DNA of 64,000 bases from an uncultured bacterium (GCA_963716985.1 OY970323.1:1312001-1376000); one strand, 5' to 3'; positions 1 through 64,000 are shown, counted from the stretch's first letter. A program made the numbers and translations. Notes: generated by a model from the letters alone, not told the origin.

Positions 1-1
1 T

Positions 2-151
2 GTGCCAACAGCGCCCCATTTAATCTCCGGGTTTCTCATTTTCTTTCCAAAAGACAGAGCAGAATCGATCGATATGACCCACCAGGAATTTGTAAAATTT
101 GTCATTTCCTGCGGCATCGTGGTGCGCGAGAAATCCGCTAAAAAGAAATAG
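2..151 (+). CDS. DUF502-family protein, 3' end (partial)
   Basis: Frame 2 reads VPTAPHLISGFLIFFPKDRAESIDMTHQEFVKFVISCGIV, which resembles the DUF502 C-terminal VPT-P-P-SGF...ISxG motif. Stop TAG at 149-151. Confidence 0.7.
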   Translation: MPTAPHLISGFLIFFPKDRAESIDMTHQEFVKFVISCGIVVREKSAKKK

Positions 152-215
152 TCTTTTCCGAAAAGGCGCAAGCACTATGAAAAAACAGAAAAGAACAAAG
201 TTCTAGGAACTCCCC

Positions 216-635
216 ATGGACACAGCTGCTGCGAAAGCAATCTTTTTCGATGTAAAAAATGCCACGGATAAGTTGAAAAAGATCTACCAGACGGCAACTT
301 CCCATTTTGAAAAAAAAGAGCCCCTGCTTATTCTCGTTTCCGATGCTGCCGCAGCATTATTCATCGACGAATGGCTCTGGAAGATCGAAGACGCGAGTTT
401 TTTGCCCCATGCAGTATCGGACACACCCTCAAAAGAAATCATTTTAATCTCTACCACCCAAGAGGCCCATGAGCGTCCTTTTCTTTTTAACTTAGGCGCC
501 GATCTCCCAATGCGTACGGACAAGATAAAAATTTTTTATGAATTCGATGATAGCTCTTCCCCTTCAAAAAAAGAACTTTCCAAAAAAAAATTCACTTACT
601 ATCGGAACCTTGGGTTTTTGATTGAATCTCGTTAG
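216..635 (+). CDS. holC: DNA polymerase III subunit chi
   Basis: 139 aa with IDEWLW...SFLPH motif typical of HolC. Confidence 0.8.
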   Translation: MDTAAAKAIFFDVKNATDKLKKIYQTATSHFEKKEPLLILVSDAAAALFIDEWLWKIEDASFLPHAVSDTPSKEIILISTTQEAHERPFLFNLGADLPMRTDKIKIFYEFDDSSSPSKKELSKKKFTYYRNLGFLIESR

Positions 636-703
636 AAACCCTTGCCTCTATTGGCTCTTTGTACTATCATTTTTTGCATGTTTAAATAGGGAGTCTTTCG
701 CAA

Positions 704-883
704 ATGACACGCATGTCTAAACAGGGAAAAATCAGAAATATCAGTCCCCACAAAAGAAGAAAAAGAATCGTCAATAAAACGGGACCTAAAAAAGATCAAT
801 TAGCTTTAGGATTTAAAGAAAGAGTCAATGCCCTTTCTTTAGATGCCGCATCTCCTTTAACCTTCATCCCCAAAATTTCATAG
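704..883 (+). CDS. small basic protein (chlamydial CT421.1-like), 59 aa, absent from the ORF track
   Basis: Reads MTRMSKQGKIRNISPHKRRKRIVNK...; GGGAG Shine-Dalgarno upstream; lies directly before the PVC small basic protein gene as in other chlamydiae. Confidence 0.6.
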   Translation: MTRMSKQGKIRNISPHKRRKRIVNKTGPKKDQLALGFKERVNALSLDAASPLTFIPKIS

Positions 884-889
884 GATTTT

Positions 890-1045
890 ATGTCGCGCCA
901 TCAAAGCTACGGAAAAGCCAGTAAAAACGTCAAAAAACGCAATGTTTTGAAAAGATTCGAAAGGGTCGAGATTCTTCAAAAGCTTGGAAAATGGGATGGC
1001 AAAAAGGTCACGGCCCTTCCTAAAACACTAACGACTGCGAAATAG
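890..1045 (+). CDS. PVC-superphylum signature small basic protein, 51 aa, absent from the ORF track
   Basis: Reads MSRHQSYGKASKNVKKRNVLKRFERVEILQKLGKWDGKKVTALPKTLTTAK, containing the RNVLKRxER...W...LPK signature. Confidence 0.9.
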   Translation: MSRHQSYGKASKNVKKRNVLKRFERVEILQKLGKWDGKKVTALPKTLTTAK

Positions 1046-1050
1046 TTTTT

Positions 1051-1503
1051 GTGAAGGTCTCGATCTTCAATAGACAAAAAGCTCTTCCGGTAGATAAAAG
1101 AGTCGTTAAGAAAATTGTTGCTTTTTTTCTTTTGCAGGAGAAAATCTCTTGTGATGAAGTGGGCATTTATTTTGTCGAAAAAGAAGAAATATGCCCTCTT
1201 CACGAGAAGTTTTTTGAAGACCCCTCCCCCACTGATTGCATCTCCTTTCCGATTGCCCCTCCGAAAAGCCGTTCAACGGAGTTTTGTTTTTTAGGAGAGA
1301 TTTTTATCTGCAGTGAAGTTGCGCTTGAATACGCCTCTTGCCATCGTTTGGATCCTCTGGAAGAGCAGGCTCTTTATCTGATTCATGGACTTTTGCACCT
1401 GATCGGGTATGACGATCAATCCTTAACCGAGCGAAGATGCATGCGAAAAAAGGAAAAAAACTATATGAAGGTAGTAAGAGAAATTTTGAAGAAGAAAAAA
1501 TGA
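1051..1503 (+). CDS. ybeY: rRNA maturation endoribonuclease YbeY
   Basis: PTDCISF, GEIFIC and HGLLHLIGYDD motifs. Confidence 0.93.
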   Translation: MKVSIFNRQKALPVDKRVVKKIVAFFLLQEKISCDEVGIYFVEKEEICPLHEKFFEDPSPTDCISFPIAPPKSRSTEFCFLGEIFICSEVALEYASCHRLDPLEEQALYLIHGLLHLIGYDDQSLTERRCMRKKEKNYMKVVREILKKKK

Positions 1504-2849
1504 TGCATGAATCTTTGACCCCCTATTTGCTACTTATTTTCTTAAGCGGAGCGAGTCTCCTTACGACCTTTAGCACCGCTCTTTTGCGTCTTGGCAAATT
1601 CCGATGTACAACTCTTTTAGACGAAAAAAAATCTCATCTCTTCTTCTTTTTTTTCCTTTTCGAACGTCTTTTCCCTGCAAACGAGTGGGAAAATCTTTAC
1701 TTCATCATCAGCTTCACAAAATATATCCTGCACATACTCTATGCCATATCTGCTTTTCTTTTTTTGGACCACTATCTGCCCCTCTCTACTTCCCATTTTT
1801 TGCCAGAACAAAACTGGGCGCATATTGCCATCTATCTCGTAGGAATCGTCGCCCTTTCTATCCTACTTGACTTCCTCATGCGCTTGGCAGCGACCCTTCG
1901 GCCCAAAAATCTTTTTGAACTCTCCGCTCCATTATCTTCCATTTATCTCTTCTTTTTTTTCCCGCTCACCGGACTTCTTTTAAAAGCCACTGCCTATTTT
2001 TTTCAAAAACTCCATATTGAAGAAACACCGGGCCAATATTTTCTTGCCAAAGACCGCCTCGCAGAGGTGTTGCAAGATTCCGGCCTTTCAAAGCTCTTGG
2101 ACACTCAAGATCAAAAAATGATCCATTCCTTTTTCTCCTTTCGAGAAAAAGTGGCCAGAGAAATTATGGTGCCCCGTGTCGATCTTTTCTGCCTGCCGTC
2201 GACCGCAACGATCCGTGAAGCAACAAAGCTTTTTGTAGAAGAAGATTTTAGCCGCATCCCTGTCTATAAAGATGATCTGGACAATATCATTGGCGTGCTC
2301 CTATTCAAAGACGTCCTTAAAATTTATAAGAAAAACGAAGATAAAAAAGACACGCAAGACCTGCTCAATTTAACGCTGGAAAGCATCGCCAAGCCCGTGA
2401 TCTACGCCCCTGAAAATAAAAAAATTTCCCATCTGTTCCAAGAGCTGCGAACAAAGCAGATCCATTTGGCCATTATCGTCAATGAATATGGGGGAACGGA
2501 AGGAATTGTGACTATCGAGGACATTCTGGAAGAGATCGTCGGCGACATCGAAGATGAGTTTGATACCGAAGCGGATCGTTCCTATTGGAAACTTCCCGAT
2601 GGAAGCTGGGTTGTCGATGCCAAAATGAGCATCGTGGACATCGAAAGCAAGCTCGATGTAAAAATTCCTCATCATCCTGAATATGAGACCATTGGAGGAT
2701 TCGTCTTCCATCGGGCCAGCGCCATTCCGTCAAAGGGGTGGAAACTGATTCATGACAACTTCCATCTAGAAGTTTTGGCTTCGAACGAACGTTTTATTGA
2801 AAAAATCCGCTTGATCCCGATTGTTTCTGAACTCCTTGAAAAAGAATGA
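1500..2849 (+). CDS. CNNM/CBS/CorC-HlyC hemolysin-family (TlyC-like) membrane protein
   Basis: N-terminal TM helices; AREIMVPR, FSRIPVY, GIVTIEDILEEIVG and YETIGGFV motifs. Start probably at 1500 or 1503, overlapping the ybeY stop. Confidence 0.88.
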   Translation: MMHESLTPYLLLIFLSGASLLTTFSTALLRLGKFRCTTLLDEKKSHLFFFFFLFERLFPANEWENLYFIISFTKYILHILYAISAFLFLDHYLPLSTSHFLPEQNWAHIAIYLVGIVALSILLDFLMRLAATLRPKNLFELSAPLSSIYLFFFFPLTGLLLKATAYFFQKLHIEETPGQYFLAKDRLAEVLQDSGLSKLLDTQDQKMIHSFFSFREKVAREIMVPRVDLFCLPSTATIREATKLFVEEDFSRIPVYKDDLDNIIGVLLFKDVLKIYKKNEDKKDTQDLLNLTLESIAKPVIYAPENKKISHLFQELRTKQIHLAIIVNEYGGTEGIVTIEDILEEIVGDIEDEFDTEADRSYWKLPDGSWVVDAKMSIVDIESKLDVKIPHHPEYETIGGFVFHRASAIPSKGWKLIHDNFHLEVLASNERFIEKIRLIPIVSELLEKE

Positions 2850-2897
2850 CCTCTCTGGCAAAATTTCGAACAATTAACGGAAGGGAGAATAGATCCG

Positions 2898-4799
2898 ATG
2901 CGTCGTTCCATTTGTTTTTGCGAGCCTAGCTTTGCCATCGCCGGCGAAAGCAATACCTGGAAGTTTGTCTATACCCCTTCGATCGACCTTCCCAAAGGCA
3001 CATCTTTGACCTTCGACCTGCTCTCCAGCAAGAAACCGGGAGAGTGGCAGATCCCGGAGTCGAACCCTAAAGCAAAAACAAACCTGATTTGGGCTACGAT
3101 AGCAGCAGGCAAGCCCATCTATGCAAAAATCCATCAAGGCTCTGCTTTTGAATCTCCCAAATTTGAGTTTTCCCTGCCGTCGGCTCTTAAATCAGGAGAG
3201 CATTTCTCAATTTTTATGGGCAGCCCCGCGTCCGGTGCGAAAACCGGCAATTTTTGCCAAACTAACATTCAAAGACGACGCCCTTTCAAGTTATTGATCG
3301 ACACAAAGGTCAAAGGCCAAATCGTCGAGCCGGAAATCTTCCATATGGACGTGAAGGGAAACCTGCTCAAAACTCTTCGCATCATCGTTCCCTCTTTTGT
3401 TGCCAGAAATCGACGATTTGACATTGTGATCCGCTTTGAAGACGTGTTTGGAAATCTTACGTCCAATGCTCCCAAAGAAACCTTGATTGAACTTACTTAT
3501 GAGAATCTTCGGGAAAACCTTTATTGGAAGCTCTTCATCCCGGAAACCGGATTCATTACTTTGCCAAATCTGTACTTCAACGAACCCGGCATCTACCGTA
3601 TCCAACTCAAAAATCTTTCCACAAAAGAATTATTCTTTTCCCCTCCAATCAAATGTTTCCCCGAGTCCAGCGATTCTCTATTTTGGGGACTTCTTCATGG
3701 AGAGTCCGAAAAATTTGACGCCGGTGAAAATATCGAAAGCTTCTTAAGGCAATGCCGCGACGAAAAAGCGCTGCAATTTATCAGCACATCTCCTTTTGAT
3801 AGCGAGCAAGAGACGTCCAACGATAAATGGAAGAACATCTCCAACCAGATTGCCGAGATCAACGAAGAGGAGCGTTTCATCACTTTCCTGGGATTCCAGT
3901 GGGAAGGAACTCCTAGAGAAGAGGGTATTCGTGAGTTCATTTATACAAAAGATAGCAAACCCATTCTTCGCAAAAAGGACATCAAGCACAATTCCCTAAA
4001 AAAGATCTACAAGATCTACCAGCCCAAAGACTTAATTTCCATCCCCTGTTTTACGATGAGCGCGGATTTCTTGTTTGATTTTAAGGAATTCAATCCGGAA
4101 TTTGAGAGAGTTGCCGAAATCTACAACTGCTGGGGATGCTCTGAATGCACGGAAAAAGAGGGCAATCCCTTCCCCATTCGGAAATCCGTAAAAAAGACAG
4201 AAGAAAATGAAGCGGGAGCTCTTCGAAAAGCGCTGAATAATAATTGCCGTTTTGGCTTTGTTGCCGGAGGTCTTGATGACCGGGGGATTTACAGCTCCTT
4301 TTATGGCTCGGAACATGTGCAATATTCTCCTGGGCTTACCGCCATCATCGCAACGACCCAAACCAGAGATGTGCTTTTAGATGCCCTTTACCATCGTCGC
4401 TGCTACGCAACGACAGGAGAACGCATAGTCATTGATCTCCAGGTCGCGCAAAGCCCGATGGGGTCAGAGCTTGATACGCAAAAAAGGCCCGGGCTTGCTT
4501 ATAGCCGCCATCTCACCGGATATGCCATCGGAACAGATTACATCCAAAAAATCGAAATCATTCGAAACGGCAAGGTCTATGCGACCTTCACCCCGGAAGG
4601 AAATAGCTACGAGTTTGCTATCGACGATACAGATCCGATCGCATCGATCACCCTAGACGGAGGCAGTGAAAAACCGCCCTTTGTCTATTATTATCTTCGC
4701 GTGCTACAAAAAAATGGCCATATGGCCTGGAGCTCTCCTGTCTGGATCGACCATTTCGAAGAAAAAAATGGAAAAAAGATGAAGAAAAAGGGCTTGTAG
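2898..4799 (+). CDS. DUF3604 domain (PHP-like) protein, conserved in chlamydiae
   Basis: FWGLLHGES, RRCYATTGERI and YYYLRVLQKNGHMAWSSPVW motifs; syntenic after the CNNM gene. Confidence 0.8.
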   Translation: MRRSICFCEPSFAIAGESNTWKFVYTPSIDLPKGTSLTFDLLSSKKPGEWQIPESNPKAKTNLIWATIAAGKPIYAKIHQGSAFESPKFEFSLPSALKSGEHFSIFMGSPASGAKTGNFCQTNIQRRRPFKLLIDTKVKGQIVEPEIFHMDVKGNLLKTLRIIVPSFVARNRRFDIVIRFEDVFGNLTSNAPKETLIELTYENLRENLYWKLFIPETGFITLPNLYFNEPGIYRIQLKNLSTKELFFSPPIKCFPESSDSLFWGLLHGESEKFDAGENIESFLRQCRDEKALQFISTSPFDSEQETSNDKWKNISNQIAEINEEERFITFLGFQWEGTPREEGIREFIYTKDSKPILRKKDIKHNSLKKIYKIYQPKDLISIPCFTMSADFLFDFKEFNPEFERVAEIYNCWGCSECTEKEGNPFPIRKSVKKTEENEAGALRKALNNNCRFGFVAGGLDDRGIYSSFYGSEHVQYSPGLTAIIATTQTRDVLLDALYHRRCYATTGERIVIDLQVAQSPMGSELDTQKRPGLAYSRHLTGYAIGTDYIQKIEIIRNGKVYATFTPEGNSYEFAIDDTDPIASITLDGGSEKPPFVYYYLRVLQKNGHMAWSSPVWIDHFEEKNGKKMKKKGL

Positions 4800-5068
4800 C
4801 AGCTTGACAAAATATAGAGGGAATTGCAAAACCAATACAACTTTTTGTTCATAAGTCCCTCCAAAAAGTGTGCGCTGCTCCCCAAAAATTGGGCACTTGA
4901 ATAAGCCATAATTTCTTCCTCTCTCCATTTTCTGCTGCGCCATCCACGTTTTTTTGCCTTTTTCGAGCTACTCGATTTTTTGAATCTTTTTGGTCACAAG
5001 AATGTTTTTTTTCTAGATAAAACAATTCCCGATCTTTTAAATTGGATGCCTATTTTTGGAGAATGGAC

Positions 5069-6970
5069 ATGTATTGGTTTTTCCGCCTCTTACTGACTGG
5101 ACTTACAATGTTCAACGTCTGTTTTGCTGAAGAAGAGGAGGATGAATATCCCTGGATTGATAGCTACACAATTTCTTATGGTGGGATCAGTTTTGAATGC
5201 ACTAAAGGATGTGGCGATCCATTCTATAATCCGGGAATGGAAACGATCGATTCTATGTTTTATAACTGTCTTGAAAAAACAGTGGGTCATCCATCCCCTG
5301 CCTTATGGTGGTTATTCCCAAATGGCATGTCGGAAAAGCTGTGGGAACGAGAGGATATCTGTAAATATTCTGTCATGAATTGGCAGAGAGGAAAAAATAA
5401 AGCTAAAATTCAAGGATATGACACCTTCTTGCTAGATTCATATTCCCGTTTGCCAGTTGTTATCGAAAGATTTTACAAAGACTTGGGATATAATCACATT
5501 CAATCTCTTTCTGTTTACAATGAAAAAATTAAAGAAAAAAAATCCATTCTGGAAACTCTTGTGTCTTTGAAAAAGGATGGCTGTTTAAGCATTGACTATG
5601 ATCCTGATGGAAAAATGCTTGGGAATCATTACGCAGGCGGATATTCAATTGATATCGATGAGGCAATCGAGAGTGCTCAAGAAAAACTCAAGGAAGTAGA
5701 GAATGATATAGAGAGCGAACATGAGGAGTTCCATGATTCGATTGAAATTGCTGAAGAGACATTCAGAGAAATTGACGAACAATTCAAAAAAATCTTCATC
5801 CGGTGTCTTAATAACCACCAGCCCGAGGGGATCGCATTTAATAGTGCCTTAGAAAATTTTCTGCTGGGCGATATAGATGGAGGCGTCGCACAAATTCGCG
5901 AGCTCATTCAAACGGCAGAAGAGTGCGAATTAGGAGATGATCTCATCGCAAAGCTCTATTTTCTCAAAGGAGAAATACAAGCCGAAGGTTCTCTTTACGC
6001 AGATGCAATTGCAGATCTCACCACAGCAATCCAAAAAATGCCTTCCATGAAAGAAGCCTATCTTGAACGCGCTGCTAGCTATTTTGAACTTGGGAAGTTT
6101 GATCAGTCGATCCAAGATTATCTTTCATCGGGTATTCGCCCGACCTATGACACAAATCCTACAGATTGGGGTCTTGGCATTAGTGCAGGATTATTCAAAG
6201 GTGCCGGACAATCGGTGGCTGATTTTATCCCTTCTTCTCTTGTCACCCTACGTGGACTTGGCAATGGATTATGGACTTTTGTTAAAAGCCCAGTAGGGGC
6301 TTCTCGCGAATTGATTGAGTCTACGAAAAAACTTATCGAATTATTGCAGTCCAATTCAGCTATTGAAACATTGCAAGAAATCGTCCCTGAATTGAAAGAA
6401 CTCATTCAAAACAACAACAAGCTCAGCGATTTTAGAAAGGGTGAGTTGGTAGGTCTTGCGATCGGTAAATATGGAGTTGACATTTTTCTCGCCAAATATG
6501 GAACAACCGCGATTAAAGCATATCGTGAACTCAAACAGGCCAATCAGCTTATGACATTAGAAGCATTGGCAACTCCTCAAAAAACACAAACAATTCTTTC
6601 CGAAGCAAATAAACGATGGGCTCATCGAGAACAAGTCTTAAAAAACGCCACGCTCAATATCCAGTGGGATAAACTGGGGAAACATATGGAAGGCCATTAG
6701 AATTATGAAAAATTAGTGAATGATCATCGAAACCCAAGCATTTTTACTCATCCGAATCCTGAGAAGTTAATTAAAGAATATGCCGGAACTGGCATCAAAG
6801 ATATTAATCTTATACCTGGTACTCCAGCATATAGAGAGCTTGTGAATTTTAAAGAGTTTATTGGATATGCTGTTGACCCAAATACTGGGGAAAAAACTGC
6901 AACAACATGGGGCAAGATTCACTATGCAAAAGATGGAGTTCATATTGTTCCAAGCTTGCCAAGGAAATGA
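5069..6970 (+). pseudogene. secreted TPR-containing polymorphic toxin with C-terminal Ntox50-like RNase domain, interrupted by in-frame TAG at 6698-6700
   Basis: Signal-peptide-like N-terminus; TPRs (AKLYFLKGEI..AIADLTTAI..EAYLERAASYFELG). ORFs 5042-6700 and 6716-6970 are in the same frame. The joined sequence GKHMEGH*NY...KEYAGTG...RELVNFKEFIGY...TTWGKIHYAKDGVHIVP matches the Ntox50 pattern. Confidence 0.8.
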
Positions 6971-7303
6971 CAGTTCTGCTTCCTCCAATATATGCAGCAT
7001 TATTCATTGAGATTGTTTAAGAAAAAAGATTGAGATATTAGGGATTTATAATTATGCTCTCGCCTTTAAATACTTTACTATTGGATATTCAAGGTGCATT
7101 AATCAATGCCGTCGCACCTTCCTTGAGGGCTGTTACTGGGGTGTGACAAACAATCAGAAGACGTCCAACAATGGCCCAAGAGAGCCGTAGTACTACCCCC
7201 CTATTTTTTGTCCAACTTTACTACACAAACCTTTCAATAAAATCTTGACTTCACAACAACAAAACCGTCACAATGTTTAGTCATTTTTCCCGATAGGATA
7301 AAA

Positions 7304-7669
7304 ATGAAGAAAGAACGGCCTGGTGAATTGCACCAGAAAATCAAGCGGCTACGAACATCCAGAGATGCGCTGAAGCATCACAATTATGAAAAAACCCAGC
7401 AGAACAAAAAACTTCGCGACAGGAATGTAGAGATTGCTGAAAGTCGCGATCATTGGAAAGATCGTAATAAAGAGCTTGACCAGCAAAAGGAAGGCCTGGA
7501 GCAACAAATACAAGTTGCGCAGGAGAGATTACTGGAGGCTCAAGAGAAGATACAGACTGCAAAGAAAGAGATAGAGCGCGAGCGAATACGAGCTGATGAG
7601 GAACGCAGGCGCGCAGATCAACTCCAAACTGAAATTGAAGCAGCTCGAAAAAAAAAACAGGGGTCTTGA
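7304..7669 (+). CDS. IS orfA, coiled-coil protein
   Basis: 121 aa charged heptad-rich protein inside the IS; SD-like AGGA upstream; ends just after an A10 run. Confidence 0.7.
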   Translation: MKKERPGELHQKIKRLRTSRDALKHHNYEKTQQNKKLRDRNVEIAESRDHWKDRNKELDQQKEGLEQQIQVAQERLLEAQEKIQTAKKEIERERIRADEERRRADQLQTEIEAARKKKQGS

Positions 7670-9020
7670 AAATTTGATTCCAAAGATGGGAGAGAAAGCC
7701 CCGCGTGGTTGGTATCCCATCTTGATGATCATCATGTGCATTAGGCTAGTGCTCCAAGCTACTATTTCATTTCGCGCAGCTCCTAAGGCGATTCATATTG
7801 CATTTTCTCAATTCGATGCTGTCAAAGATCAACCGATTCCAACATACAAAAGCATCAGCAGATGGCTAACGCAGATAGGTCTCTATAAGTTGAATTGCCC
7901 GAAAGAACAAGCAAATGACTGGGCACTAGTCATTGACAATTCAGTCCAAATTGGTACTCAAAAATGTCTTGTAATTTTAGGAATGCGTCTGAGTAAGTTT
8001 CAGAAGGGAAAAGCACTAACTCTCGAGGACATGGAAGTACTGATTATAGAGCTCCATGATCAGTCCAACGCGAATATTGTCTGCAGGGCATTGGAGAATG
8101 CACAGAAAAAAATTGGAAAGGCTGCTATGGTATGCGCTGATGATGGTTCAGATCTCCGAGGCGGAATTGAACTGTTTTGTCAGAAGCATGGTGCTGGCCG
8201 CGTTTTTGACACTATTCATAAAATTGGCACTTTTTTAAAAAAGATTTTCGAGGATGATTCGGAATGGCAAGCTTTTTCAACAGCTGCGGCAGCTGCCAAG
8301 AATAAGATGCAGCAAACACAGGCAGCTCATCTCATGCCACCCAACCAAAGGACGAAGTCTCGATTCCTCAATATCGAGATTCTTGCGCGATGGGGAATTG
8401 ACATTATGGTTGCCATAGATACGCCGAACCATCCTGACAAGGATCTGCTCGAACAATACTGTGGCTGGATTCGTCAATATACAGGGCTCATTGAAAGATT
8501 GAAACAATTTGACCTCATCAGTCGGAAAACTAGACAGTATATCCGCGAGAATGGAGTGAGTTTTAGCACAGGAGAGCAGATAGATGCATTTTTGGAAGAG
8601 GAAATGAAGTCCTTAAATTTTAATGCAGAAGCATGCGAATACGCTGGAGCGCTGATAGATTTCTTCTACGAACAGTCGAAAGTCGTCCCTTTTGGACAAA
8701 CCTGGCTTGGTTCAAGCGAAATCATAGAATCTCTATTTGGAAAATTGAAAAGTCTCGAGAATGACCAAAGCAAGGGAGGCTTCACGCCGCTTATTCTGGG
8801 AGTAGCTGCGTGCGTCGGTAAAGTGGATATTGCTTTGGTGAAGGCAGCCATGACACATATAAAGATAAGTGATGTCGACACGTGGACAAGAGAACAGGTC
8901 GGATCGACGCTACTTTCCAGAAGAAGGAAAGCTTTGGCGTTCTGGAGAAAAAAGAATTTTCAAAAAAATATTGTACACGAATCGGCTGGAGCCGTCAGGA
9001 GCGAAGCGATTGGTTTTTAG
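7596..9020 (+). CDS. IS orfB, putative DDE transposase (true start uncertain)
   Basis: Candidate catalytic motifs WALVIDNSVQIG, ADDGSDL, DTIHK and SSEIIESLFGKLK; fills the element between the IRs. Confidence 0.8.
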   Translation: MRNAGAQINSKLKLKQLEKKNRGLENLIPKMGEKAPRGWYPILMIIMCIRLVLQATISFRAAPKAIHIAFSQFDAVKDQPIPTYKSISRWLTQIGLYKLNCPKEQANDWALVIDNSVQIGTQKCLVILGMRLSKFQKGKALTLEDMEVLIIELHDQSNANIVCRALENAQKKIGKAAMVCADDGSDLRGGIELFCQKHGAGRVFDTIHKIGTFLKKIFEDDSEWQAFSTAAAAAKNKMQQTQAAHLMPPNQRTKSRFLNIEILARWGIDIMVAIDTPNHPDKDLLEQYCGWIRQYTGLIERLKQFDLISRKTRQYIRENGVSFSTGEQIDAFLEEEMKSLNFNAEACEYAGALIDFFYEQSKVVPFGQTWLGSSEIIESLFGKLKSLENDQSKGGFTPLILGVAACVGKVDIALVKAAMTHIKISDVDTWTREQVGSTLLSRRRKALAFWRKKNFQKNIVHESAGAVRSEAIGF

Positions 9021-9717
9021 TGGTCAACTATCAATTTGTCACACCCCAGGCTGTTACTGCTGATATTGACTTAAAGAACAAAAAGTTAATTTTGTTTTTT
9101 TTCTACGATGGAATCATTACTGATAAATTATTTGACTTAGCAAGTGTTGCGGCTACTGAAGCCGGCGTTTCGCTGCCCGAATATTTTACTGATGATCACT
9201 ATGTTCAATTGGATTATCCCAAAGAAATTCCCATTCAAGGCAAACTTGCTTATTTACGATACGAACCTCATTTACCGAAATTTAAGAAAGAAAACCGATC
9301 TTATCTTCTAAAACAATCGAGGCCATCCGTTGTTCTTCTGCTTGATATGCAAGAAGCTTTGTTGGGAAAAGTAACCCCCTCTTTACGTCGCGCAGCAGGA
9401 GAAGTCGACATCGAAAATAAACGATTGATCTTTTATTTTGTATACGATGGAAAAATCTCTGAAACAGATTATCGATTGGCTACTGCTGCAATTCAAGAGT
9501 CCGGCTCTTCTTTTCCCGGCTATATAATAGAATCTCACATCGATAGAATCGACTATCCAAATGAAAGATCCACATACAAATGTTATGGAGCTTATTTAAG
9601 ACAAGAAGATTGAGGAAGCTCAGGCGAGCCCGGCTTTGCCAGGAGATGTAGGCGCACCTCATGTTTTCTGGAGAAAAATTGAGCGGCTGTCGGGCTGTGT
9701 TCTCTACTGATGGAGAG

Positions 9718-10332
9718 TTAAATTTTCCATGTGCATTGGATCTTTTCGCTTAAGAGCGGATAGAATCGATAAGAAAAGTATGCAAGGAAAAGGGCGTTGA
9801 TCATCTGAGTAGCCATGCACTCTATTTCCGGACGGCCGAAAGAAGCGAAGACAGGCTTTTTCCCTTTCTGAAGAAAGTCTAGTCGCTTCCGGTAAAACTC
9901 CAAGAGAGGAGAAAACATCTCTTCGTTTCCCTGTTTCAACAGAGCATCTCTTCCCATAAAGGAATAAGAAAAGGGAGCATACGCCCAAAAGGAGTTGATC
10001 CAATATCTCCAAAAGATATTGCTTCTTTGATATGCCTTTTTTCCACAGGCTCGATAAAAGCTATTGATTTCTTTAGGATAAAGGGTCTGGGCTTCATGGA
10101 CCATCTCATAAAGAAGGGTATTTCGAGGGAAGCTATGCGCAAGAAAGAAAACGCGATTGGCAAGCCTCGTCTCTTCTTTGCCGCTCGCACGGGAAAAAAA
10201 TTCTCGAATACTCGAGAAGACCCAGAAGACCGCATGCCAAATTTTTTCGATTCCCCTAGAAAAAAAATACATGTTGGAGCTTTTTGCAATGAGCAGATTT
10301 TGAAGATGCAGTGGATTGATCATTGGGGCCAT
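9718..10332 (-). CDS. hypothetical protein
   Basis: 204-aa ORF in tandem with 10343-10867; no recognisable motif. Confidence 0.45.
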   Translation of the reverse strand: MAPMINPLHLQNLLIAKSSNMYFFSRGIEKIWHAVFWVFSSIREFFSRASGKEETRLANRVFFLAHSFPRNTLLYEMVHEAQTLYPKEINSFYRACGKKAYQRSNIFWRYWINSFWAYAPFSYSFMGRDALLKQGNEEMFSPLLEFYRKRLDFLQKGKKPVFASFGRPEIECMATQMINALFLAYFSYRFYPLLSEKIQCTWKI

Positions 10333-10342
10333 CGAATGTGCA

Positions 10343-10867
10343 TCACTTCTGTGTTTGCGATGTGTTTGAGAAGAGGGCCGATATTGCTACCAAACAGCCC
10401 AAAGAGCTTCCAACGACCTTATAGATGAGACTTTTGGCTCTCTCTGAATCGCATCTTGGGAGCTGTGGCATGGGGCCAATGCGTAGATTGTCATTTTCGG
10501 CAACCATCCAGCGCGCCTCCCTCCCCTTTTGGATCAGTCGATTATAGGCCAGTGCATACACGTTGTAGAGAAGAGAGCTGGGGGCAAAACAAACAATGTC
10601 TAACACCCCGAGAATCGGGAAGGTGATCAGATATGTAAAATTTTCCCAAATTCTATTACCGAGGCGATTTTCGAGAAAGGAGCGCGCAGCGTTGGGTGCA
10701 ATCATGACAGAAAAAGTCGAACCGTACCGATATCCCCCAGCCGGCGAGTCGCCCCCGCAAACACTCTTTACAATGCGCCCAAGAAGCAAACATTTACGGA
10801 CACAAAGGTCAACACCTGACCAAAGAACTTCTCCATAAAGGCAAGGTAAAACTGCCGGAGTACCCAT
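10343..10867 (-). CDS. hypothetical protein with hydrophobic segments
   Basis: 174-aa ORF with ATG start; no recognisable motif. Confidence 0.45.
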   Translation of the reverse strand: MGTPAVLPCLYGEVLWSGVDLCVRKCLLLGRIVKSVCGGDSPAGGYRYGSTFSVMIAPNAARSFLENRLGNRIWENFTYLITFPILGVLDIVCFAPSSLLYNVYALAYNRLIQKGREARWMVAENDNLRIGPMPQLPRCDSERAKSLIYKVVGSSLGCLVAISALFSNTSQTQK

Positions 10868-11078
10868 AAACTTTTCCTGACTTTCAAAGAGTTAAGTTTA
10901 GCCGAAGCGGCAAAACAAAACCAGGAATTGCTGCATGACAAACGGGAGTTTTTTTTGAACGTTAAAAATATCGACGCATTTTGTAATTATTTATATCTCA
11001 AGTTTTTAAAAAATTCATAATCTCAGATATTTTATTTTAATTCGAAAAAACTTAAAATGCAAATAAAGAGAGAATTTT

Positions 11079-11516
11079 ATGAAAAAACCCAAATCCTCAA
11101 AGCATAAGCTGAAAGAAGATAAACTGAAAAAAGGCCTCAAAAGATTGATTGATCATTGGGAAAAGTTTCTGGCAGCAAAAAAAGGGCGAAAGAATAAAGA
11201 ATATCTCTTGCAAATCGCAAGAGATATTAAAGAACTGGAAAAGGAGAGCTCTCTTTCTTTAGAGATGCCCGATCTCTATCCTGCCAGTTATTTGATCCAC
11301 CATTTTCTGATCAGTCCTTACGGATCGGCCTACATGACAAACCGCTCGCTGCTCGATGCCGCATTGGATTTTAGCGAGGCCGGAGGCGAAGAAACAAGCC
11401 TCCTTTCTGAAAAAGCTAAAGAATCCGACCTTTCCCATCTTCTTGAAGAGCCCAAGGAGGATCTTCCTATGATCTTTTGGTCGCTCTATGAAATCATCAA
11501 AAAAGAGAAAACCTAA
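11079..11516 (+). CDS. hypothetical protein (Lys-rich N-terminus, acidic C-terminus)
   Basis: 145-aa ORF after an AT-rich promoter-like region and GAGAG SD; converges on the next gene with overlapping stops. Confidence 0.65.
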
Positions 11517-14263
11517 AGCGCAAGATCGGCAAAAATCCGCTTCGTCTCTTCCTCGACTGAAAGCTTAAATCCCAATTTTTCGCAAATCTTCTGCATCTCC
11601 TTGTTCTCAGGGAACATAGAAGCTACGATATGCTGCACCTTTTCGTCTTTGGCCACCTGGATGAGCAGTTGCAACAGGCGAAATCCGATTCCCTTTTTCT
11701 GCCACTTGTCTTTGACCAAAATGGCAAAGGTAGCCTCCTCGGTTAAGGGAATTTTGCTCAATCGGCCAATGGCCAATATCTCCTTTTTGCCATCCTTGTG
11801 TTTATATTCGAAAACAAGGGCTATTTCCCGATCATAATCCGTAAAACAGATGCGGATGAGCCTCTCTTTTGCAATAAGCTGATCATATTTCATCTCTTTC
11901 AAGTATCTTTGGAAAAGGGTTCTCTCTGAAAGCTCTTTGAAGAAATCAATCATGAAAGGTTCATCTTCAGGCCGGACAGGACGTATGACCACCGGCGTCT
12001 TGTCCTTCAAAGCCCATTCTTGCACATATTGAACCGGATAGGGCCGAATCGCCAATTGCGGCAGTTTTCCGATTTTTGCCGCATCATGCAAAACAATACG
12101 TGCATCCAGTGCGATGATCTGTTCGGGAGATGCCCATATCGGATTGATATCGCACTCTTCGATCTCCGGGTATTCTGCAATCAGGTTGCTAAAACGAACA
12201 AGAACCTTTTCCAACAGGGCAAGATCGACCGATTTTCTTCCTCGCACTCCTTTCAGAGCATGGTAGATTTTGGTCCTTTCCATCATTCTTTTTGCTAAGG
12301 TAGAGTTCAAAGGAGGCAGAGCAAGAGAGCTGTCCTTAAACACCTCTACGAGCTGCCCGCCCATCCCGAAAAGAAGGACAGGGCCAAACTCCGGATCCAC
12401 CGAGCTTCCTAAAATCAACTCATAACCATTTGAGAGATTGACCATCGGCTGAACAGTAACGCCTTGAAAATCGCTTTCTTTGGCAAGTTTTTTCACCGAT
12501 GCATAGATTTCCCCGTAGGCAGTATACACGGCTTCTTTGTTGTTCAAATGCAGCTTTACCCCCCCAACATCAGTCTTGTGGGTAATGGTCTCTGAAAAAA
12601 GCTTTAGAACTACGGGGAAGCCCATTTTTTCCGCAAGTTTCACAGCTTCCTCTGCATTTTTGGCAATTTCCGTGGGGACAATGGGGATGCCGCAAGCTTC
12701 CAAAACTTTTTTTGCTTCATATTCGGAGAGAAGAACTCTTTTTTCCCCTCTTGCCTTAAGAAAAATCTCCCGGATCATTTTCCCCCCTTGAGCTACCTTG
12801 ATCCGTTCATTTTCTTCTTCATAAAGTGTGGGAGTTTGATAAAGAGCTTTTAAGTTGTCGCTATGCGACCACATATAGCCAAACGTCTTGCAAGCAGCGT
12901 CGGGAAATTCATAACAAGGGATATTATTATCGGTGAGCAGCCGCGTCCCTTGAGCCACATTTGTCCCTCCCATCCAGCTGGCTAAAATGGGCTTATCTTT
13001 TGAACGCCCATAAGGTTTTAGCTTTTCAGCGGTTAAGGTAGGATTGGTCATGTACTGAGGGGTCAAAATGACAAGAACGCCATCCGTTGCGGCATCATTG
13101 ATAGCCACGTCCAATGCTTTGGCATAAAGCTCAGGACTCGCATCTCCTAATATATCGATGGGATTATTGTGACTCCACTCTTTGGGTAAAAAACCGCTTA
13201 GCGTTTCTATTACCTTCGGATCAAAAGTCGTTAGCTTACCACCGCTTTGAATGAGAGCATCCGTTGCAATCACGCCGGGACCACCCGCATTCGTAATGAC
13301 GCTTAAATGAGGTCCTTTTGGCCTTGGTTGTTTGGAAAGAATCTCGGCCATGTTAAAAAGATCTGAAATCATCTCCACGCGAAGCACTCCGACCCGTCTG
13401 AGCGCAGCATTTAACACTTCATTGCTTCCGGCAAGCGACCCTGTATGGGAAACCGCGGCTTTCGCCGACTCTTCGGTCACCCCTGCTTTAATCAAAATAA
13501 TCGGCTTGGCAAGTGCGACTTCCCTTGCAGCAGACAAGAATGATCTCGTATCCCCTACGCTTTCCATGTAGATCAGAATACTATGCGTATTGGGATCGCT
13601 TCCCAAATAGGTAATGAGATCGCCCCAATCCACATCCATCATCGTACCGATCGAGAGAAAAGAACTAAAACCCACTTTTTCTCGCAAGCTCCAATCCAAC
13701 ACGGCAGTGCAAAGAGCCCCGGATTGGCTGATAAAGGCAATATTCCCCTTGAGTGCCATGTCGGCAGCAAAGGTTGCATTCAGGCCCGTCATGGGGTTCA
13801 TCACCCCAAGACAGTTAGGGCCGATAATGCGCATTTTCCCTTTTTTGGCATGCTTCATGATTTGGTGTTCAAGTTCGATGCCGGGAGCCCCGAGTTCTTT
13901 GAATCCGGCAGAAATAATAATTGCGGACGGCACTTGAGCTTTTACGCACTCTTCAATAATCAACGGAACTGCTTGAGCCGGGGTCACAATGACTGCTAAA
14001 TCAATCTTCTCGGGAATATCTCCGATGCTTTTGTAAGCCGGTATGCCAAGCACGTTGTTTCTCTTGGGATTGATCGGATAGATCGTTCCCCCGAAAGGAG
14101 ATCGCATGAGATTCCAAAGAATTGTCCTTCCCACACTATTCTCTCTCTCGGTAGCTCCTATGACCGCTACGTTCTTTGGGGCAAAGAGAGAGTCCAGCTG
14201 TCTTTGTTTTCTATACAAAATGTTCAAAGTAGAATCAAAAGCATATTCCTTCATAATACCCAT
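11513..14263 (-). CDS. bifunctional ADP-forming acetate-CoA ligase family / GNAT N-acetyltransferase
   Basis: CoA-binding [38 protein letters not shown]-grasp [20 protein letters not shown]-terminal GNAT WQKKGIG. Confidence 0.92.
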
Positions 14264-14332
14264 CACGTTTCTTAAAACCCTATATATAGAGATTAATAGA
14301 ACGAGATGCAACCCCAAATTTAAAAGAAAGGA

Positions 14333-14974
14333 TTATCTTTGAATTTTTTTTCCCAAAATCTCTTCGATTCTTTCTTTGGATATAGGCCCTTCTCGAAAAA
14401 GACGCGGAGGGTCATCGGCCAAACTCAAGACGGTCGATGCCTTTTTGCAAAACACCTCTCCTCCATCGATCAAAGCCGCTATCTTTCCCATAAAAGCTCG
14501 ACTGACAGCTTCTGCGCGGCACGCCGGCGGCTGGCCGGAGATATTGGCAGATGTGCCAAGAATTGCTCCTCCCATTTTTTCAATCAAAAAAAGCAGCCCT
14601 GCGTGAAAAGGCATGCGCACACCAACCGTTTCATTCCTTGAGATCTTGGAAGATATGCAAGAAGACTTTTTTAAAACAATGGTCAAAGGACCCGGCCAAA
14701 AAATCTGAATCAACTCATAGAAAGAAGGCGGTATTTCAACGGCGATCTCCTTCACGACAAGGTCGGAAGAGACATGGATAGTCATGGGATGGTTCGGATC
14801 CCTGTTTTTAAGTGCAAAAAGCTTCTCTATTGCATGTTCATTTTGCCAATCGACCCCGAGTCCATAAACGGTCTCCGTCGGAAAAGCGATCACCTCGCCC
14901 TTGAGCAAAAGGGACTTGATTTCTTGAAAATCGACCTCCTGAAGACCTTGGGCTGAAAAAATACGTGTCAACAT
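14333..14974 (-). CDS. tsaC: L-threonylcarbamoyladenylate synthase (TsaC/Sua5 family)
   Basis: AFPTETVYGLG, KNR, FWPGPLT and TSANISG motifs. Confidence 0.92.
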   Translation of the reverse strand: MLTRIFSAQGLQEVDFQEIKSLLLKGEVIAFPTETVYGLGVDWQNEHAIEKLFALKNRDPNHPMTIHVSSDLVVKEIAVEIPPSFYELIQIFWPGPLTIVLKKSSCISSKISRNETVGVRMPFHAGLLFLIEKMGGAILGTSANISGQPPACRAEAVSRAFMGKIAALIDGGEVFCKKASTVLSLADDPPRLFREGPISKERIEEILGKKIQR

Positions 14975-15077
14975 GGATGGCGTCCTTGAAGAAGCTGCGA
15001 CATTTTACCCTGAATATTCCTTTGTTGTCCAAAAGAAGAGAAAACTTTATAAAACAAACTTAAAAGGAAGTGTATTT

Positions 15078-15380
15078 ATGAAACCCAATCCCATATTTTT
15101 CATTTTCTATGGCGGCATTGTATTTTTGGATGGCGCTATGGCCTATTTTGCGGGAAGATCGGGACTCATCGAAATCCTCGCAGGCCTTGTCCTTTTCGCC
15201 GCTCTCCCATGGATAATAAAGGAACAGATAGCCGCAGAAGGGCTGGGGCTGGCTATTTCCATCGGTTTGCTGATCTATTATAGCTATTATTTTGCCGCCA
15301 CGACCTATTTTTTTTCCGCAGCGCTTGGGCTTGCGAGTTTCTTTATGAGCCTCTATCTCGTCTTGAAAATCTTTCGCTAA
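15078..15380 (+). CDS. small membrane protein, TMEM14-like
   Basis: About 100 aa with four hydrophobic helices, YGGIVFLDGAMAY..GRS motif; AAGGAAG SD before ATG 15078. Confidence 0.5.
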   Translation: MKPNPIFFIFYGGIVFLDGAMAYFAGRSGLIEILAGLVLFAALPWIIKEQIAAEGLGLAISIGLLIYYSYYFAATTYFFSAALGLASFFMSLYLVLKIFR

Positions 15381-15528
15381 ATAGCTTATATGTAAATCAT
15401 TACATTGTTCCCTTTTCGTTTCTCTCGGGACTTTCATTCTTGAAAAAGGGCCTTGCCGGACGGACAAAAAAAAATCGGACAAATCGTTGACTTGCCCGAT
15501 GAGATCATGCAGATAGAAAAAGGGCCGC

Positions 15529-15666
15529 TTATCTTGAAGCGACTCTTTTGCCTCTTCGAGATTTAGCTTTTCGCTTTACTCTTTTGCAGCTGCGGCAAGC
15601 TTTACGCGCTTTTCTTCGCTTAACAGTACGTTTTTTTGCCGATTTTCTTCCTTTTCTCTTTAACAT
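15529..15666 (-). CDS. 45-aa protamine-like Arg/Lys-rich peptide with CxxC, absent from the ORF track
   Basis: Reads MLKRKGRKSAKKRTVKRRKARKACRSCKRVKRKAKSRRGKRVASR*; strong SD (AAAGGAGGAAGTCT-ATG); 26 of 45 residues are K or R and none is acidic. Confidence 0.75.
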   Translation of the reverse strand: MLKRKGRKSAKKRTVKRRKARKACRSCKRVKRKAKSRRGKRVASR

Positions 15667-16051
15667 AGACTTCCTCCTTTAATTTTTTAGAGCTATGTTT
15701 ATAAAAACATCAAAATTTAACAATTTTTCTTTCTTAAACTTAATATATTAAATTTATTATTTATTTATCAACTGTAAAATAAAAACTTACAAGCTTTAAA
15801 ACAATTCCAAATGGCGACAAACGCCTCCAGAGACACCCTTGGGCAAGGTTTTTTAAGATAAATGAATTTTAAAAAAAATTATTTTTTACATAAAAAATAA
15901 AAAAGAATCGAATAAATTTTCATTAAAGATGGTCGAGTTTTTTTAAATATTTTAAATTTTTTAAAAAGTTAAAAAAAACCGATAGTTTCGGTTTGTTAGA
16001 ACCGGAAGACTTTTTTAGAGATAGGCCAAGAACCTGATCCTTACCCACAAG

Positions 16052-19000
16052 TCAATACCCACAACCTAAAAGCGCTCCCGTTAACATGTCTTGCAATCGT
16101 TTATAACCCTTCCAAATCGTTTGCCATCCAGGCTCCCCATCTGATTTGCGCCCTATAAAACCTCCCATACGAGCCAGAGAACGCCAGAAATCTTTCACCG
16201 TTTTCAATTTCACCATCAGATGCCTTTCTATGAGCGTAATCCAAGACTTGGGCACTTTTTCTTCGACCGGTGTTTCCGGAGACAACCGACACCGTTCTCT
16301 CATCGATAAAAGTTGCGTCGCTATCACCCCAATCATTCCAAATAGTGCAAGAATTCGGCTCGCCTGTTTAAGCTGATTATCTTCGATTCGAAAGCCCGTT
16401 TTGACCGCCTTATGATAATCCTCTATAAGCCAGCGTCGGCGGTAGATCCTGACGATTCTTAGGGAGTCTTCTTGATTGTTGACAGGAAGATTGGTGAGTA
16501 GAGGAGCGGATTGCTCCGCTCCCCCCTCCTCAGAACCAGGACTTGCAGGTTTCCCGCATCCGGCTCCCGAACAGTCCTTTTAGGTTTTGATTACCTTAGG
16601 AGTTCCTATGATGCATTTGATTTTCCACTTCATTGGAAAGCCCACTTTTTCCAGAACTTTCTCGAATTTCTCCCAACTCATTTTCTTTCTGCCACCTTTC
16701 CTGTTGATCCATTTGAAGATAGCTCTTTCGCATTGGAAGATAAATCCGTTTACCGCTCTAGAGTTGTCGGTCACTGCATGATAGTTGATCCACCCTTTGA
16801 TGATTGGCAGTATCTGTTGAAACATTATCAAGGTTTTCATGGCTTTATTCTCTTTCAGAAATTTTGATAATCCCTGAAGTTTCGAGTGCTTCCGATCTCC
16901 TCTGCTGCGGACTTTTAATCTCCAGAAGTTCCCTTTCTGCGCTTTTTCCCAGAAGAAGGTAAATCCCAGAAATTTGAAAACAGGCAGCTTTTGTTTCTTG
17001 GCCGCCATTTCTGCTATTCTTTTCGATCCCGAGGAGTGCAGATGCGACTTGTCTTCGTGAACCGCAAGTCCATATTTCTGCAACCTTTGGGTAAACGCTC
17101 TATAGAACCTTTCCGCATCTTCACTGCATTCGAATACAAATACCATATCATCGCAGAAACGAATCGGAAAGATCTTTCCCTTGAGATATGTTCGAATGGA
17201 TTCTATCCAACTATCCACCACTTCATGTAGGTAGATATTTGATAAAATCGGTGAAGTGACCGATCCCTGTGGGCATCCGACTAAATTCTTTTGCACTACC
17301 CCATCGTTTGTGATGGTTTCTGCTTGCAACAGAATATGTATCAGCCTCAGGAATTTTGGATCGTTGATTTTCTTCTGTAGTATAGCCTCCATTTCCATAT
17401 GTGGAATAGAGTTAAAATACTTCCGAATATCAATCTCCAATAGAGCGCCATCTTTGCACTCGTATACTGCTTGGTGCAAAGCGGTAATAGCATCATGGCA
17501 GCTTTTCCCGGGCCTATATCCAAAAGAACTCGGCAGAAAGAGCGGTTCATAGATTTTGTTCAAAATCTCTCCCGCTGCCATCTGCACCAATTTGTCCTCT
17601 ATGCAGGATATTGCCAGAGGTCTTTTGCCTCCATCTGCTTTGGGTATTTCAACTATCTTTGATGGTTGTGGCGCATATTGCGCCCGATGCACTTTCGCAG
17701 CGAGCATTCGGAGATTTTCCTCCAGATTTTTGCCATATGCTTCTTTTGTTATACCATCAATTCCTACAGCTTTAGTTCCATCAAGCTGTGCAAATGCTCT
17801 CATCAGCATTTCCTCGTTGATAAGATGTCCCAGATTATTGAACACCAGATCATGATTTCCTGCCGAAAGATCTCCTATACGATCCAGCTTCATTGACACT
17901 GTATATCTGTCTTTGCTGTGTACAGACATTGTTTCCACCTTTTCGTTCGTTTCTGTTCTATCCACCCTTTGCTCCCCGATCGTTACTCGGTTCCTCGCTA
18001 CTATGGTGGACTCCGCCATCCTTATCCCATCTTTGCAGTCTTACGTTCATGGCGCTTGAACCACAAATACTCCCTTCGGAGAGCAATAAGGACTTCCCAA
18101 GTTCCGTCACACTTCTCTACAAGCTCGCCAATGCTTAATATCCCGGTGCTTGATGATCGCAGGGTTTCGCCATTTTGACCCGCTTCCCATCTGTTGCCTG
18201 CTCCTAATACGAAAGTTTCGGCTTGCACGATATACCTCTCGAGACTTAACGCATTCACCTCACGGTTTTGGCTCGAATGTTTCGCTATCTACGCTTCAGC
18301 TCTTTTGTTACCTCCGGAGTTGCAAGATTCGCTACATAATGTGGTGGCTATCCACTTTTTATGCCTGGACTTTCACCAGTAGAAGTGCGCAGCTTCTCTT
18401 GGCGCACCGTAACCAATAACCATTCTAACCTGGGCCTATCGGGACACCACACTCGAATATACGTCACTTCTTCACCTGCTGCAGAACACCCATTTCCTGG
18501 AGGAAACAGCTTCGCTTTGACCCAAGTTATTTCTAGTGTCACTTCACCACCAAATTCTTCGCCTTTTGCCTTCATATACAGCGCGGATGTGCACTTGGCT
18601 GTCTGTTGACGAATCCATGAAAAAAGACGTGTCTTCTCGCCATTAATCTCGACTTTGCGATCATGTCGCGCCCGCACTACATATTTCCACCCAAGCCTGT
18701 TTGCATTATTCAGAAAATCATAAATATCATTGGCGCGATCGCCAACGCTCACCCAGTTCTCCTGAGGGCGCCCCATTTTCTCTAACGTCCTCAGCCACAC
18801 CTCAGATTCCTTCGAATCACTCGCCGATTTTTCTTCGGGCCGCACCCAAGCCTCCTGGTAACCAAGTCCCAAAATTTCGGTTTCTTCAGATTCATGATAT
18901 TTGGCGACCAGGCATGAGTGAAACATGAGTCCATTTCCGTTACTGTCGGAAGTTGGTCCAAGTCCATGTGTCCATGGATGGGAATTGAACAAAAGTTCTG

Positions 19001-19274
19001 AGCCATCCTGAATGAACAAGACAGTCTCTTCCGAGAAGCGGGCCTTTTCCAACACCCGATGCCAGTGGGGCTGTTGAAGCGCCTGATGCGTGATTTTGGG
19101 ATTACTAAAAAAGCGATACGTCGCTTTGAGATCTGCCCAATCTTCAAAGCGTCCCGCTAATGACTTTTCAGGATCTTCTGCGCAGCCTATTGCAATATCA
19201 ACAGCTCTCTTCTGCAAACGAGGGTCACCTACATCGATCTTGGCAAATTGGTCGTACATCCATTGTTCTTTCAT
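16052..19274 (-). CDS. IS50/Tn5-like transposase, two exons (19274-18408 and 16492-16052), 435 aa when spliced
   Basis: GDPRLQKR, ATYRFFSN, IQDGSEL and VGDRANDIY in exon 1. Junction LEWLLVT|NLPV. YRRRWLIEDYHKAVKTG (YREK) and LARMGGFIGRKSDGEPGWQTIWKG in exon 2. Confidence 0.9.
16493..18407 (-). mobile_element. group II intron (about 1915 nt), sense to the transposase
   Basis: 5' end GTGCGCC at 18407; domain V GAGCCGGATGCGGGAAACCTGCAAGTCCTGGTTC; domain VI hairpin ending CTACTCACC at 16493; these boundaries restore the host frame. Confidence 0.92.
16580..17929 (-). CDS. ltrA: group II intron reverse transcriptase/maturase, no endonuclease domain
   Basis: AVGIDG, IPKADGGKRPLAI, SFGYRPGKSCH, DIRKYFNSI, GCPQGSVTSPILSNIYLH, RFCDD, FLGF, IKGWINYH; AAGGTGG SD before ATG 17929. 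Confidence 0.93.
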   Translation of the reverse strand: MSVHSKDRYTVSMKLDRIGDLSAGNHDLVFNNLGHLINEEMLMRAFAQLDGTKAVGIDGITKEAYGKNLEENLRMLAAKVHRAQYAPQPSKIVEIPKADGGKRPLAISCIEDKLVQMAAGEILNKIYEPLFLPSSFGYRPGKSCHDAITALHQAVYECKDGALLEIDIRKYFNSIPHMEMEAILQKKINDPKFLRLIHILLQAETITNDGVVQKNLVGCPQGSVTSPILSNIYLHEVVDSWIESIRTYLKGKIFPIRFCDDMVFVFECSEDAERFYRAFTQRLQKYGLAVHEDKSHLHSSGSKRIAEMAAKKQKLPVFKFLGFTFFWEKAQKGNFWRLKVRSRGDRKHSKLQGLSKFLKENKAMKTLIMFQQILPIIKGWINYHAVTDNSRAVNGFIFQCERAIFKWINRKGGRKKMSWEKFEKVLEKVGFPMKWKIKCIIGTPKVIKT

Positions 19275-19466
19275 GATACCTGCTCCTTCTTGAAAAACGG
19301 AGCACATGATACTAAATTTTAGACTTGTGGGTAAGGATCAGGCCAAGAACCGCATACATCACCGGAAATGCTTGCCAGCGCCGCAAATCCATCCTTTTCG
19401 CTCAGGGGCGGCTCACAGGCCAAACCTTAAGACGAAAAGAGACAGGGAAATACTTCCGGGAACAAT

Positions 19467-19614
19467 CAATGCTGTCAACTTAAGGATTCGAGAGCTGCGC
19501 TCTCGAGCTCTCCCCAAAGGGCATGCCCTTTGGAAACCCAAAGCTTAGGTTTCCAAAGGACTGCGTCCTTTGGCGGGGGTTTAAGGGGCAGGGCCCCTTA
19601 TGTTGACAGCATTG
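19467..19614. mobile_element. 148-bp MITE (family C) with IS4-like ends
   Basis: TIRs CAATGCTGTCAACTTAAGG / CCTTATGTTGACAGCATTG (1 mismatch); 10-bp TSD CGGGAACAAT at 19457-19466 and 19615-19624. Confidence 0.85.
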
Positions 19615-19792
19615 CGGGAACAATCAGGATATGATGTGAAAAACAGGGCGCAAGACTCTCTTTTTTCCCATGGACGGAGGAGCATCCCGCTTATTCTCTT
19701 TTTTAGGAAAACTCTCTTCCCTTTATAGCAGGATCTCGCCACCGGATAAGGTCGGTCAACGAAAAAGGAGCCTGTTTTTTTGCATATGGGAT

Positions 19793-19833
19793 AAAAAAAA
19801 AGTGCCTTGAAATCGAACTTCCAAAGCACTTTT
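19793..19833 (-). terminator. putative intrinsic terminator after the last DUF378 gene
   Basis: Imperfect hairpin AAAAGTGCTTTGGAA..TTTCAAGGCACTTTT followed by a U-tract on the minus strand. Confidence 0.6.
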
Positions 19834-19854
19834 ATTGGCGATCATTGAAAAAGC

Positions 19855-20067
19855 TTATTTTCTGGCTTTGATCCAGCGGGCACCTTTGCTTTTCCAAACA
19901 ACAGCGGTATAAATCGCTGCCGCTCCGAAGATAAAATAAGCCAATCTAACTACCCATTCTCTTCCAAAAATGTAGTAAATTAGATTAAATTCAAATATCC
20001 CCCAAAGACCCCAACAAATGCCGCCAATAATTAGGGCGGACATTACCAATTGATCCATTTTTGTCAT
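19855..20067 (-). CDS. DUF378 domain small membrane protein
   Basis: LIIGGICWGLWGIFEFNLIYYIFG..RLAYFIFGAAAIY; GAGGT SD. Confidence 0.85.
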   Translation of the reverse strand: MTKMDQLVMSALIIGGICWGLWGIFEFNLIYYIFGREWVVRLAYFIFGAAAIYTAVVWKSKGARWIKARK

Positions 20068-20234
20068 ATTTACCTCATGGCTAATGGGACTTCCCATGTC
20101 TTTATTATTAAACAATGAAATTAATCATTCAATAATAAATTGAATTAATTTAAAAATAGTTAATAATTGGTGAAAAATTTAAATTATATTTGAATTAAAT
20201 TACATTTAAAAGAATCAGAGGATCGCTTGAAGGC

Positions 20235-20272
20235 AAAAAAAATGCTTTGAAACAGCGATGTTTCAAAGCATT
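20235..20272 (-). terminator. putative intrinsic terminator after the middle DUF378 gene
   Basis: Perfect hairpin AATGCTTTGAAACA-GCGA-TGTTTCAAAGCATT with a U-tract on the minus strand. Confidence 0.7.
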
Positions 20273-20304
20273 CACAAACCTTGAACTCCAAGGCCTTATG
20301 GTGA

Positions 20305-20523
20305 TTATTTTCTTCGAGGAGCTTCGGCCCAACGAATTCCAATCTTCCTCCAGATCACTGCCATATAAATAGCAGAGGCTCCGAAAAGGAAATAAATAAG
20401 CCTATCGACCCATTCTTTTCCAAACAGGTAGAAAACTAAATTGAACTCAAAAACACCCCAAAGACCCCAGTTAACGCCAGCAAAGATCAGCATGGCGAGA
20501 ATTAATTGATCTAATTTGCTCAT
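20305..20523 (-). CDS. DUF378 domain small membrane protein
   Basis: AGVNWGLWGVFEFNLVFYLFG..RLIYFLFGASAIY; GAGG SD. Confidence 0.85.
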   Translation of the reverse strand: MSKLDQLILAMLIFAGVNWGLWGVFEFNLVFYLFGKEWVDRLIYFLFGASAIYMAVIWRKIGIRWAEAPRRK

Positions 20524-20658
20524 GAACGCCTCACTTAAGTGTAATTTACTACAATTATTATTATTAACAGTTAAAATTTTATTTATCAACGATAAACTTT
20601 TTTTGTTAAAAAGGCAATGAAGCCTCTTTTGTCATTCAAGTCGCTAAAAATAAGTTGT

Positions 20659-20877
20659 TTATTTCTTTGCCCGACCGAACCAATTGAGTTGATATACTTT
20701 CCACGCAATCGTTGCATAAATGGCTGCCACGGCCAGTAGAAAATAAATAAAACGCTCAAGCCAGATTTGTCCAAAGATATAATGTACGATATTTATATCC
20801 CAAATGCCCCACAAACCCCAGTTCAGCCCAGCGATAATGAGCAGAGCTGAAGCTATGATATCTACAATTTTTTTCAT
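20659..20877 (-). CDS. DUF378 domain small membrane protein
   Basis: AGLNWGLWGIWDINIVHYIFG..RFIYFLLAVAAIY; GGAG SD. Confidence 0.85.
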   Translation of the reverse strand: MKKIVDIIASALLIIAGLNWGLWGIWDINIVHYIFGQIWLERFIYFLLAVAAIYATIAWKVYQLNWFGRAKK

Positions 20878-21003
20878 ATATAAACTCCTCCAATAAAGTA
20901 AGGTAATTATCTTACCTAGTCTCAAAAAATGAATTTCATTGCAAGGTTTTTTTTCCAACAAAATGAAAATTCGATTATAATTGCCAAAAAACAGGGAATC
21001 CCG

Positions 21004-22287
21004 ATGAACATTCCTCTAGCTGAGCTCCTGCGCCCTCAATCTCTGCATGAAGTCGTCGGACACAAACAACTTCTTACAAATGAAGGGTTTTTAAAAGAAT
21101 CCATGGAACGGAAAAAACCCCTCTCTCTTCTTCTTCATGGCCCTCCCGGATGCGGAAAGACCACGCTGGCGAAAATCTATGCAAGCTCTTTTCCCCTGCC
21201 GTGGATTCAAATCAGCGCTGTTTTTAGCGGAATCGCTGAGATCAAAAAAATCGTTCAGGACGCCAAAGAAAACCCGCTCTTTCAAAGACAGGTGATCCTA
21301 TTCGTCAATGAAATCCATCGCTTCAATAAAGCACAGCAAGATGCTTTTCTCCCCTATGTGGAAAATGGAACGATCGTCTTGATCGGAGCAACCACTGAAA
21401 ACCCCTCTTTCGCCCTCAACAATGCTCTATTGTCAAGACTTCGCATCTTAACCCTTTCTCCATTAGAAACGAAAGATTTGGAAACCATTCTTTCTCGATA
21501 TGAAGAACGCATAGCACCCCTGCCCATGACTCCGGAAGCAAAAGACTTTCTCATTGCGTCCTCTCATGGAGATGCCAGGCACCTTCTTAATATGATCGAA
21601 AACGTAGAAGGAAAAAAAGAAACGCTCGATCTTGCAAAAATCACAACGCTCCTTCAAAAAAAAGCGCCTCTCTACGACAAACATGACGATCATCACTACA
21701 ATCTCATATCTGTTCTTCACAAAGCCGTTCGCAGTTCGGATGCGGATGCGGCCCTCTATTGGCTTGCACGAATGTTCGATGGAGGAGAGGATCCGCTTTT
21801 CATCGCAAGACGATTGATCCGCATGGCAAGCGAAGACGTAGGACTTGCCGACCCAAATGCTTTGCATATCGCCCACTTGGCCTGGCAAACCTACCATCTC
21901 TTGGGCTCTCCCGAAGGAGAGTTGGCCATTGCACAAGCAGTGCTCTATCTAGCGCTCTCGCCTAAAAGCAATGCTCTCTACATGGCTATGAATACCGCCA
22001 AAGAAAGCGCCCAAAAAGATTCCCATCTCCCGCCTCCAAAATTCGCTTTAAATGCGCCCACTTCCTTAATGAAAGAAATGGGCTACTCTGACGGGTATCT
22101 TTACGACCATGACACAAAAGATTGCTGTTCGGGACAAAACTACTTTCCGGAAGGGTTGGAGCGCATTTCCTTTTATCGCCCCGTAGACAGAGGCTTTGAA
22201 AGAGAATTAAAAAAACGCGTTCACTATTTTGATTCCTTCCGGACAAAATCTAGCGGCTCTCTCCCCTCTTCGGAAAAAGAGATTTAA
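21004..22287 (+). CDS. rarA: replication-associated recombination protein A (MgsA/RarA)
   Basis: PLAELLRP, GPPGCGKTT, HRFNKAQQD, GATTENPSF, ASEDVGLADP, GYLYDHD. Confidence 0.95.
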   Translation: MNIPLAELLRPQSLHEVVGHKQLLTNEGFLKESMERKKPLSLLLHGPPGCGKTTLAKIYASSFPLPWIQISAVFSGIAEIKKIVQDAKENPLFQRQVILFVNEIHRFNKAQQDAFLPYVENGTIVLIGATTENPSFALNNALLSRLRILTLSPLETKDLETILSRYEERIAPLPMTPEAKDFLIASSHGDARHLLNMIENVEGKKETLDLAKITTLLQKKAPLYDKHDDHHYNLISVLHKAVRSSDADAALYWLARMFDGGEDPLFIARRLIRMASEDVGLADPNALHIAHLAWQTYHLLGSPEGELAIAQAVLYLALSPKSNALYMAMNTAKESAQKDSHLPPPKFALNAPTSLMKEMGYSDGYLYDHDTKDCCSGQNYFPEGLERISFYRPVDRGFERELKKRVHYFDSFRTKSSGSLPSSEKEI

Positions 22288-23062
22288 GGTCGCCCTCAAA
22301 AGAAAAAAGCTTTTGTTTTTCTTTCGGCTGCTCCATTGAAGACTTTTCCTTGCCCTGGTAAATGCCATGTTTCGAAATGAAAACCTTCAACTGGCCCGCC
22401 TCATCCATGACCATCATGCCGCTGGGCTTCCCGCCATGAATTAAAACACCCTCTTCCCCACTCTCTCCGGCCACTAACAGGTGAGGCACTTTTTCCAAAA
22501 GACCAAACACGGCTCCGGGAAGATCGCTCTGGTCATAAAAGGCAAGACCGGGTTTGTCTCCCCCGCGCAGAATAGCCGAGACCATTCCATTCGACTTTGC
22601 GAGTCCGAATCCACAACCGCCTTCTTGAAATAAAGACCAAGAACCGACAACGGCTTCTTGCGGAGTTTTCAAATAAATTGCAGGAAGAGTTCCCCCTTTG
22701 ATCTCCAAACGATTGGCGTTATGCTCGTCATTGAGTAAAATTTGTGCCTCTTCGTGAGCATTCACCAAAAGAGAAGCCAAGGGAACTCCCTGCTCATTGC
22801 ATAGGGCAACCATAGGCTCTTTCCCGCCTTTCAGCGAAAGCGTGACATTTCCCGACTCGTCCAAAAAGCGAATTTGCGCTTTTCCGTCAAAAAAACCAAT
22901 TTCGATTTTCTCTTTTTGATCCGCAGAAAGGATGCTCATTTTTTCCGCTTCTATGCGAGAAGGGCTATTCTCATTGAGGCCCATCAGAACAAGCCCGACA
23001 AAGAGGGCCATATTCACGATGGGAAAAACATTGCGCGCGGCGACGCTCCAAAAATTTTTCAT
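22250..23062 (-). CDS. membrane-anchored hypothetical protein with short beta-strand repeats
   Basis: N-terminal TM helix; recurring units such as FLDESG, CNEQG, FYDQSD and MDEAG. Confidence 0.65.
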   Translation of the reverse strand: MKNFWSVAARNVFPIVNMALFVGLVLMGLNENSPSRIEAEKMSILSADQKEKIEIGFFDGKAQIRFLDESGNVTLSLKGGKEPMVALCNEQGVPLASLLVNAHEEAQILLNDEHNANRLEIKGGTLPAIYLKTPQEAVVGSWSLFQEGGCGFGLAKSNGMVSAILRGGDKPGLAFYDQSDLPGAVFGLLEKVPHLLVAGESGEEGVLIHGGKPSGMMVMDEAGQLKVFISKHGIYQGKEKSSMEQPKEKQKLFSFEGDLKSLFPKRGESR

Positions 23063-23244
23063 AAAAAACTTCCTTTTCCTTTTATCAAAACATTTCTCTA
23101 CATTATACTATTGCCAACTTAAGTCAATATTTCTTAAGTTTTTTCAACAAGATCGATTGGAACGCAATAGAAAAATCTTCAGCCATAAAATCTTTGCACA
23201 TTAATTTCGCTTCCAAGGATAATTAAGAAAAAGGGATTTTTTTC

Positions 23245-23691
23245 GTGAATTCTTCAAACGACCTTATTTCTAATCGCAAGGCGTTTCATGATTATGAAAT
23301 CTTAGAAGCCTTTGAGGCCGGCATGGTCTTGCTTGGAACGGAAGTAAAATCCTTGAAAGGGCATGAGGGATCTTTGCAAGACGCATACGTCATCGCACGA
23401 GGGGGCGAACTTTTCCTCTTGAATGCCAGCATCCCTCCTTATCGTCTAGGAACGCATGAAAACCATGAAGAAAGAAGAGAGCGTAAGTTACTCATGCATT
23501 CTTACGAAATTGAAAAGATTAAAAAACTTACCCAGGAAAAAGGGATGACCATTGTCCCTTTAGCCATTTATCTCAAAAAGGGAAGAATCAAGATTCGCAT
23601 TGCGGTCGCAAAAGGAAAAAAAAGCTACGATAAGCGCGCCGCCCTCAAGGAAAAGGCAGAGAAGAAAGAAATCAGCAAAATCTATCGTTAA
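23245..23691 (+). CDS. smpB: SsrA-binding protein
   Basis: NRKAFHDY, EAGMVLLGTEVKSL, RKLLMH, KGKKSYDKR. Confidence 0.96.
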   Translation: MNSSNDLISNRKAFHDYEILEAFEAGMVLLGTEVKSLKGHEGSLQDAYVIARGGELFLLNASIPPYRLGTHENHEERRERKLLMHSYEIEKIKKLTQEKGMTIVPLAIYLKKGRIKIRIAVAKGKKSYDKRAALKEKAEKKEISKIYR

Positions 23692-23765
23692 ATCCTTGAC
23701 AGCTCGCAAAAGAATCTTCTATCGTTGTAAAATAATTGCGATTCAATTTTTCAAGGGATGGGTTT

Positions 23766-24914
23766 ATGAAAATTGTAATTTCCAAAACAGATCTTATCGC
23801 CCTATGTAGCAAACTGCAAAGCATTGTCGCCAACAAGCCTGCGATTCCCATCCTTGCCAATGTTCTTCTAGAAGCCTATGACGACCAGCTTGTTTTGAGT
23901 GCAACAGACCTCACAACCAGCATGCGCTCCTACTGCAGCGCCAAGGTAATCGAAGAAGGGGCAATTGCCCTTCCCGCCAGACGATTTTTTCAATTGGTCC
24001 GCGAATTGACAACATCCCAAATCAAAATCAGCGCCTCTTCTTTCGATTTCGCTGAAATCACATCGGGAAGCTCTTCCTTTAAAATTCACGGAATGAACAA
24101 AAATGAATTTCCAACCCTTCCCAATCTCACCGGAGCTCTGCAGTTCTCCATTTCTCCTAGTCTTTTAAAGGAACTTCTGGCGCGATCTTCTTTTTCCGTC
24201 TCACGCGAAGAAAACCGCTATTTCCTCAACGGCATACTTTTGCAGATTGCCAATCAAACGGCCACCTTCATTGGAACCGATGGAAAGCGTTTGGCAAAGA
24301 CCTGGACCAAAATCTCTTCCGATGCCTCCTTTCAAGGAGCTTATATCATTCCGCTCAAAGCCGTCGAAGAGATGGGAAAGATGCTCGAAGAATCTGAAAA
24401 AGAAGCAACTCTTAGTTTAACCCACGACAAGGTCTTCCTGGAATATAACAACACTCTTCTGATCACAAAGCTTTTAACGGGCCAATATCCCGATGTGGAG
24501 AGGGCCATTCCCCCAAATCCCGCCCTTTCGCTGACGTTGCATCGAGAAGAGCTGATGGTTCTTTTGCGGCAGGTCTCGCTCTTCACCTCTGAGACCAGCG
24601 CTTCGATCCGCTTTATTTTTACCAATGGGCAGCTCCAGCTCAATGCAGCCAGCAACGAAATTGGCGAAGGAAATGTCATTATGCCCGTCGATTACGCAGG
24701 TGAAAAATTAGAAATTGCGTTCAACCCCCACTATTTCCTCGACATCTTGCGCCACAGCAAAGATGAAACCGTTCGATTTTCCTTCACCGACTCTTATACC
24801 CCAGGCCTTCTTTCCGACGCCTCCTCTGCCCTTTTCGCCATTATGCCGATGAGGCTGATGGATCCATCTCCAACCGGCAGTGAGCATGATATTAAAAAAC
24901 CTGCTTTTGCATAA
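23766..24914 (+). CDS. dnaN: DNA polymerase III beta sliding clamp
   Basis: IPILANVLL, ATDL, TDGKRLA, YPD, IAFNPHYF, IMPMRL. Confidence 0.96.
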   Translation: MKIVISKTDLIALCSKLQSIVANKPAIPILANVLLEAYDDQLVLSATDLTTSMRSYCSAKVIEEGAIALPARRFFQLVRELTTSQIKISASSFDFAEITSGSSSFKIHGMNKNEFPTLPNLTGALQFSISPSLLKELLARSSFSVSREENRYFLNGILLQIANQTATFIGTDGKRLAKTWTKISSDASFQGAYIIPLKAVEEMGKMLEESEKEATLSLTHDKVFLEYNNTLLITKLLTGQYPDVERAIPPNPALSLTLHREELMVLLRQVSLFTSETSASIRFIFTNGQLQLNAASNEIGEGNVIMPVDYAGEKLEIAFNPHYFLDILRHSKDETVRFSFTDSYTPGLLSDASSALFAIMPMRLMDPSPTGSEHDIKKPAFA

Positions 24915-25956
24915 TTTTCGCAATTATGAGCAGCTAAGCGTCTCCTTTCATCCTCGCATCAATGCTTTTTGCGGAGGAAACGGACAGGGGAAAACAAATC
25001 TTCTCGAAGCCATTTATCTTCTCAGCACCGGAAGATCTTTTCGAAGCAGCCATTTGCAAGAGCTCATTTCTAAAAGCAAAAACTTTTTCTATATTGAAGC
25101 TGAAGTCCATAAAGATGGCTTGGATCAAATACTTTCTCTTTACTACGATGGCAAGGAAAAAAAAATTTGCCACCAAAAAAATCTGTGCAGCAGTTTTTCT
25201 TCTCTTCTGGGCCTCCTGCCCTCTATCCTTCATGCACCTGATGATCGCGACCTTCTCTCGGGAGCTCCTTCGATCCGCCGCCGCTTTTTAAACATCCACT
25301 TAAGCCAAGAGGATCCACTCTATACCCATCACCTCTTTCGCTTTGCATCTGCGCTCAAACAGAGAAACTTTCTTTTGAAAACAAAAAACACCAAGACAAT
25401 CTCTCCTTGGGAAGAAGAGCTGGCCATTTCTGCTATTTACCTCATGGAAAAAAGAAGCCGTCTGCTCCAAGAGCTGGACGGATTTCTTCCGACCTATCTC
25501 TCTCTGCTTGCCCAAGACGAAGAGATCTCTCTTCGCTATCTCCCCTCTTTTTCCCAAGATCCTCCGCTTTTTGAAAACTACTTAAAACTCTTAGAGAAAA
25601 ACCGGGCTAAAGAACTTTATTTTGGCGCCACACTCATCGGACCCCATCGCGATGATTGGATGCTCGCCTTTCAACAAAAACAAGCCTCTACCTATGCAAG
25701 CGAGGGGCAAAAAAAATCCTTTCTTCTCGCGCTGCGTTTGTCCGAATGGAAACGTCTTTCGCAAAAATTGGGAGAACCTATCTTGATGAATCTAGACGAT
25801 GCGGCCATTCACTTAGACGCCGTAAGACAATCTCTTTTAAAGCCCCTTCTGTCCCAGTTGGCCCAAGTCTTTTTTACCTCTCCCAGTCCCCTATTCGAAG
25901 AAAAGGATCTCTTGCAAACCTACTTCATTGAAAAGGGAACGATTCGCAGGGCCTAA
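24880..25956 (+). CDS. recF: DNA replication and repair protein RecF
   Basis: NFRNY, GGNGQGKTNLLEAI, GPHRDD, ASEGQ. Confidence 0.95.
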   Translation: MSMILKNLLLHNFRNYEQLSVSFHPRINAFCGGNGQGKTNLLEAIYLLSTGRSFRSSHLQELISKSKNFFYIEAEVHKDGLDQILSLYYDGKEKKICHQKNLCSSFSSLLGLLPSILHAPDDRDLLSGAPSIRRRFLNIHLSQEDPLYTHHLFRFASALKQRNFLLKTKNTKTISPWEEELAISAIYLMEKRSRLLQELDGFLPTYLSLLAQDEEISLRYLPSFSQDPPLFENYLKLLEKNRAKELYFGATLIGPHRDDWMLAFQQKQASTYASEGQKKSFLLALRLSEWKRLSQKLGEPILMNLDDAAIHLDAVRQSLLKPLLSQLAQVFFTSPSPLFEEKDLLQTYFIEKGTIRRA

Positions 25957-25987
25957 TTCTTTTTCTTAAAAAAACCAAGGGCCGTTT

Positions 25988-27562
25988 TTAAAGAAGATCT
26001 TCCATCAGCTCGAAGTAGCCATCTGCCAAAGGAAAAGGAGGCGCCGCGGGAGGCTCTCTTCTCGAGCGAAACGCTTCCGTCATCTCTTGGGATAGTTTTT
26101 TTCCAAGCTGAACGCCCTCTTGGTCAAAGGAGTTAATGCCCCAAATGAATCCTTGAAATGCAATTTTATGTTCAAAATAGGAAAGAAGCGCTCCCATACG
26201 ATAGGAGTCTAGCATTTCGGTCAAAAGAAGGTGGCTCGGACGATTTCCTAAAAAGAGCCGGTTGGGGTTTTCGCTCTTTTGACCCACTGCAAGCGCAATC
26301 ATTTGAGCAAAGAGATTGGACAGAAGTTTTTCTTGCGAAAAGGTTCCTTTCTGCAACAAATCATCCCCATATTGACTTTTGATCGACCCGATGAACGCAA
26401 GAGGAACGACTTCGCACCCCTGATGGAGAAATTGGAAAAAAGAGTGCTGGCTGTCGGTTCCGACATCTCCAAAGAGAATTTCGCCTGCTGCAAAATCCAA
26501 AAGCCTCCCTTTTTTATCGATCTGCTTGCCATTGGACTCCATATCAAGCTGCTGTAAATGGGCAGGCAGATAGCGAAGTGCGTGCACATAGGGAATCACC
26601 CCGATGGCCGCATGGTGCAAAAAATTGCGATTCCATATGCCAAGCAGAGCTCCCATCAGAGGAAGATTTTCCACGTCCGAAGAAGATCTTGCCACCCGGT
26701 CCATCATTTGCGCTCCCTCTAAGAGCTCCCAATAAATATCAAAACCCAAAGACAAACTCAGCAAAACACCTCCAACCATCGAAGTGGCTGAATATCTCCC
26801 GCCGATGAAATCCCAAATGGTAAAAATGGCATGGTAGCGCGAGGGATTGTCCATCGGACTATTTTTTCCCGTAATCGCAAGAAAATGATCTCTCGAATCC
26901 AGCCCTTCTTTCTCAAAAGCCGTTCGTATTCTTTCTTCATTTACCAATGTCTCTAAAGTCGTGCCCGATTTGGAAACTGAGATGAAGAGAGATTGGGACA
27001 AATGCACGCATTGCAGAACTCTTGCCGCACAATCGGGATCGATATTGGACAAAAAATGAACGCGTACGGTCTTTTTTTGATAGACGCAAAGTGCCTCATA
27101 GATTGCCTTTGGGCCAAGAGAAGATCCCCCAATTCCGATTTGAATGATGTCGGTAATTTCCCTCTCTTCTACGCTCTCTACATACCTTTCTAGCTTTTCT
27201 ACCTCTTTATAAGCCTCCCTGCGGGCAAAATCAGCTTCTGCGGAGGTCAGAGGATCTTTAAAAAAATCACGCGTGGCCGTATGCAATGCAGCCCTTTTTT
27301 CACTCTCGCAGCCCTCGACTTGATTGACGATTTTTCCTTCCTGCATCGACACCATAGAGTCCAAAGCCCTTGTCTCTATCGCCAAATCCAAAAGAGCCTC
27401 TACTATCTGTTCATCGACCCTCTCGGTTGCATAGGAAAGCTTCCATCCGGCATTCCGGGCCTGCATCCGTTCAATACGCCCTTGGGTCATCTGCGTCGTT
27501 AAATCAGGAGGTTTTTGGCTCAACGCCCGAAGTTCGTTGAAACTTTTGCACTTGGAAAACAT
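25988..27562 (-). CDS. pgi: glucose-6-phosphate isomerase
   Basis: IGIGGSSLGP, SKSGTTLET, GGRYS, QQLDMESNGK, QHSFFQ, INSFDQEGVQLGK. Confidence 0.96.
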   Translation of the reverse strand: MFSKCKSFNELRALSQKPPDLTTQMTQGRIERMQARNAGWKLSYATERVDEQIVEALLDLAIETRALDSMVSMQEGKIVNQVEGCESEKRAALHTATRDFFKDPLTSAEADFARREAYKEVEKLERYVESVEEREITDIIQIGIGGSSLGPKAIYEALCVYQKKTVRVHFLSNIDPDCAARVLQCVHLSQSLFISVSKSGTTLETLVNEERIRTAFEKEGLDSRDHFLAITGKNSPMDNPSRYHAIFTIWDFIGGRYSATSMVGGVLLSLSLGFDIYWELLEGAQMMDRVARSSSDVENLPLMGALLGIWNRNFLHHAAIGVIPYVHALRYLPAHLQQLDMESNGKQIDKKGRLLDFAAGEILFGDVGTDSQHSFFQFLHQGCEVVPLAFIGSIKSQYGDDLLQKGTFSQEKLLSNLFAQMIALAVGQKSENPNRLFLGNRPSHLLLTEMLDSYRMGALLSYFEHKIAFQGFIWGINSFDQEGVQLGKKLSQEMTEAFRSRREPPAAPPFPLADGYFELMEDLL

Positions 27563-27696
27563 AGAAGCTCCTTATGATAGGATCAATGTACTCCTACAAT
27601 GACACAAAAATTTCTTCTATACAAGAGTGGTTTTCCTTGCGACTTTTTGATTGATCAAAAGAACTGTTTGGGGCTAACATAGATTTGTTTTTTATG

Positions 27697-27771
27697 CGGG
27701 GCATAGCGCAGTTTGGCTAGCGCGGCTGGTTTGGGACCAGTAGGTCGGGGGTTCAAATCCCTCTGCCCCGA
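27697..27771 (+). tRNA. tRNA-Pro(TGG)
   Basis: CGGGGCA/TGCCCCG acceptor stem; anticodon arm CTGGT-TTGGG-ACCAG; TTCAAAT T-loop; CCA not encoded. Confidence 0.95.
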
Positions 27772-27776
27772 TACTT

Positions 27777-28811
27777 TTAGGACCTCTCTTTTTTCAATTC
27801 CTTTAGCAAGTTATAAAGAATTTTTTTCTGAACGTCAGAGATATTGGGATCTTTCAAAGCCTTCGCTCCCTCTTTGACACTTTCTAGAAAAAAATCTCGC
27901 TGCAGCCGGTCATAATGGTTTTCAAATTCTTTTTGCGTCACGAAGGTGGTTTTTTCTCTCTCCACCCTTTGCAACTTAAGAAAAAGATGGGAAAGGACCT
28001 CTCTTGAAAAGGGGAGCAACATCTCTTCATATTCCTTTTCATGCTCCGACCATGTGGCAATGATTTGATCATCTGCAAGAAAATCAAAACCATCCAGCTC
28101 CTGCAAAAGCGCACTTTCTTCTTTTTCCCTAGCGGGAAGAAGGGACATGAGTCCCAGACGGGTTTCCATCCACACCTCATCATCTTCCTCTCTCTGACGC
28201 TCCATTCTCTCCCTTTCTCTTCGTGCACGTGCTCGTGCCTCGGCATCGGTCTGGTATACTGCGACAAAAACCAACAGCCTCGGGTCGAGGGCTCTGGCAT
28301 CTTGAATATCAACAGTCCAAGCATCGCGAAAAAACCGAAGCCAAGGTCGATGGATGGTCGCAATCTCCTTTTTTTCGCTAGGATCGCTAATGACAAACTT
28401 GGTGCCCCAAAAATCCATACGGGCAATTGCAACCAGCCGATTATCGGCATCAAAAATGCGATACTTGGCAGGCGATATCCAGGTAAAAAGCACCTCTTCA
28501 ATCCAACCGATTTCTTTCTCATGAGCATCAAATACATGAGCCACCGTACCAAAGGAAAAGAATTCTGCAATGGCCCGTGCGATCTTTTCTTCTTTTGGGC
28601 CCTGATAATCAAAAGCCGTCGTCAGACTAAAAAGCCTCTTGGTGACCGAGCCGAGTTTTTTTGTATCTGTTTCAAGATCGAAAGTTTCTAATAGAGAAAT
28701 GATCCTCTCGGTAATGTAAAAACTTAAAGGAAGATCCTCGCCGGAATCGGCAACAAGAGGGCTGCAGACCGAAGATGTGGCCCATATCGCTCCAACTAGA
28801 AATTTCTTCAT
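27777..28811 (-). CDS. exported protein with LURP-one/scramblase (Tubby C-like) domain
   Basis: Signal peptide; G-x-V-x-K-R-L-F-S, IHRPWLRFFRDAWTVDI..LDPRLLV pattern; charged helical C-terminus. Confidence 0.6.
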   Translation of the reverse strand: MKKFLVGAIWATSSVCSPLVADSGEDLPLSFYITERIISLLETFDLETDTKKLGSVTKRLFSLTTAFDYQGPKEEKIARAIAEFFSFGTVAHVFDAHEKEIGWIEEVLFTWISPAKYRIFDADNRLVAIARMDFWGTKFVISDPSEKKEIATIHRPWLRFFRDAWTVDIQDARALDPRLLVFVAVYQTDAEARARARRERERMERQREEDDEVWMETRLGLMSLLPAREKEESALLQELDGFDFLADDQIIATWSEHEKEYEEMLLPFSREVLSHLFLKLQRVEREKTTFVTQKEFENHYDRLQRDFFLESVKEGAKALKDPNISDVQKKILYNLLKELKKERS

Positions 28812-29014
28812 GCATGTACCCTCCTCTCAAAACTCGTGGTGGATCGATTCGAAAAATTCCACACATTTCCTTAAAGCTTACGAAAAAACGATAGCACAAA
28901 AGAGAGTTCCAAAAAAGGATTTGATGCTTTTGGAAAAAGGACTCCTGACAAAAATCAGAGAAAAAGACTCGCGCAAAAACGATCAGACAGAAAACCGGAC
29001 TTAAAGCGCGTAGG

Positions 29015-29668
29015 TCAGATCGTTTTAACAAACTGCATATATCGAATGAACTTGCCTTTGTCTCTCCAAAGTCTTTCAAAAAAGGAAGATCCATAGGCGG
29101 GCCAATCCGTTATATAATAAGGCGCTGGAAATGATGACTGAAATGCCGCACATGCGCACATCTCTTGGGCGCTCAGCTCGCAATAACCCGGATCGTCCGT
29201 CACAAGGGTTGCTGTCCCCCCTATTTTCAATACCCGGGAAAGCTCATTTACGAACTTTTTTTGGATCAGGCGATGCTTACCATGGCGGCGTTTGGGCCAG
29301 GGGTCTGGAAAATTGACAAAAATTTCAGAAACGCTTTGATCGGGAAGATAGTGGAGCGTAAAGGTAAGGGCTTCCGCATAGACAACAAGAAGATTTTCCA
29401 GATTCATTTTGGACATCTTCTGCCAAATCTTACGCGCTCGCATCCATTTTTTCTCTACCGCGACCCAAAAAATGGAAGGATCTTTCAGAGATCTCTCCAA
29501 AATCCACTGTCCGTTGCCGCTACAATATTCAATCGCTACTTTTTTATCCGCAGGGAGGAGGGGGAACTGCTCAAAATGCTCCCTATCGTGCTGGGGAATA
29601 TAGAAAAGACGGTCCTGAAGAAAGGGCCTATTCTCTTGCCTTAAGTAAGAAATTGTCAAATGAGACAT
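29015..29668 (-). CDS. trmB: tRNA (guanine-N7)-methyltransferase
   Basis: IEYCSGNG, NFPDPWPKRRH, LVTDD. Confidence 0.93.
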   Translation of the reverse strand: MSHLTISYLRQENRPFLQDRLFYIPQHDREHFEQFPLLPADKKVAIEYCSGNGQWILERSLKDPSIFWVAVEKKWMRARKIWQKMSKMNLENLLVVYAEALTFTLHYLPDQSVSEIFVNFPDPWPKRRHGKHRLIQKKFVNELSRVLKIGGTATLVTDDPGYCELSAQEMCACAAFQSSFPAPYYITDWPAYGSSFFERLWRDKGKFIRYMQFVKTI

Positions 29669-29754
29669 AAGCAAATTTTTCAAAAGAACCTTGAACAATT
29701 CTACCCCAAAATGTAATTTTCAGATAATCAAATGAAAACTGGAGAAGAAAGAAC

Positions 29755-30567
29755 ATGAAACATCTCGTCAAAAAACTTTTAGCACTCTTCTGCCCTTTAT
29801 TTTTTTTATGTCTTCCTCTTCATCTATACAGTGAAGATGCAAAAGAGATAGGAATTGAAAAGTCGGGCATTTTTCAAGAGGCAAAAGCTCCTCTGAACGG
29901 AAAAACAATGATCAGCGCCCCGGAAGAATCGTCCCATGGCCTTTCTTCCCTCAACCTCAAAGAAATTTTTTCAGCCGCTCCCGTAATTTATACCGCACTC
30001 CTCCTTCTTTCCATCATCTCCTTCAGTCTTTGGTCCTATACACTTTTGACCTTTCGGGGAAAAGATGCCCTGCTCGGAAAAAGCGGAGAAGATCTTAAAA
30101 AGCTACTTCTGGAAAAAAAATACGATGCAGCGCTTGCTTTTTGCAATGCGCAAAAAAAATCGATCATCGCAAGACTTCTCCTGACAGCAATCTCTTCCCG
30201 CCACCATGGAGCCCAGTTTGCCGTCGAAGCAATGAAGGCTGAAGGAAAGCGGGTCACTTCCGGCACCTGGCAAAAGATTTCTCTTCTCAATGACATCGTC
30301 ATCGTATCTCCCATGCTCGGGCTTTTAGGAACCGTTCTGGGCATGTTCTATGCATTCTACGATCTGAACAGATCCGCAGAAACTCTTTCCACTCTCTTTG
30401 ACGGGCTGGGTATTGCAGTAGGATCCACAGTCGCCGGACTCATCGTAGCGATTCTCTCCATGCTTTTTGCGACAACTCTCAAATATCGAACAATGAAGGC
30501 GCTTTCAACAATCGAAAATGAAGCCATCTCTTTGAGCCATCCCATCTTTTCCAAAGACAACCTTTGA
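29755..30567 (+). CDS. exbB: MotA/TolQ/ExbB proton channel family protein
   Basis: SPMLGLLGTVLGM...GIAVGSTVAGLIVAI. Confidence 0.88.
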   Translation: MKHLVKKLLALFCPLFFLCLPLHLYSEDAKEIGIEKSGIFQEAKAPLNGKTMISAPEESSHGLSSLNLKEIFSAAPVIYTALLLLSIISFSLWSYTLLTFRGKDALLGKSGEDLKKLLLEKKYDAALAFCNAQKKSIIARLLLTAISSRHHGAQFAVEAMKAEGKRVTSGTWQKISLLNDIVIVSPMLGLLGTVLGMFYAFYDLNRSAETLSTLFDGLGIAVGSTVAGLIVAILSMLFATTLKYRTMKALSTIENEAISLSHPIFSKDNL

Positions 30568-30576
30568 GGTGAATGT

Positions 30577-31050
30577 ATGGATCTTGATCTTATCCCCGAT
30601 GACAAGTTAAAGATAGCGCCCGCATTTTCACCAGCTCCCATGCTCGACTTTTTCTTCCTCATGCTTGCCTTCTTCGCAACTTTGGCCGTCACTCGGATTA
30701 CCCTCTTTGACACGCAGCTCGATCTCGTGCAGCTTGCCAAAGAACCTAACGCGGCCCAAGTCTTTCCCTCATCGGAAAATATTCATGTCAACATCGGCAT
30801 TTCAGAAGGAGGCGATTATCGTTGGATTACCGACATTCACGACTATCCCATGGAGACAGCAGAAAAAATACAAAAAGAGCTGCTCTATCAGTATAGCATT
30901 GGAGTTTTGCCGGCAGAGAAATCCAAAACCCAAGTGCTCTTGCACGTCGATCGAAAAGCCCCTTGGGAAAAAATTGCCAAACTGATCTTTTCCGTCCGAG
31001 AAATCGGATTCGATGCTTTTCCTGTTTATCAACCAGACGGTGGGTCATGA
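30577..31050 (+). CDS. exbD: ExbD/TolR biopolymer transport protein
   Basis: PMLDFFFLMLAFF TM motif, VLLHVDRKAPW; follows exbB. Confidence 0.88.
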   Translation: MDLDLIPDDKLKIAPAFSPAPMLDFFFLMLAFFATLAVTRITLFDTQLDLVQLAKEPNAAQVFPSSENIHVNIGISEGGDYRWITDIHDYPMETAEKIQKELLYQYSIGVLPAEKSKTQVLLHVDRKAPWEKIAKLIFSVREIGFDAFPVYQPDGGS

Positions 31051-31649
31051 AAGAGAGCCTTCTCTCTATTCTTCGAAATAAAAAATGCAATCTTTCTTCT
31101 TTCCGAAAAGCCTCCGACCAGCTCTCTTTTCTCATCGCAGCGGACGGAGCCTCGATGGTCAAAGAAAAACCGATCTCCCTCCAAACGCCTCTCTCTTCCT
31201 GCAAGGGCAGATGCGTTGCAGAAAAAATCGTTTTGATTCCCATTTTGCGCTCCGGAATTGCGCTTCTTCCCGCTTTCCTCTATTTCTTTCCCGATGCCAC
31301 AGTGGGTTTTCTCGGTCTGCGGCGGGAGGAGAAGACCGCAGAGCCTATCCTCTACTATGAAAAACTCCCCCCCCTCTCTTCTCAAGATCTCATCTTTCTA
31401 TTAGACCCCATGCTTGCAACCGGAGGAAGCTCTCTTCTGGCCATTGAAAAAATTCTCAAAAAAGGCGGAAGAGAAGATCAAATCCATCTGACAGGAATTA
31501 TTGGTTCTGTCCCCGGCGTTCATGAAATCAAAGCACGCCATTCTAAGGTGCATATTCATCTTGCCGCCATCGACAAAAAGATCAATAAAGAGAAATTCAT
31601 TGTCCCGGGCCTTGGTGATTTTGGAGATCGCTATTTCGGAACACCCTGA
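31047..31649 (+). CDS. upp: uracil phosphoribosyltransferase
   Basis: IPILRSG, LLDPMLATGGS, IVPGLGDFGDRYFGT. Confidence 0.95.
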   Translation: MKESLLSILRNKKCNLSSFRKASDQLSFLIAADGASMVKEKPISLQTPLSSCKGRCVAEKIVLIPILRSGIALLPAFLYFFPDATVGFLGLRREEKTAEPILYYEKLPPLSSQDLIFLLDPMLATGGSSLLAIEKILKKGGREDQIHLTGIIGSVPGVHEIKARHSKVHIHLAAIDKKINKEKFIVPGLGDFGDRYFGTP

Positions 31650-31777
31650 CCGCAGGGCTTTTTCAGCCCATCAAAAACACGAATTTATCGACATTGATCT
31701 GCTGCTTTTAGCGGGAACTATACTGGACATCTTCTTGACGAAAACCAAACTTGTGCCTAAATTTAAATCTATCTTAA

Positions 31778-31859
<82 letters not shown>

Positions 31860-31956
31860 CATCTCCGGAGACATTTTCAGAAAGGAAGACGTCTCCGTAT
31901 TTTTCTTTTTCTAAGTTATTGGATTTCTGCAAGATAATGGCAAGCGCTGGATTCAA

Positions 31957-32221
31957 CTGGAGTTTGGACTAATTTCTGGGACCAGGAGGCGCAGAAATCA
32001 GTCTAAATTAAACGTCATCTCCTATGATTAACCTGCAGAACAAGAGCAACAAAGGATGTTGCAGTCGAATTATCTGGGGGTTTGAGATTTTTGGACAATT
32101 TTCTCAAACCCCCGAATAAATCAAGCAATATGGTTTTCCGACAGAAATCGCTATAGAGCACAAATCAAGATTTGAACTGATTTTGTACCAGATTCAGACG
32201 CGAAATTAGTCCAAACTCCAG
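31957..32221. mobile_element. 265-bp MITE (family A), copy 1
   Basis: 20-bp TIR CTGGAGTTTGGACTAATTTC; appears identical to 44535-44799; no TSD at this copy. Confidence 0.9.
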
Positions 32222-32345
32222 AGTGATATAAACCAGAGCATACAGCATCAAGAAAACCAACAACTTAAAGAAGCTTTAATTCTGCTCATTTAATCCAATA
32301 TTGACCAGTCTTTCCTGACCAAGTGCGTAAAATTTGCGTAATTTG

Positions 32346-32374
32346 TTGACATATGTCAAAAACTTCGTTATTAT
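32346..32374 (+). promoter_or_regulatory. sigma66/70 promoter of the TA operon with overlapping palindromic operator
   Basis: TTGACA-17 bp-TATTAT; perfect palindrome TTGACATATGTCAA (32346-32359) covers the -35 box. Confidence 0.75.
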
Positions 32375-32397
32375 CAAGATTTGATAAGGAAAATGGC

Positions 32398-32688
32398 ATG
32401 TCTCATTGGACTGTGGCCTTTTCTAAAGATGCGAGAAAGCAATATAAGAAACTCGAACGTAGCGGATCCAAAATCCTTGACGTAATTGACTTTTTGGCCC
32501 TCGATCTCCAGAAAAATGGACCATATCTACCTTCATGGCCTCATTATAAGCCATTAGGGAAAGATCTTTTTCATTGTCATCTTCGCAAAGGACATCCTAC
32601 ATATGTCGCTTGCTGGAAGATTATAGGCAAACAAATGAGACAAATTGAGGTATATTATGTCGGCTCACATGAAAATGCACCATATTAA
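32398..32688 (+). CDS. RelE/HigB-like toxin
   Basis: 96 aa: WTVAFSKDARKQYKKL...WPHY...HCHL..GHPTYVACW...VYYVGSHENAPY; upstream of an HTH gene. Confidence 0.8.
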   Translation: MSHWTVAFSKDARKQYKKLERSGSKILDVIDFLALDLQKNGPYLPSWPHYKPLGKDLFHCHLRKGHPTYVACWKIIGKQMRQIEVYYVGSHENAPY

Positions 32689-33052
32689 AGATGGTCTAGC
32701 TTATAAAGTTATCATCGAAATGCCAGGAAGAACAAAGAGACTTTCCTTTGTGCCAGAAAAATATCTGCACAAACTCGAAGCATTCTTGGAAAAGTATGGG
32801 CAATCCGAATCGACTTCATGGGAAGAACTCGCCAGCAAACGCATTGCCAAATTTAAGAAGCAGGGCTTGGTGCTTAGAGGCGCTCGCCAGAGAGAAGGTC
32901 TCTCTCAAAAAGCATTGGCCAAAAAAAGCGGCATCAATCAAGAAAATATCTCTAAACTAGAAAATGGTCAAAGACCTATTGGCGAAAAAGTAGCTAAAAA
33001 ATTGGCAAAAGCTCTACGAATCGATTGCGAGCTCTTACTTCATGCGATATAA
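32657..33052 (+). CDS. HigA-like XRE HTH antitoxin
   Basis: LRGARQREGLSQKALAKKSGINQENISKLENGQRPIG; GAGGT SD. Confidence 0.85.
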   Translation: MSAHMKMHHIKDGLAYKVIIEMPGRTKRLSFVPEKYLHKLEAFLEKYGQSESTSWEELASKRIAKFKKQGLVLRGARQREGLSQKALAKKSGINQENISKLENGQRPIGEKVAKKLAKALRIDCELLLHAI

Positions 33053-33094
33053 TCCCCTCAACTGGAGCTTCTATTTTTGGGCGGGTCAGTTCAA

Positions 33095-34276
33095 TCAAAA
33101 AAACCCACCCAAAGACAATAAGAAACTCTTCAGATATTTTCCTTCTTTATGAAACAGACTGATCGGATGATCATAGGCCAAGTGATGGGAGGAAAGAATT
33201 TTCACTTGTCTTTTCGCCTCTTTTGCTGCTCGAAATATTAAGGAAAGAAAATTCTCTTCCGAAACGTGATAGGAGCAGCTGCAAGTCAATAAAAGGCTGC
33301 CCTCGGGCATTTTTTTAAAAGCAAGGCTATGAAGCTCTCGATACCCTCTAATTGCAGAAGAGAGATCTTCGCGTTTTTTTGCAAAAGCCGGAGGATCTAA
33401 GATGAGAAGATCGTAATCCAGAGGTTTTTCTCTGAGAAAATCAAACACATCCTGGCAATAGAACCCATGACCGTCCGGAGACAGTTGATTGAACGAAAAG
33501 TTCTTCTTGGCAAGAGTTAGCGCCTTTTCTGAAATCTCGATCGAATCCACTTTTTTTGCGCCTCCCGCAGCAGCAGAAACGGAAAAAGCTCCGGTATAGG
33601 CAAAGGCATTTAAAACTCGTTTTTGAAAAGCAATATCCTTGATCGCAAAGCGCATCTCTCTCTGATCGAGGAAAAAACCCGTTTTTTGGCCTTGAGGGAT
33701 TTTCACAAGATAGCGCAAACCCTTTTCCAAAATTTCGATTTCGTCGGGAACATCTCCCCACAAAATCCCCTCTTTTCTCTCTAATCCTTCCAAATCCCGA
33801 ACGGACAGATCGGACTTTTCATAGATGCCTTCGATCCGAGGAAGCTTTTCTCTGAGAGTTTCAAGAAGATATTCTTTCAACCTGTCCATACCGAAGGTGG
33901 TGACCTGCAAAACAAGAACTTTTCCGTAAAGATCCACGATCAAGCCGGGCAGGAAATCCCCTTCTCCATGAATCAAACGATAACTATTGGTCTCTTGCCC
34001 TGAAAAAAGACCTTCTCGTAAAGAGATCGCTCTAGAAATGGCATTCCTGATAGCAAGATAGGGATCCTCGCTGCCAAAGCTGACCATCCGCCCAATCAAA
34101 GAACATTTTTCATTAAAATACCCCCAACCCAGCATCTCTCCTTCATGGGTAAAAACCGGAAGCAGATCTCCCTGTCTGCAGGGGGGAAAAGAAGCAATGG
34201 CGCCAGAAAAAATCCAGGGATGAAAATTGCGAACGAACGCATCTTTTTTGGGCTTTAGAATCACCTTGGCTTGCAT
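33095..34276 (-). CDS. rlmI: RlmI-family 23S rRNA m5C methyltransferase
   Basis: HPWIFSGAI, GEGDFLPGLIVD, GQKTGFFLDQR, ILDPPAFAK, TCSCS. Confidence 0.9.
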   Translation of the reverse strand: MQAKVILKPKKDAFVRNFHPWIFSGAIASFPPCRQGDLLPVFTHEGEMLGWGYFNEKCSLIGRMVSFGSEDPYLAIRNAISRAISLREGLFSGQETNSYRLIHGEGDFLPGLIVDLYGKVLVLQVTTFGMDRLKEYLLETLREKLPRIEGIYEKSDLSVRDLEGLERKEGILWGDVPDEIEILEKGLRYLVKIPQGQKTGFFLDQREMRFAIKDIAFQKRVLNAFAYTGAFSVSAAAGGAKKVDSIEISEKALTLAKKNFSFNQLSPDGHGFYCQDVFDFLREKPLDYDLLILDPPAFAKKREDLSSAIRGYRELHSLAFKKMPEGSLLLTCSCSYHVSEENFLSLIFRAAKEAKRQVKILSSHHLAYDHPISLFHKEGKYLKSFLLSLGGFF

Positions 34277-34305
34277 GGAAAAACTCGCGGCTTTTGGTCG
34301 CAGAA

Positions 34306-34917
34306 TTATATCTTATGGAGCGTCAAAATAGCAAATATTCCAAAGCAGAAGATCGCAAGACCCGATATCCGGTTGATCCAAAAAATCACTTTTTGGGAAA
34401 AACTTCCTTTAAAATGGGTCAAACTCTCCGCCAGCAAAAACCACCAAAGAGAAGATCCCACAAAAATTCCAAGCCCGAGAGCGGATCCTTTCATAACCTC
34501 CCTCCATTCCAAAGTGAGACCAAATCCCGCAAAAACAACTAGGTAGGAAAGAAGCGAGAGCGGATTGGAAAGAGCAAACAAAAAACTTGTTGAAAAATCA
34601 AAAAATAACTTGTGGTCATGGAAATGATTGTTTGCCTTTGGAGGCTTATGAAGGAAGATCAAAGCGCCCAAGTAGATCAAAAAGATGCCTCCCGTCAACT
34701 TGAGCCAATATTGAATCTGAATCAAAAAATCCAAGAACAACGGGATCATGAGCGCCGCGCCAATGGCACATAAAGAATAGGCAATAGCAGCGCCAAGTCC
34801 GGAGACAAGTCCCGAAGAAAACCCCCGCCTCATCGTTCGATAGGCGCATAACATGCTAATCGGTCCGATCGGCGCGGTTAAAGAAAAGCCAATGAGCAGC
34901 CCTTTTAAGAAAAGCAT
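34306..34917 (-). CDS. LysE family translocator
   Basis: GFSLTAPIGP, GLGAA, GGIFLIYLG, LSNP motifs. Confidence 0.88.
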   Translation of the reverse strand: MLFLKGLLIGFSLTAPIGPISMLCAYRTMRRGFSSGLVSGLGAAIAYSLCAIGAALMIPLFLDFLIQIQYWLKLTGGIFLIYLGALIFLHKPPKANNHFHDHKLFFDFSTSFLFALSNPLSLLSYLVVFAGFGLTLEWREVMKGSALGLGIFVGSSLWWFLLAESLTHFKGSFSQKVIFWINRISGLAIFCFGIFAILTLHKI

Positions 34918-35107
34918 TCTTCCTCCCTGTTTTTTTCTCATAACAGGAGGGGAATTAGGAGGCAAGAAACAAAAACATAAGAATTGTTAAAAATTCCGTC
35001 CGATTCTTTCCCTCTCTCGATCCATCTCTTTTTTTTTGCAATGGGTTTCTGAAAGGGGTGGCGGCAGTATCTCCAAAGAAAAGCTAAAAGAAGTTTTTTC
35101 AAAAACC

Positions 35108-35332
35108 TTATCTTCGAAAGATCCAAAAAAAAAGATTGAGCAGCAGGGTGAAAAGAGCGCTCAAGAGCAAGCAGGTAGCAAGTGGAAAGCGAACATAGGC
35201 CCCCTCTTTTTTCCACGCAAGATCTCCAGGGAGTCTTCCCAAAGGAAACCCCATTTTCTGTCCAAAATAGATCAAGAGGCCAAGAACAACAAAAGCAAGT
35301 CCCACGAAAATCAATAGTTTCGCAATGTTCAC
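35108..35332 (-). CDS. DUF2905 domain membrane protein
   Basis: LGRLPGD...FPLATCLLLS motif. Confidence 0.85.
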   Translation of the reverse strand: MNIAKLLIFVGLAFVVLGLLIYFGQKMGFPLGRLPGDLAWKKEGAYVRFPLATCLLLSALFTLLLNLFFWIFRR

Positions 35333-35472
35333 CAAAAACCCCCTTTCTTCGAAACTTGAAAGAACAACCATTCTACTTAAGCATGAAAATGAATTCCATC
35401 TTTTGCAATTGACCGCAAAAAGAAGAAATTGTTACAATTTCCCCCAAATTAACCCTCGAAGGAGATTTTTTC

Positions 35473-35685
35473 ATGAAACAGAGAGGAACGGTCAAATGGT
35501 TCGACGAACGCAAAGGATATGGCTTTATCATTCCCGATGGAGAGAAAAAAGATATTTTTGTCCACAACACGAACATAGAAAACGCAAACCGCATTCTGGA
35601 GCCCGGCGAAGTTGTAGAGTTTGAAGTAGCGAATGGAAAAAAAGGTCCGGAAGCCATCAAAGTTCGTTCGATTACCGAAGGCTAA
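35473..35685 (+). CDS. cold-shock protein
   Basis: GTVKWF..KGYGFI..DIFVH..KGPEA; GAAGGAG SD. Confidence 0.95.
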   Translation: MKQRGTVKWFDERKGYGFIIPDGEKKDIFVHNTNIENANRILEPGEVVEFEVANGKKGPEAIKVRSITEG

Positions 35686-35723
35686 GAAATCTCTTCTCGA
35701 AAAGATTTTGCAGCAATTTTTTT

Positions 35724-35748
35724 AAGGCCGCTTGTTATAAGCGGCCTT
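35724..35748. terminator. probable (bidirectional) terminator hairpin
   Basis: AAGGCCGCTT-GTTAT-AAGCGGCCTT between convergent genes. Confidence 0.7.
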
Positions 35749-35750
35749 TC

Positions 35751-36617
35751 TTATTTTGGAAAAAAACATGTGCCGGTTTTTTTCCAAATCCAAGGCACTG
35801 CGCATCCAATCCATAGCCCGAAAACTAGATTGATCGATGCCTGAAAAAAGTGGTGTCCCTCGAGGAGAGGATGCAACAGAAAAAATAAAAGAAATAGGCC
35901 CGCGATGCCGATCAAAGCACGAAGAGCGCCCTCCTTTTTATTCTTAGGATCAACGAGAAGATGCCAACGAGAAGCTAGGTAAAGAGATACCACGATGCCA
36001 AGCGAGGCGCCCGACAAAAGATAGACGGTATCGTTTCGAATAAGGAGAGATGGAATCGTGGAAACGATCGCCCCCCAGATAAAAAGCTCATTCCAAGATT
36101 TTTTCTTCGCCCATCTCTCGATCCAAGGATCCTTCTGATAGAAAAGGATCAGTAAAAAAAGGCCGACCAGCCAACCGCCCAGGACATCCATAGGGAAATG
36201 AACTCCTAAATAAATTCTAGAGAGGCTCACCCAAAAAAAGAAATTGATCGCAGCAAATCTTGTCCAAAACCCCTTTTTCCATTCTTTGAGGATCAGGCCC
36301 GCAAGCAGAATTGCTGTTTGCGCTCCCCCGCTTGGAAAGCTATATCCCGGCACATAGACCAAAGCCACGCTTGGGTCCAAGAAAAAGGGCCGAGGCGTTG
36401 TGAAAAGCATCTTTAAACCAAGATTCAACAAGCTGCTCGCGATGAAAAGATAAAACAAACGAACGCCCCATTTCCACTGCACTCCGAGCCAAATCAGCGG
36501 TATGAGGACAAAGAAAAATTCCTGCCGATCAAAAATATTTAAAAAGATAAACCATTGATCAAGAATTGGTGTTCTGAAATTGTGGAGAAAATAGATCCAA
36601 TCAAGCTGCCAGTGCAT
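35751..36617 (-). CDS. PAP2-family membrane phosphatase
   Basis: K...PRP, SFPSG, SRIYLGVHFPMDV; the second motif reads PSGG rather than PSGH. Confidence 0.85.
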   Translation of the reverse strand: MHWQLDWIYFLHNFRTPILDQWFIFLNIFDRQEFFFVLIPLIWLGVQWKWGVRLFYLFIASSLLNLGLKMLFTTPRPFFLDPSVALVYVPGYSFPSGGAQTAILLAGLILKEWKKGFWTRFAAINFFFWVSLSRIYLGVHFPMDVLGGWLVGLFLLILFYQKDPWIERWAKKKSWNELFIWGAIVSTIPSLLIRNDTVYLLSGASLGIVVSLYLASRWHLLVDPKNKKEGALRALIGIAGLFLLFFLLHPLLEGHHFFQASINLVFGLWIGCAVPWIWKKTGTCFFPK

Positions 36618-36746
36618 AAAAAATTCCGTTTCCTTCCATTCGTAGATGGTTGATTCTCTTGAATCAATCTTTTCCTTGCATCCGTTTTTTGCGATACGAC
36701 TTGGAGCTAATAAGCGATATGATTAAAGCAGTATCTGAGATTTCAC

Positions 36747-37268
36747 TCACTTTTTATCAAAATACTTTTTCAAGATCGCCGGAATCTGTTCGGGAGTTAC
36801 CTGAGGATAGACATCTTCTCCTACTTTGATCACAGGAGCTAAAGCGCACATGCCCAAACAGCGTGTGGACTCGAGGGTAAAGAGGCCATCGTTAGTCGTT
36901 TCGCCAAAATCAATTCCAAGCTCTTCTTTGAGCTTCTTAGCAACATTGTCAGCTCCTCGTACGTGGCAAGCCGTCCCCGTGCAAACGCTGATGATAAAAC
37001 GGCCGATCGTCTTCAATCGGAACAGATGATAAAACGTAGCTACTCCGAACACTTTGGATGTTGGGATTTGCATCACTTGCGCAATCGCATCGAGCCTCTC
37101 TTTGCTCAGATAGCCAAAATGCAGCTGAGTCTTCTGCAATACGGCAATCAGCTGGCTCTCCGGATGGGGCTCCTTTTTGCATTTTTCAATGAAGGCTAAA
37201 ACATCTTGAGGAAGTTCTTTTTTACTTTTCTCGAGAACATCATCTTGGATTGCAGGTTTTTTGCTCAT
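36747..37268 (-). CDS. hydC: [FeFe]-hydrogenase NuoE-like [2Fe-2S] subunit (HydC/HndA)
   Basis: VATFY, CTGTACHVRG, CLGMCALAP. Confidence 0.9.
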   Translation of the reverse strand: MSKKPAIQDDVLEKSKKELPQDVLAFIEKCKKEPHPESQLIAVLQKTQLHFGYLSKERLDAIAQVMQIPTSKVFGVATFYHLFRLKTIGRFIISVCTGTACHVRGADNVAKKLKEELGIDFGETTNDGLFTLESTRCLGMCALAPVIKVGEDVYPQVTPEQIPAILKKYFDKK

Positions 37269-39025
37269 CGGATCCCCTTGGGAAATTTTTGATGGTAATG
37301 GGTATGGAGAAGTTTATGGGCCATCGCGCTTCCGGGCTCCTTGAGAAACTCTTTATAAAGCTTCTGAATTGCGGGATTGTCATGAGAAGTGCGCAGCTTT
37401 TTCCCTTTGTCGATCGAATAAAGCGCTTCGGCACGTTTGGCAAAAAGCTTGGGATCGAGAGTCGTATATCCCTTGGATGGATAGGGCTGCCCCCCTCCCC
37501 CGATACAGCCTCCGGGACAAGCCATGATCTCGATCACGTGAAACTCTTTTTCTCCCGACAGCACTTTATCCAGCAGAGTTTTAGCGTTGACAAGGCCGTT
37601 GGCAACTCCAATGCTTAAGGTAACATCTCCGATCGTCAAACTTTTCTCACGAAGACCCTCAACCGCCCGAACTTCCTTAAATTCAATGTTCGTCAGGACT
37701 TTTCCCGTAATTTCTTCCGCTGCAGTACGAAGGGCGGCTTCCATCACTCCCCCCGTGGTGCCGAAAATCACCCCGGCTCCGGAAACCTCTCCCCAAGGCG
37801 AATCGAATTCGCTATCGGAAAGGTGGGCAAAATCGATTCCATAGTTTTTGATCATCCATCCCAGCTCCCTCGTTGTAAGAACGGCATCGGTAAGCTTCAT
37901 ATCGTCGATCGTATGCTCGGGACGATCCATCTCAAATTTTTTCGCCACGCAGGGCATGATAGCAACGACAAAAATATCATGAGGGTTTTTCCCCATCTTC
38001 TCTGCATAATAGGTCTTGATCAGCGCCGACATCATGCTCATCGGAGAACGGCAGCTCGATGCATGCGGAATGAGTTCCGGATAGAATTTTTCCATAAAAT
38101 TGACCCAACCCGGCGAGCAGGAAGTGATCAGAGGAAGCCTTTCTTTCTTTTTAATTCTGTTCAAAAGCTCATGGGCCTCTTCCATGATGGTCAAATCGGC
38201 CGTATAGGAAGTATCAAAAATGGGGTGAAACCCTAATAATTTCAAAGCCGTTACCATCTTCCCGGTACAGGGAGTTCCGGGATCAAATCCAAAATCCTCT
38301 CCAATCGCAGCGCGAATGGACGGAGCTACCTGCACGACAACGTGTTTGCTCGGATCCGCAAGCGCGGCCCATACGGCATCGGTGTGCCTCTTTTCCTGAA
38401 AAGATGCGGTTGGGCATGCATTAATGCACTGCCCGCATTGAATGCACACCGAATCATCCATGTTCGCCCCATAAGCAGGAGTGACGACCGTATGAAAGCC
38501 CCGATAGTGCTGGCTCAAATTATTCACCCCTTGCACCTCGCTGCAAACACGAACGCAGCGGCGGCAAAGCACGCACTTGTTGGCATCGCGCACAACGGAT
38601 TTACTCGAACTCTCAATGGGATACTGCTTGCGCTTCCCCTCAAAAAGTCTCTCGCGAACTCCATATTCGTAGGCAAGATTCTGCAGCTCGCAATGGCCAT
38701 CTCTTTCGCAGGTTTGGCAATCCTTGGGGTGGTTGTCTAAAAGCAGCTCAATGATATCCCTGCGGGCTTGGCGAATTTCCGGGGAATTGGTCAGCACAAC
38801 CATCCCCTCTTCTGCAAGAGCGCTGCAAGAGGTCACAAAATATTCGACTCCCGTGACCTTCACGATACAGATCCTGCAAGAACCCTCCAAACTCAGACGA
38901 GGGTGGAAGCAAAGCCGAGGAATATGGATCCCGATTTGCTGCGCCACTTGCATGATCGTAGTTCCCGTCGGAACTTTCACCTGATTCTCATTGATAGTTA
39001 AGGTAATTTCTTTTTTTTCCGCCAT
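37265..39025 (-). CDS. hydA: [FeFe]-hydrogenase group A catalytic subunit (HydA/HndD)
   Basis: N-terminal 2Fe-2S, His-ligated and two 4Fe-4S motifs; H-cluster motifs TSCSPGW, MPCVAKKFE and EIMACPGGCIGGGGQP; C-terminal LLHTHY. Confidence 0.96.
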   Translation of the reverse strand: MAEKKEITLTINENQVKVPTGTTIMQVAQQIGIHIPRLCFHPRLSLEGSCRICIVKVTGVEYFVTSCSALAEEGMVVLTNSPEIRQARRDIIELLLDNHPKDCQTCERDGHCELQNLAYEYGVRERLFEGKRKQYPIESSSKSVVRDANKCVLCRRCVRVCSEVQGVNNLSQHYRGFHTVVTPAYGANMDDSVCIQCGQCINACPTASFQEKRHTDAVWAALADPSKHVVVQVAPSIRAAIGEDFGFDPGTPCTGKMVTALKLLGFHPIFDTSYTADLTIMEEAHELLNRIKKKERLPLITSCSPGWVNFMEKFYPELIPHASSCRSPMSMMSALIKTYYAEKMGKNPHDIFVVAIMPCVAKKFEMDRPEHTIDDMKLTDAVLTTRELGWMIKNYGIDFAHLSDSEFDSPWGEVSGAGVIFGTTGGVMEAALRTAAEEITGKVLTNIEFKEVRAVEGLREKSLTIGDVTLSIGVANGLVNAKTLLDKVLSGEKEFHVIEIMACPGGCIGGGGQPYPSKGYTTLDPKLFAKRAEALYSIDKGKKLRTSHDNPAIQKLYKEFLKEPGSAMAHKLLHTHYHQKFPKGIR

Positions 39026-39036
39026 GGCCTTGCCTC

Positions 39037-40974
39037 TTAGAGTTTTTTAACGGCATTGAAGCGACACACTTCAAAACATTTGCCGCACTGGATGCAGCGC
39101 GTTTGATCGATCAGGTGCGTCTTTTTTCTTTCTCCTGATATACAAGCGACAGGACAATTTTTTGCACACATCATACAACCCACGCATTTCTCGGGATCAA
39201 TTTCATAGTGGATCAGATGCTGGCATTTTTTCGCAGGACATGTTTTTTTAACCACATGCGCTACATATTCGTCGCGAAAATATTTAAGAGTGCTCAAAAT
39301 CGGGTTGCACGCAGATCTTCCAAGTCCGCAAAGGGATGCCTTTTTCATGAGAAGCGCCAAGCGTTCCAGCTTTTCGATATCTTCCAAAGTTCCTTTTCCT
39401 GCGATGATGCGATCCAAAATTTCTAAAATACGAACCGTTCCTTCTCTGCAGGGAGTACATTTGCCGCAAGATTCATCTTGGCAAAATTCCATAAAGAAAC
39501 GCGCCACCTGAACCATGCAATCGTCTTCATCTAAGACGATAAGGCCGCCGCTTCCCATGATCGATCCCACTGCAGCAAGTTTTTCATAATCCACAACCGT
39601 ATGCATCAAAGATGCGGGAATACACCCGCCGGCAGGGCCTCCTGTTTGAACGGCCTTCAGTTTTTTCCCCGAAACCGTTCCTCCTCCAATGTCAAAGACA
39701 ATTTCATTGAGCGTCGCTCCCATGGGAACTTCCACAAGACCTGTATGTTTGATCTTTCCCGACATGGCAAAAACTTTCGTTCCCCCGCTCCTGTCCGTAC
39801 CAATTGCTGCAAATTTCTCGCCGCCAATGGACAGAATCACAGGAACATTCGCAAGGGTTTCGACGTTATTGATGATCGTCGGCTTGCCCCAAAGTCCCTG
39901 TACTGCAGGAAAGGGAGGACGTATTCTTGGCTGTCCCCGACTTCCCTCAATGGAGTGGATCAAAGCCGTTTCTTCTCCGCAAACAAACGCTCCGGCCCCA
40001 AGACGCACTTCAAGATCATAGTTAAAATCGGAGCCAAAAATCTTTTTCCCCAGAATGCCGTGGGAGCGGCAAACGTCGATGGCTTTTTCAATACGCTCTA
40101 CAGCTAGAGGATACTCCGCGCGAATGTAGAAAAATCCTCTTTGAGCGCCGATGGCAAAACCCGCGATCATCATGCCTTCAATAACGCTAAAAGGATCGGA
40201 CTCCAGCATGCTGCGGTCCATAAACGCGCCGGGATCCCCTTCGTCCGCATTGCAAATCATGTAGCGCTCTTTTTCTTGATTGGCCCTCGCAAAGGTCCAT
40301 TTTTTTCCCGTTGGAAAACCCGCTCCTCCCCGGCCCCGAAGCTTGGAGGCGTTGATCTCTTCAATCACCCACAGCGGATCATTTTTTTGTAAAACTAAAG
40401 CAAGCGCATGAAATCCATTGGCATCGACATATTCATAGATGTTTTCCGGATCGATCAGTCCGCAATTACGAAGGGCGACTCTTGTCTGGGAGCAATAGAA
40501 GGGCAGATCTCCATAAATTTCACAATATTTGCGCATGATGGAGACTTGGCATAGCTCTTTTTGCTTCACCGATTGCTTCTGTTTTTCTTTGCGCTCTTCG
40601 TCGGTCAGCTCCGCTTCCAAAAGATACTTTTCACAAACTTTGTTTCCCAAAATATGGGAGACAAAGATCTCATGAACCGCGTCTCGGTCTACTTTTCGAT
40701 AGGTGATGTATCGATTCTGGGGAGTAAAAATCGTCACGATTGGCTCTAAACTACAGCGGCCCGTACACCCGACTCGTTTCAGCTCAATGGTTTTTTTTCC
40801 TGCCGCGGAAATGTGTTTACGAAACTCTTCATACACCAGATCGGCGCCGGAGGCATTTTCACAGGTAGCGCTTCCAATCTGGATCACAATTTTTTCGGAA
40901 ATGTTGCCCTTCGAAAGCTCCTCTTTGGCCCTTTGTTTGAGAAGTAGAAATTTTTTTTGCACTTCTTGATTCAT
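39037..40974 (-). CDS. hydB: [FeFe]-hydrogenase NuoF-like FMN/NADH subunit (HydB/HndC) with N-terminal thioredoxin-like ferredoxin
   Basis: LRGRGGAGFPTG, CNADEGDPGAFMDR, GAFVCGEET, ESCGKCTPCREG; two C-terminal 4Fe-4S motifs. Confidence 0.93.
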   Translation of the reverse strand: MNQEVQKKFLLLKQRAKEELSKGNISEKIVIQIGSATCENASGADLVYEEFRKHISAAGKKTIELKRVGCTGRCSLEPIVTIFTPQNRYITYRKVDRDAVHEIFVSHILGNKVCEKYLLEAELTDEERKEKQKQSVKQKELCQVSIMRKYCEIYGDLPFYCSQTRVALRNCGLIDPENIYEYVDANGFHALALVLQKNDPLWVIEEINASKLRGRGGAGFPTGKKWTFARANQEKERYMICNADEGDPGAFMDRSMLESDPFSVIEGMMIAGFAIGAQRGFFYIRAEYPLAVERIEKAIDVCRSHGILGKKIFGSDFNYDLEVRLGAGAFVCGEETALIHSIEGSRGQPRIRPPFPAVQGLWGKPTIINNVETLANVPVILSIGGEKFAAIGTDRSGGTKVFAMSGKIKHTGLVEVPMGATLNEIVFDIGGGTVSGKKLKAVQTGGPAGGCIPASLMHTVVDYEKLAAVGSIMGSGGLIVLDEDDCMVQVARFFMEFCQDESCGKCTPCREGTVRILEILDRIIAGKGTLEDIEKLERLALLMKKASLCGLGRSACNPILSTLKYFRDEYVAHVVKKTCPAKKCQHLIHYEIDPEKCVGCMMCAKNCPVACISGERKKTHLIDQTRCIQCGKCFEVCRFNAVKKL

Positions 40975-41139
40975 TGCCCCTCTCTTCAACCATCTTTGAT
41001 CTCAAGTTTTCACATATCACGGTAAAGAATTATAATGTACTTTTTCTTTTCTCCAACTTGCTTTTCTCCTTTCGATCAGGTATGTAGAAGAAAGAGCGGT
41101 TTTGTACAACTTACGGAACCCAAGTTTTTTGGAGAAATC

Positions 41140-43515
41140 ATGGATCAAGAATTCATTCGCTTCTTTGCCACGTTGAGTTCGAAAGATATTGCACTTGTCG
41201 GAGGGAAGAATGCCTCTTTGGGAGAGATGATCACTTTTCTTGCGAAAAAAGGAATCTCCGTTCCAAAAGGGTTTGCCATTACATCTACAGCCTACCTTTT
41301 CTTTCTCAATGAAAACCATTTGGAAGAAAAAATCCTCTCTCTTTTAAAAGACTATCGAAAAAAAAAGACCACTCTTGCCAAAACGGGACAAAGAATACGC
41401 TCCCTCATCTTGCACGCATCCATCCCCCTCGAATTAGAAAAGGCCATTTTGCATGCCTATCAAGCCTTAAGTAAAGAATATCATGTCAAGGAGGCCGACG
41501 TAGCAGTGCGCAGCAGTGCAACGGCAGAGGACCTGCCGACGGCCAGCTTTGCAGGACAGCTCGAGTCCTATTTGAACATTGTCGGGAAAAAACGGCTCCT
41601 CGTTGCCTGCCGGAAATGTTTTGCCTCCCTTTTTACCGACAGGGCCATTGCCTATCGGGAAGACAAGGGGTTTGGCCATTCCAAAGTAGCGCTCTCCATC
41701 GGCGTGCAAAAAATGGTCCGTTCGGACAAAGCCGGATCCGGCGTTCTTTTCACACTCGATCCGGAATCGGGATTCCGTAAAACCATAGTCATCAATGCTT
41801 CTTTCGGCCTTGGAGAAAATGTGGTCCAAGGCAAGGTAAATCCCGATGAATATGTGCTCTTCAAGCCCTTTCTCTATAACCGGAAGATCTCTCCAATATT
41901 AAGCAAAGATCTCGGTGAAAAAGAGAAAAAACTTCTCTATTCAAAGGGAAGGGAAAAGGTCAAGAACGTAACCACTTCGCAAAAGGAGAGAAAACGCTTT
42001 GTCTTGAGCGACAAAGAAATCCTCCAGCTTGCCGTTTGGGGCCAGGCCATCGAAGAGCATTATCAAAAACCCATGGACATTGAATGGGCAAAAGATGGCA
42101 TCAGCGGCCAACTCTACATTGTTCAAGCCCGTCCGGAAACCGTGGAATCGCAAAAAGCTTCCTCTTCTTTTAAAAATTACTTCTTAAGGGAAAAGGGGAA
42201 AGTCCTTTTAGAAGGTCTTGCGATCGGAGAGGAAATCGTCACCGGAGAGGTGCAGGTCATCAAAAACATAGCGGAAATCAGGAAATTCAAAAAAGGATCT
42301 ATTCTCGTCACTCCAATGACCACGCCCGACTGGGTGCCCATCATGACGCAAGCATCCGGTATCATCACCGATCACGGAGGGAGAACCTCCCACGCTGCCA
42401 TCGTAAGCCGCGAATTGGGCGTCGCCGCTATTGTAGGAACGCGCATCGCAACCCAAAAGCTCAAAGAGGGACAAAAGATCACCCTTTGCTGTGCTGAGGG
42501 AGATCATGGATTCGTTTATGAGGGGTTTTTACAATTTGCGGAAAAAACACTCGACATCTCCCACTTGCCCTCTATAAAAACTCCCATCCTCATGAATATT
42601 TCCAGTCCGAACGCCGCTTTCCGCTGGTGGCAGCTTCCCACGGATGGCATTGGCCTTGCCCGTATTGAATTCATCATCAGCAATCTAATCAAGATCCATC
42701 CGATGGCGCTGATCCATCTCAACCGGGTGAAAGATCCAATCGTTCGAAGAAAAATTCTCTCACTTACTGCCGGCTATAAAAGCAGGGAAGAGTATTTCGT
42801 TCAAATACTTGCGATGAGCATTGCAAAGATCGCCTCCTCGCAATATCCCAAACCCGTGATCGTTCGCATGAGTGATTTTAAAAGCGTTGAATATGCCGAT
42901 CTCATCGGAGGCAAATGGTTTGAGCCGCAAGAGAGCAATCCGATGCTCGGAGTGCGCGGAGCCTCGCGCTACTATAGCGATATCTACCGCGATGCTTTTC
43001 ATCTAGAATGCCGCGCTCTAAAAAGAGCAAGAGAGGAGATGGGCATGGAGAATATCATCTTGATGATTCCTTTTTGCCGCACTCTCGAAGAAGCAGACCG
43101 CGTTCTTAACATTCTTGAAAAAAATGGCCTCAAAAGAGGAGAAAAAAACTTGCAGATCTACGTGATGTGCGAAATCCCCTCCAACGCACTTTTGGGAGAA
43201 GAGTTTGCAAAGCGCTTTGATGGTTTTTCGATCGGCTCGAATGATTTGACGCAGCTAACCCTTGGCATCGATCGCGACTGCGAAGCTTTGGCCTCTATTT
43301 TCAATCCTCGAGATGAATCGGTCAAGCGTTTGATTCGCGAGGTGATTCAAAAGGCGCACAAACACAAAGCAAAGGTGGGCATATGCGGCCAGGCTCCTTC
43401 CGACGATCCCGAATTTGCGGCTTTTCTCATACGCGAAGGCATCGATTCGATCTCACTCAATCCGGATAGTGTCCTTAAAATCATCGAAACGATCGCAAAA
43501 ATCGAAAAAAAGTAA
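41140..43515 (+). CDS. ppsA: phosphoenolpyruvate synthase (pyruvate, water dikinase)
   Basis: VGGKNASLGEM, VAVRSSATAED, QARPETV, GGRTSHAAIVSRELG, SIGSNDLTQ, GICGQAPSD. Confidence 0.96.
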   Translation: MDQEFIRFFATLSSKDIALVGGKNASLGEMITFLAKKGISVPKGFAITSTAYLFFLNENHLEEKILSLLKDYRKKKTTLAKTGQRIRSLILHASIPLELEKAILHAYQALSKEYHVKEADVAVRSSATAEDLPTASFAGQLESYLNIVGKKRLLVACRKCFASLFTDRAIAYREDKGFGHSKVALSIGVQKMVRSDKAGSGVLFTLDPESGFRKTIVINASFGLGENVVQGKVNPDEYVLFKPFLYNRKISPILSKDLGEKEKKLLYSKGREKVKNVTTSQKERKRFVLSDKEILQLAVWGQAIEEHYQKPMDIEWAKDGISGQLYIVQARPETVESQKASSSFKNYFLREKGKVLLEGLAIGEEIVTGEVQVIKNIAEIRKFKKGSILVTPMTTPDWVPIMTQASGIITDHGGRTSHAAIVSRELGVAAIVGTRIATQKLKEGQKITLCCAEGDHGFVYEGFLQFAEKTLDISHLPSIKTPILMNISSPNAAFRWWQLPTDGIGLARIEFIISNLIKIHPMALIHLNRVKDPIVRRKILSLTAGYKSREEYFVQILAMSIAKIASSQYPKPVIVRMSDFKSVEYADLIGGKWFEPQESNPMLGVRGASRYYSDIYRDAFHLECRALKRAREEMGMENIILMIPFCRTLEEADRVLNILEKNGLKRGEKNLQIYVMCEIPSNALLGEEFAKRFDGFSIGSNDLTQLTLGIDRDCEALASIFNPRDESVKRLIREVIQKAHKHKAKVGICGQAPSDDPEFAAFLIREGIDSISLNPDSVLKIIETIAKIEKK

Positions 43516-43637
43516 AAAAATTTCCTCAAATCTCAGGAGCAAGCAGCGCAGGCCCCTTCAAATGGGAAACACCCCCACAGAAGAACCACTCCTTCCGAAA
43601 GGTTGCGCGCATAGATAACCGCTAGTTCTCAAATAGC

Positions 43638-44416
43638 TCAAAAAACATACCCCACTCCAAGCCCAAAAGCAAAACCACCAACTTGAACGCTTCTTTGATA
43701 GATCAAAGGCCTAGTGCTCTGTCACCCTTTAATTTTAGGATAAATTGACTTGAGTTTATGCCGACCGTTGCCAAACTTATAATCCTAAATTTTAACTATG
43801 ACAGAGCACTAGAAGGATGAACGTGCATTTTTTTGTATGAGAACTCCCCAAAAACATCCACGAGCAGATGAGAACATGGAAGAATGTGAAAACCGGTATT
43901 CGCAAATAATCCGAATCCGCTCTTTTCAATTGTCTTGTTGACATAGGAGGCGTTGTTATGCTGGTGCAGAAAGAAGTAGCGCGGTCCAATCGTGAAATAA
44001 TATTGCATCTTTGAACAGATGGGAATGATAGGTTTCAATCCCAGGCTCAACGGAATTTCCCAGATTCTTGTTTTTTCTCCGATAGTGAGCGACCTACCAT
44101 GCCTTTCCAGGTACGCCACACTGCCATATATTTGGAGATATCTTTGTATTGGACAGGACAGAGATAATTGAACATCTTCTCCCCCTTTACGATAGATTTT
44201 GCGCATTGTAGAATCGTAAAAAAGGAAATAGCCCCCTTTTATTTCCAGAATCGGCAGTCGTTTTTTCGCTTTCGGATGGGGACGCGGCGGACTCTGTTTC
44301 CTTGAAAAAGGCGTGGCATAGGAAGGCTGATCAAACCCAACCATCAAGAAAGTGAACAATAGAAAAAACAGGATCAGCAATGCGCCTGTGTTTTTCGATA
44401 TTAATGGACGATACAT
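43638..44416 (-). pseudogene. outer-membrane beta-barrel protein disrupted by a MITE
   Basis: Removing the MITE restores ...KKMHVHPS|RPLIYQRSVQVGGFAFGLGVGYVF* with a terminal-Phe beta-signal; signal-peptide-like N-terminus. Confidence 0.8.
43711..43812. mobile_element. about 100-bp MITE (family B), copy 1, coordinates include CTAG duplications
   Basis: CTAG-TGCTCTGTCA...TGACAGAGCA-CTAG; near-identical to 44924-45025. Confidence 0.9.
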
Positions 44417-44534
44417 AAACCTCCATTATGGGTTTTTAACACTGACAGGACTCTTTCAAGGCCTACACGTTATATTCAGTAAAAGTTTTCATAAGCCCTT
44501 AGCGATAAGGGTATGTCTTAACGGCAGATTATGT

Positions 44535-44799
44535 CTGGAGTTTGGACTAATTTCTGGGACCAGGAGGCGCAGAAATCAGTCTAAATTAAACGTCATCTCC
44601 TATGATTAACCTGCAGAACAAGAGCAACAAAGGATGTTGCAGTCGAATTATCTGGGGGTTTGAGATTTTTGGACAATTTTCTCAAACCCCCGAATAAATC
44701 AAGCAATATGGTTTTCCGACAGAAATCGCTATAGAGCACAAATCAAGATTTGAACTGATTTTGTACCAGATTCAGACGCGAAATTAGTCCAAACTCCAG
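44535..44799. mobile_element. 265-bp MITE (family A), copy 2
   Basis: Same TIRs as copy 1; 6-bp TSD TTATGT at 44529-44534 and 44800-44805. Confidence 0.92.
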
Positions 44800-44923
44800 T
44801 TATGTGCAATATTTTTTTGAATAGAGTCATTCCCGATGCGGGTGATGTTCAAAAAGGCTTCGCTTCAACCGGGCTTGCTTTTGCCGGCTCCTCCCTATCG
44901 CCTTATAAAATGCCGCTCAAAAG

Positions 44924-45025
44924 CTAGTGCTCTGCCATTCTTTAATTTTAGGATAAATTGACTTGAGTTTATGCCGACCGTTGCCAAACTTATAATCCTA
45001 AATTTTAACTATGACAGAGCACTAG
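44924..45025. mobile_element. about 100-bp MITE (family B), copy 2
   Basis: CTAG-TGCTCTGCCA...TGACAGAGCA-CTAG; same orientation as copy 1, with a few substitutions near the left end. Confidence 0.9.
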
Positions 45026-45387
45026 GGATGGATCCAAGTGGCTGTTTACTCTCGCTCGCTTGTTCTTTTGTTGTAGTGAAGTTTCCGCTTATCAAGAGGA
45101 GGAGGCGATCGCCCGACTCCCCCTCGTTAGAACCGGCCGAGCCCAATGAAAGCAACGGGCTTACGATCGTGCGCCTAACATTTGCCAAGCTGCCCTTTAA
45201 AGAGAGCGCAAATCGACACGGTTTTTCGCCTCGATGATGGACAACAATTAGATTGCACTTGAGTCAGATCGGTTGAAATGCTATGGTTTTTTCATAGACA
45301 AAACTTGTTCATTTTTTACATTCAAACAAAGGGAGCAGCGTTTCCTCTCATTCCTAAAGGAATTGGTTTTGCGCGCTGTCGCATAGG

Positions 45388-46659
45388 ATGAAAATAAAAA
45401 AAACATCGCTTTGGTTCATTTTGGTCGTGATCGTTTTGGGCATGGCTGCCGGCAGCCTCTCGGGAACAACAAGAGGTCTTTGGGGCTTATCATTTTATTC
45501 GGTCTATGAATTCATCGGACAGCTTTTTATTCAGGCGCTGATGCTCGTCTCCATTCCGCTCATCATCTCCTCCGTCATGACGGGTATTGCAAAAATCGCT
45601 CAAGACAACTCTTTTAAAAGGATCATTACAAAAGTCTTTGCTACCTTTTTTGCGCTCAATCTACTCGCTCTTCTGGTCGGTATACTCATGACGCTTTTGT
45701 TTCAAAAAAGCTTAACAGAGTCGGCCAATCTGCTGCTCCAAGCGAAGGGAGGCTCTTTGACAGCGCCCCCCTTGTCGAGCAGCGCGATGGACTTTAATTT
45801 TTCTCAATTTCTTTTGCAGATCATCCCTTCCAATTTGGTGGAAGCTTTTTATCATATGCGAATCATCGGCCTTGTCTTTTTTAGCCTTTTATTCGGCTAT
45901 GTAATGACCAAAATTGAAAAAAAAGCATCAGAAGTATTGCAGAATTTTTGGAAAGGCGTCTTTCAAACCATGATCGGAATTACCGAGATCATCTTGACAT
46001 TCCTTCCACTTGGAGTCTTTTGCCTCGTTGCCAAACAATTTGCAGCGACCGGACTCGAAACGCTTGGGTTTTTGGGGAGATTCTTTTTCATCGCCTCATT
46101 GGGCCTTTTCAGCTACATGTTCATCGTTTTGCCCCTCTGTCTGCTGTTTGTTGCGAAGGTGCACCCCTTACGCCACTTCAAGGCCATGCTACCGGCAATC
46201 GTCACTGCTTTTTCCACCACCTCCACCTCGGCTACCTTGCCGGTGACTATTGACTGTCTCGAAAATCGGGCCAAAGTGTCTGCAAAGCTCAGCCATGTCA
46301 TTCCTCCTCTGGGAGCCTCATTGAATATGGCGGCAACCGTTCTTTTTTCCTTCATCGCCGTTGCTTTCATCGCAAAAACCTATGGAATACCTGCATCATT
46401 ATACACCTATTCCATCATCGCATTTTTATCTCTATTTCTCTCCATGGGCGTCGCCGGAATCCCGTCGGGATGCCTAGTCATTGTGATGATCATCTTAAAA
46501 ACAATCAACCTTCCGCCGGAATCTATCGCCCTGATCATCGCCCTGGATCGTTTTCTGGACATGTTTCGCACAACCACCAACGTTTTTACCGGCAGCTGCT
46601 CTACAATCCTCGTGGCTCGCTTAGAAAAAGAAGAAGGAATATTGGAGGAAAAAAGATAA
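45388..46659 (+). CDS. dicarboxylate/amino acid:cation symporter (DAACS)
   Basis: IIPSN, AFSTTSTSATLP, PLGASLNM, GVAGIP, DRFLDMFRTTTNV. Confidence 0.92.
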   Translation: MKIKKTSLWFILVVIVLGMAAGSLSGTTRGLWGLSFYSVYEFIGQLFIQALMLVSIPLIISSVMTGIAKIAQDNSFKRIITKVFATFFALNLLALLVGILMTLLFQKSLTESANLLLQAKGGSLTAPPLSSSAMDFNFSQFLLQIIPSNLVEAFYHMRIIGLVFFSLLFGYVMTKIEKKASEVLQNFWKGVFQTMIGITEIILTFLPLGVFCLVAKQFAATGLETLGFLGRFFFIASLGLFSYMFIVLPLCLLFVAKVHPLRHFKAMLPAIVTAFSTTSTSATLPVTIDCLENRAKVSAKLSHVIPPLGASLNMAATVLFSFIAVAFIAKTYGIPASLYTYSIIAFLSLFLSMGVAGIPSGCLVIVMIILKTINLPPESIALIIALDRFLDMFRTTTNVFTGSCSTILVARLEKEEGILEEKR

Positions 46660-46687
46660 AAACAGGGCTTTTTCGATATTTAAGAAT

Positions 46688-47413
46688 TCAGCCGCTATAC
46701 GCCTCATCTTTTTTGGGCGCGGCTAAATAGATTTTCATCTTTTTCTCGAACTCTTCGATCAGATCTTGCAAATGTTTTTGCCATCTCTTTTCCTTTGCGT
46801 ATCGAGGCAGCTCTTCTTTCCATGAAGAGAGAGCCTCGTTTGGCAAATGAAAAAAATTCAAATGGCAATAATAGAGAACAGATAGAGTGTCGCTGGGAGC
46901 AAAGGCAAGATAGTTCATAAGAAAAAAATGCCATTTCTTCAGAGAAGATAGGGGCGCTTTTTGCTTTTCATATTCGGAAATATCCTTTAAAAATTGGGTT
47001 TTTTTTGTCCACAAACCGCTAGAAAAAAGAATCTCATCTTCTAAAAATTTCAGAAAAAGATCTCTTTGATTATAAGCCAAAAAAGAAAGTTCCGTCTCCA
47101 CATCCGTTCGCCTGATATACAATTCTCTCATGACATCGATCCAGGAATGGAAGATCATTCCCGCTTCAAAGAGAGAAGAGGCTCTGTTTGTCATTTCTAA
47201 AGAGGGGTACGCAACATGCGTTTTCTTGCGCGGCCAGCCTTCTAAATAGCGGATATCCGGGAAGAGCGCCCCCAGAAGAAACTCTTGGCGATTTTCTTCT
47301 TTTGAAATTCCACTCATGTCCAGCCAACGTTCGGCTAAATAAAAATGAAGGGCCGGACAGGAGGATGAAAGAGGGGTGAAAAAAAACAAAAAAACAAAGA
47401 AAAACCTCTTCAA
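46688..47413 (-). CDS. exported protein, zinc-dependent phospholipase C-like fold suspected
   Basis: Signal peptide, then H...FLLGALFPD...TH...GMIFHSWID metal-ligand pattern. Confidence 0.5.
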   Translation of the reverse strand: MKRFFFVFLFFFTPLSSSCPALHFYLAERWLDMSGISKEENRQEFLLGALFPDIRYLEGWPRKKTHVAYPSLEMTNRASSLFEAGMIFHSWIDVMRELYIRRTDVETELSFLAYNQRDLFLKFLEDEILFSSGLWTKKTQFLKDISEYEKQKAPLSSLKKWHFFLMNYLAFAPSDTLSVLYYCHLNFFHLPNEALSSWKEELPRYAKEKRWQKHLQDLIEEFEKKMKIYLAAPKKDEAYSG

Positions 47414-47483
47414 AAAGGCCTCCTACAAAAAAGCTGGACAATAACATATCCAAAAAAGCTTTCCCCGAAAGATCTAGCAATGA

Positions 47484-47915
47484 TTAACTTTTTTTGTAGA
47501 GGCCGATACATTCTGCAGATTCCAAAAGAGAGCCCTTCATTGCCTTGACTACCTGCTCTTTTGTCGGATGACGGGAAAAGGAAAGCAGGTCGCTCAATGC
47601 ATAAATCTTAAAAAAGTAACGATGCGTTCCCGAGGGAGGACAAGCGGGACAATACCCCACATCTTGCATTGAATTGAGTCCCTGCTTGCCCGGAAAGGCT
47701 CCTTCTTCAATGCGCTCCTGTGGCAGAATGTTATAGACGACCCAGTGCACAAAGGTCCCCTCTGGCGCATCGGGATCATCCACAATGAGGACAAGCGATC
47801 GCGCAGCTTTGGGAATGTCTTCTATGATTAAAGCGGGAGAAACACCCCTCCCCTGGCAGGTGAACTTTTTGGGCATCATCTGATTGTGGGCAAAATCGGG
47901 ACAAGAAATTTTCAT
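47484..47915 (-). CDS. YbhB/YbcL (PEBP) family protein
   Basis: DDPDAP..FVHWVVYNI, CPPSGTHRYFF. Confidence 0.92.
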   Translation of the reverse strand: MKISCPDFAHNQMMPKKFTCQGRGVSPALIIEDIPKAARSLVLIVDDPDAPEGTFVHWVVYNILPQERIEEGAFPGKQGLNSMQDVGYCPACPPSGTHRYFFKIYALSDLLSFSRHPTKEQVVKAMKGSLLESAECIGLYKKS

Positions 47916-47935
47916 GTTTTTGTTTTTTCACCTCC

Positions 47936-48982
47936 CTAAAATGTATAGGTCGTGCTGATGATTCCGGAAATAAAGTTGGAAGAATTTCTTCCCCATACAG
48001 AAAACCAAATCCCTCCGATAAAACCCAAATCGGCATTGGGATTGTATTCCAAAGCGGGAGCCAAACTCAATTGATCGTTAAAAGGACCTCCGACAGAAGC
48101 CGGCGACCCGGTTGCATCCACTCCTGTAGTACCCAAAAACGTTGTTTTCATAGAATAGGAATAAGCAACATCAAGCGCTAAAACCCAGCGCTGCGTAAAG
48201 CTGAACTCATAACCGAAATCAGTAGAAAAACTCTGCCCCGGATGCACTTTCCCCCAAGTCCCATAGCCTCCGCCATAAGCATTGAAATTTTTCACCGAAA
48301 CATGGGAAGGAAAGGCATAGGAGTTAGATAAACGAAAGCTCATCGGGTGCTCTGTCCATACCCACCAGACGATTTTGGCAAAATTCAAGATCAGGCTCGT
48401 CGTGTAAGCACCGCTTCCCGTGGCATCGACCCCCCCCTTATGAGGAGAAAGCTTGTTGCATTTTCCCGTGGGAAAGGTTTCTTTCACACCAAAGAGAACC
48501 GCAGGATAGTACATCGTTTCTTCTGCAAGACCATAGCGAAGGGAGAGAGAAGTATCCGTAATGTTCATGATGGAATGCCCCCTCTGCTTATTGTAAAGCC
48601 CTTGAAGAGTGAACACTCCGTCGATCCGCTTGTCATATACGCCAAATTGCAAAATCGCAACGGGATTTACCTGTTGAAGGTCGCGTACATCATGGGACTT
48701 TCCGTGAGCATCAAAATGCCCATAATTATCGATATAATAGAGGTAGGGCTGTATATTGAATTTTCCGGCCTGAAGAACATGCGCGCCGCCGGCAAGAAGC
48801 GGCCCTGCGTACCAGGGGTCGAACATTTCCTGCGCTTCATGAAAATCCTCTTCCGCCTTGGCGAGCTGGCTTTCCACAAGCTGAGGAGTAACGGGCATCG
48901 CAGGCTCTTCGGCAGAAAGCAAAAAAAAACCGGAAAAAAACAAACCGCAAACCACCAGTCCAAAACGCGCTTTTTTATTCAT
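47936..48982 (-). CDS. putative outer-membrane beta-barrel transporter (paralogue 1)
   Basis: Signal peptide, PWYAGPLL, FPTG, EFSFTQRW; ends TYTF. Confidence 0.65.
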   Translation of the reverse strand: MNKKARFGLVVCGLFFSGFFLLSAEEPAMPVTPQLVESQLAKAEEDFHEAQEMFDPWYAGPLLAGGAHVLQAGKFNIQPYLYYIDNYGHFDAHGKSHDVRDLQQVNPVAILQFGVYDKRIDGVFTLQGLYNKQRGHSIMNITDTSLSLRYGLAEETMYYPAVLFGVKETFPTGKCNKLSPHKGGVDATGSGAYTTSLILNFAKIVWWVWTEHPMSFRLSNSYAFPSHVSVKNFNAYGGGYGTWGKVHPGQSFSTDFGYEFSFTQRWVLALDVAYSYSMKTTFLGTTGVDATGSPASVGGPFNDQLSLAPALEYNPNADLGFIGGIWFSVWGRNSSNFISGIISTTYTF

Positions 48983-49128
48983 AAAAACTCCCCTTTTTAA
49001 AAAAACAGCCTACCCTTTTTGAATTTTTTTTTATAGCTCAATATTGCCGCTCTTTCTTTCTCCTCTGGAAAAAAAAACGGGCAAAAACTATATAGAGCTT
49101 TAAGTGCCCTAGAGGGAGGAAGCCGCCG

Positions 49129-49458
49129 ATGTCGGAAAATATTGAAGGGAAGCCCTACGTTTCCCCTGAAGATAAAGCTCTGTTTAAGCAGGATTATGCG
49201 AGAGGAGTGAAGCTTTTTCAGAACAGCCTGATTGAATATGAAAACACAACAGAAGAACATAAAAAAGCAAAATTCAAACAGGTGATGGACGAAGCATCCA
49301 CTGTAATGAATGAAACGGCCAAGCTCTGCCTTTCAAAAAAAGGACAAAAGCTTGAGAAAACACTCGAGCAGGATTACAAAGAATTTAACATAAACACTTC
49401 CGATGAAGTAATAGAAAAACTACGCACAGACATTACAGAAATACAAAAAAAATTATAG
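49129..49458 (+). CDS. hypothetical helical protein
   Basis: 109 aa; GGAGG SD. Confidence 0.65.
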   Translation: MSENIEGKPYVSPEDKALFKQDYARGVKLFQNSLIEYENTTEEHKKAKFKQVMDEASTVMNETAKLCLSKKGQKLEKTLEQDYKEFNINTSDEVIEKLRTDITEIQKKL

Positions 49459-50430
49459 ATCCAATTTTTCATCAATCCAATCCAGCAGAAGATAGTCGAG
49501 CCAGTGGAATTTTTTATTTTTTCCCATTTTGCCCAAATACCCCATATGTCCCCCTTTTTGGGTCAGGAAGACCTGAATATTCTCAGGAAGATCCCATCCT
49601 TCAAATGTTTGCCGTCTGATAATGGGATCGTCTTTTGACCAGAGGATTTTCGCCGGAATGCGTATCAAGGGAATCAAATACTTGCAGCTGCTTTTGTCAT
49701 AATAATCCAAAACATTAGAAAATCCAAAATGGGGAGCGGAATAGATCCGATCAAATTCCAGACACGTCAGCTTTTCAGGAAGGTCGATTTGAGGAAGATC
49801 GGGAAATTTTCGATGACGAAAAAGAACCTCTTCCCTCATGTGCTTCAAAAAATATCGCTGATAGATGGCATTGTCGGGATGATCTAGAAGAAGGATACAG
49901 GAATAAAGGTCCACCGGCGGATTGACGGCAATGACCTTTTGAAAATATTTGGCCGCATCGGAAAGAAGCTCGCCTGCCAATCGCAGCACAATATTCCCTC
50001 CTAAAGAAAATCCGATCAGAGTCGTTGGAGAAAGAGGATGCTCGCTCTTGAGAACCTTCAGAGCTTCGAGCACATCCGCGCTCTGCCCTCCATGATAGAT
50101 GTGGCGGGAAAGCCCTTTGCCCGATCCGCATCCGCGCAAATTGACACGAACGGCACGCACTCCTTTTTTGGCAAGTCTATTCGCCATGCGAACCAGATGG
50201 GGGGAACGATGAGAGCCGCAAAGACCATGAACCATGACAACCGTTTGATCCGTGGACTTCCACCCTTTCGGGGTCGACACTTCCAAAGCAAGGACATCGC
50301 GGTCGGGAAGGGAAACGTAAATCGTTTTAGAAAAAGGAGATAAGCAAAACTGTAGACTGCAGCCAAAGATCGTCTGCAAGTGGGCATTATTAAAAAACGG
50401 GGAGGGATCGAAAGGAAGCTCTGTAGGCAT
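49453..50430 (-). CDS. YheT-family alpha/beta hydrolase
   Basis: HLQT, HGLCGS, NLRGCG, GFSLGGN, DDPI, GGHMGY. Confidence 0.9.
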   Translation of the reverse strand: MPTELPFDPSPFFNNAHLQTIFGCSLQFCLSPFSKTIYVSLPDRDVLALEVSTPKGWKSTDQTVVMVHGLCGSHRSPHLVRMANRLAKKGVRAVRVNLRGCGSGKGLSRHIYHGGQSADVLEALKVLKSEHPLSPTTLIGFSLGGNIVLRLAGELLSDAAKYFQKVIAVNPPVDLYSCILLLDHPDNAIYQRYFLKHMREEVLFRHRKFPDLPQIDLPEKLTCLEFDRIYSAPHFGFSNVLDYYDKSSCKYLIPLIRIPAKILWSKDDPIIRRQTFEGWDLPENIQVFLTQKGGHMGYLGKMGKNKKFHWLDYLLLDWIDEKLDL

Positions 50431-50620
50431 AATAGCGCTCTTAAAAACAAAATTTCTTAATAACATTATTATTCGCTTCTGTTTATTAATAAATCAAACT
50501 AAATATTTACTGTTTATTGTTAATTAATCTTAATCCTGAAGCACAAAAACATGAGCCCCAAGATCTTGTGGAAAAATATTCAAATCTTTCTTAAGATACC
50601 ACTTTTGTATACAACTGGAA

Positions 50621-51622
50621 TTGATGATGTTTCCACGGCTCGTTCTCTTAGCGTTGCTTTCTACCTTTTCTCTCTTTGCACACAATCCGCGCGTGTCCCA
50701 AAAAGAAATTTCCGTCGAGAAGAGCTCTTTTGCTTATGTCCCTTGGTTTACCGGACCGCTTCTTGGAGGAAGCGGAACTTGTTTGAGCCCGGGTGAATGG
50801 AACGTTCAGGGATTTGTTGCTTTTGGGGCTCTCAATCAATTCTTCGACCTCAGCGGGAATGCCGTCTCCCTCGACGACAAAAGGACAATCGTTGACTCTC
50901 TTGCCTTCGTCCAAGCGGGACTTGTGTCCGGCTTGGATCTGAGCGTAGTATTGGAAGAATTTTATGCTCATATCAATGGCCGCTCCACATATGATTTTGG
51001 GGATACCTTGGTTTCTCTTGGCATGCAAGTCCACCGAGAAGATGATCGGTGGCCCGGGATTCGCTTGTTGTTTATGGAAAGATTCCCGACAGCGAAATTT
51101 GAATACCTCAACCCCCTATTCGAGGGCATGGATGCCTTTGTAGCGACAGGCTGTTTCACCTCCTATGTGAAACTAAACCTTTCCAAAACACTCTTCTGGT
51201 TTTATCGACATCCGATTGAATGGCGCCTCAATTTTATCCAGTCGTTTTCTTCCACTGCGCGCGTCCATGAATTTCATGCCTACGGGGGAGGGCATGGAAC
51301 GAAGGGGACTGTCTACCCTCCCAAAGGATTTTCTGCGATTTTCTCTTTTGAATTTTCCTTCACCCAACGCTGGGCCTACGCGATGGATATCTGGTACCAG
51401 CGCTTCACCAGAAGTCGCTTTTCCGGAATGAATGGAACGGATGACGAAGGAGCGCCGGCAATCAACGCCCAATCTTTTTATCAATGGATTGTTTTGACCC
51501 CCTGTCTCGAATATAATATTAGTGCGACTCAGGGACTTATAGGAGGCCTTTATGTGACCGTATCCGGCCACAACACCTATAAGATCGTCAACGCCGTCGT
51601 TTCCTACGAAGTTCTCTTTTAA
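50621..51622 (+). CDS. putative outer-membrane beta-barrel transporter (paralogue 2)
   Basis: PWFTGPLL, FPTA, EFSFTQRW; ends YEVLF. Confidence 0.65.
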   Translation: MMMFPRLVLLALLSTFSLFAHNPRVSQKEISVEKSSFAYVPWFTGPLLGGSGTCLSPGEWNVQGFVAFGALNQFFDLSGNAVSLDDKRTIVDSLAFVQAGLVSGLDLSVVLEEFYAHINGRSTYDFGDTLVSLGMQVHREDDRWPGIRLLFMERFPTAKFEYLNPLFEGMDAFVATGCFTSYVKLNLSKTLFWFYRHPIEWRLNFIQSFSSTARVHEFHAYGGGHGTKGTVYPPKGFSAIFSFEFSFTQRWAYAMDIWYQRFTRSRFSGMNGTDDEGAPAINAQSFYQWIVLTPCLEYNISATQGLIGGLYVTVSGHNTYKIVNAVVSYEVLF

Positions 51623-51712
51623 GGAAACGCAAGATTTTGATCTTCTCGTTTTGATAATAGAATTTTTTTCTCCTCTTTGATAAGTTGCCTATGAACGTAA
51701 AAGAGTATCTCG

Positions 51713-52708
51713 ATGCTTTTCTTGCGACTGCTTTTGGCGCTATTTCTATTTTCATTCCCTTTGCTTGCAATCAACCCTCCTTTGAGCCCCGAAGAGCTCC
51801 TTACGGAAAAGAAAAAATTTGCCTATCAACCCTGGTTTACGGGACCGATTTTATCAGGAAGCGGAACCTGCTTGCCTCCCCGCTACTGGGATATCCAGCC
51901 CTATTTTTCCTTTGGTTCCTTCAATCAATCGTTCACAGCCCGTGGAAAAACCACCACAGGCTCTAGAAAAAAATTGATTGATTTTTTGACCGTGGTCGAA
52001 GCGGGGATTGTTTCGGGTTTGGATATGAACGTTATATTAGAGGAATTTTATGTGCGCGTGAACCATCAGTCCGCCCATATTTTTGGAGACACGCTAGTCA
52101 CGCTTGGAATCCAAGCGCACAAAGAAGATGAAGAGTGGCCTGCAATCCGCGTGGTTTTTCAAGAGACTTTCCCCACAGGAAAATATGAACACCTCAATCC
52201 TTTAATGGAGAGTATGGATGGGTATGTAGGCAGCGGCTGTTTCACTTCGCATATAGGCCTGGCCCTCTCTAAAATCATCTACTGGTTTTATCGGCACCCC
52301 ATCGCCTGGCGCCTCAATTTACTCCAAGAGTTTCCAACAAACGCCCATGTCCATGGCTTTAACTCCTATGGAGGAGGTTTTGGGACAAATGGAACGGTTG
52401 CTCCTCCAAAAACATTCACGGCCCTCTTCTCTTTTGAATTTTCCTTCAACCAGCGCTGGGTCTATGCAATGGACATTCAATACAAGCGTTTTACACGAAA
52501 CCGCTTTCATGGATTTTCGGGAACGGATGCCAAAGGAACACCCGCAATCAACGCACAGCCCTTTTTTCAATCCTATGTTTTGACCCCTTCCATCGAATAT
52601 AACATTAAAGCAAATCAAGGGTTGATCTTTGGCGGTTTCATTACCATATATGGCCACAATGCTTTTAAGATTGTCAATACCGTCGTCTCTTATGAAATCA
52701 TCTTTTAA
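51713..52708 (+). CDS. putative outer-membrane beta-barrel transporter (paralogue 3)
   Basis: PWFTGPIL, FPTG, EFSFNQRW; ends YEIIF; tandem duplicate of the preceding gene. Confidence 0.65.
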   Translation: MLFLRLLLALFLFSFPLLAINPPLSPEELLTEKKKFAYQPWFTGPILSGSGTCLPPRYWDIQPYFSFGSFNQSFTARGKTTTGSRKKLIDFLTVVEAGIVSGLDMNVILEEFYVRVNHQSAHIFGDTLVTLGIQAHKEDEEWPAIRVVFQETFPTGKYEHLNPLMESMDGYVGSGCFTSHIGLALSKIIYWFYRHPIAWRLNLLQEFPTNAHVHGFNSYGGGFGTNGTVAPPKTFTALFSFEFSFNQRWVYAMDIQYKRFTRNRFHGFSGTDAKGTPAINAQPFFQSYVLTPSIEYNIKANQGLIFGGFITIYGHNAFKIVNTVVSYEIIF

Positions 52709-53186
52709 CGAGCGATCCCAAGGGAATCGCCACAAAAAAGATCAATGATTCGGTTCCGGGATTTTTCGACCCCAGAGAAGCATTGGAAATGTGAAAGAAA
52801 TGAGCCCCCCATCTCATCTGATTTTTAAAAACCCATCCGGCTTCGAGTCCAGAGCGAAATTCTAAGGGAAATCCCAAATCCTTATCCTCCCCTCTCTGGT
52901 AATACCCGGCGGCAAAATTAGGAGATAAAAAAAGATGTCTTCCGATCACCCAATCGAATCCAAATCCGCCATAAAGATAGGTAGCTTTTTTCGCCGTAAT
53001 CGAAAAGCCCAGCATCGGCCGTATCGTTGCCCACTCCAAATGAGATTGATACTCGAGCCGGCTTACTACGCATCTTCTTTCTTCTCGGATGATGTCGTTG
53101 ATCCCGACGCCGACAGAAATCAGATCGGGTTTTGCATAGAGAAAAGAGGCACTCAAAAGCAAAGCCAACAAGAGCCAAACTTTCAT
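52698..53186 (-). CDS. PagL-like lipid A 3-O-deacylase / acyloxyacyl hydrolase family OMP
   Basis: Signal peptide; DLGFPLEFRSG..HISNASLG..NPGTE motif. Confidence 0.85.
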   Translation of the reverse strand: MKVWLLLALLLSASFLYAKPDLISVGVGINDIIREERRCVVSRLEYQSHLEWATIRPMLGFSITAKKATYLYGGFGFDWVIGRHLFLSPNFAAGYYQRGEDKDLGFPLEFRSGLEAGWVFKNQMRWGAHFFHISNASLGSKNPGTESLIFFVAIPLGSLVKR

Positions 53187-53270
53187 GCCCCCTCCTACAA
53201 AAGTTGCTTATATCTCGATGAAAATTCAAAGGCAATTGAAAAAAATGAAAGAGACCCCTATGCTAGCCTT

Positions 53271-53597
53271 ATGTTCTGTTGGAAATGCAAGGCAAACATT
53301 GATTTACCACATGGAAAGGCTGGGTTTCGCGCCATCTGTGAACTATGCGGAGCTGATTTTCACGTTTGCAAAAATTGCAAATATTTTTCCCTAGGCAAGC
53401 CCAACGACTGTTCTTATCCCGACACCCTCTTTGTTTCGGATCGCGAAAGCAATAATTTCTGTGAAGAGTTTTCCGCATCAACTTCTTTCTCACTCGAAGA
53501 AAAATCCTCCCCAAATGATGTTTCTCATAAGCTTTTTGGCGAAGATGCCACTCTTAAGAAAAAAGATTTCCATGCTCTTTTCGATGATCATGAATGA
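53271..53597 (+). CDS. small Cys-rich (putative Zn-binding) protein
   Basis: CWKC, CELC, CKNC, plus two more Cys (NNFCEEF). Confidence 0.7.
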   Translation: MFCWKCKANIDLPHGKAGFRAICELCGADFHVCKNCKYFSLGKPNDCSYPDTLFVSDRESNNFCEEFSASTSFSLEEKSSPNDVSHKLFGEDATLKKKDFHALFDDHE

Positions 53598-53692
53598 TCG
53601 TCCCTGCGATGGAGCAAATGGGCCAAATTCCCGGGACAAGGGTCGTTGTTTTTCAGCGCAAAGTAATAGAATTCTTAAAAAAGCCCATGAGT

Positions 53693-54631
53693 TCATTCGC
53701 CTGCAAAATGTAAAATGATATTTTCCGCCGCCGCCTTTGCCATGTTCCAGCGGCACTCTTTGGTCGACGTCCCAATATGGGGAAGAATCCAGCAATTTTT
53801 GAGTGCGCATAACGGATGGGAAGCGGGAAGCGGCTCCGGATCCGTTACATCTAAAGCCGCCCCTTTGAGCATGCCTTCTTTTAAAGCAATCACAAGATCG
53901 TCGGTTTTGACCACCGCTCCTCTTGCCATGTTGATCAGTAATGGCTTTTTTTTCATTTTTCGCATGGCCTCTAAATGAATCATTCCTCGGGTCTTGGGAG
54001 TCAAGGGCACATGTAAAGAAATAGTATCAGAAGATGCAAACAGCTCCTCTTGGTCGACTTGTATCGCCTTTTTTTCAAGATCTTCGGGTATTTCTTTTTT
54101 AGAAAGAGATGAGAAGATGACCTTCATCCCAAACCCTAAAGCTCTTGTTGCAACCGCCTGGCCGATCCGGCCAAAACCAAGAATCCCGAGCGTCTTTCCC
54201 CAAAGCTCATCGCCTACAAAAAGATCGCACCTCCAATTCTTCCAAAGATCTTTTCTGACATACTCTCTAGACTCGCAAAGATTGCGGGAGGCAGCCAGAA
54301 GCAGCGCAAACGTCAGATCTGCGGTGCTATTCGTAACAATATTGGGGAGATGATAGACTGCGATCCCGACCCTCCCGGCAAATTCCAGAGCAATGTTATC
54401 GAGGCCGACGGCATAATTGGAAATGACTTGCAGCCGGCTCTTTTGAGATAAAATCTCCTCATCCAGAGGATCGGAGAGCATAGAAAGAATCCCGTCATAT
54501 TCTTTGACCGATTCGATCAACTCTTGGCGAGACAGGGTGGGTCGCGGGTGAACTTTCACACAAAACCGCTTTTCCAACAGCAACTTTTGCGCAATATCGG
54601 GAATCTTTCTTGTAATGAAGATTTTTCTCAT
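53693..54631 (-). CDS. D-2-hydroxyacid dehydrogenase (glyoxylate reductase/D-glycerate dehydrogenase-like)
   Basis: GILGFGRIG, LHVPLT, INMARG, LDVTDPEP, PHIGT. Confidence 0.92.
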   Translation of the reverse strand: MRKIFITRKIPDIAQKLLLEKRFCVKVHPRPTLSRQELIESVKEYDGILSMLSDPLDEEILSQKSRLQVISNYAVGLDNIALEFAGRVGIAVYHLPNIVTNSTADLTFALLLAASRNLCESREYVRKDLWKNWRCDLFVGDELWGKTLGILGFGRIGQAVATRALGFGMKVIFSSLSKKEIPEDLEKKAIQVDQEELFASSDTISLHVPLTPKTRGMIHLEAMRKMKKKPLLINMARGAVVKTDDLVIALKEGMLKGAALDVTDPEPLPASHPLCALKNCWILPHIGTSTKECRWNMAKAAAENIILHFAGE

Positions 54632-55638
54632 GATTTCTTCGCACCCAAAAGATCGGGAGAAAGTTTGGACACAGGATATTTGGTTTTGATGGAATCAAAT
54701 AAAGAAAGAGACTGTGTAATCATTGACGCTGCATTGGCCACGTCGGCCGGCATGAGAATCGTCGTGCCTGCCTTTGCCAGCTCTTTAAAAGCTTCGATAT
54801 ACTCCTGGGCCAATTTCAAAGAAATGGCCTTTTCGCTGGAAAGACCTTGCATCGCATCGGCAATGATCTGTATTTCTTCCGTCGTCGCCTTTGCAAGAGC
54901 TAGAATCGATTCCGCTTTTGCCTTCGAACGATTGATCACCTCCACCATTGCAGCCTCGGAGGAAAGCAGCGTGCATTGCTTCATACCCTCTGCCAGGTTG
55001 ATTTCCGCCTGTCTTTTTCCCTCGGATTCGTTGATTTGCGCTTGCCGAATCCCCTCAGACTCCAAAATGCGCGCGCGTTTTTGCCTCTCCGCCGTCATTT
55101 GCAGCTCCATGGCCTTGCGAATCTCGTCGGGCATGTTAATATCTTTAATTTCATAGCGAAGGGCGCGGACACCCCACGCAGACGCTGCCTCGTTGATTGT
55201 CTCGACGATATGGGCGTTGAGCATCTCTCTTTCCTGAAACGTTCGATCCAAAGGAAGCTTGCCTATTTCGGATCTCATGCTTGTTTGCACAAGTTGGGAG
55301 ATGGCAAATTGAGGATCTTTCACTCCATAGGAAGCTGCCACGGGATCCACAACTTTTATGTAAAGAACACCATCCAAAGTAAGCGTCACGTTGTCCTGCG
55401 TAATCGCCATCTGTTCCCGAATCTCCATCGCTTCCTCTTTGAAGGAGTGGGTATAGGCCACAACGTCGATAAGTGGGGGAATCCAGTTGAGTCCGGGAGA
55501 TAGCTGTCGATGAAATCTTCCAAGCCTTTGGACAACCCAGGCCTCTTGCTGGGGAACGACCCGATATCCTTTTACAACGACGTAAAAAAAAGCAAGACCA
55601 AAGAAAAGAAACCCTATTCCAAAGTAAAGAGATTGCAT
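54628..55638 (-). CDS. SPFH/stomatin-like (paraslipin/QmcA) protein
   Basis: VVPQQEAWVVQRLG, AITQDNV, QTSMRSEIG, QMTAERQKRA. Confidence 0.92.
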   Translation of the reverse strand: MQSLYFGIGFLFFGLAFFYVVVKGYRVVPQQEAWVVQRLGRFHRQLSPGLNWIPPLIDVVAYTHSFKEEAMEIREQMAITQDNVTLTLDGVLYIKVVDPVAASYGVKDPQFAISQLVQTSMRSEIGKLPLDRTFQEREMLNAHIVETINEAASAWGVRALRYEIKDINMPDEIRKAMELQMTAERQKRARILESEGIRQAQINESEGKRQAEINLAEGMKQCTLLSSEAAMVEVINRSKAKAESILALAKATTEEIQIIADAMQGLSSEKAISLKLAQEYIEAFKELAKAGTTILMPADVANAASMITQSLSLFDSIKTKYPVSKLSPDLLGAKKS

Positions 55639-55794
55639 GGTTTTTCCTCAAAATATCCTCATCATCTCAAACTTTACCGAAGAAGAAAATTTTTCGCGAT
55701 CGAAGAAAATGAACTCGTTTCCTTTTTGATTTAAAACAAAAAAGGACCCGGAGTAAAATAACGAAAAAAACTGAAGTCCGGTGAAATTTTTCCC

Positions 55795-57510
55795 ATGAAA
55801 AAACTTTCTTTTTTTCTCTTATCCGCTTGCCTGTTTTTGTCTTTCAAAACGCATGCAATGAGCGAACCTACCGATGAAGCCATTGATAGCGCCATCGATT
55901 CGCTCAGCTTCGATCAAAAAGTAGGACAGCTCTTCCTCTCTTTTTTCCATGGAAGCTCTCTCGATGAAGAGACGAAGCGGTTCATCGAAAGGGCGCATCT
56001 TGGAAATTTTCTCTATTTTTCATGGGCAAACAAGCTTTCCGATCCCCGCCAAGTAAGAAGGCTCTCCGATGAGCTCTATGATTTTGTCTCAAAAATAAAC
56101 AACCTCCCTCCTCTTATTTGCATCGATCAGGAAGGAGGGATCGTTTCTCGTCTACGCGTGGGATACAGTCAATTTCCGGGCAACATGGCGCTTGGAGCCG
56201 CTCAAGACGAAGCTTTGAGCTACAAGGTTGGGAAAGCAATTGGAAGAGAGCTGAAAGAGAGCGGGATCCATCTCAATTTAGCGCCCGTTGTCGATGTCCA
56301 TTCCAACCTGGAAAATCCAGTCATCGGAGTGCGCTCCTTTTCCGGCAAGCCGTTAATAGTCGCAACTCTTGCAAAAAAAATGATTCAAGGCTTTCACGAG
56401 GAAAATATTGGATCTGCCCTCAAACATTTTCCGGGACATGGGGACACAACTCTCAATTCCCACACTCATCTTCCCTGCGTCCGAAAAACACTCAAGGAGT
56501 TGCAAGCAACCGAACTCATTCCTTTTGCCTCGTTGAAAAATGATGCCGACTGCATCTTGACAGCACATGTGATCTATCCGGCGCTAGATGCAACAAACCC
56601 GGCCACTCTTTCCGCCAAAATTATCACCGATTTTTTGAGGAAATCTCTCGGATTTGACGGGGTTGTGCTCAGCGATTCTCTGATGATGCGGGGCGTGTCC
56701 AGAGATCAATCCTCATTTGAAAGGGCCGTCGCTTCCATCTCAAAAGCTGCCATTAAAGCTTTTCTCGCGGGGTGCGACCTGCTCATCGTGTCCAGGACCG
56801 AGTGGGCCGATTTTCTTCCCTCAAGAGAAGAAGATGAAGAGCTCATCATCCGGGTCGTCGAAAATTTCAAAAGAGCCGTCAAAGAGGGAATCATCCCTCA
56901 AGAGCGTCTGCATGATTCGCTGAAAAGAATTCTTCGTCTGAAAGCCAAATATGCTCACAAAAACACAAAACGGGAAGAGATTTACCCCCAAGAAGCGCTT
57001 AGCCGCGAAGTTGCCCAAAAATCCTTGACTCTTTTGTCTTCGGAAAAGCTCTGGAATCAAATCGACACCCGTCTTTCCGGAAAAAACTGGGTGGTCATCG
57101 CTCCGGAAGAGCTCAGAGAACCGCTGGAAGAGAGTTGTAAAAATACCCGCCTCTCTCCCTCTCTCTTTTATTTTACAAACGAAGAGCTTAAAACCTGCTT
57201 TTTGCCCACTTTAGAGAAAGTCAAAGAGAAGATTTCGTCTTCCTCTCTTGCCCTTTTTCTTTCCTATCTATCTCCTACTAACAAGGAGCAGAAAGAACTG
57301 CTCGGCCGTCTTGCAAAAGAATATGGCAAAGAACAGTTGGTGATCGCGGGCTGTCGCAATCCTCAGGACCTCTTCCAAATAAATGATCATTTGACGCTTT
57401 TGACCTATAGTCCCTCAACATCGAGCCTCTCTGCTCTCCTCTTAGCGTTGGAAAACCATGAAAAACCCCGCGGCATTCTTCCATTAAGCGTCTTGCCATC
57501 AAAGCCTTAA
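55795..57510 (+). CDS. nagZ: GH3 beta-N-acetylhexosaminidase (NagZ-like), exported
   Basis: IDQEGGIVSR, APVVDV, KHFPGHGDT..NSH, SDSLMM; signal peptide. Confidence 0.88.
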   Translation: MKKLSFFLLSACLFLSFKTHAMSEPTDEAIDSAIDSLSFDQKVGQLFLSFFHGSSLDEETKRFIERAHLGNFLYFSWANKLSDPRQVRRLSDELYDFVSKINNLPPLICIDQEGGIVSRLRVGYSQFPGNMALGAAQDEALSYKVGKAIGRELKESGIHLNLAPVVDVHSNLENPVIGVRSFSGKPLIVATLAKKMIQGFHEENIGSALKHFPGHGDTTLNSHTHLPCVRKTLKELQATELIPFASLKNDADCILTAHVIYPALDATNPATLSAKIITDFLRKSLGFDGVVLSDSLMMRGVSRDQSSFERAVASISKAAIKAFLAGCDLLIVSRTEWADFLPSREEDEELIIRVVENFKRAVKEGIIPQERLHDSLKRILRLKAKYAHKNTKREEIYPQEALSREVAQKSLTLLSSEKLWNQIDTRLSGKNWVVIAPEELREPLEESCKNTRLSPSLFYFTNEELKTCFLPTLEKVKEKISSSSLALFLSYLSPTNKEQKELLGRLAKEYGKEQLVIAGCRNPQDLFQINDHLTLLTYSPSTSSLSALLLALENHEKPRGILPLSVLPSKP

Positions 57511-57575
57511 ATCTATTCTTTGTTTTTTTTGAAGAACATGAAATACTAACTGCTTTCCTGATTTAAAAGGTATTT

Positions 57576-58982
57576 ATGTCGCGCCCGAAAAGTAGAGTTC
57601 TTAGCGTTTTTGTGCTTTGCATGATCAATGTCGCTGCCATTTGTAATATTGCCAATTTGACCTTCACTGCCCAAAAGGGATTTTCTTCTCTTTTTTATTA
57701 TGCCCTCTCTTCCCTGATTTTCTTCATTCCCGTTGGACTTGCCTCTGCAGAGCTCGCCTCCGGATGGCCTGAGCGCGGAGGGGTTTATACCTGGGTAAGA
57801 GAAGCACTTGGGGAAAGGGCCGGTTTTGTTGCGATATGGCTGCAATGGGTCGAAAACGTGATCTGGTATCCGACCCTTCTTGCTTTTGTTGCAGGAACGT
57901 TTGCCTATATTTTCAATCCTTCCTTAGCGGAAAATAAATTGTATATCATGACCGTCGTGCTCGTCACCTTTTGGCTGATCACTTTTTTGAATACATTAGG
58001 CATGAGAATTTCTGCATGGATCAGTACGCTCTGCGTTCTCTTTGGAACGCTTTTCCCGGGACTTTTTTTGATCTCTATGGGCATTGGACATCTCGCATCG
58101 GGAGGAATTTCTCAAATATCCTTTTCGTCAGGCTCTCTCATCCCGTCGCTTGCAAATTTTGATCACATTTCCGTGCTTGCCGCAGTACTGCTCTCTCTTG
58201 CGGGGCTCGAAATGTCCGGCGTTCATGCGAAAGAGGTCGAAAATCCCCAAAAAGATTATCCGAAGGCCATCTTTTCCTCCTCCATCATCATCTTCGGCCT
58301 GCTCTCGCTGGCCTCGCTCTCCATCGCACTGATCGTTCCCAAAGAGAAGTTAGAGCTTGCATCGGGAACCATCGAAGCCTTTCGCCTCTATTTTGATTCC
58401 TACGGAATCTCCTGGATGCTGCCTCTTGTTGCTTTTCTCATCGTTCTGGGATCGATTGGACTGATTAGCACCTGGACCATTGGACCGACCAAGGGGCTTT
58501 TGGCAACTGCACGCCATGGAGATTTGCCTCCTTTTTTACAAAAGACCAATAAAAAAGGCATGCCTGTTTCCATTCTTTTTATCCAGGCATCGGTCGTAAC
58601 CCTTTTGTCCTTTACTTTCTTCCTCATGCCAACTGTCAGCTCCACCTATCGTCTTCTTTTTTATTTGGCAGCCCAGCTCTACCTCGTCATGTATGTTTTG
58701 CTATTCCTCTCGCTTCTTGTCTTACGCTACAAAAAACCCGAAGTGGAGCGCCCCTTTAAAGTTCCTTTTGGAAAAGCGGGCGTTTGGATCCTTGCCTCCC
58801 TGGGAATATTGGGATCTCTGTTTGCCATCGGGTGCAGCTTCATCCCCTCAGGTGACATCGAAAAAACCCATCGCGTATTTTTTGTGCTTTTTTTAGCGGG
58901 AGGCATCTTCCTTTTTTGCTTCATCCCTCTCATGATTCATAGCATGAGAAAACCTTCCTGGCACATTTTTAAAGAAGAGTGA
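57576..58982 (+). CDS. APC-family amino acid permease/antiporter (GadC-like)
   Basis: AELASGWPERGGVYTWV, GLEMSGVHAKEVENPQKDYPKA; about 12 TM helices. Confidence 0.88.
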   Translation: MSRPKSRVLSVFVLCMINVAAICNIANLTFTAQKGFSSLFYYALSSLIFFIPVGLASAELASGWPERGGVYTWVREALGERAGFVAIWLQWVENVIWYPTLLAFVAGTFAYIFNPSLAENKLYIMTVVLVTFWLITFLNTLGMRISAWISTLCVLFGTLFPGLFLISMGIGHLASGGISQISFSSGSLIPSLANFDHISVLAAVLLSLAGLEMSGVHAKEVENPQKDYPKAIFSSSIIIFGLLSLASLSIALIVPKEKLELASGTIEAFRLYFDSYGISWMLPLVAFLIVLGSIGLISTWTIGPTKGLLATARHGDLPPFLQKTNKKGMPVSILFIQASVVTLLSFTFFLMPTVSSTYRLLFYLAAQLYLVMYVLLFLSLLVLRYKKPEVERPFKVPFGKAGVWILASLGILGSLFAIGCSFIPSGDIEKTHRVFFVLFLAGGIFLFCFIPLMIHSMRKPSWHIFKEE

Positions 58983-58992
58983 GGAAAAAAAA

Positions 58993-59964
58993 TCAGAAGA
59001 CCAGATATTTCGCAAGAGAGAGGTAGATCACCATTGTCAATACATCGGAAAACATGAGGACAATAGGACCGGAGGCAATCTTAGGATCCAAGGCCACCCG
59101 ATGCAATAAAAGAGGCAGGAAGGCCCCGAGAACCGAGGTCAAACAAACAGAGGCCATAATCCCAAGGGCAATCGCAAGCGAAGTGATCAGGGATCCTTCC
59201 AATAGAGAAATGCATCCGACAAAAACCCCCGTCGTTGCTGCCATAAAAAAAATGAGCTTAAACTCTTTAAAGGGCCGCAAAAAGATCGAAAATCGGGGCG
59301 CCTTGTTTCTTCTGACATAAAAAAGACTTTGCGCCATCAATTGCATGGAAATGGCTTCACTCAGAGAGAGTACAAGCGGGATAAAGATGACCAGAACAAG
59401 TGTTTTTGAAAAAACGGCTTCGTAATGATAGGAAATAAACGCACAGAGAAGTCCGCCCAATATATTGCATATGATCCAAGGCATACGCAAAAGATATTTG
59501 CGCCAAAGCGAGGCTTTTTCTTCTAAACTCAGCCCCATCAGCTGAAACGCATCTTCCCGCTGGCAGGCTTTGGCAATGTCAAAAGATTCATCAAGACAAT
59601 TTTCCACATCAATCGATCCCAAGAGATGTCCCTCTTTGTCAAGAACGGGAAGGGCCAGAAGGTTATGGCGGTGAAAAATTTCGAACGCTTTTTCGAGTTT
59701 TTCATCTTCCAAAACGTGGATCACAGCCCTTTCCATCACCTCTTCCACCCTCTTGAGGGGAGGCGAAAGAAGAAGTTTTCTGGCCGGAACGATTCCCGTC
59801 AGATGATTTTCATCATCAACGACATAAAAATAGATAATCTTTTCCTCTATCCCCTGTTTTTGAAGAAAAGAGAGTGCGTCATGAATCGTATCTCTCATTT
59901 TGAGAGTCGTATGGACAGGCTGAACGACATCCTTGACAAGAGCTGATAGTTTGCAATGAGCCAT
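58993..59964 (-). CDS. mgtE: MgtE-family magnesium transporter (CBS + membrane domain)
   Basis: YFYVVD, RMPW, DPKIASGPIVLMFSD. Confidence 0.85.
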   Translation of the reverse strand: MAHCKLSALVKDVVQPVHTTLKMRDTIHDALSFLQKQGIEEKIIYFYVVDDENHLTGIVPARKLLLSPPLKRVEEVMERAVIHVLEDEKLEKAFEIFHRHNLLALPVLDKEGHLLGSIDVENCLDESFDIAKACQREDAFQLMGLSLEEKASLWRKYLLRMPWIICNILGGLLCAFISYHYEAVFSKTLVLVIFIPLVLSLSEAISMQLMAQSLFYVRRNKAPRFSIFLRPFKEFKLIFFMAATTGVFVGCISLLEGSLITSLAIALGIMASVCLTSVLGAFLPLLLHRVALDPKIASGPIVLMFSDVLTMVIYLSLAKYLVF

Positions 59965-60166
59965 ACATTTTCTTCATAAACGAAGCGGGAAAAATGCGCA
60001 AGAGCCTTTCCCGCAAAATGTCTTTTATCTTTTTGTCAGTCAATAAGATAGTACTTATTTCCTCCGCATCAGCCCGAAGGGGGGATGAATGTGCAATGAG
60101 TTGGTATTTTTTTCTCAACTCTTTTTCATCAAATTTGTTAAACTCCTCGAAAAAAGGACAAACCCC

Positions 60167-61999
60167 ATGTGCGGCATATTCGGGTACGTCGGCAAACGAG
60201 ATCCCCTAAAAACCTGTCTTCAAGGATTAAAGTTGTTAGAGTATAGAGGCTACGATTCTTCCGGGATTGCCGGTCTTCGGCAAGGAGAGTTGATCTCGTT
60301 CAAGGAGGTTGGCAAGGTCGCCATACTCGAAGAACAGATGAACCTTTTGGACCTAAAACTGGATCTTGCCATTGCCCACACCCGCTGGGCAACTCATGGG
60401 AAGCCCAACAAAACAAATGCCCACCCGCATTCGGACGAAAAATCGCAAATCTCATTAATACACAATGGGATCATCGAAAACTTTGACTTTTTGCGCACAA
60501 ATCTCCAGAAGAAAGGGGTTTGTTTTATTTCAGAAACCGATACCGAGGTCATTGCCCAGCTCCTTGCAGATCATTATGACGGCGAGCTTCTCCCTTCCGT
60601 CTGCCGCACGCTCCTTGAGCTCAAGGGAAGCTTTGCCATTGCCTTAATCCACAAAAATCACCCCGACACAATCGTTGCGGCATCTCGAGAAAGTCCTCTG
60701 GCCATCGGATATGATGACATGCACTCGGAAGCGATCATCTCCTCCGATCCCAACGCTTTTTTAGGCCATAATTTGAATGTCTTCTATTTAAAAAATGACG
60801 AAATCGCCCTTGTGCGAAAAAATTCCGTTGAAGTCTATGACATGCATCAACAGCCCATCCACAAGAAAACGGAAAAGATCCAAGCAGAAAACCTCTCCTT
60901 TTCCAAAGAGGGGTTTCCCCATTACATGCTCAAAGAAATATTCGAACAGCCCTTCACCATGCAAAAAGCCATGATCGAAAACCTCTCCGATGATGGCACA
61001 AACGCTGCCTTCAAAAACCTTCCCAACTTCGCAGAGGAACTGAGGAAAATCAACCGCATACTCATTATTGGCTGCGGCACCTCTTGGCATGCAGGATGCA
61101 TTGCCGTCTCTTTGTTCGAAGAGATGGCCCGTCTGCCCGCCAGTGCTGAAATTGCATCGGAGTTTCGCTACCGAACTCCCTTGATTTCCGACGACACGCT
61201 CATCATCGCTATCAGTCAATCCGGAGAAACTGCTGACACTGTGGGAGCCGTGCGCAAAATCAAAGCAAAAGGACACAAAATCTTTGGCATTTGCAATGTA
61301 AAAAATTCTACCCTCTCTAGAGAAGTGGACGGCTGTGTTTTTCTTCACGCAGGCCCTGAATTTAGCGTCTGCTCCACAAAAGCGTTTACCTCGCAGCTCA
61401 CCCTCCTGGCGCTCTTCTCTCTTTTTGCCGCGCGGTGCCGCCACATGGGAAAAGAGGAAGGAAGAGATTTCTTAAGCGAACTCAAAAAAATTCCACAGAA
61501 AATCAACGAAGTATTGAAACGTTCGAAAGAGATGGAACTTCTCGCCAAAAAATATAGCAAATTCGAGAACTTCTTTTTTCTTGGACGGCGCATGATGGTT
61601 CCCACCTGCATGGAAGCGGCCCTAAAGCTCAAGGAGATTTCCTATCTCAATGCAACAGCCTATCCGGCAGGAGAGTTGAAGCACGGTCCGATCGCGCTCA
61701 TCTCTCCCTCGTTGCCGGTCGTTGCCTTTTGCCAAAATGAACAAACCTATGAAAAGATGATCAGCAACCTCATGGAAGTAAAAGCAAGGGGCGCTCCCAT
61801 TATAGCGTTCGCAAGCTCAGAGGCCAAGGGCTTGTCCGCTATCGCAGATGACCTCTTTTATCTCCCCCCTGCCATCGATCTCCTCTCCCCTTTTATTTCT
61901 ACAATCGCCGGACAGCTCTTCGCCTATTACGTAGCAATCGAAAGGGGCACAGCAATTGACCAGCCGCGCAACCTTGCTAAATCCGTAACCGTTGAATAA
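60167..61999 (+). CDS. glmS: glutamine-fructose-6-phosphate transaminase
   Basis: MCGIFG, EYRGYDS, HTRWATHG, SQSGETADT, PRNLAKSVTVE. Confidence 0.97.
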   Translation: MCGIFGYVGKRDPLKTCLQGLKLLEYRGYDSSGIAGLRQGELISFKEVGKVAILEEQMNLLDLKLDLAIAHTRWATHGKPNKTNAHPHSDEKSQISLIHNGIIENFDFLRTNLQKKGVCFISETDTEVIAQLLADHYDGELLPSVCRTLLELKGSFAIALIHKNHPDTIVAASRESPLAIGYDDMHSEAIISSDPNAFLGHNLNVFYLKNDEIALVRKNSVEVYDMHQQPIHKKTEKIQAENLSFSKEGFPHYMLKEIFEQPFTMQKAMIENLSDDGTNAAFKNLPNFAEELRKINRILIIGCGTSWHAGCIAVSLFEEMARLPASAEIASEFRYRTPLISDDTLIIAISQSGETADTVGAVRKIKAKGHKIFGICNVKNSTLSREVDGCVFLHAGPEFSVCSTKAFTSQLTLLALFSLFAARCRHMGKEEGRDFLSELKKIPQKINEVLKRSKEMELLAKKYSKFENFFFLGRRMMVPTCMEAALKLKEISYLNATAYPAGELKHGPIALISPSLPVVAFCQNEQTYEKMISNLMEVKARGAPIIAFASSEAKGLSAIADDLFYLPPAIDLLSPFISTIAGQLFAYYVAIERGTAIDQPRNLAKSVTVE

Positions 62000-62001
62000 C
62001 A

Positions 62002-62597
62002 TGACGCACAAAGCATCCCTAGCTGAAAAACAGAAAAAAAAAGAAGAAAGAGCCCTTCAAAAAAGCGAGCGCGTCTATCAAGGCAAGATCATCAATCTCC
62101 GGCTCGAAACACTTCTCTTCAAAAACAGAGAACCTACCTATCGAGAATATATAGAGCATCAAGGAGGCGTTGCCATCATCGCCATCGATCCTCAGGGAAA
62201 CTTGCTTTTCATCCAACAATATCGAAAAGCTGTCGATGAAATCCTTTTGGAAATACCCGCAGGTATTTTGGAAAAGGGAGAGGCTGCTTGCGATTGCGCT
62301 GCGCGCGAGCTTCAAGAAGAAACGGGATACAAGCCAGAGACACTCATTTCTCTTGGAGGTTTTTTTGTTTCTCCCGGTTTCTGTAATGAGTACATCCATC
62401 TTTTTTTAGCTCTTAACCTTAAAAAAAATCCCCTTCCATGCGACGATGATGAAGCCATCGATCTTATTCCCCTGTCGCTGCAAGAATTTTTTGTTCGTTT
62501 AGAAAAAAATGAAATTCGCGACTTAAAAACCATTGCCGCCGTTTTGCTCTACTTGCGATGGGAAACCCAAAAAAAAGAATCCAAAGACTTTTTATGA
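62002..62597 (+). CDS. NUDIX hydrolase (ADP-ribose pyrophosphatase-like); start approximate
   Basis: EIPAG..E...AARELQEETGY, SPGF. Confidence 0.9.
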
Positions 62598-64000
62598 AAA
62601 AGATTTTGCTCCCCCTTCTTCTCCTCTCACTTTTAGCCCTGGCAATCTTTAGTCTTCCGGACATTCTCTCCTCTCCCACGGGCAAAAAATTTCTTTTGCA
62701 ACTCGCAGCTAAAAAGATGCATCAGCAAGTGAATGCGGAAGCGGTTCATTTTTCGTGGCTCGGCCCGCAAACGATCCAACAGATCGAAATAAAAAGCGAA
62801 AATTTTGCGCTTTCCATTGAAGAGTTTTCCACCGATCTTCCCTTTTGGAAGCTATCCTCTCTGTCCTCCTTCTCCTCAAAAACACTCTCTTCTTTGCGGA
62901 CAAAAACTGCCATAAAAAATGCTGCGCTGACGACCCATATTCCCGAGAGCCATTTTTCCCACATCAACTTGGCGATCACACATGAGGAAAATGCCCCCTT
63001 GCATATAGAGATGGAGGGCAGTAGTACAGAAGGGGGGAAAGTTTTTGTAAACCTTCTTACGGAAGATCTTGATTTTTCAAAAGCATCTTTAGATCTTTCT
63101 TGCCAAGACCTCCCCTCGGTTTTCTTAGATCGAATCGTTTCCCTATTTACCCAATTGCCGGACAGCTTTTTTTCCACTCTTTTAGGGAAAACCATCCAAC
63201 TGCAAGGATCGGCCCATATCGAAAACGAGAAGGGCACCCTTGCCCTTTCCCTTTCCTCTCCTCTGGTTTCTACCAAAATGAAAGGAGAGATCCGAGAGGG
63301 GATGGTTACTCTGCAAGAGGACTTGCAACTGGACGTTTTTCTCACCGAAACATTCAGCCAATATTTTCTCAAAGAGATGTCTCCCCTTTTTACATCAGCG
63401 CAATCTTCCAAAAAACCAATCCGCCTGACAATCTTTAAAGAGGGATTCGAATGCCCCTTTTCCCCCTTTTCTCTGAAGGAGGTCAAAGTGCAAAAATCCA
63501 TCCTTGATTTGGGTCAAATGAGGGCCAAAAATGCTGCAGGAGTTGGTTTGATTATGGGCATTATGAAGCTCCACCTTCCTTCCCACATGGAAGAGATGGA
63601 TGTTTGGGCAACTCCCGTCACGCTTTCTCTTTATGACGGAACGCTCTATACCGATCGGATGGATGTTCTTTTGGACAACTCGGTTCCTATTTGCACTTGG
63701 GGAACGATCGATCTGATCTCTAAAGAAGTGGACATGACCCTAGGGTTAACTGCCGAAGCCCTTCGAGAGACCTTTCGTTTTGCAAATCTTCCGGAAGACT
63801 ATGTACTGACCATTCCCGTCAAAGGAACGATCGACCATGTGAAGGTCGACAATTCCGTTGCCGCAGCAAAAATCGCCAAACTGATGGCAATGAAAGCGAC
63901 CAATGCGGGAGTTTTGAATAAGATTTTCGGAGGCATCATACAAGAAGACAATATTCCGCCTCCCAAGCGCCCCTTTCCCTGGGAAGGAAAGAGGCAAAAA
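62594..64000 (+). CDS. membrane-anchored hypothetical protein (AsmA-like suspected), runs off the window end; absent from the ORF track
   Basis: Starts MKKILLPLLLLSLLALAIFSLPDILSS..FSWLGPQ; the same frame at the window end reads ..IPPPKRPFPWEGKRQK. Confidence 0.65.
   Translation, partial: MKKILLPLLLLSLLALAIFSLPDILSSPTGKKFLLQLAAKKMHQQVNAEAVHFSWLGPQTIQQIEIKSENFALSIEEFSTDLPFWKLSSLSSFSSKTLSSLRTKTAIKNAALTTHIPESHFSHINLAITHEENAPLHIEMEGSSTEGGKVFVNLLTEDLDFSKASLDLSCQDLPSVFLDRIVSLFTQLPDSFFSTLLGKTIQLQGSAHIENEKGTLALSLSSPLVSTKMKGEIREGMVTLQEDLQLDVFLTETFSQYFLKEMSPLFTSAQSSKKPIRLTIFKEGFECPFSPFSLKEVKVQKSILDLGQMRAKNAAGVGLIMGIMKLHLPSHMEEMDVWATPVTLSLYDGTLYTDRMDVLLDNSVPICTWGTIDLISKEVDMTLGLTAEALRETFRFANLPEDYVLTIPVKGTIDHVKVDNSVAAAKIAKLMAMKATNAGVLNKIFGGIIQEDNIPPPKRPFPWEGKRQK

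Follow-up and report, generated by a model that had tools for sequence, protein, structure and literature searches.

The locus described here lies in a 64,000-nucleotide stretch of DNA (the window) from an uncultured bacterium (GCA_963716985.1 OY970323.1:1312001-1376000), and comprises a toxin gene followed by an immunity gene, both on the plus strand, as are all further features given below except the unstranded target-site duplications. The toxin frame can be read through over 633 codons (5069..6970) in the ORF list and translation, as a preliminary description of this DNA had noted, but it is not a single gene as it stands, a point at which the words "joined" and "repaired" in that description at most hint: an in-frame TAG at 6698..6700 (codon 544, just 3' of KHMEGH), evident in sequence and translation, divides it under table 11 into two ORFs, 5042..6700 and 6716..6970. 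Up to this premature stop, the carrier frame in the ORF list and translation runs for 543 codons (5069..6697), with alternative starts at TTG 5042 and ATG 5063.

The carrier begins, in agreement with the preliminary description, with a signal-peptide-like hydrophobic segment (aa 1-20, MYWFFRLLLTGLTMFNVCFA; 5069..5128), which is the hydropathy maximum of the toxin-frame protein and is a shared property of the family: 129 of 153 full-length carrier homologues have a comparable N-terminus, whereas an internal control segment scores in 1 of 153. Next comes an alpha/beta domain that includes two long helices (aa 33-250; 5165..5818), delimited from model secondary structure and conserved columns, in which Cys44 and Cys246 are almost invariant across homologue alignments, and which no PDB match covers in structure searches. 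About three tetratricopeptide repeats (TPRs) follow (aa 252-357, or from 251; 5822..6139); although Pfam TPR_1 scores this copy at 23.4 bits (E 4.8e-5), under the 27.8 cut-off that carrier homologues pass, the modelled region superposes on the TPR chain 8fwd_0 (VIA-align Z 16.4, rmsd 1.9, 100 aligned residues), so that the repeats noticed in the preliminary description are borne out. A helical Gly-rich pre-toxin domain (aa 366-526; 6164..6646), defined from alignments and structure models, then contains the Gly/Ala-rich linker GLGISAGLFKGAG at aa 368-380, and ends in a conserved ANQLMTLEALA junction directly after which the tips diverge. This domain is also present at a paralogous locus of the same genome, and structure searches with it yield no known fold; for the carrier as a whole, TPR proteins were the sole matches returned. 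The AlphaFold model of the carrier has a mean pLDDT of 81.8, and 51 carrier homologues were aligned at 34-100% identity. Known delivery classes were also considered: a Pfam search of the 633-aa frame (E <= 0.01) gave no RHS, CDI (TpsA), LXG or MuF signature, in line with the preliminary description, and no PF06255 (MafB-N/DUF1020), while an Atlas comparison of the pre-toxin part with MafB is weak (0.83-0.86).

The exchangeable tip occupies aa 533-628 of the read-through frame (6665..6952), with the stop inside it. Joined across the TAG (scored on the read-through frame with X at the stop), the C-terminus matches the full Ntox50 profile that had been proposed for it (Pfam PF15542, 80.7 bits vs. 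a cut-off of 22.2, E 1.4e-22, profile positions 3-92 of 92), and a profile of 40 chlamydial tips searched against the PDB retrieves YxiD-CTD (9v8i_B, E 4.1e-19) and the MafB2 toxin (8hhj_B, E 3.6e-13). MafB2-CT and YxiD-CTD are described as demonstrated RNases that are toxic in E. coli (PMC9970974, PMC12700104), with MafB2 reported to require His335, His402 and His409 (PMC9970974). The window tip keeps K538-H539 (GKH) as well as the IHY and HIVP motifs, and retains every invariant column of the 40-tip alignment. Judged by sequence, it is a member of the Ntox50 RNase family by descent, with RNase activity predicted. The TAG lies at a site that is a sense codon in 21/21 aligned homologues, and it leaves the catalytic base His upstream and the two other catalytic His (IHY, HIVP) downstream. 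What follows it is a residual 84-codon ORF in the ORF list (6716..6970) covering the C-terminal three quarters of the tip, which matches the Ntox50 profile at positions 21-92 only and keeps the IHY and HIVP motifs but lacks the catalytic His from the N-terminal part of the tip. Because the TAG splits the domain, the toxin gene is probably a pseudogene.

The immunity gene starts at ATG 7054, 84 bp after the toxin stop (6970). It had been described as a 212-aa gene made of two copies of one domain; the two domains of ~97 aa and the 212 codons are indeed recovered when its pieces are joined, but the gene is not one ORF, since an insertion sequence (IS) interrupts it at 7136/7137. The 5' piece (7054..7136; 27 codons + 2 bases) has a translation that fits the N-terminal consensus of a MafI2-type domain and belongs to domain 1. 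The 3' piece (9058..9613, through the stop), located by domain HMM and profile match, holds the remainder of domain 1, a ~20-aa linker and the whole of domain 2 (about 9311..9610), and the domain HMM scores 63.2 bits for positions 27-99 and 67.7 bits for positions 7-99. Joined, the pieces (83 + 556 nt) give exactly 212 codons and a stop.

The IS itself (7137..9048, 1912 bp) was recognized from its repeats and its copies in the genome, having 14-bp perfect terminal inverted repeats and being flanked in the sequence by a 9-bp target-site duplication (left copy 7128..7136, right copy 9049..9057). It encodes a 121-aa protein with a coiled coil (7304..7669) and a 474-aa putative transposase (7596..9020), the latter with no Pfam or NCBIfam match; a homologue search returned 296 homologues. 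Six more full-length, 100%-identical copies (7 in all) lie elsewhere in the genome, along with a copy that is split in two and a relative of 72% identity. In three other metagenomes, contigs terminate at 7136/7137 and 9048, and one peat-metagenome contig from a related strain represents the IS-free site, joining 7127 to 9049 with 11 ambiguous letters; this contig is a single 147-nt record of depth 3.4 with 32 letters on its short side. The longest true ORF across the 3' part of the immunity gene is a hybrid of 243 aa in the ORF list that starts inside the IS (8882..9613), and since it retains the complete second MafI2 domain, immunity may not be fully lost, if this ORF is expressed.

By sequence comparison, the repeated ~97-aa domain is a member of the MafI2 immunity family: a 24-domain profile matches the MafB2 immunity protein in the PDB (8hhj_A, E 4.2e-8, residues 9-101 of 108), precomputed annotation assigns PF26541 (Pfam 38.1) to 97 of 99 homologues, and the Atlas, which gives PF26541 the name MafI2, places MafI2 clusters at 0.91 (207/256 features). 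For the window protein, this assignment goes through the profile-PDB match and the annotation of homologues. The Neisseria MafB2-CT/MafI2 pair is reported to bind with a Kd of about 40 nM (PMC9970974). Among the chlamydial loci, the domain occurs in a range of arrangements, as single genes, as tandem genes (four in a row at L060), as fusions, or as fusions that enclose a fossil toxin fragment; at about a dozen loci a single ~97-aa domain makes up the entire gene, and stand-alone immunity genes and degenerate immunity-only clusters also occur.

As the TAG parts the base His from the other catalytic His, and the IS splits the immunity gene, the module in this genome is most likely dead or dying. 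It is improbable, in our judgment, that the toxin gene is instead intact in vivo, with the TAG either read through or an assembly or base-calling error, and the module active with immunity from the remaining MafI2 domain. In favor of such an intact gene, the 633-codon frame is otherwise sound and all invariant tip residues are kept; the TAG is known from one assembly and 0 of the 4 metagenome runs examined cover 6642-6755, so a base error is possible; and both the existence of single-domain MafI2 genes and the domain kept by the hybrid ORF would allow for protection. Against this, the TAG is the sole stop in the frame and falls inside a catalytic motif, the genome-wide Ntox50 scan displays the same TAG (window tip at 84.9 bits, one TAG inside), no sign of TAG reassignment was seen, and the separate inactivation of the partner gene through IS insertion suits relaxed selection. 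Similar stops or frame breaks are moreover found at 7 other loci (L029, L040, L051, L048, L084, L065 and L090). Separately, errors in MAG records may swell the tally of decayed copies at other loci.

To place this decayed copy within its family, we tabulated tips and downstream genes at 73 chlamydial carrier loci from genome contigs. An Ntox50 tip is present in 51 of these, and a MafI2 domain (HMM) lies directly downstream in 47 of the 51 vs. 0 of the 22 remaining loci, supporting the proposal that the downstream domain is cognate immunity. In 43 of the 47 loci, MafI2 was also detected by tblastn, and it begins no more than about 150 bp from the tip match; two Ntox50 loci with ample downstream DNA (L049 and L082) carry another gene there. 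A two-gene layout of toxin and antidote, with a tip of the BECR/RNase A-like fold that is described as used by RelE-type toxins too (PMC3482391), could also be taken for an ordinary cytoplasmic type II toxin-antitoxin pair. We regard this as very improbable indeed, given that the toxin forms the C-terminal tip of a putatively exported 540-aa carrier whose N-terminus resembles a signal peptide, that the antidote gene lies downstream rather than upstream, and that tips are exchangeable on one carrier.

The extent of this exchange is apparent from the carrier search across Chlamydiota, in which tips vary and immunity is matched to them. Rather than sharing one invariant C-terminus, 165 carrier proteins bear tips that form 10 clusters (114, 28, 11, 3, 2, 2, 2, 1, 1 and 1 members). 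For the second commonest tip, a separate family of ~120-aa proteins is encoded downstream in 10 of 12 loci (11 loci in the blastp cluster), and other tips are followed by other neighbor genes; each common tip type has its own. We also found orphan tip + immunity cassettes at L078, at L081 and at a second locus of the window genome; over the pre-toxin region that they share, DNA identity is 94-96%. In a sample of 400 Chlamydiota genomes, 182 match the carrier profile, as do 114 of the 212 genera. The genes flanking the window locus recur at 0 of the 73 carrier loci, and no conserved secretion partner or recurrent neighbor family was found next to carrier genes among the loci. At the sequence level, a constant N-terminal region, diverse tips, tip-specific immunity and orphan cassettes are all present, which are the attributes by which polymorphic toxins are recognized, and the earlier reading of the locus is supported for the family.

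These attributes also bear on the target of the toxin. One alternative is that the RNase is secreted against the host, or for scavenging, and enters the inclusion or the host cell to act on eukaryotic RNA, with MafI2 only shielding the producer, in the manner of barnase and barstar, from toxin that folds before export. Chlamydiae are obligate intracellular bacteria, the toxins of intracellular bacteria are argued in Zhang et al. 2012 (PMC3482391) to be mostly aimed at the host, and there is no contact-dependent delivery apparatus near the carrier genes. The immunity proteins mostly have no hydrophobic N-terminus, with 16 of 94 at or above the threshold compared with 129 of 153 carrier proteins, as would suit a cytoplasmic inhibitor under both models. 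Any RNase that folded ahead of Sec export would require inhibition, be its target bacterial or not, so immunity alone is no proof of a bacterial one. However, ten tip classes of which the common ones have matched downstream genes, orphan tip + immunity cassettes with near-identical recombination arms, and stand-alone, multiplied and degenerate immunity-only genes are hallmarks of interbacterial systems and would be unexpected for host effectors, and the same survey (PMC3482391) states that host-directed toxins lack immunity genes. We therefore consider a host-directed or scavenging role unlikely.

The reading we prefer, and hold to be likely, is that the window locus is a recently inactivated two-gene polymorphic toxin-immunity module of a kind that is common in environmental Chlamydiota. 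The carrier would consist of a Sec-type signal peptide, the alpha/beta N-domain, about three TPRs and the pre-toxin domain, followed by the junction ..ANxLxTLEALA.. and an exchangeable tip, in this case an Ntox50 RNase of the MafB2-CT/YxiD-CT kind. From intact copies, we infer, the precursor would be exported over the inner membrane, after which the carrier would present or deliver the tip to a neighboring bacterium. The tip would cut RNA in the target cytoplasm, with the GKH His as base and the IHY and HxVP His as acid, and a cytoplasmic MafI2-type protein encoded directly downstream (at the window locus, two ~97-aa units fused in tandem) would bind the RNA-binding face of the tip 1:1 and so protect kin cells. 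In the window genome, a 1.9-kb IS that appears to be active splits the first immunity domain. Because no conserved secretion partner accompanies the carrier, and neither its N-domain nor its pre-toxin domain matches a solved fold, delivery is a step that we infer.

A bolder version of this scheme, which we advance tentatively and would not be surprised to see fail, is that environmental chlamydiae fight other bacteria through a phylum-specific, self-contained carrier that may need no dedicated secretion partner, and that would send tips into rival chlamydiae or co-resident symbionts within the host cell. The ~160-aa helical pre-toxin domain, with its glycine zipper, might then be a new membrane-translocation module, and decay, as seen in the window and at the 7 other loci, might track the loss of competitors as lineages become sole residents.

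Because the tip and the duplicated domain belong to known, characterized families (Ntox50/MafI2, PDB 8HHJ), novelty is limited to the carrier, for which literature searches found no description, consistent with its initial reading as an undescribed class, plus the commonness of immunity-linked polymorphic toxins in an obligate intracellular phylum. That one carrier bears at least ten tips with their matched immunity genes, and occurs in roughly 40-45% of the Chlamydiota genomes sampled, makes intracellular competition, such as superinfection exclusion or symbiont rivalry in one protist, directly testable in cultivable chlamydiae. The carrier is a compact (~530 aa) candidate toxin-delivery scaffold, and MafI2 a repeatable ~97-aa immunity unit, while the window copy, from a soil/peat chlamydia, serves mainly as an example of how toxin-immunity modules die. 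In the standard polymorphic-toxin survey, no immunity protein is listed for Ntox50, and TPRs are noted solely on Amoebophilus toxins; the Chlamydiota data point in the opposite direction.

Among known systems, the closest parallel is with MafB2-CT/MafI2 of Neisseria (maf genomic island 2, PDB 8HHJ), described in Park et al. 2023 (PMC9970974) as a signal-peptide-bearing polymorphic toxin, whose tip is likewise an Ntox50 RNase with GKH, IHY and HxVP His residues and whose MafI2-family immunity gene lies directly downstream; the Maf system (Jamet et al. 2015, PMC4287609) likewise has variable tips and orphan cassettes. Unlike MafB, the chlamydial carrier has an N-domain with Cys residues, 3 TPRs and a helical pre-toxin domain rich in Gly in place of MafB-N, with no MafA-like partner gene near the loci, and unlike Neisseria MafI2, the window immunity protein is a tandem fusion, in an obligate intracellular phylum and in a broken copy. 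The closest solved relative of the chlamydial tip is YxiD-YxxD of Bacillus subtilis 6633 (PDB 9V8I), which has the HxVP motif in common. Its tip is described as a metal-dependent tRNase toxic in E. coli, but it has an LXG N-terminus with type VII export, and YxxD, in contrast to MafI2, has an Sm-like fold and another recognition mode (PMC12700104). The logic is also that outlined for CdiA-CT/CdiI and Rhs-CT/RhsI (PMC3482391), in which a constant delivery region and a junction motif precede an exchangeable C-terminal nuclease, cognate immunity lies downstream, and orphan cassettes recombine via the shared pre-toxin region; by contrast, the window frame has no TPS domain, no RHS or filamentous haemagglutinin repeats and no PAAR or VENN motif, and the carrier is only about 530 aa long. 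Finally, the toxin/antidote modules of Rickettsia, a different phylum likened here by description, offer, as reported in PMC9111745, a precedent for interbacterial antagonism in obligate intracellular bacteria.

The preliminary description had proposed a polymorphic toxin frame of 633 codons, and such a frame is indeed present from the ATG at 5069 once a TAG is read as X, but in the DNA as it stands it is split by that in-frame stop (6698-6700, forward strand), which lies between a 552-aa ORF (5042..6700, forward strand) and an 84-aa ORF in the same frame (6716..6970, forward strand), both taken from the table 11 ORF list. Pfam places Ntox50 (PF15542), the exchangeable C-terminal toxin domain or "tip", at aa 533-628 of the read-through frame (E 1.4e-22; 80.7 bits, cut-off 22.2), which confirms the C-terminal assignment made from the sequence; because the match covers profile positions 3-92 of 92, it spans the stop. 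TPR matches in this frame fall under their cut-offs (e.g., TPR_1, 23.4 bits vs. 27.8).

A profile built from 40 chlamydial tips matches two toxins of known structure, YxiD-CTD of Bacillus subtilis (PDB 9v8i_B, E 4.1e-19) and MafB2 of Neisseria meningitidis (PDB 8hhj_B, E 3.6e-13). YxiD is described as a metal-dependent tRNase that is toxic in E. coli and carries an HxVP motif (PMC12700104), and MafB2 as an RNase, likewise toxic in E. coli, for which His335 is proposed as general base, with His402 and His409 needed too (PMC9970974). The HxVP motif is common to YxiD, MafB2-type and chlamydial tips, and by homology the tip is predicted to be an RNase of the MafB2-CT/YxiD-CT kind. In the HMMER tip alignment the base histidine is the H of an invariant GKH, which in the window is H539, five codons ahead of the TAG, while the histidines of IHY and HIVP fall 3' of it. 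Since the stop parts the base histidine from the other two motifs, neither toxin ORF, as judged from the predicted catalytic residues, can encode an active enzyme. The window tip otherwise retains all invariant alignment columns and the remainder of the 633-codon frame is clean, so the lesion would be either recent or an uncorrected base error; the TAG is seen in one assembly, with low-depth contigs of 4 metagenome runs leaving 6642-6755 uncovered. We also considered TAG reassignment or programmed read-through and rejected both, as homologues have ordinary sense codons at this position and a scan of the complete genome (2.07 Mb, single contig), where the window copy is the sole Ntox50, flags "1 TAG" within this copy.

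The downstream gene is disrupted as well. An ATG at 7054, 84 bases past the toxin stop, starts a frame (MLSPLNTLLLDIQGALINAV...) that closes after 30 codons and resumes past an insertion sequence, from 9058 to a stop at 9613. The two pieces sum to 639 nt, or 212 codons plus a stop, so the 212-aa immunity gene of the preliminary description is real, and it does consist of two copies of one ~97-aa unit, though in the present DNA a 1912-bp element splits it. Perfect 14-bp terminal inverted repeats bound this element (7137..9048), and a 9-bp direct repeat stands on either side of it (7128-7136 and 9049-9057). The genome holds nine copies of the family in all, and because these include six further full-length copies that are 100% identical, one copy split in two pieces and one 72% relative, we regard the 1.9-kb element as an active insertion sequence. 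An allele free of the element occurs in nature on thin but consistent evidence, since in a 147-nt peat-metagenome contig from a slightly different strain (depth 3.4, with 32 letters on its shorter side) position 7127 is followed immediately by 9049, and contigs from three other metagenomes break exactly at 7136/7137 and 9048.

Within the element, a 474-aa ORF (7596..9020) encodes a putative transposase that matches nothing in Pfam or NCBIfam and has 296 homologues at E <= 1e-5, nearly all of them "hypothetical" and on ~1.9-kb contigs, with one labelled Rhabdochlamydiaceae. A 121-aa coiled-coil ORF (7304..7669) lies upstream of and overlaps it, and the element may belong to an unclassified IS family.

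In other chlamydiae the ~97-aa unit that is doubled in the window also makes up a gene on its own. A profile built from 24 of these units matches the MafB2 immunity protein (8hhj_A, E 4.2e-8, residues 9-101 of 108), and precomputed Pfam annotation in a large protein collection places PF26541 on 97 of 99 homologues, a family that the Atlas names "MafI2" (score 0.91, 207/256 features). Pfam and NCBIfam scans of the window's own immunity protein returned no match because PF26541 was absent from the model set used. By homology, then, the downstream domain is predicted to belong to the family that binds and blocks MafB2-type tips. The 3' piece of the split gene holds unit 1 only from domain-HMM positions 27-99, the missing N-terminal positions being encoded by the 7054..7136 piece, and unit 2 is complete with its five invariant residues retained. 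The longest actual ORF over this 3' piece (8882..9613, forward strand) starts inside the insertion sequence, and if transcribed this hybrid could still provide one whole MafI2 unit. Because the catalytic domain is discontinuous and the immunity gene is cut by a young insertion sequence, the window module is probably no longer under selection, and the local copy is probably an ordinary pseudogenised example.

An initial homologue search returned 51 proteins, every named one bearing a chlamydial or MAG name. PF15542 is precomputed for 43 of them; it is lacking in the window's truncated product, one other truncated protein and six with other C-termini. We then scanned one genome per species for the carrier, i.e., the exported-looking N-terminal part, and obtained 73 loci from Chlamydiota-type MAGs, a few of them labelled Verrucomicrobia or "archaeon". 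By tblastn, 51 of the 73 carry an Ntox50 tip, while the remaining 22 comprise one Ntox50 tip cut by a contig end, three that stop ahead of the tip, 12 with a second tip type (FPRPKG...RVMPG...EAHIP), 4 with a third, and one each with a fourth and a fifth.

The proposal that the downstream gene is the cognate immunity gene is supported in these loci, as a MafI2-domain HMM match occurs in 47 of the 73, namely 47/51 with an Ntox50 tip vs. 0/22 of the others. In the 43 of these also found by tblastn, the start of the MafI2 match ranges from 53 bp inside the tip match to 151 bp past it. Two of the four Ntox50 loci lacking MafI2 (L056 and L088) have no room downstream, and the other two have another gene, a conserved one of 225-233 aa (MLKLFD...; L049:6236-6937 and L082:6175-6852), which may represent an alternative Ntox50 immunity family. 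Behind the second tip type a ~120-aa family of its own stands in 10/12 loci (the blastp cluster comprises 14 ORFs from 11 loci), and behind the third, proteins of 190-425 aa, alike by eye, in 3/4. One locus (L060:6268-7538) has four single-domain MafI2 genes in tandem behind one Ntox50 toxin.

Searching 1.84 billion representative proteins with a TPR plus pre-toxin profile gave 1244 at E <= 1e-30, some of which are long multi-TPR proteins. For tip clustering we used 188 proteins from two homologue searches, 177 with a complete pre-toxin domain and 165 with a tip 60 aa or longer. These 165 tips fall into 10 clusters rather than a single invariant C-terminus: 114 Ntox50, 28 of the second type and 11 of the third, two further types with 3 and 2 members, 2 DUF6883 (E 8.3e-24), 2 others and three singletons, one of which weakly matches a colicin/pyocin DNase. 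Divergence starts immediately past a conserved ..ANxLxTLEALA.. motif.

The window's own genome contains a second polymorphic toxin locus (L020; G000:C1:540000-552000, 1954..6783) ~0.77 Mb away, whose main protein of 670 aa combines a signal-like N-terminus, TPRs and the pre-toxin domain with a different helical tip. Two orphan cassettes follow the main gene, each consisting of a pre-toxin fragment, a second-type tip ("FPRPQG..RVMPG..EAHIP") and a gene of 122-123 aa that belongs to the downstream family of that tip type and is an immunity candidate; the interval from the main-gene stop (3966) to the first orphan (4327) holds no candidate of 90 aa or more. In their pre-toxin DNA the main gene and orphan 1 share 96% identity and the two orphans 94%, and such near-identical stretches are what recombination-driven tip switching would be expected to use. 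Taken across loci, comparative genomics shows tips that are exchangeable and strictly linked to their immunity genes, together with orphan cassettes. The same genome also has decayed orphan immunity genes, four to five frame-broken MafI2 domains (L016/L021, G000:C1:493728-495117; 47-60% identical to the window's) that directly follow a HigB/HigA-like addiction pair and have no Ntox50 close by.

Decay extends beyond this genome, with stops or frame breaks in seven loci besides the window, in the pre-toxin domain (L029, L040 and L051) or in the tip (L048, L084, L065 and L090), part of which may be MAG errors. Three immunity ORFs (L033:6161-7009, L055:6234-7016 and L068:6711-7580) read in one frame as MafI2 unit, Ntox50 fragment and MafI2 unit, the toxin remnant being C-terminal, ~45 aa long, with its IH..HIxP motifs kept. 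Such an ORF is the fossil of a former immunity/orphan-tip/immunity array in which the toxin fragment has become fixed as a linker, and these fossils show the origin of tandem immunity fusions like the window's.

We modelled the carrier with AlphaFold (mean pLDDT 81.8, 47 sequences). The model has a hydrophobic N-terminal helix (aa 2-19), an alpha/beta N-domain (aa 33-250) with two very long helices, helical repeats (aa 252-357) that VIA-align superposes on three-repeat TPR modules such as 8fwd_0 (Z 16.4, rmsd 1.9, 100 residues), and a helical pre-toxin domain (aa 366-526) that opens with the Gly-rich helix GLGISAGLFKGAG and has one loop of low confidence. Fold searches (Foldseek, VIA-align) of the 543-aa carrier model and of a 229-aa model of the TPRs plus pre-toxin domain, as parts of which the N-domain and pre-toxin domain were searched, found only TPR proteins, and for the pre-toxin part the Atlas gave leads only, to EndoU and MafB polymorphic toxins (scores 0.83-0.90). 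A window-like hydrophobic N-terminus is present in 129/153 full-length homologues vs. 1/153 for an internal control segment, a strong likeness, though a likeness only, to a signal peptide.

Of 400 evenly sampled Chlamydiota genomes, 182 match the carrier profile (153/334 high-quality genomes, 114/212 genera), often in several copies, and one family has only 1 match, a weak one, in 29 genomes. As 16 of the 182 have a best E weaker than 1e-10 and may represent generic TPR proteins, a cautious prevalence is about 166/400. None of five proteins flanking the window module is present in any of the 73 loci, and no recurrent neighbour gene stands beside the toxin in them except toxin and immunity families. 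Because neighbour genes are not conserved, the module either moves or is reshuffled, and a dedicated secretion partner is not obvious from the gene order. Directly upstream in the window lies a 633-aa protein (2898..4799) with a short DUF3604 match (aa 476-520, E 7.1e-10), which does not recur next to the toxin in other loci. An Rfam scan of 1..16000 and a tRNA scan of 1..20000 gave no match, and promoter-like sites are at chance level (11 vs. 10.9 expected).

We propose that the precursor would be exported in a Sec-dependent manner, that the N-domain, TPRs and Gly-rich helical domain may deliver or translocate the tip, and that the target is presumably bacterial. The main rival is that the RNase is host-directed or scavenging and the inhibitor serves only to protect the producer, which suits both an intracellular lifestyle and the absence of a delivery apparatus; we consider it unlikely, as it leaves unexplained the matched diversity of tips and immunity proteins, the orphan cassettes, and the multiplied and stand-alone immunity genes. 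The interpretation as a polymorphic toxin system is therefore supported for the gene family; in the window the features noted in the preliminary description are present, but it had not spelled out that both genes are disrupted.

Full-text searches of the literature outside subscription journals turned up only Zhang et al. 2012 as treating chlamydial polymorphic toxins. That study (PMC3482391) lists Ntox50 in chlamydiae with T2SS(MafBN), T6SS, T7SS and MuF delivery and "-" for immunity, and states that TPRs are limited to the Sec-exported toxins of Amoebophilus. MafI2 has been known as a partner of Ntox50 tips since the work on the Neisseria MafB2/MafI2 complex 8HHJ (PMC9970974). Tip and immunity protein are thus members of known families, and what is new is the carrier, the point of interest being its prevalence in an obligate intracellular phylum.
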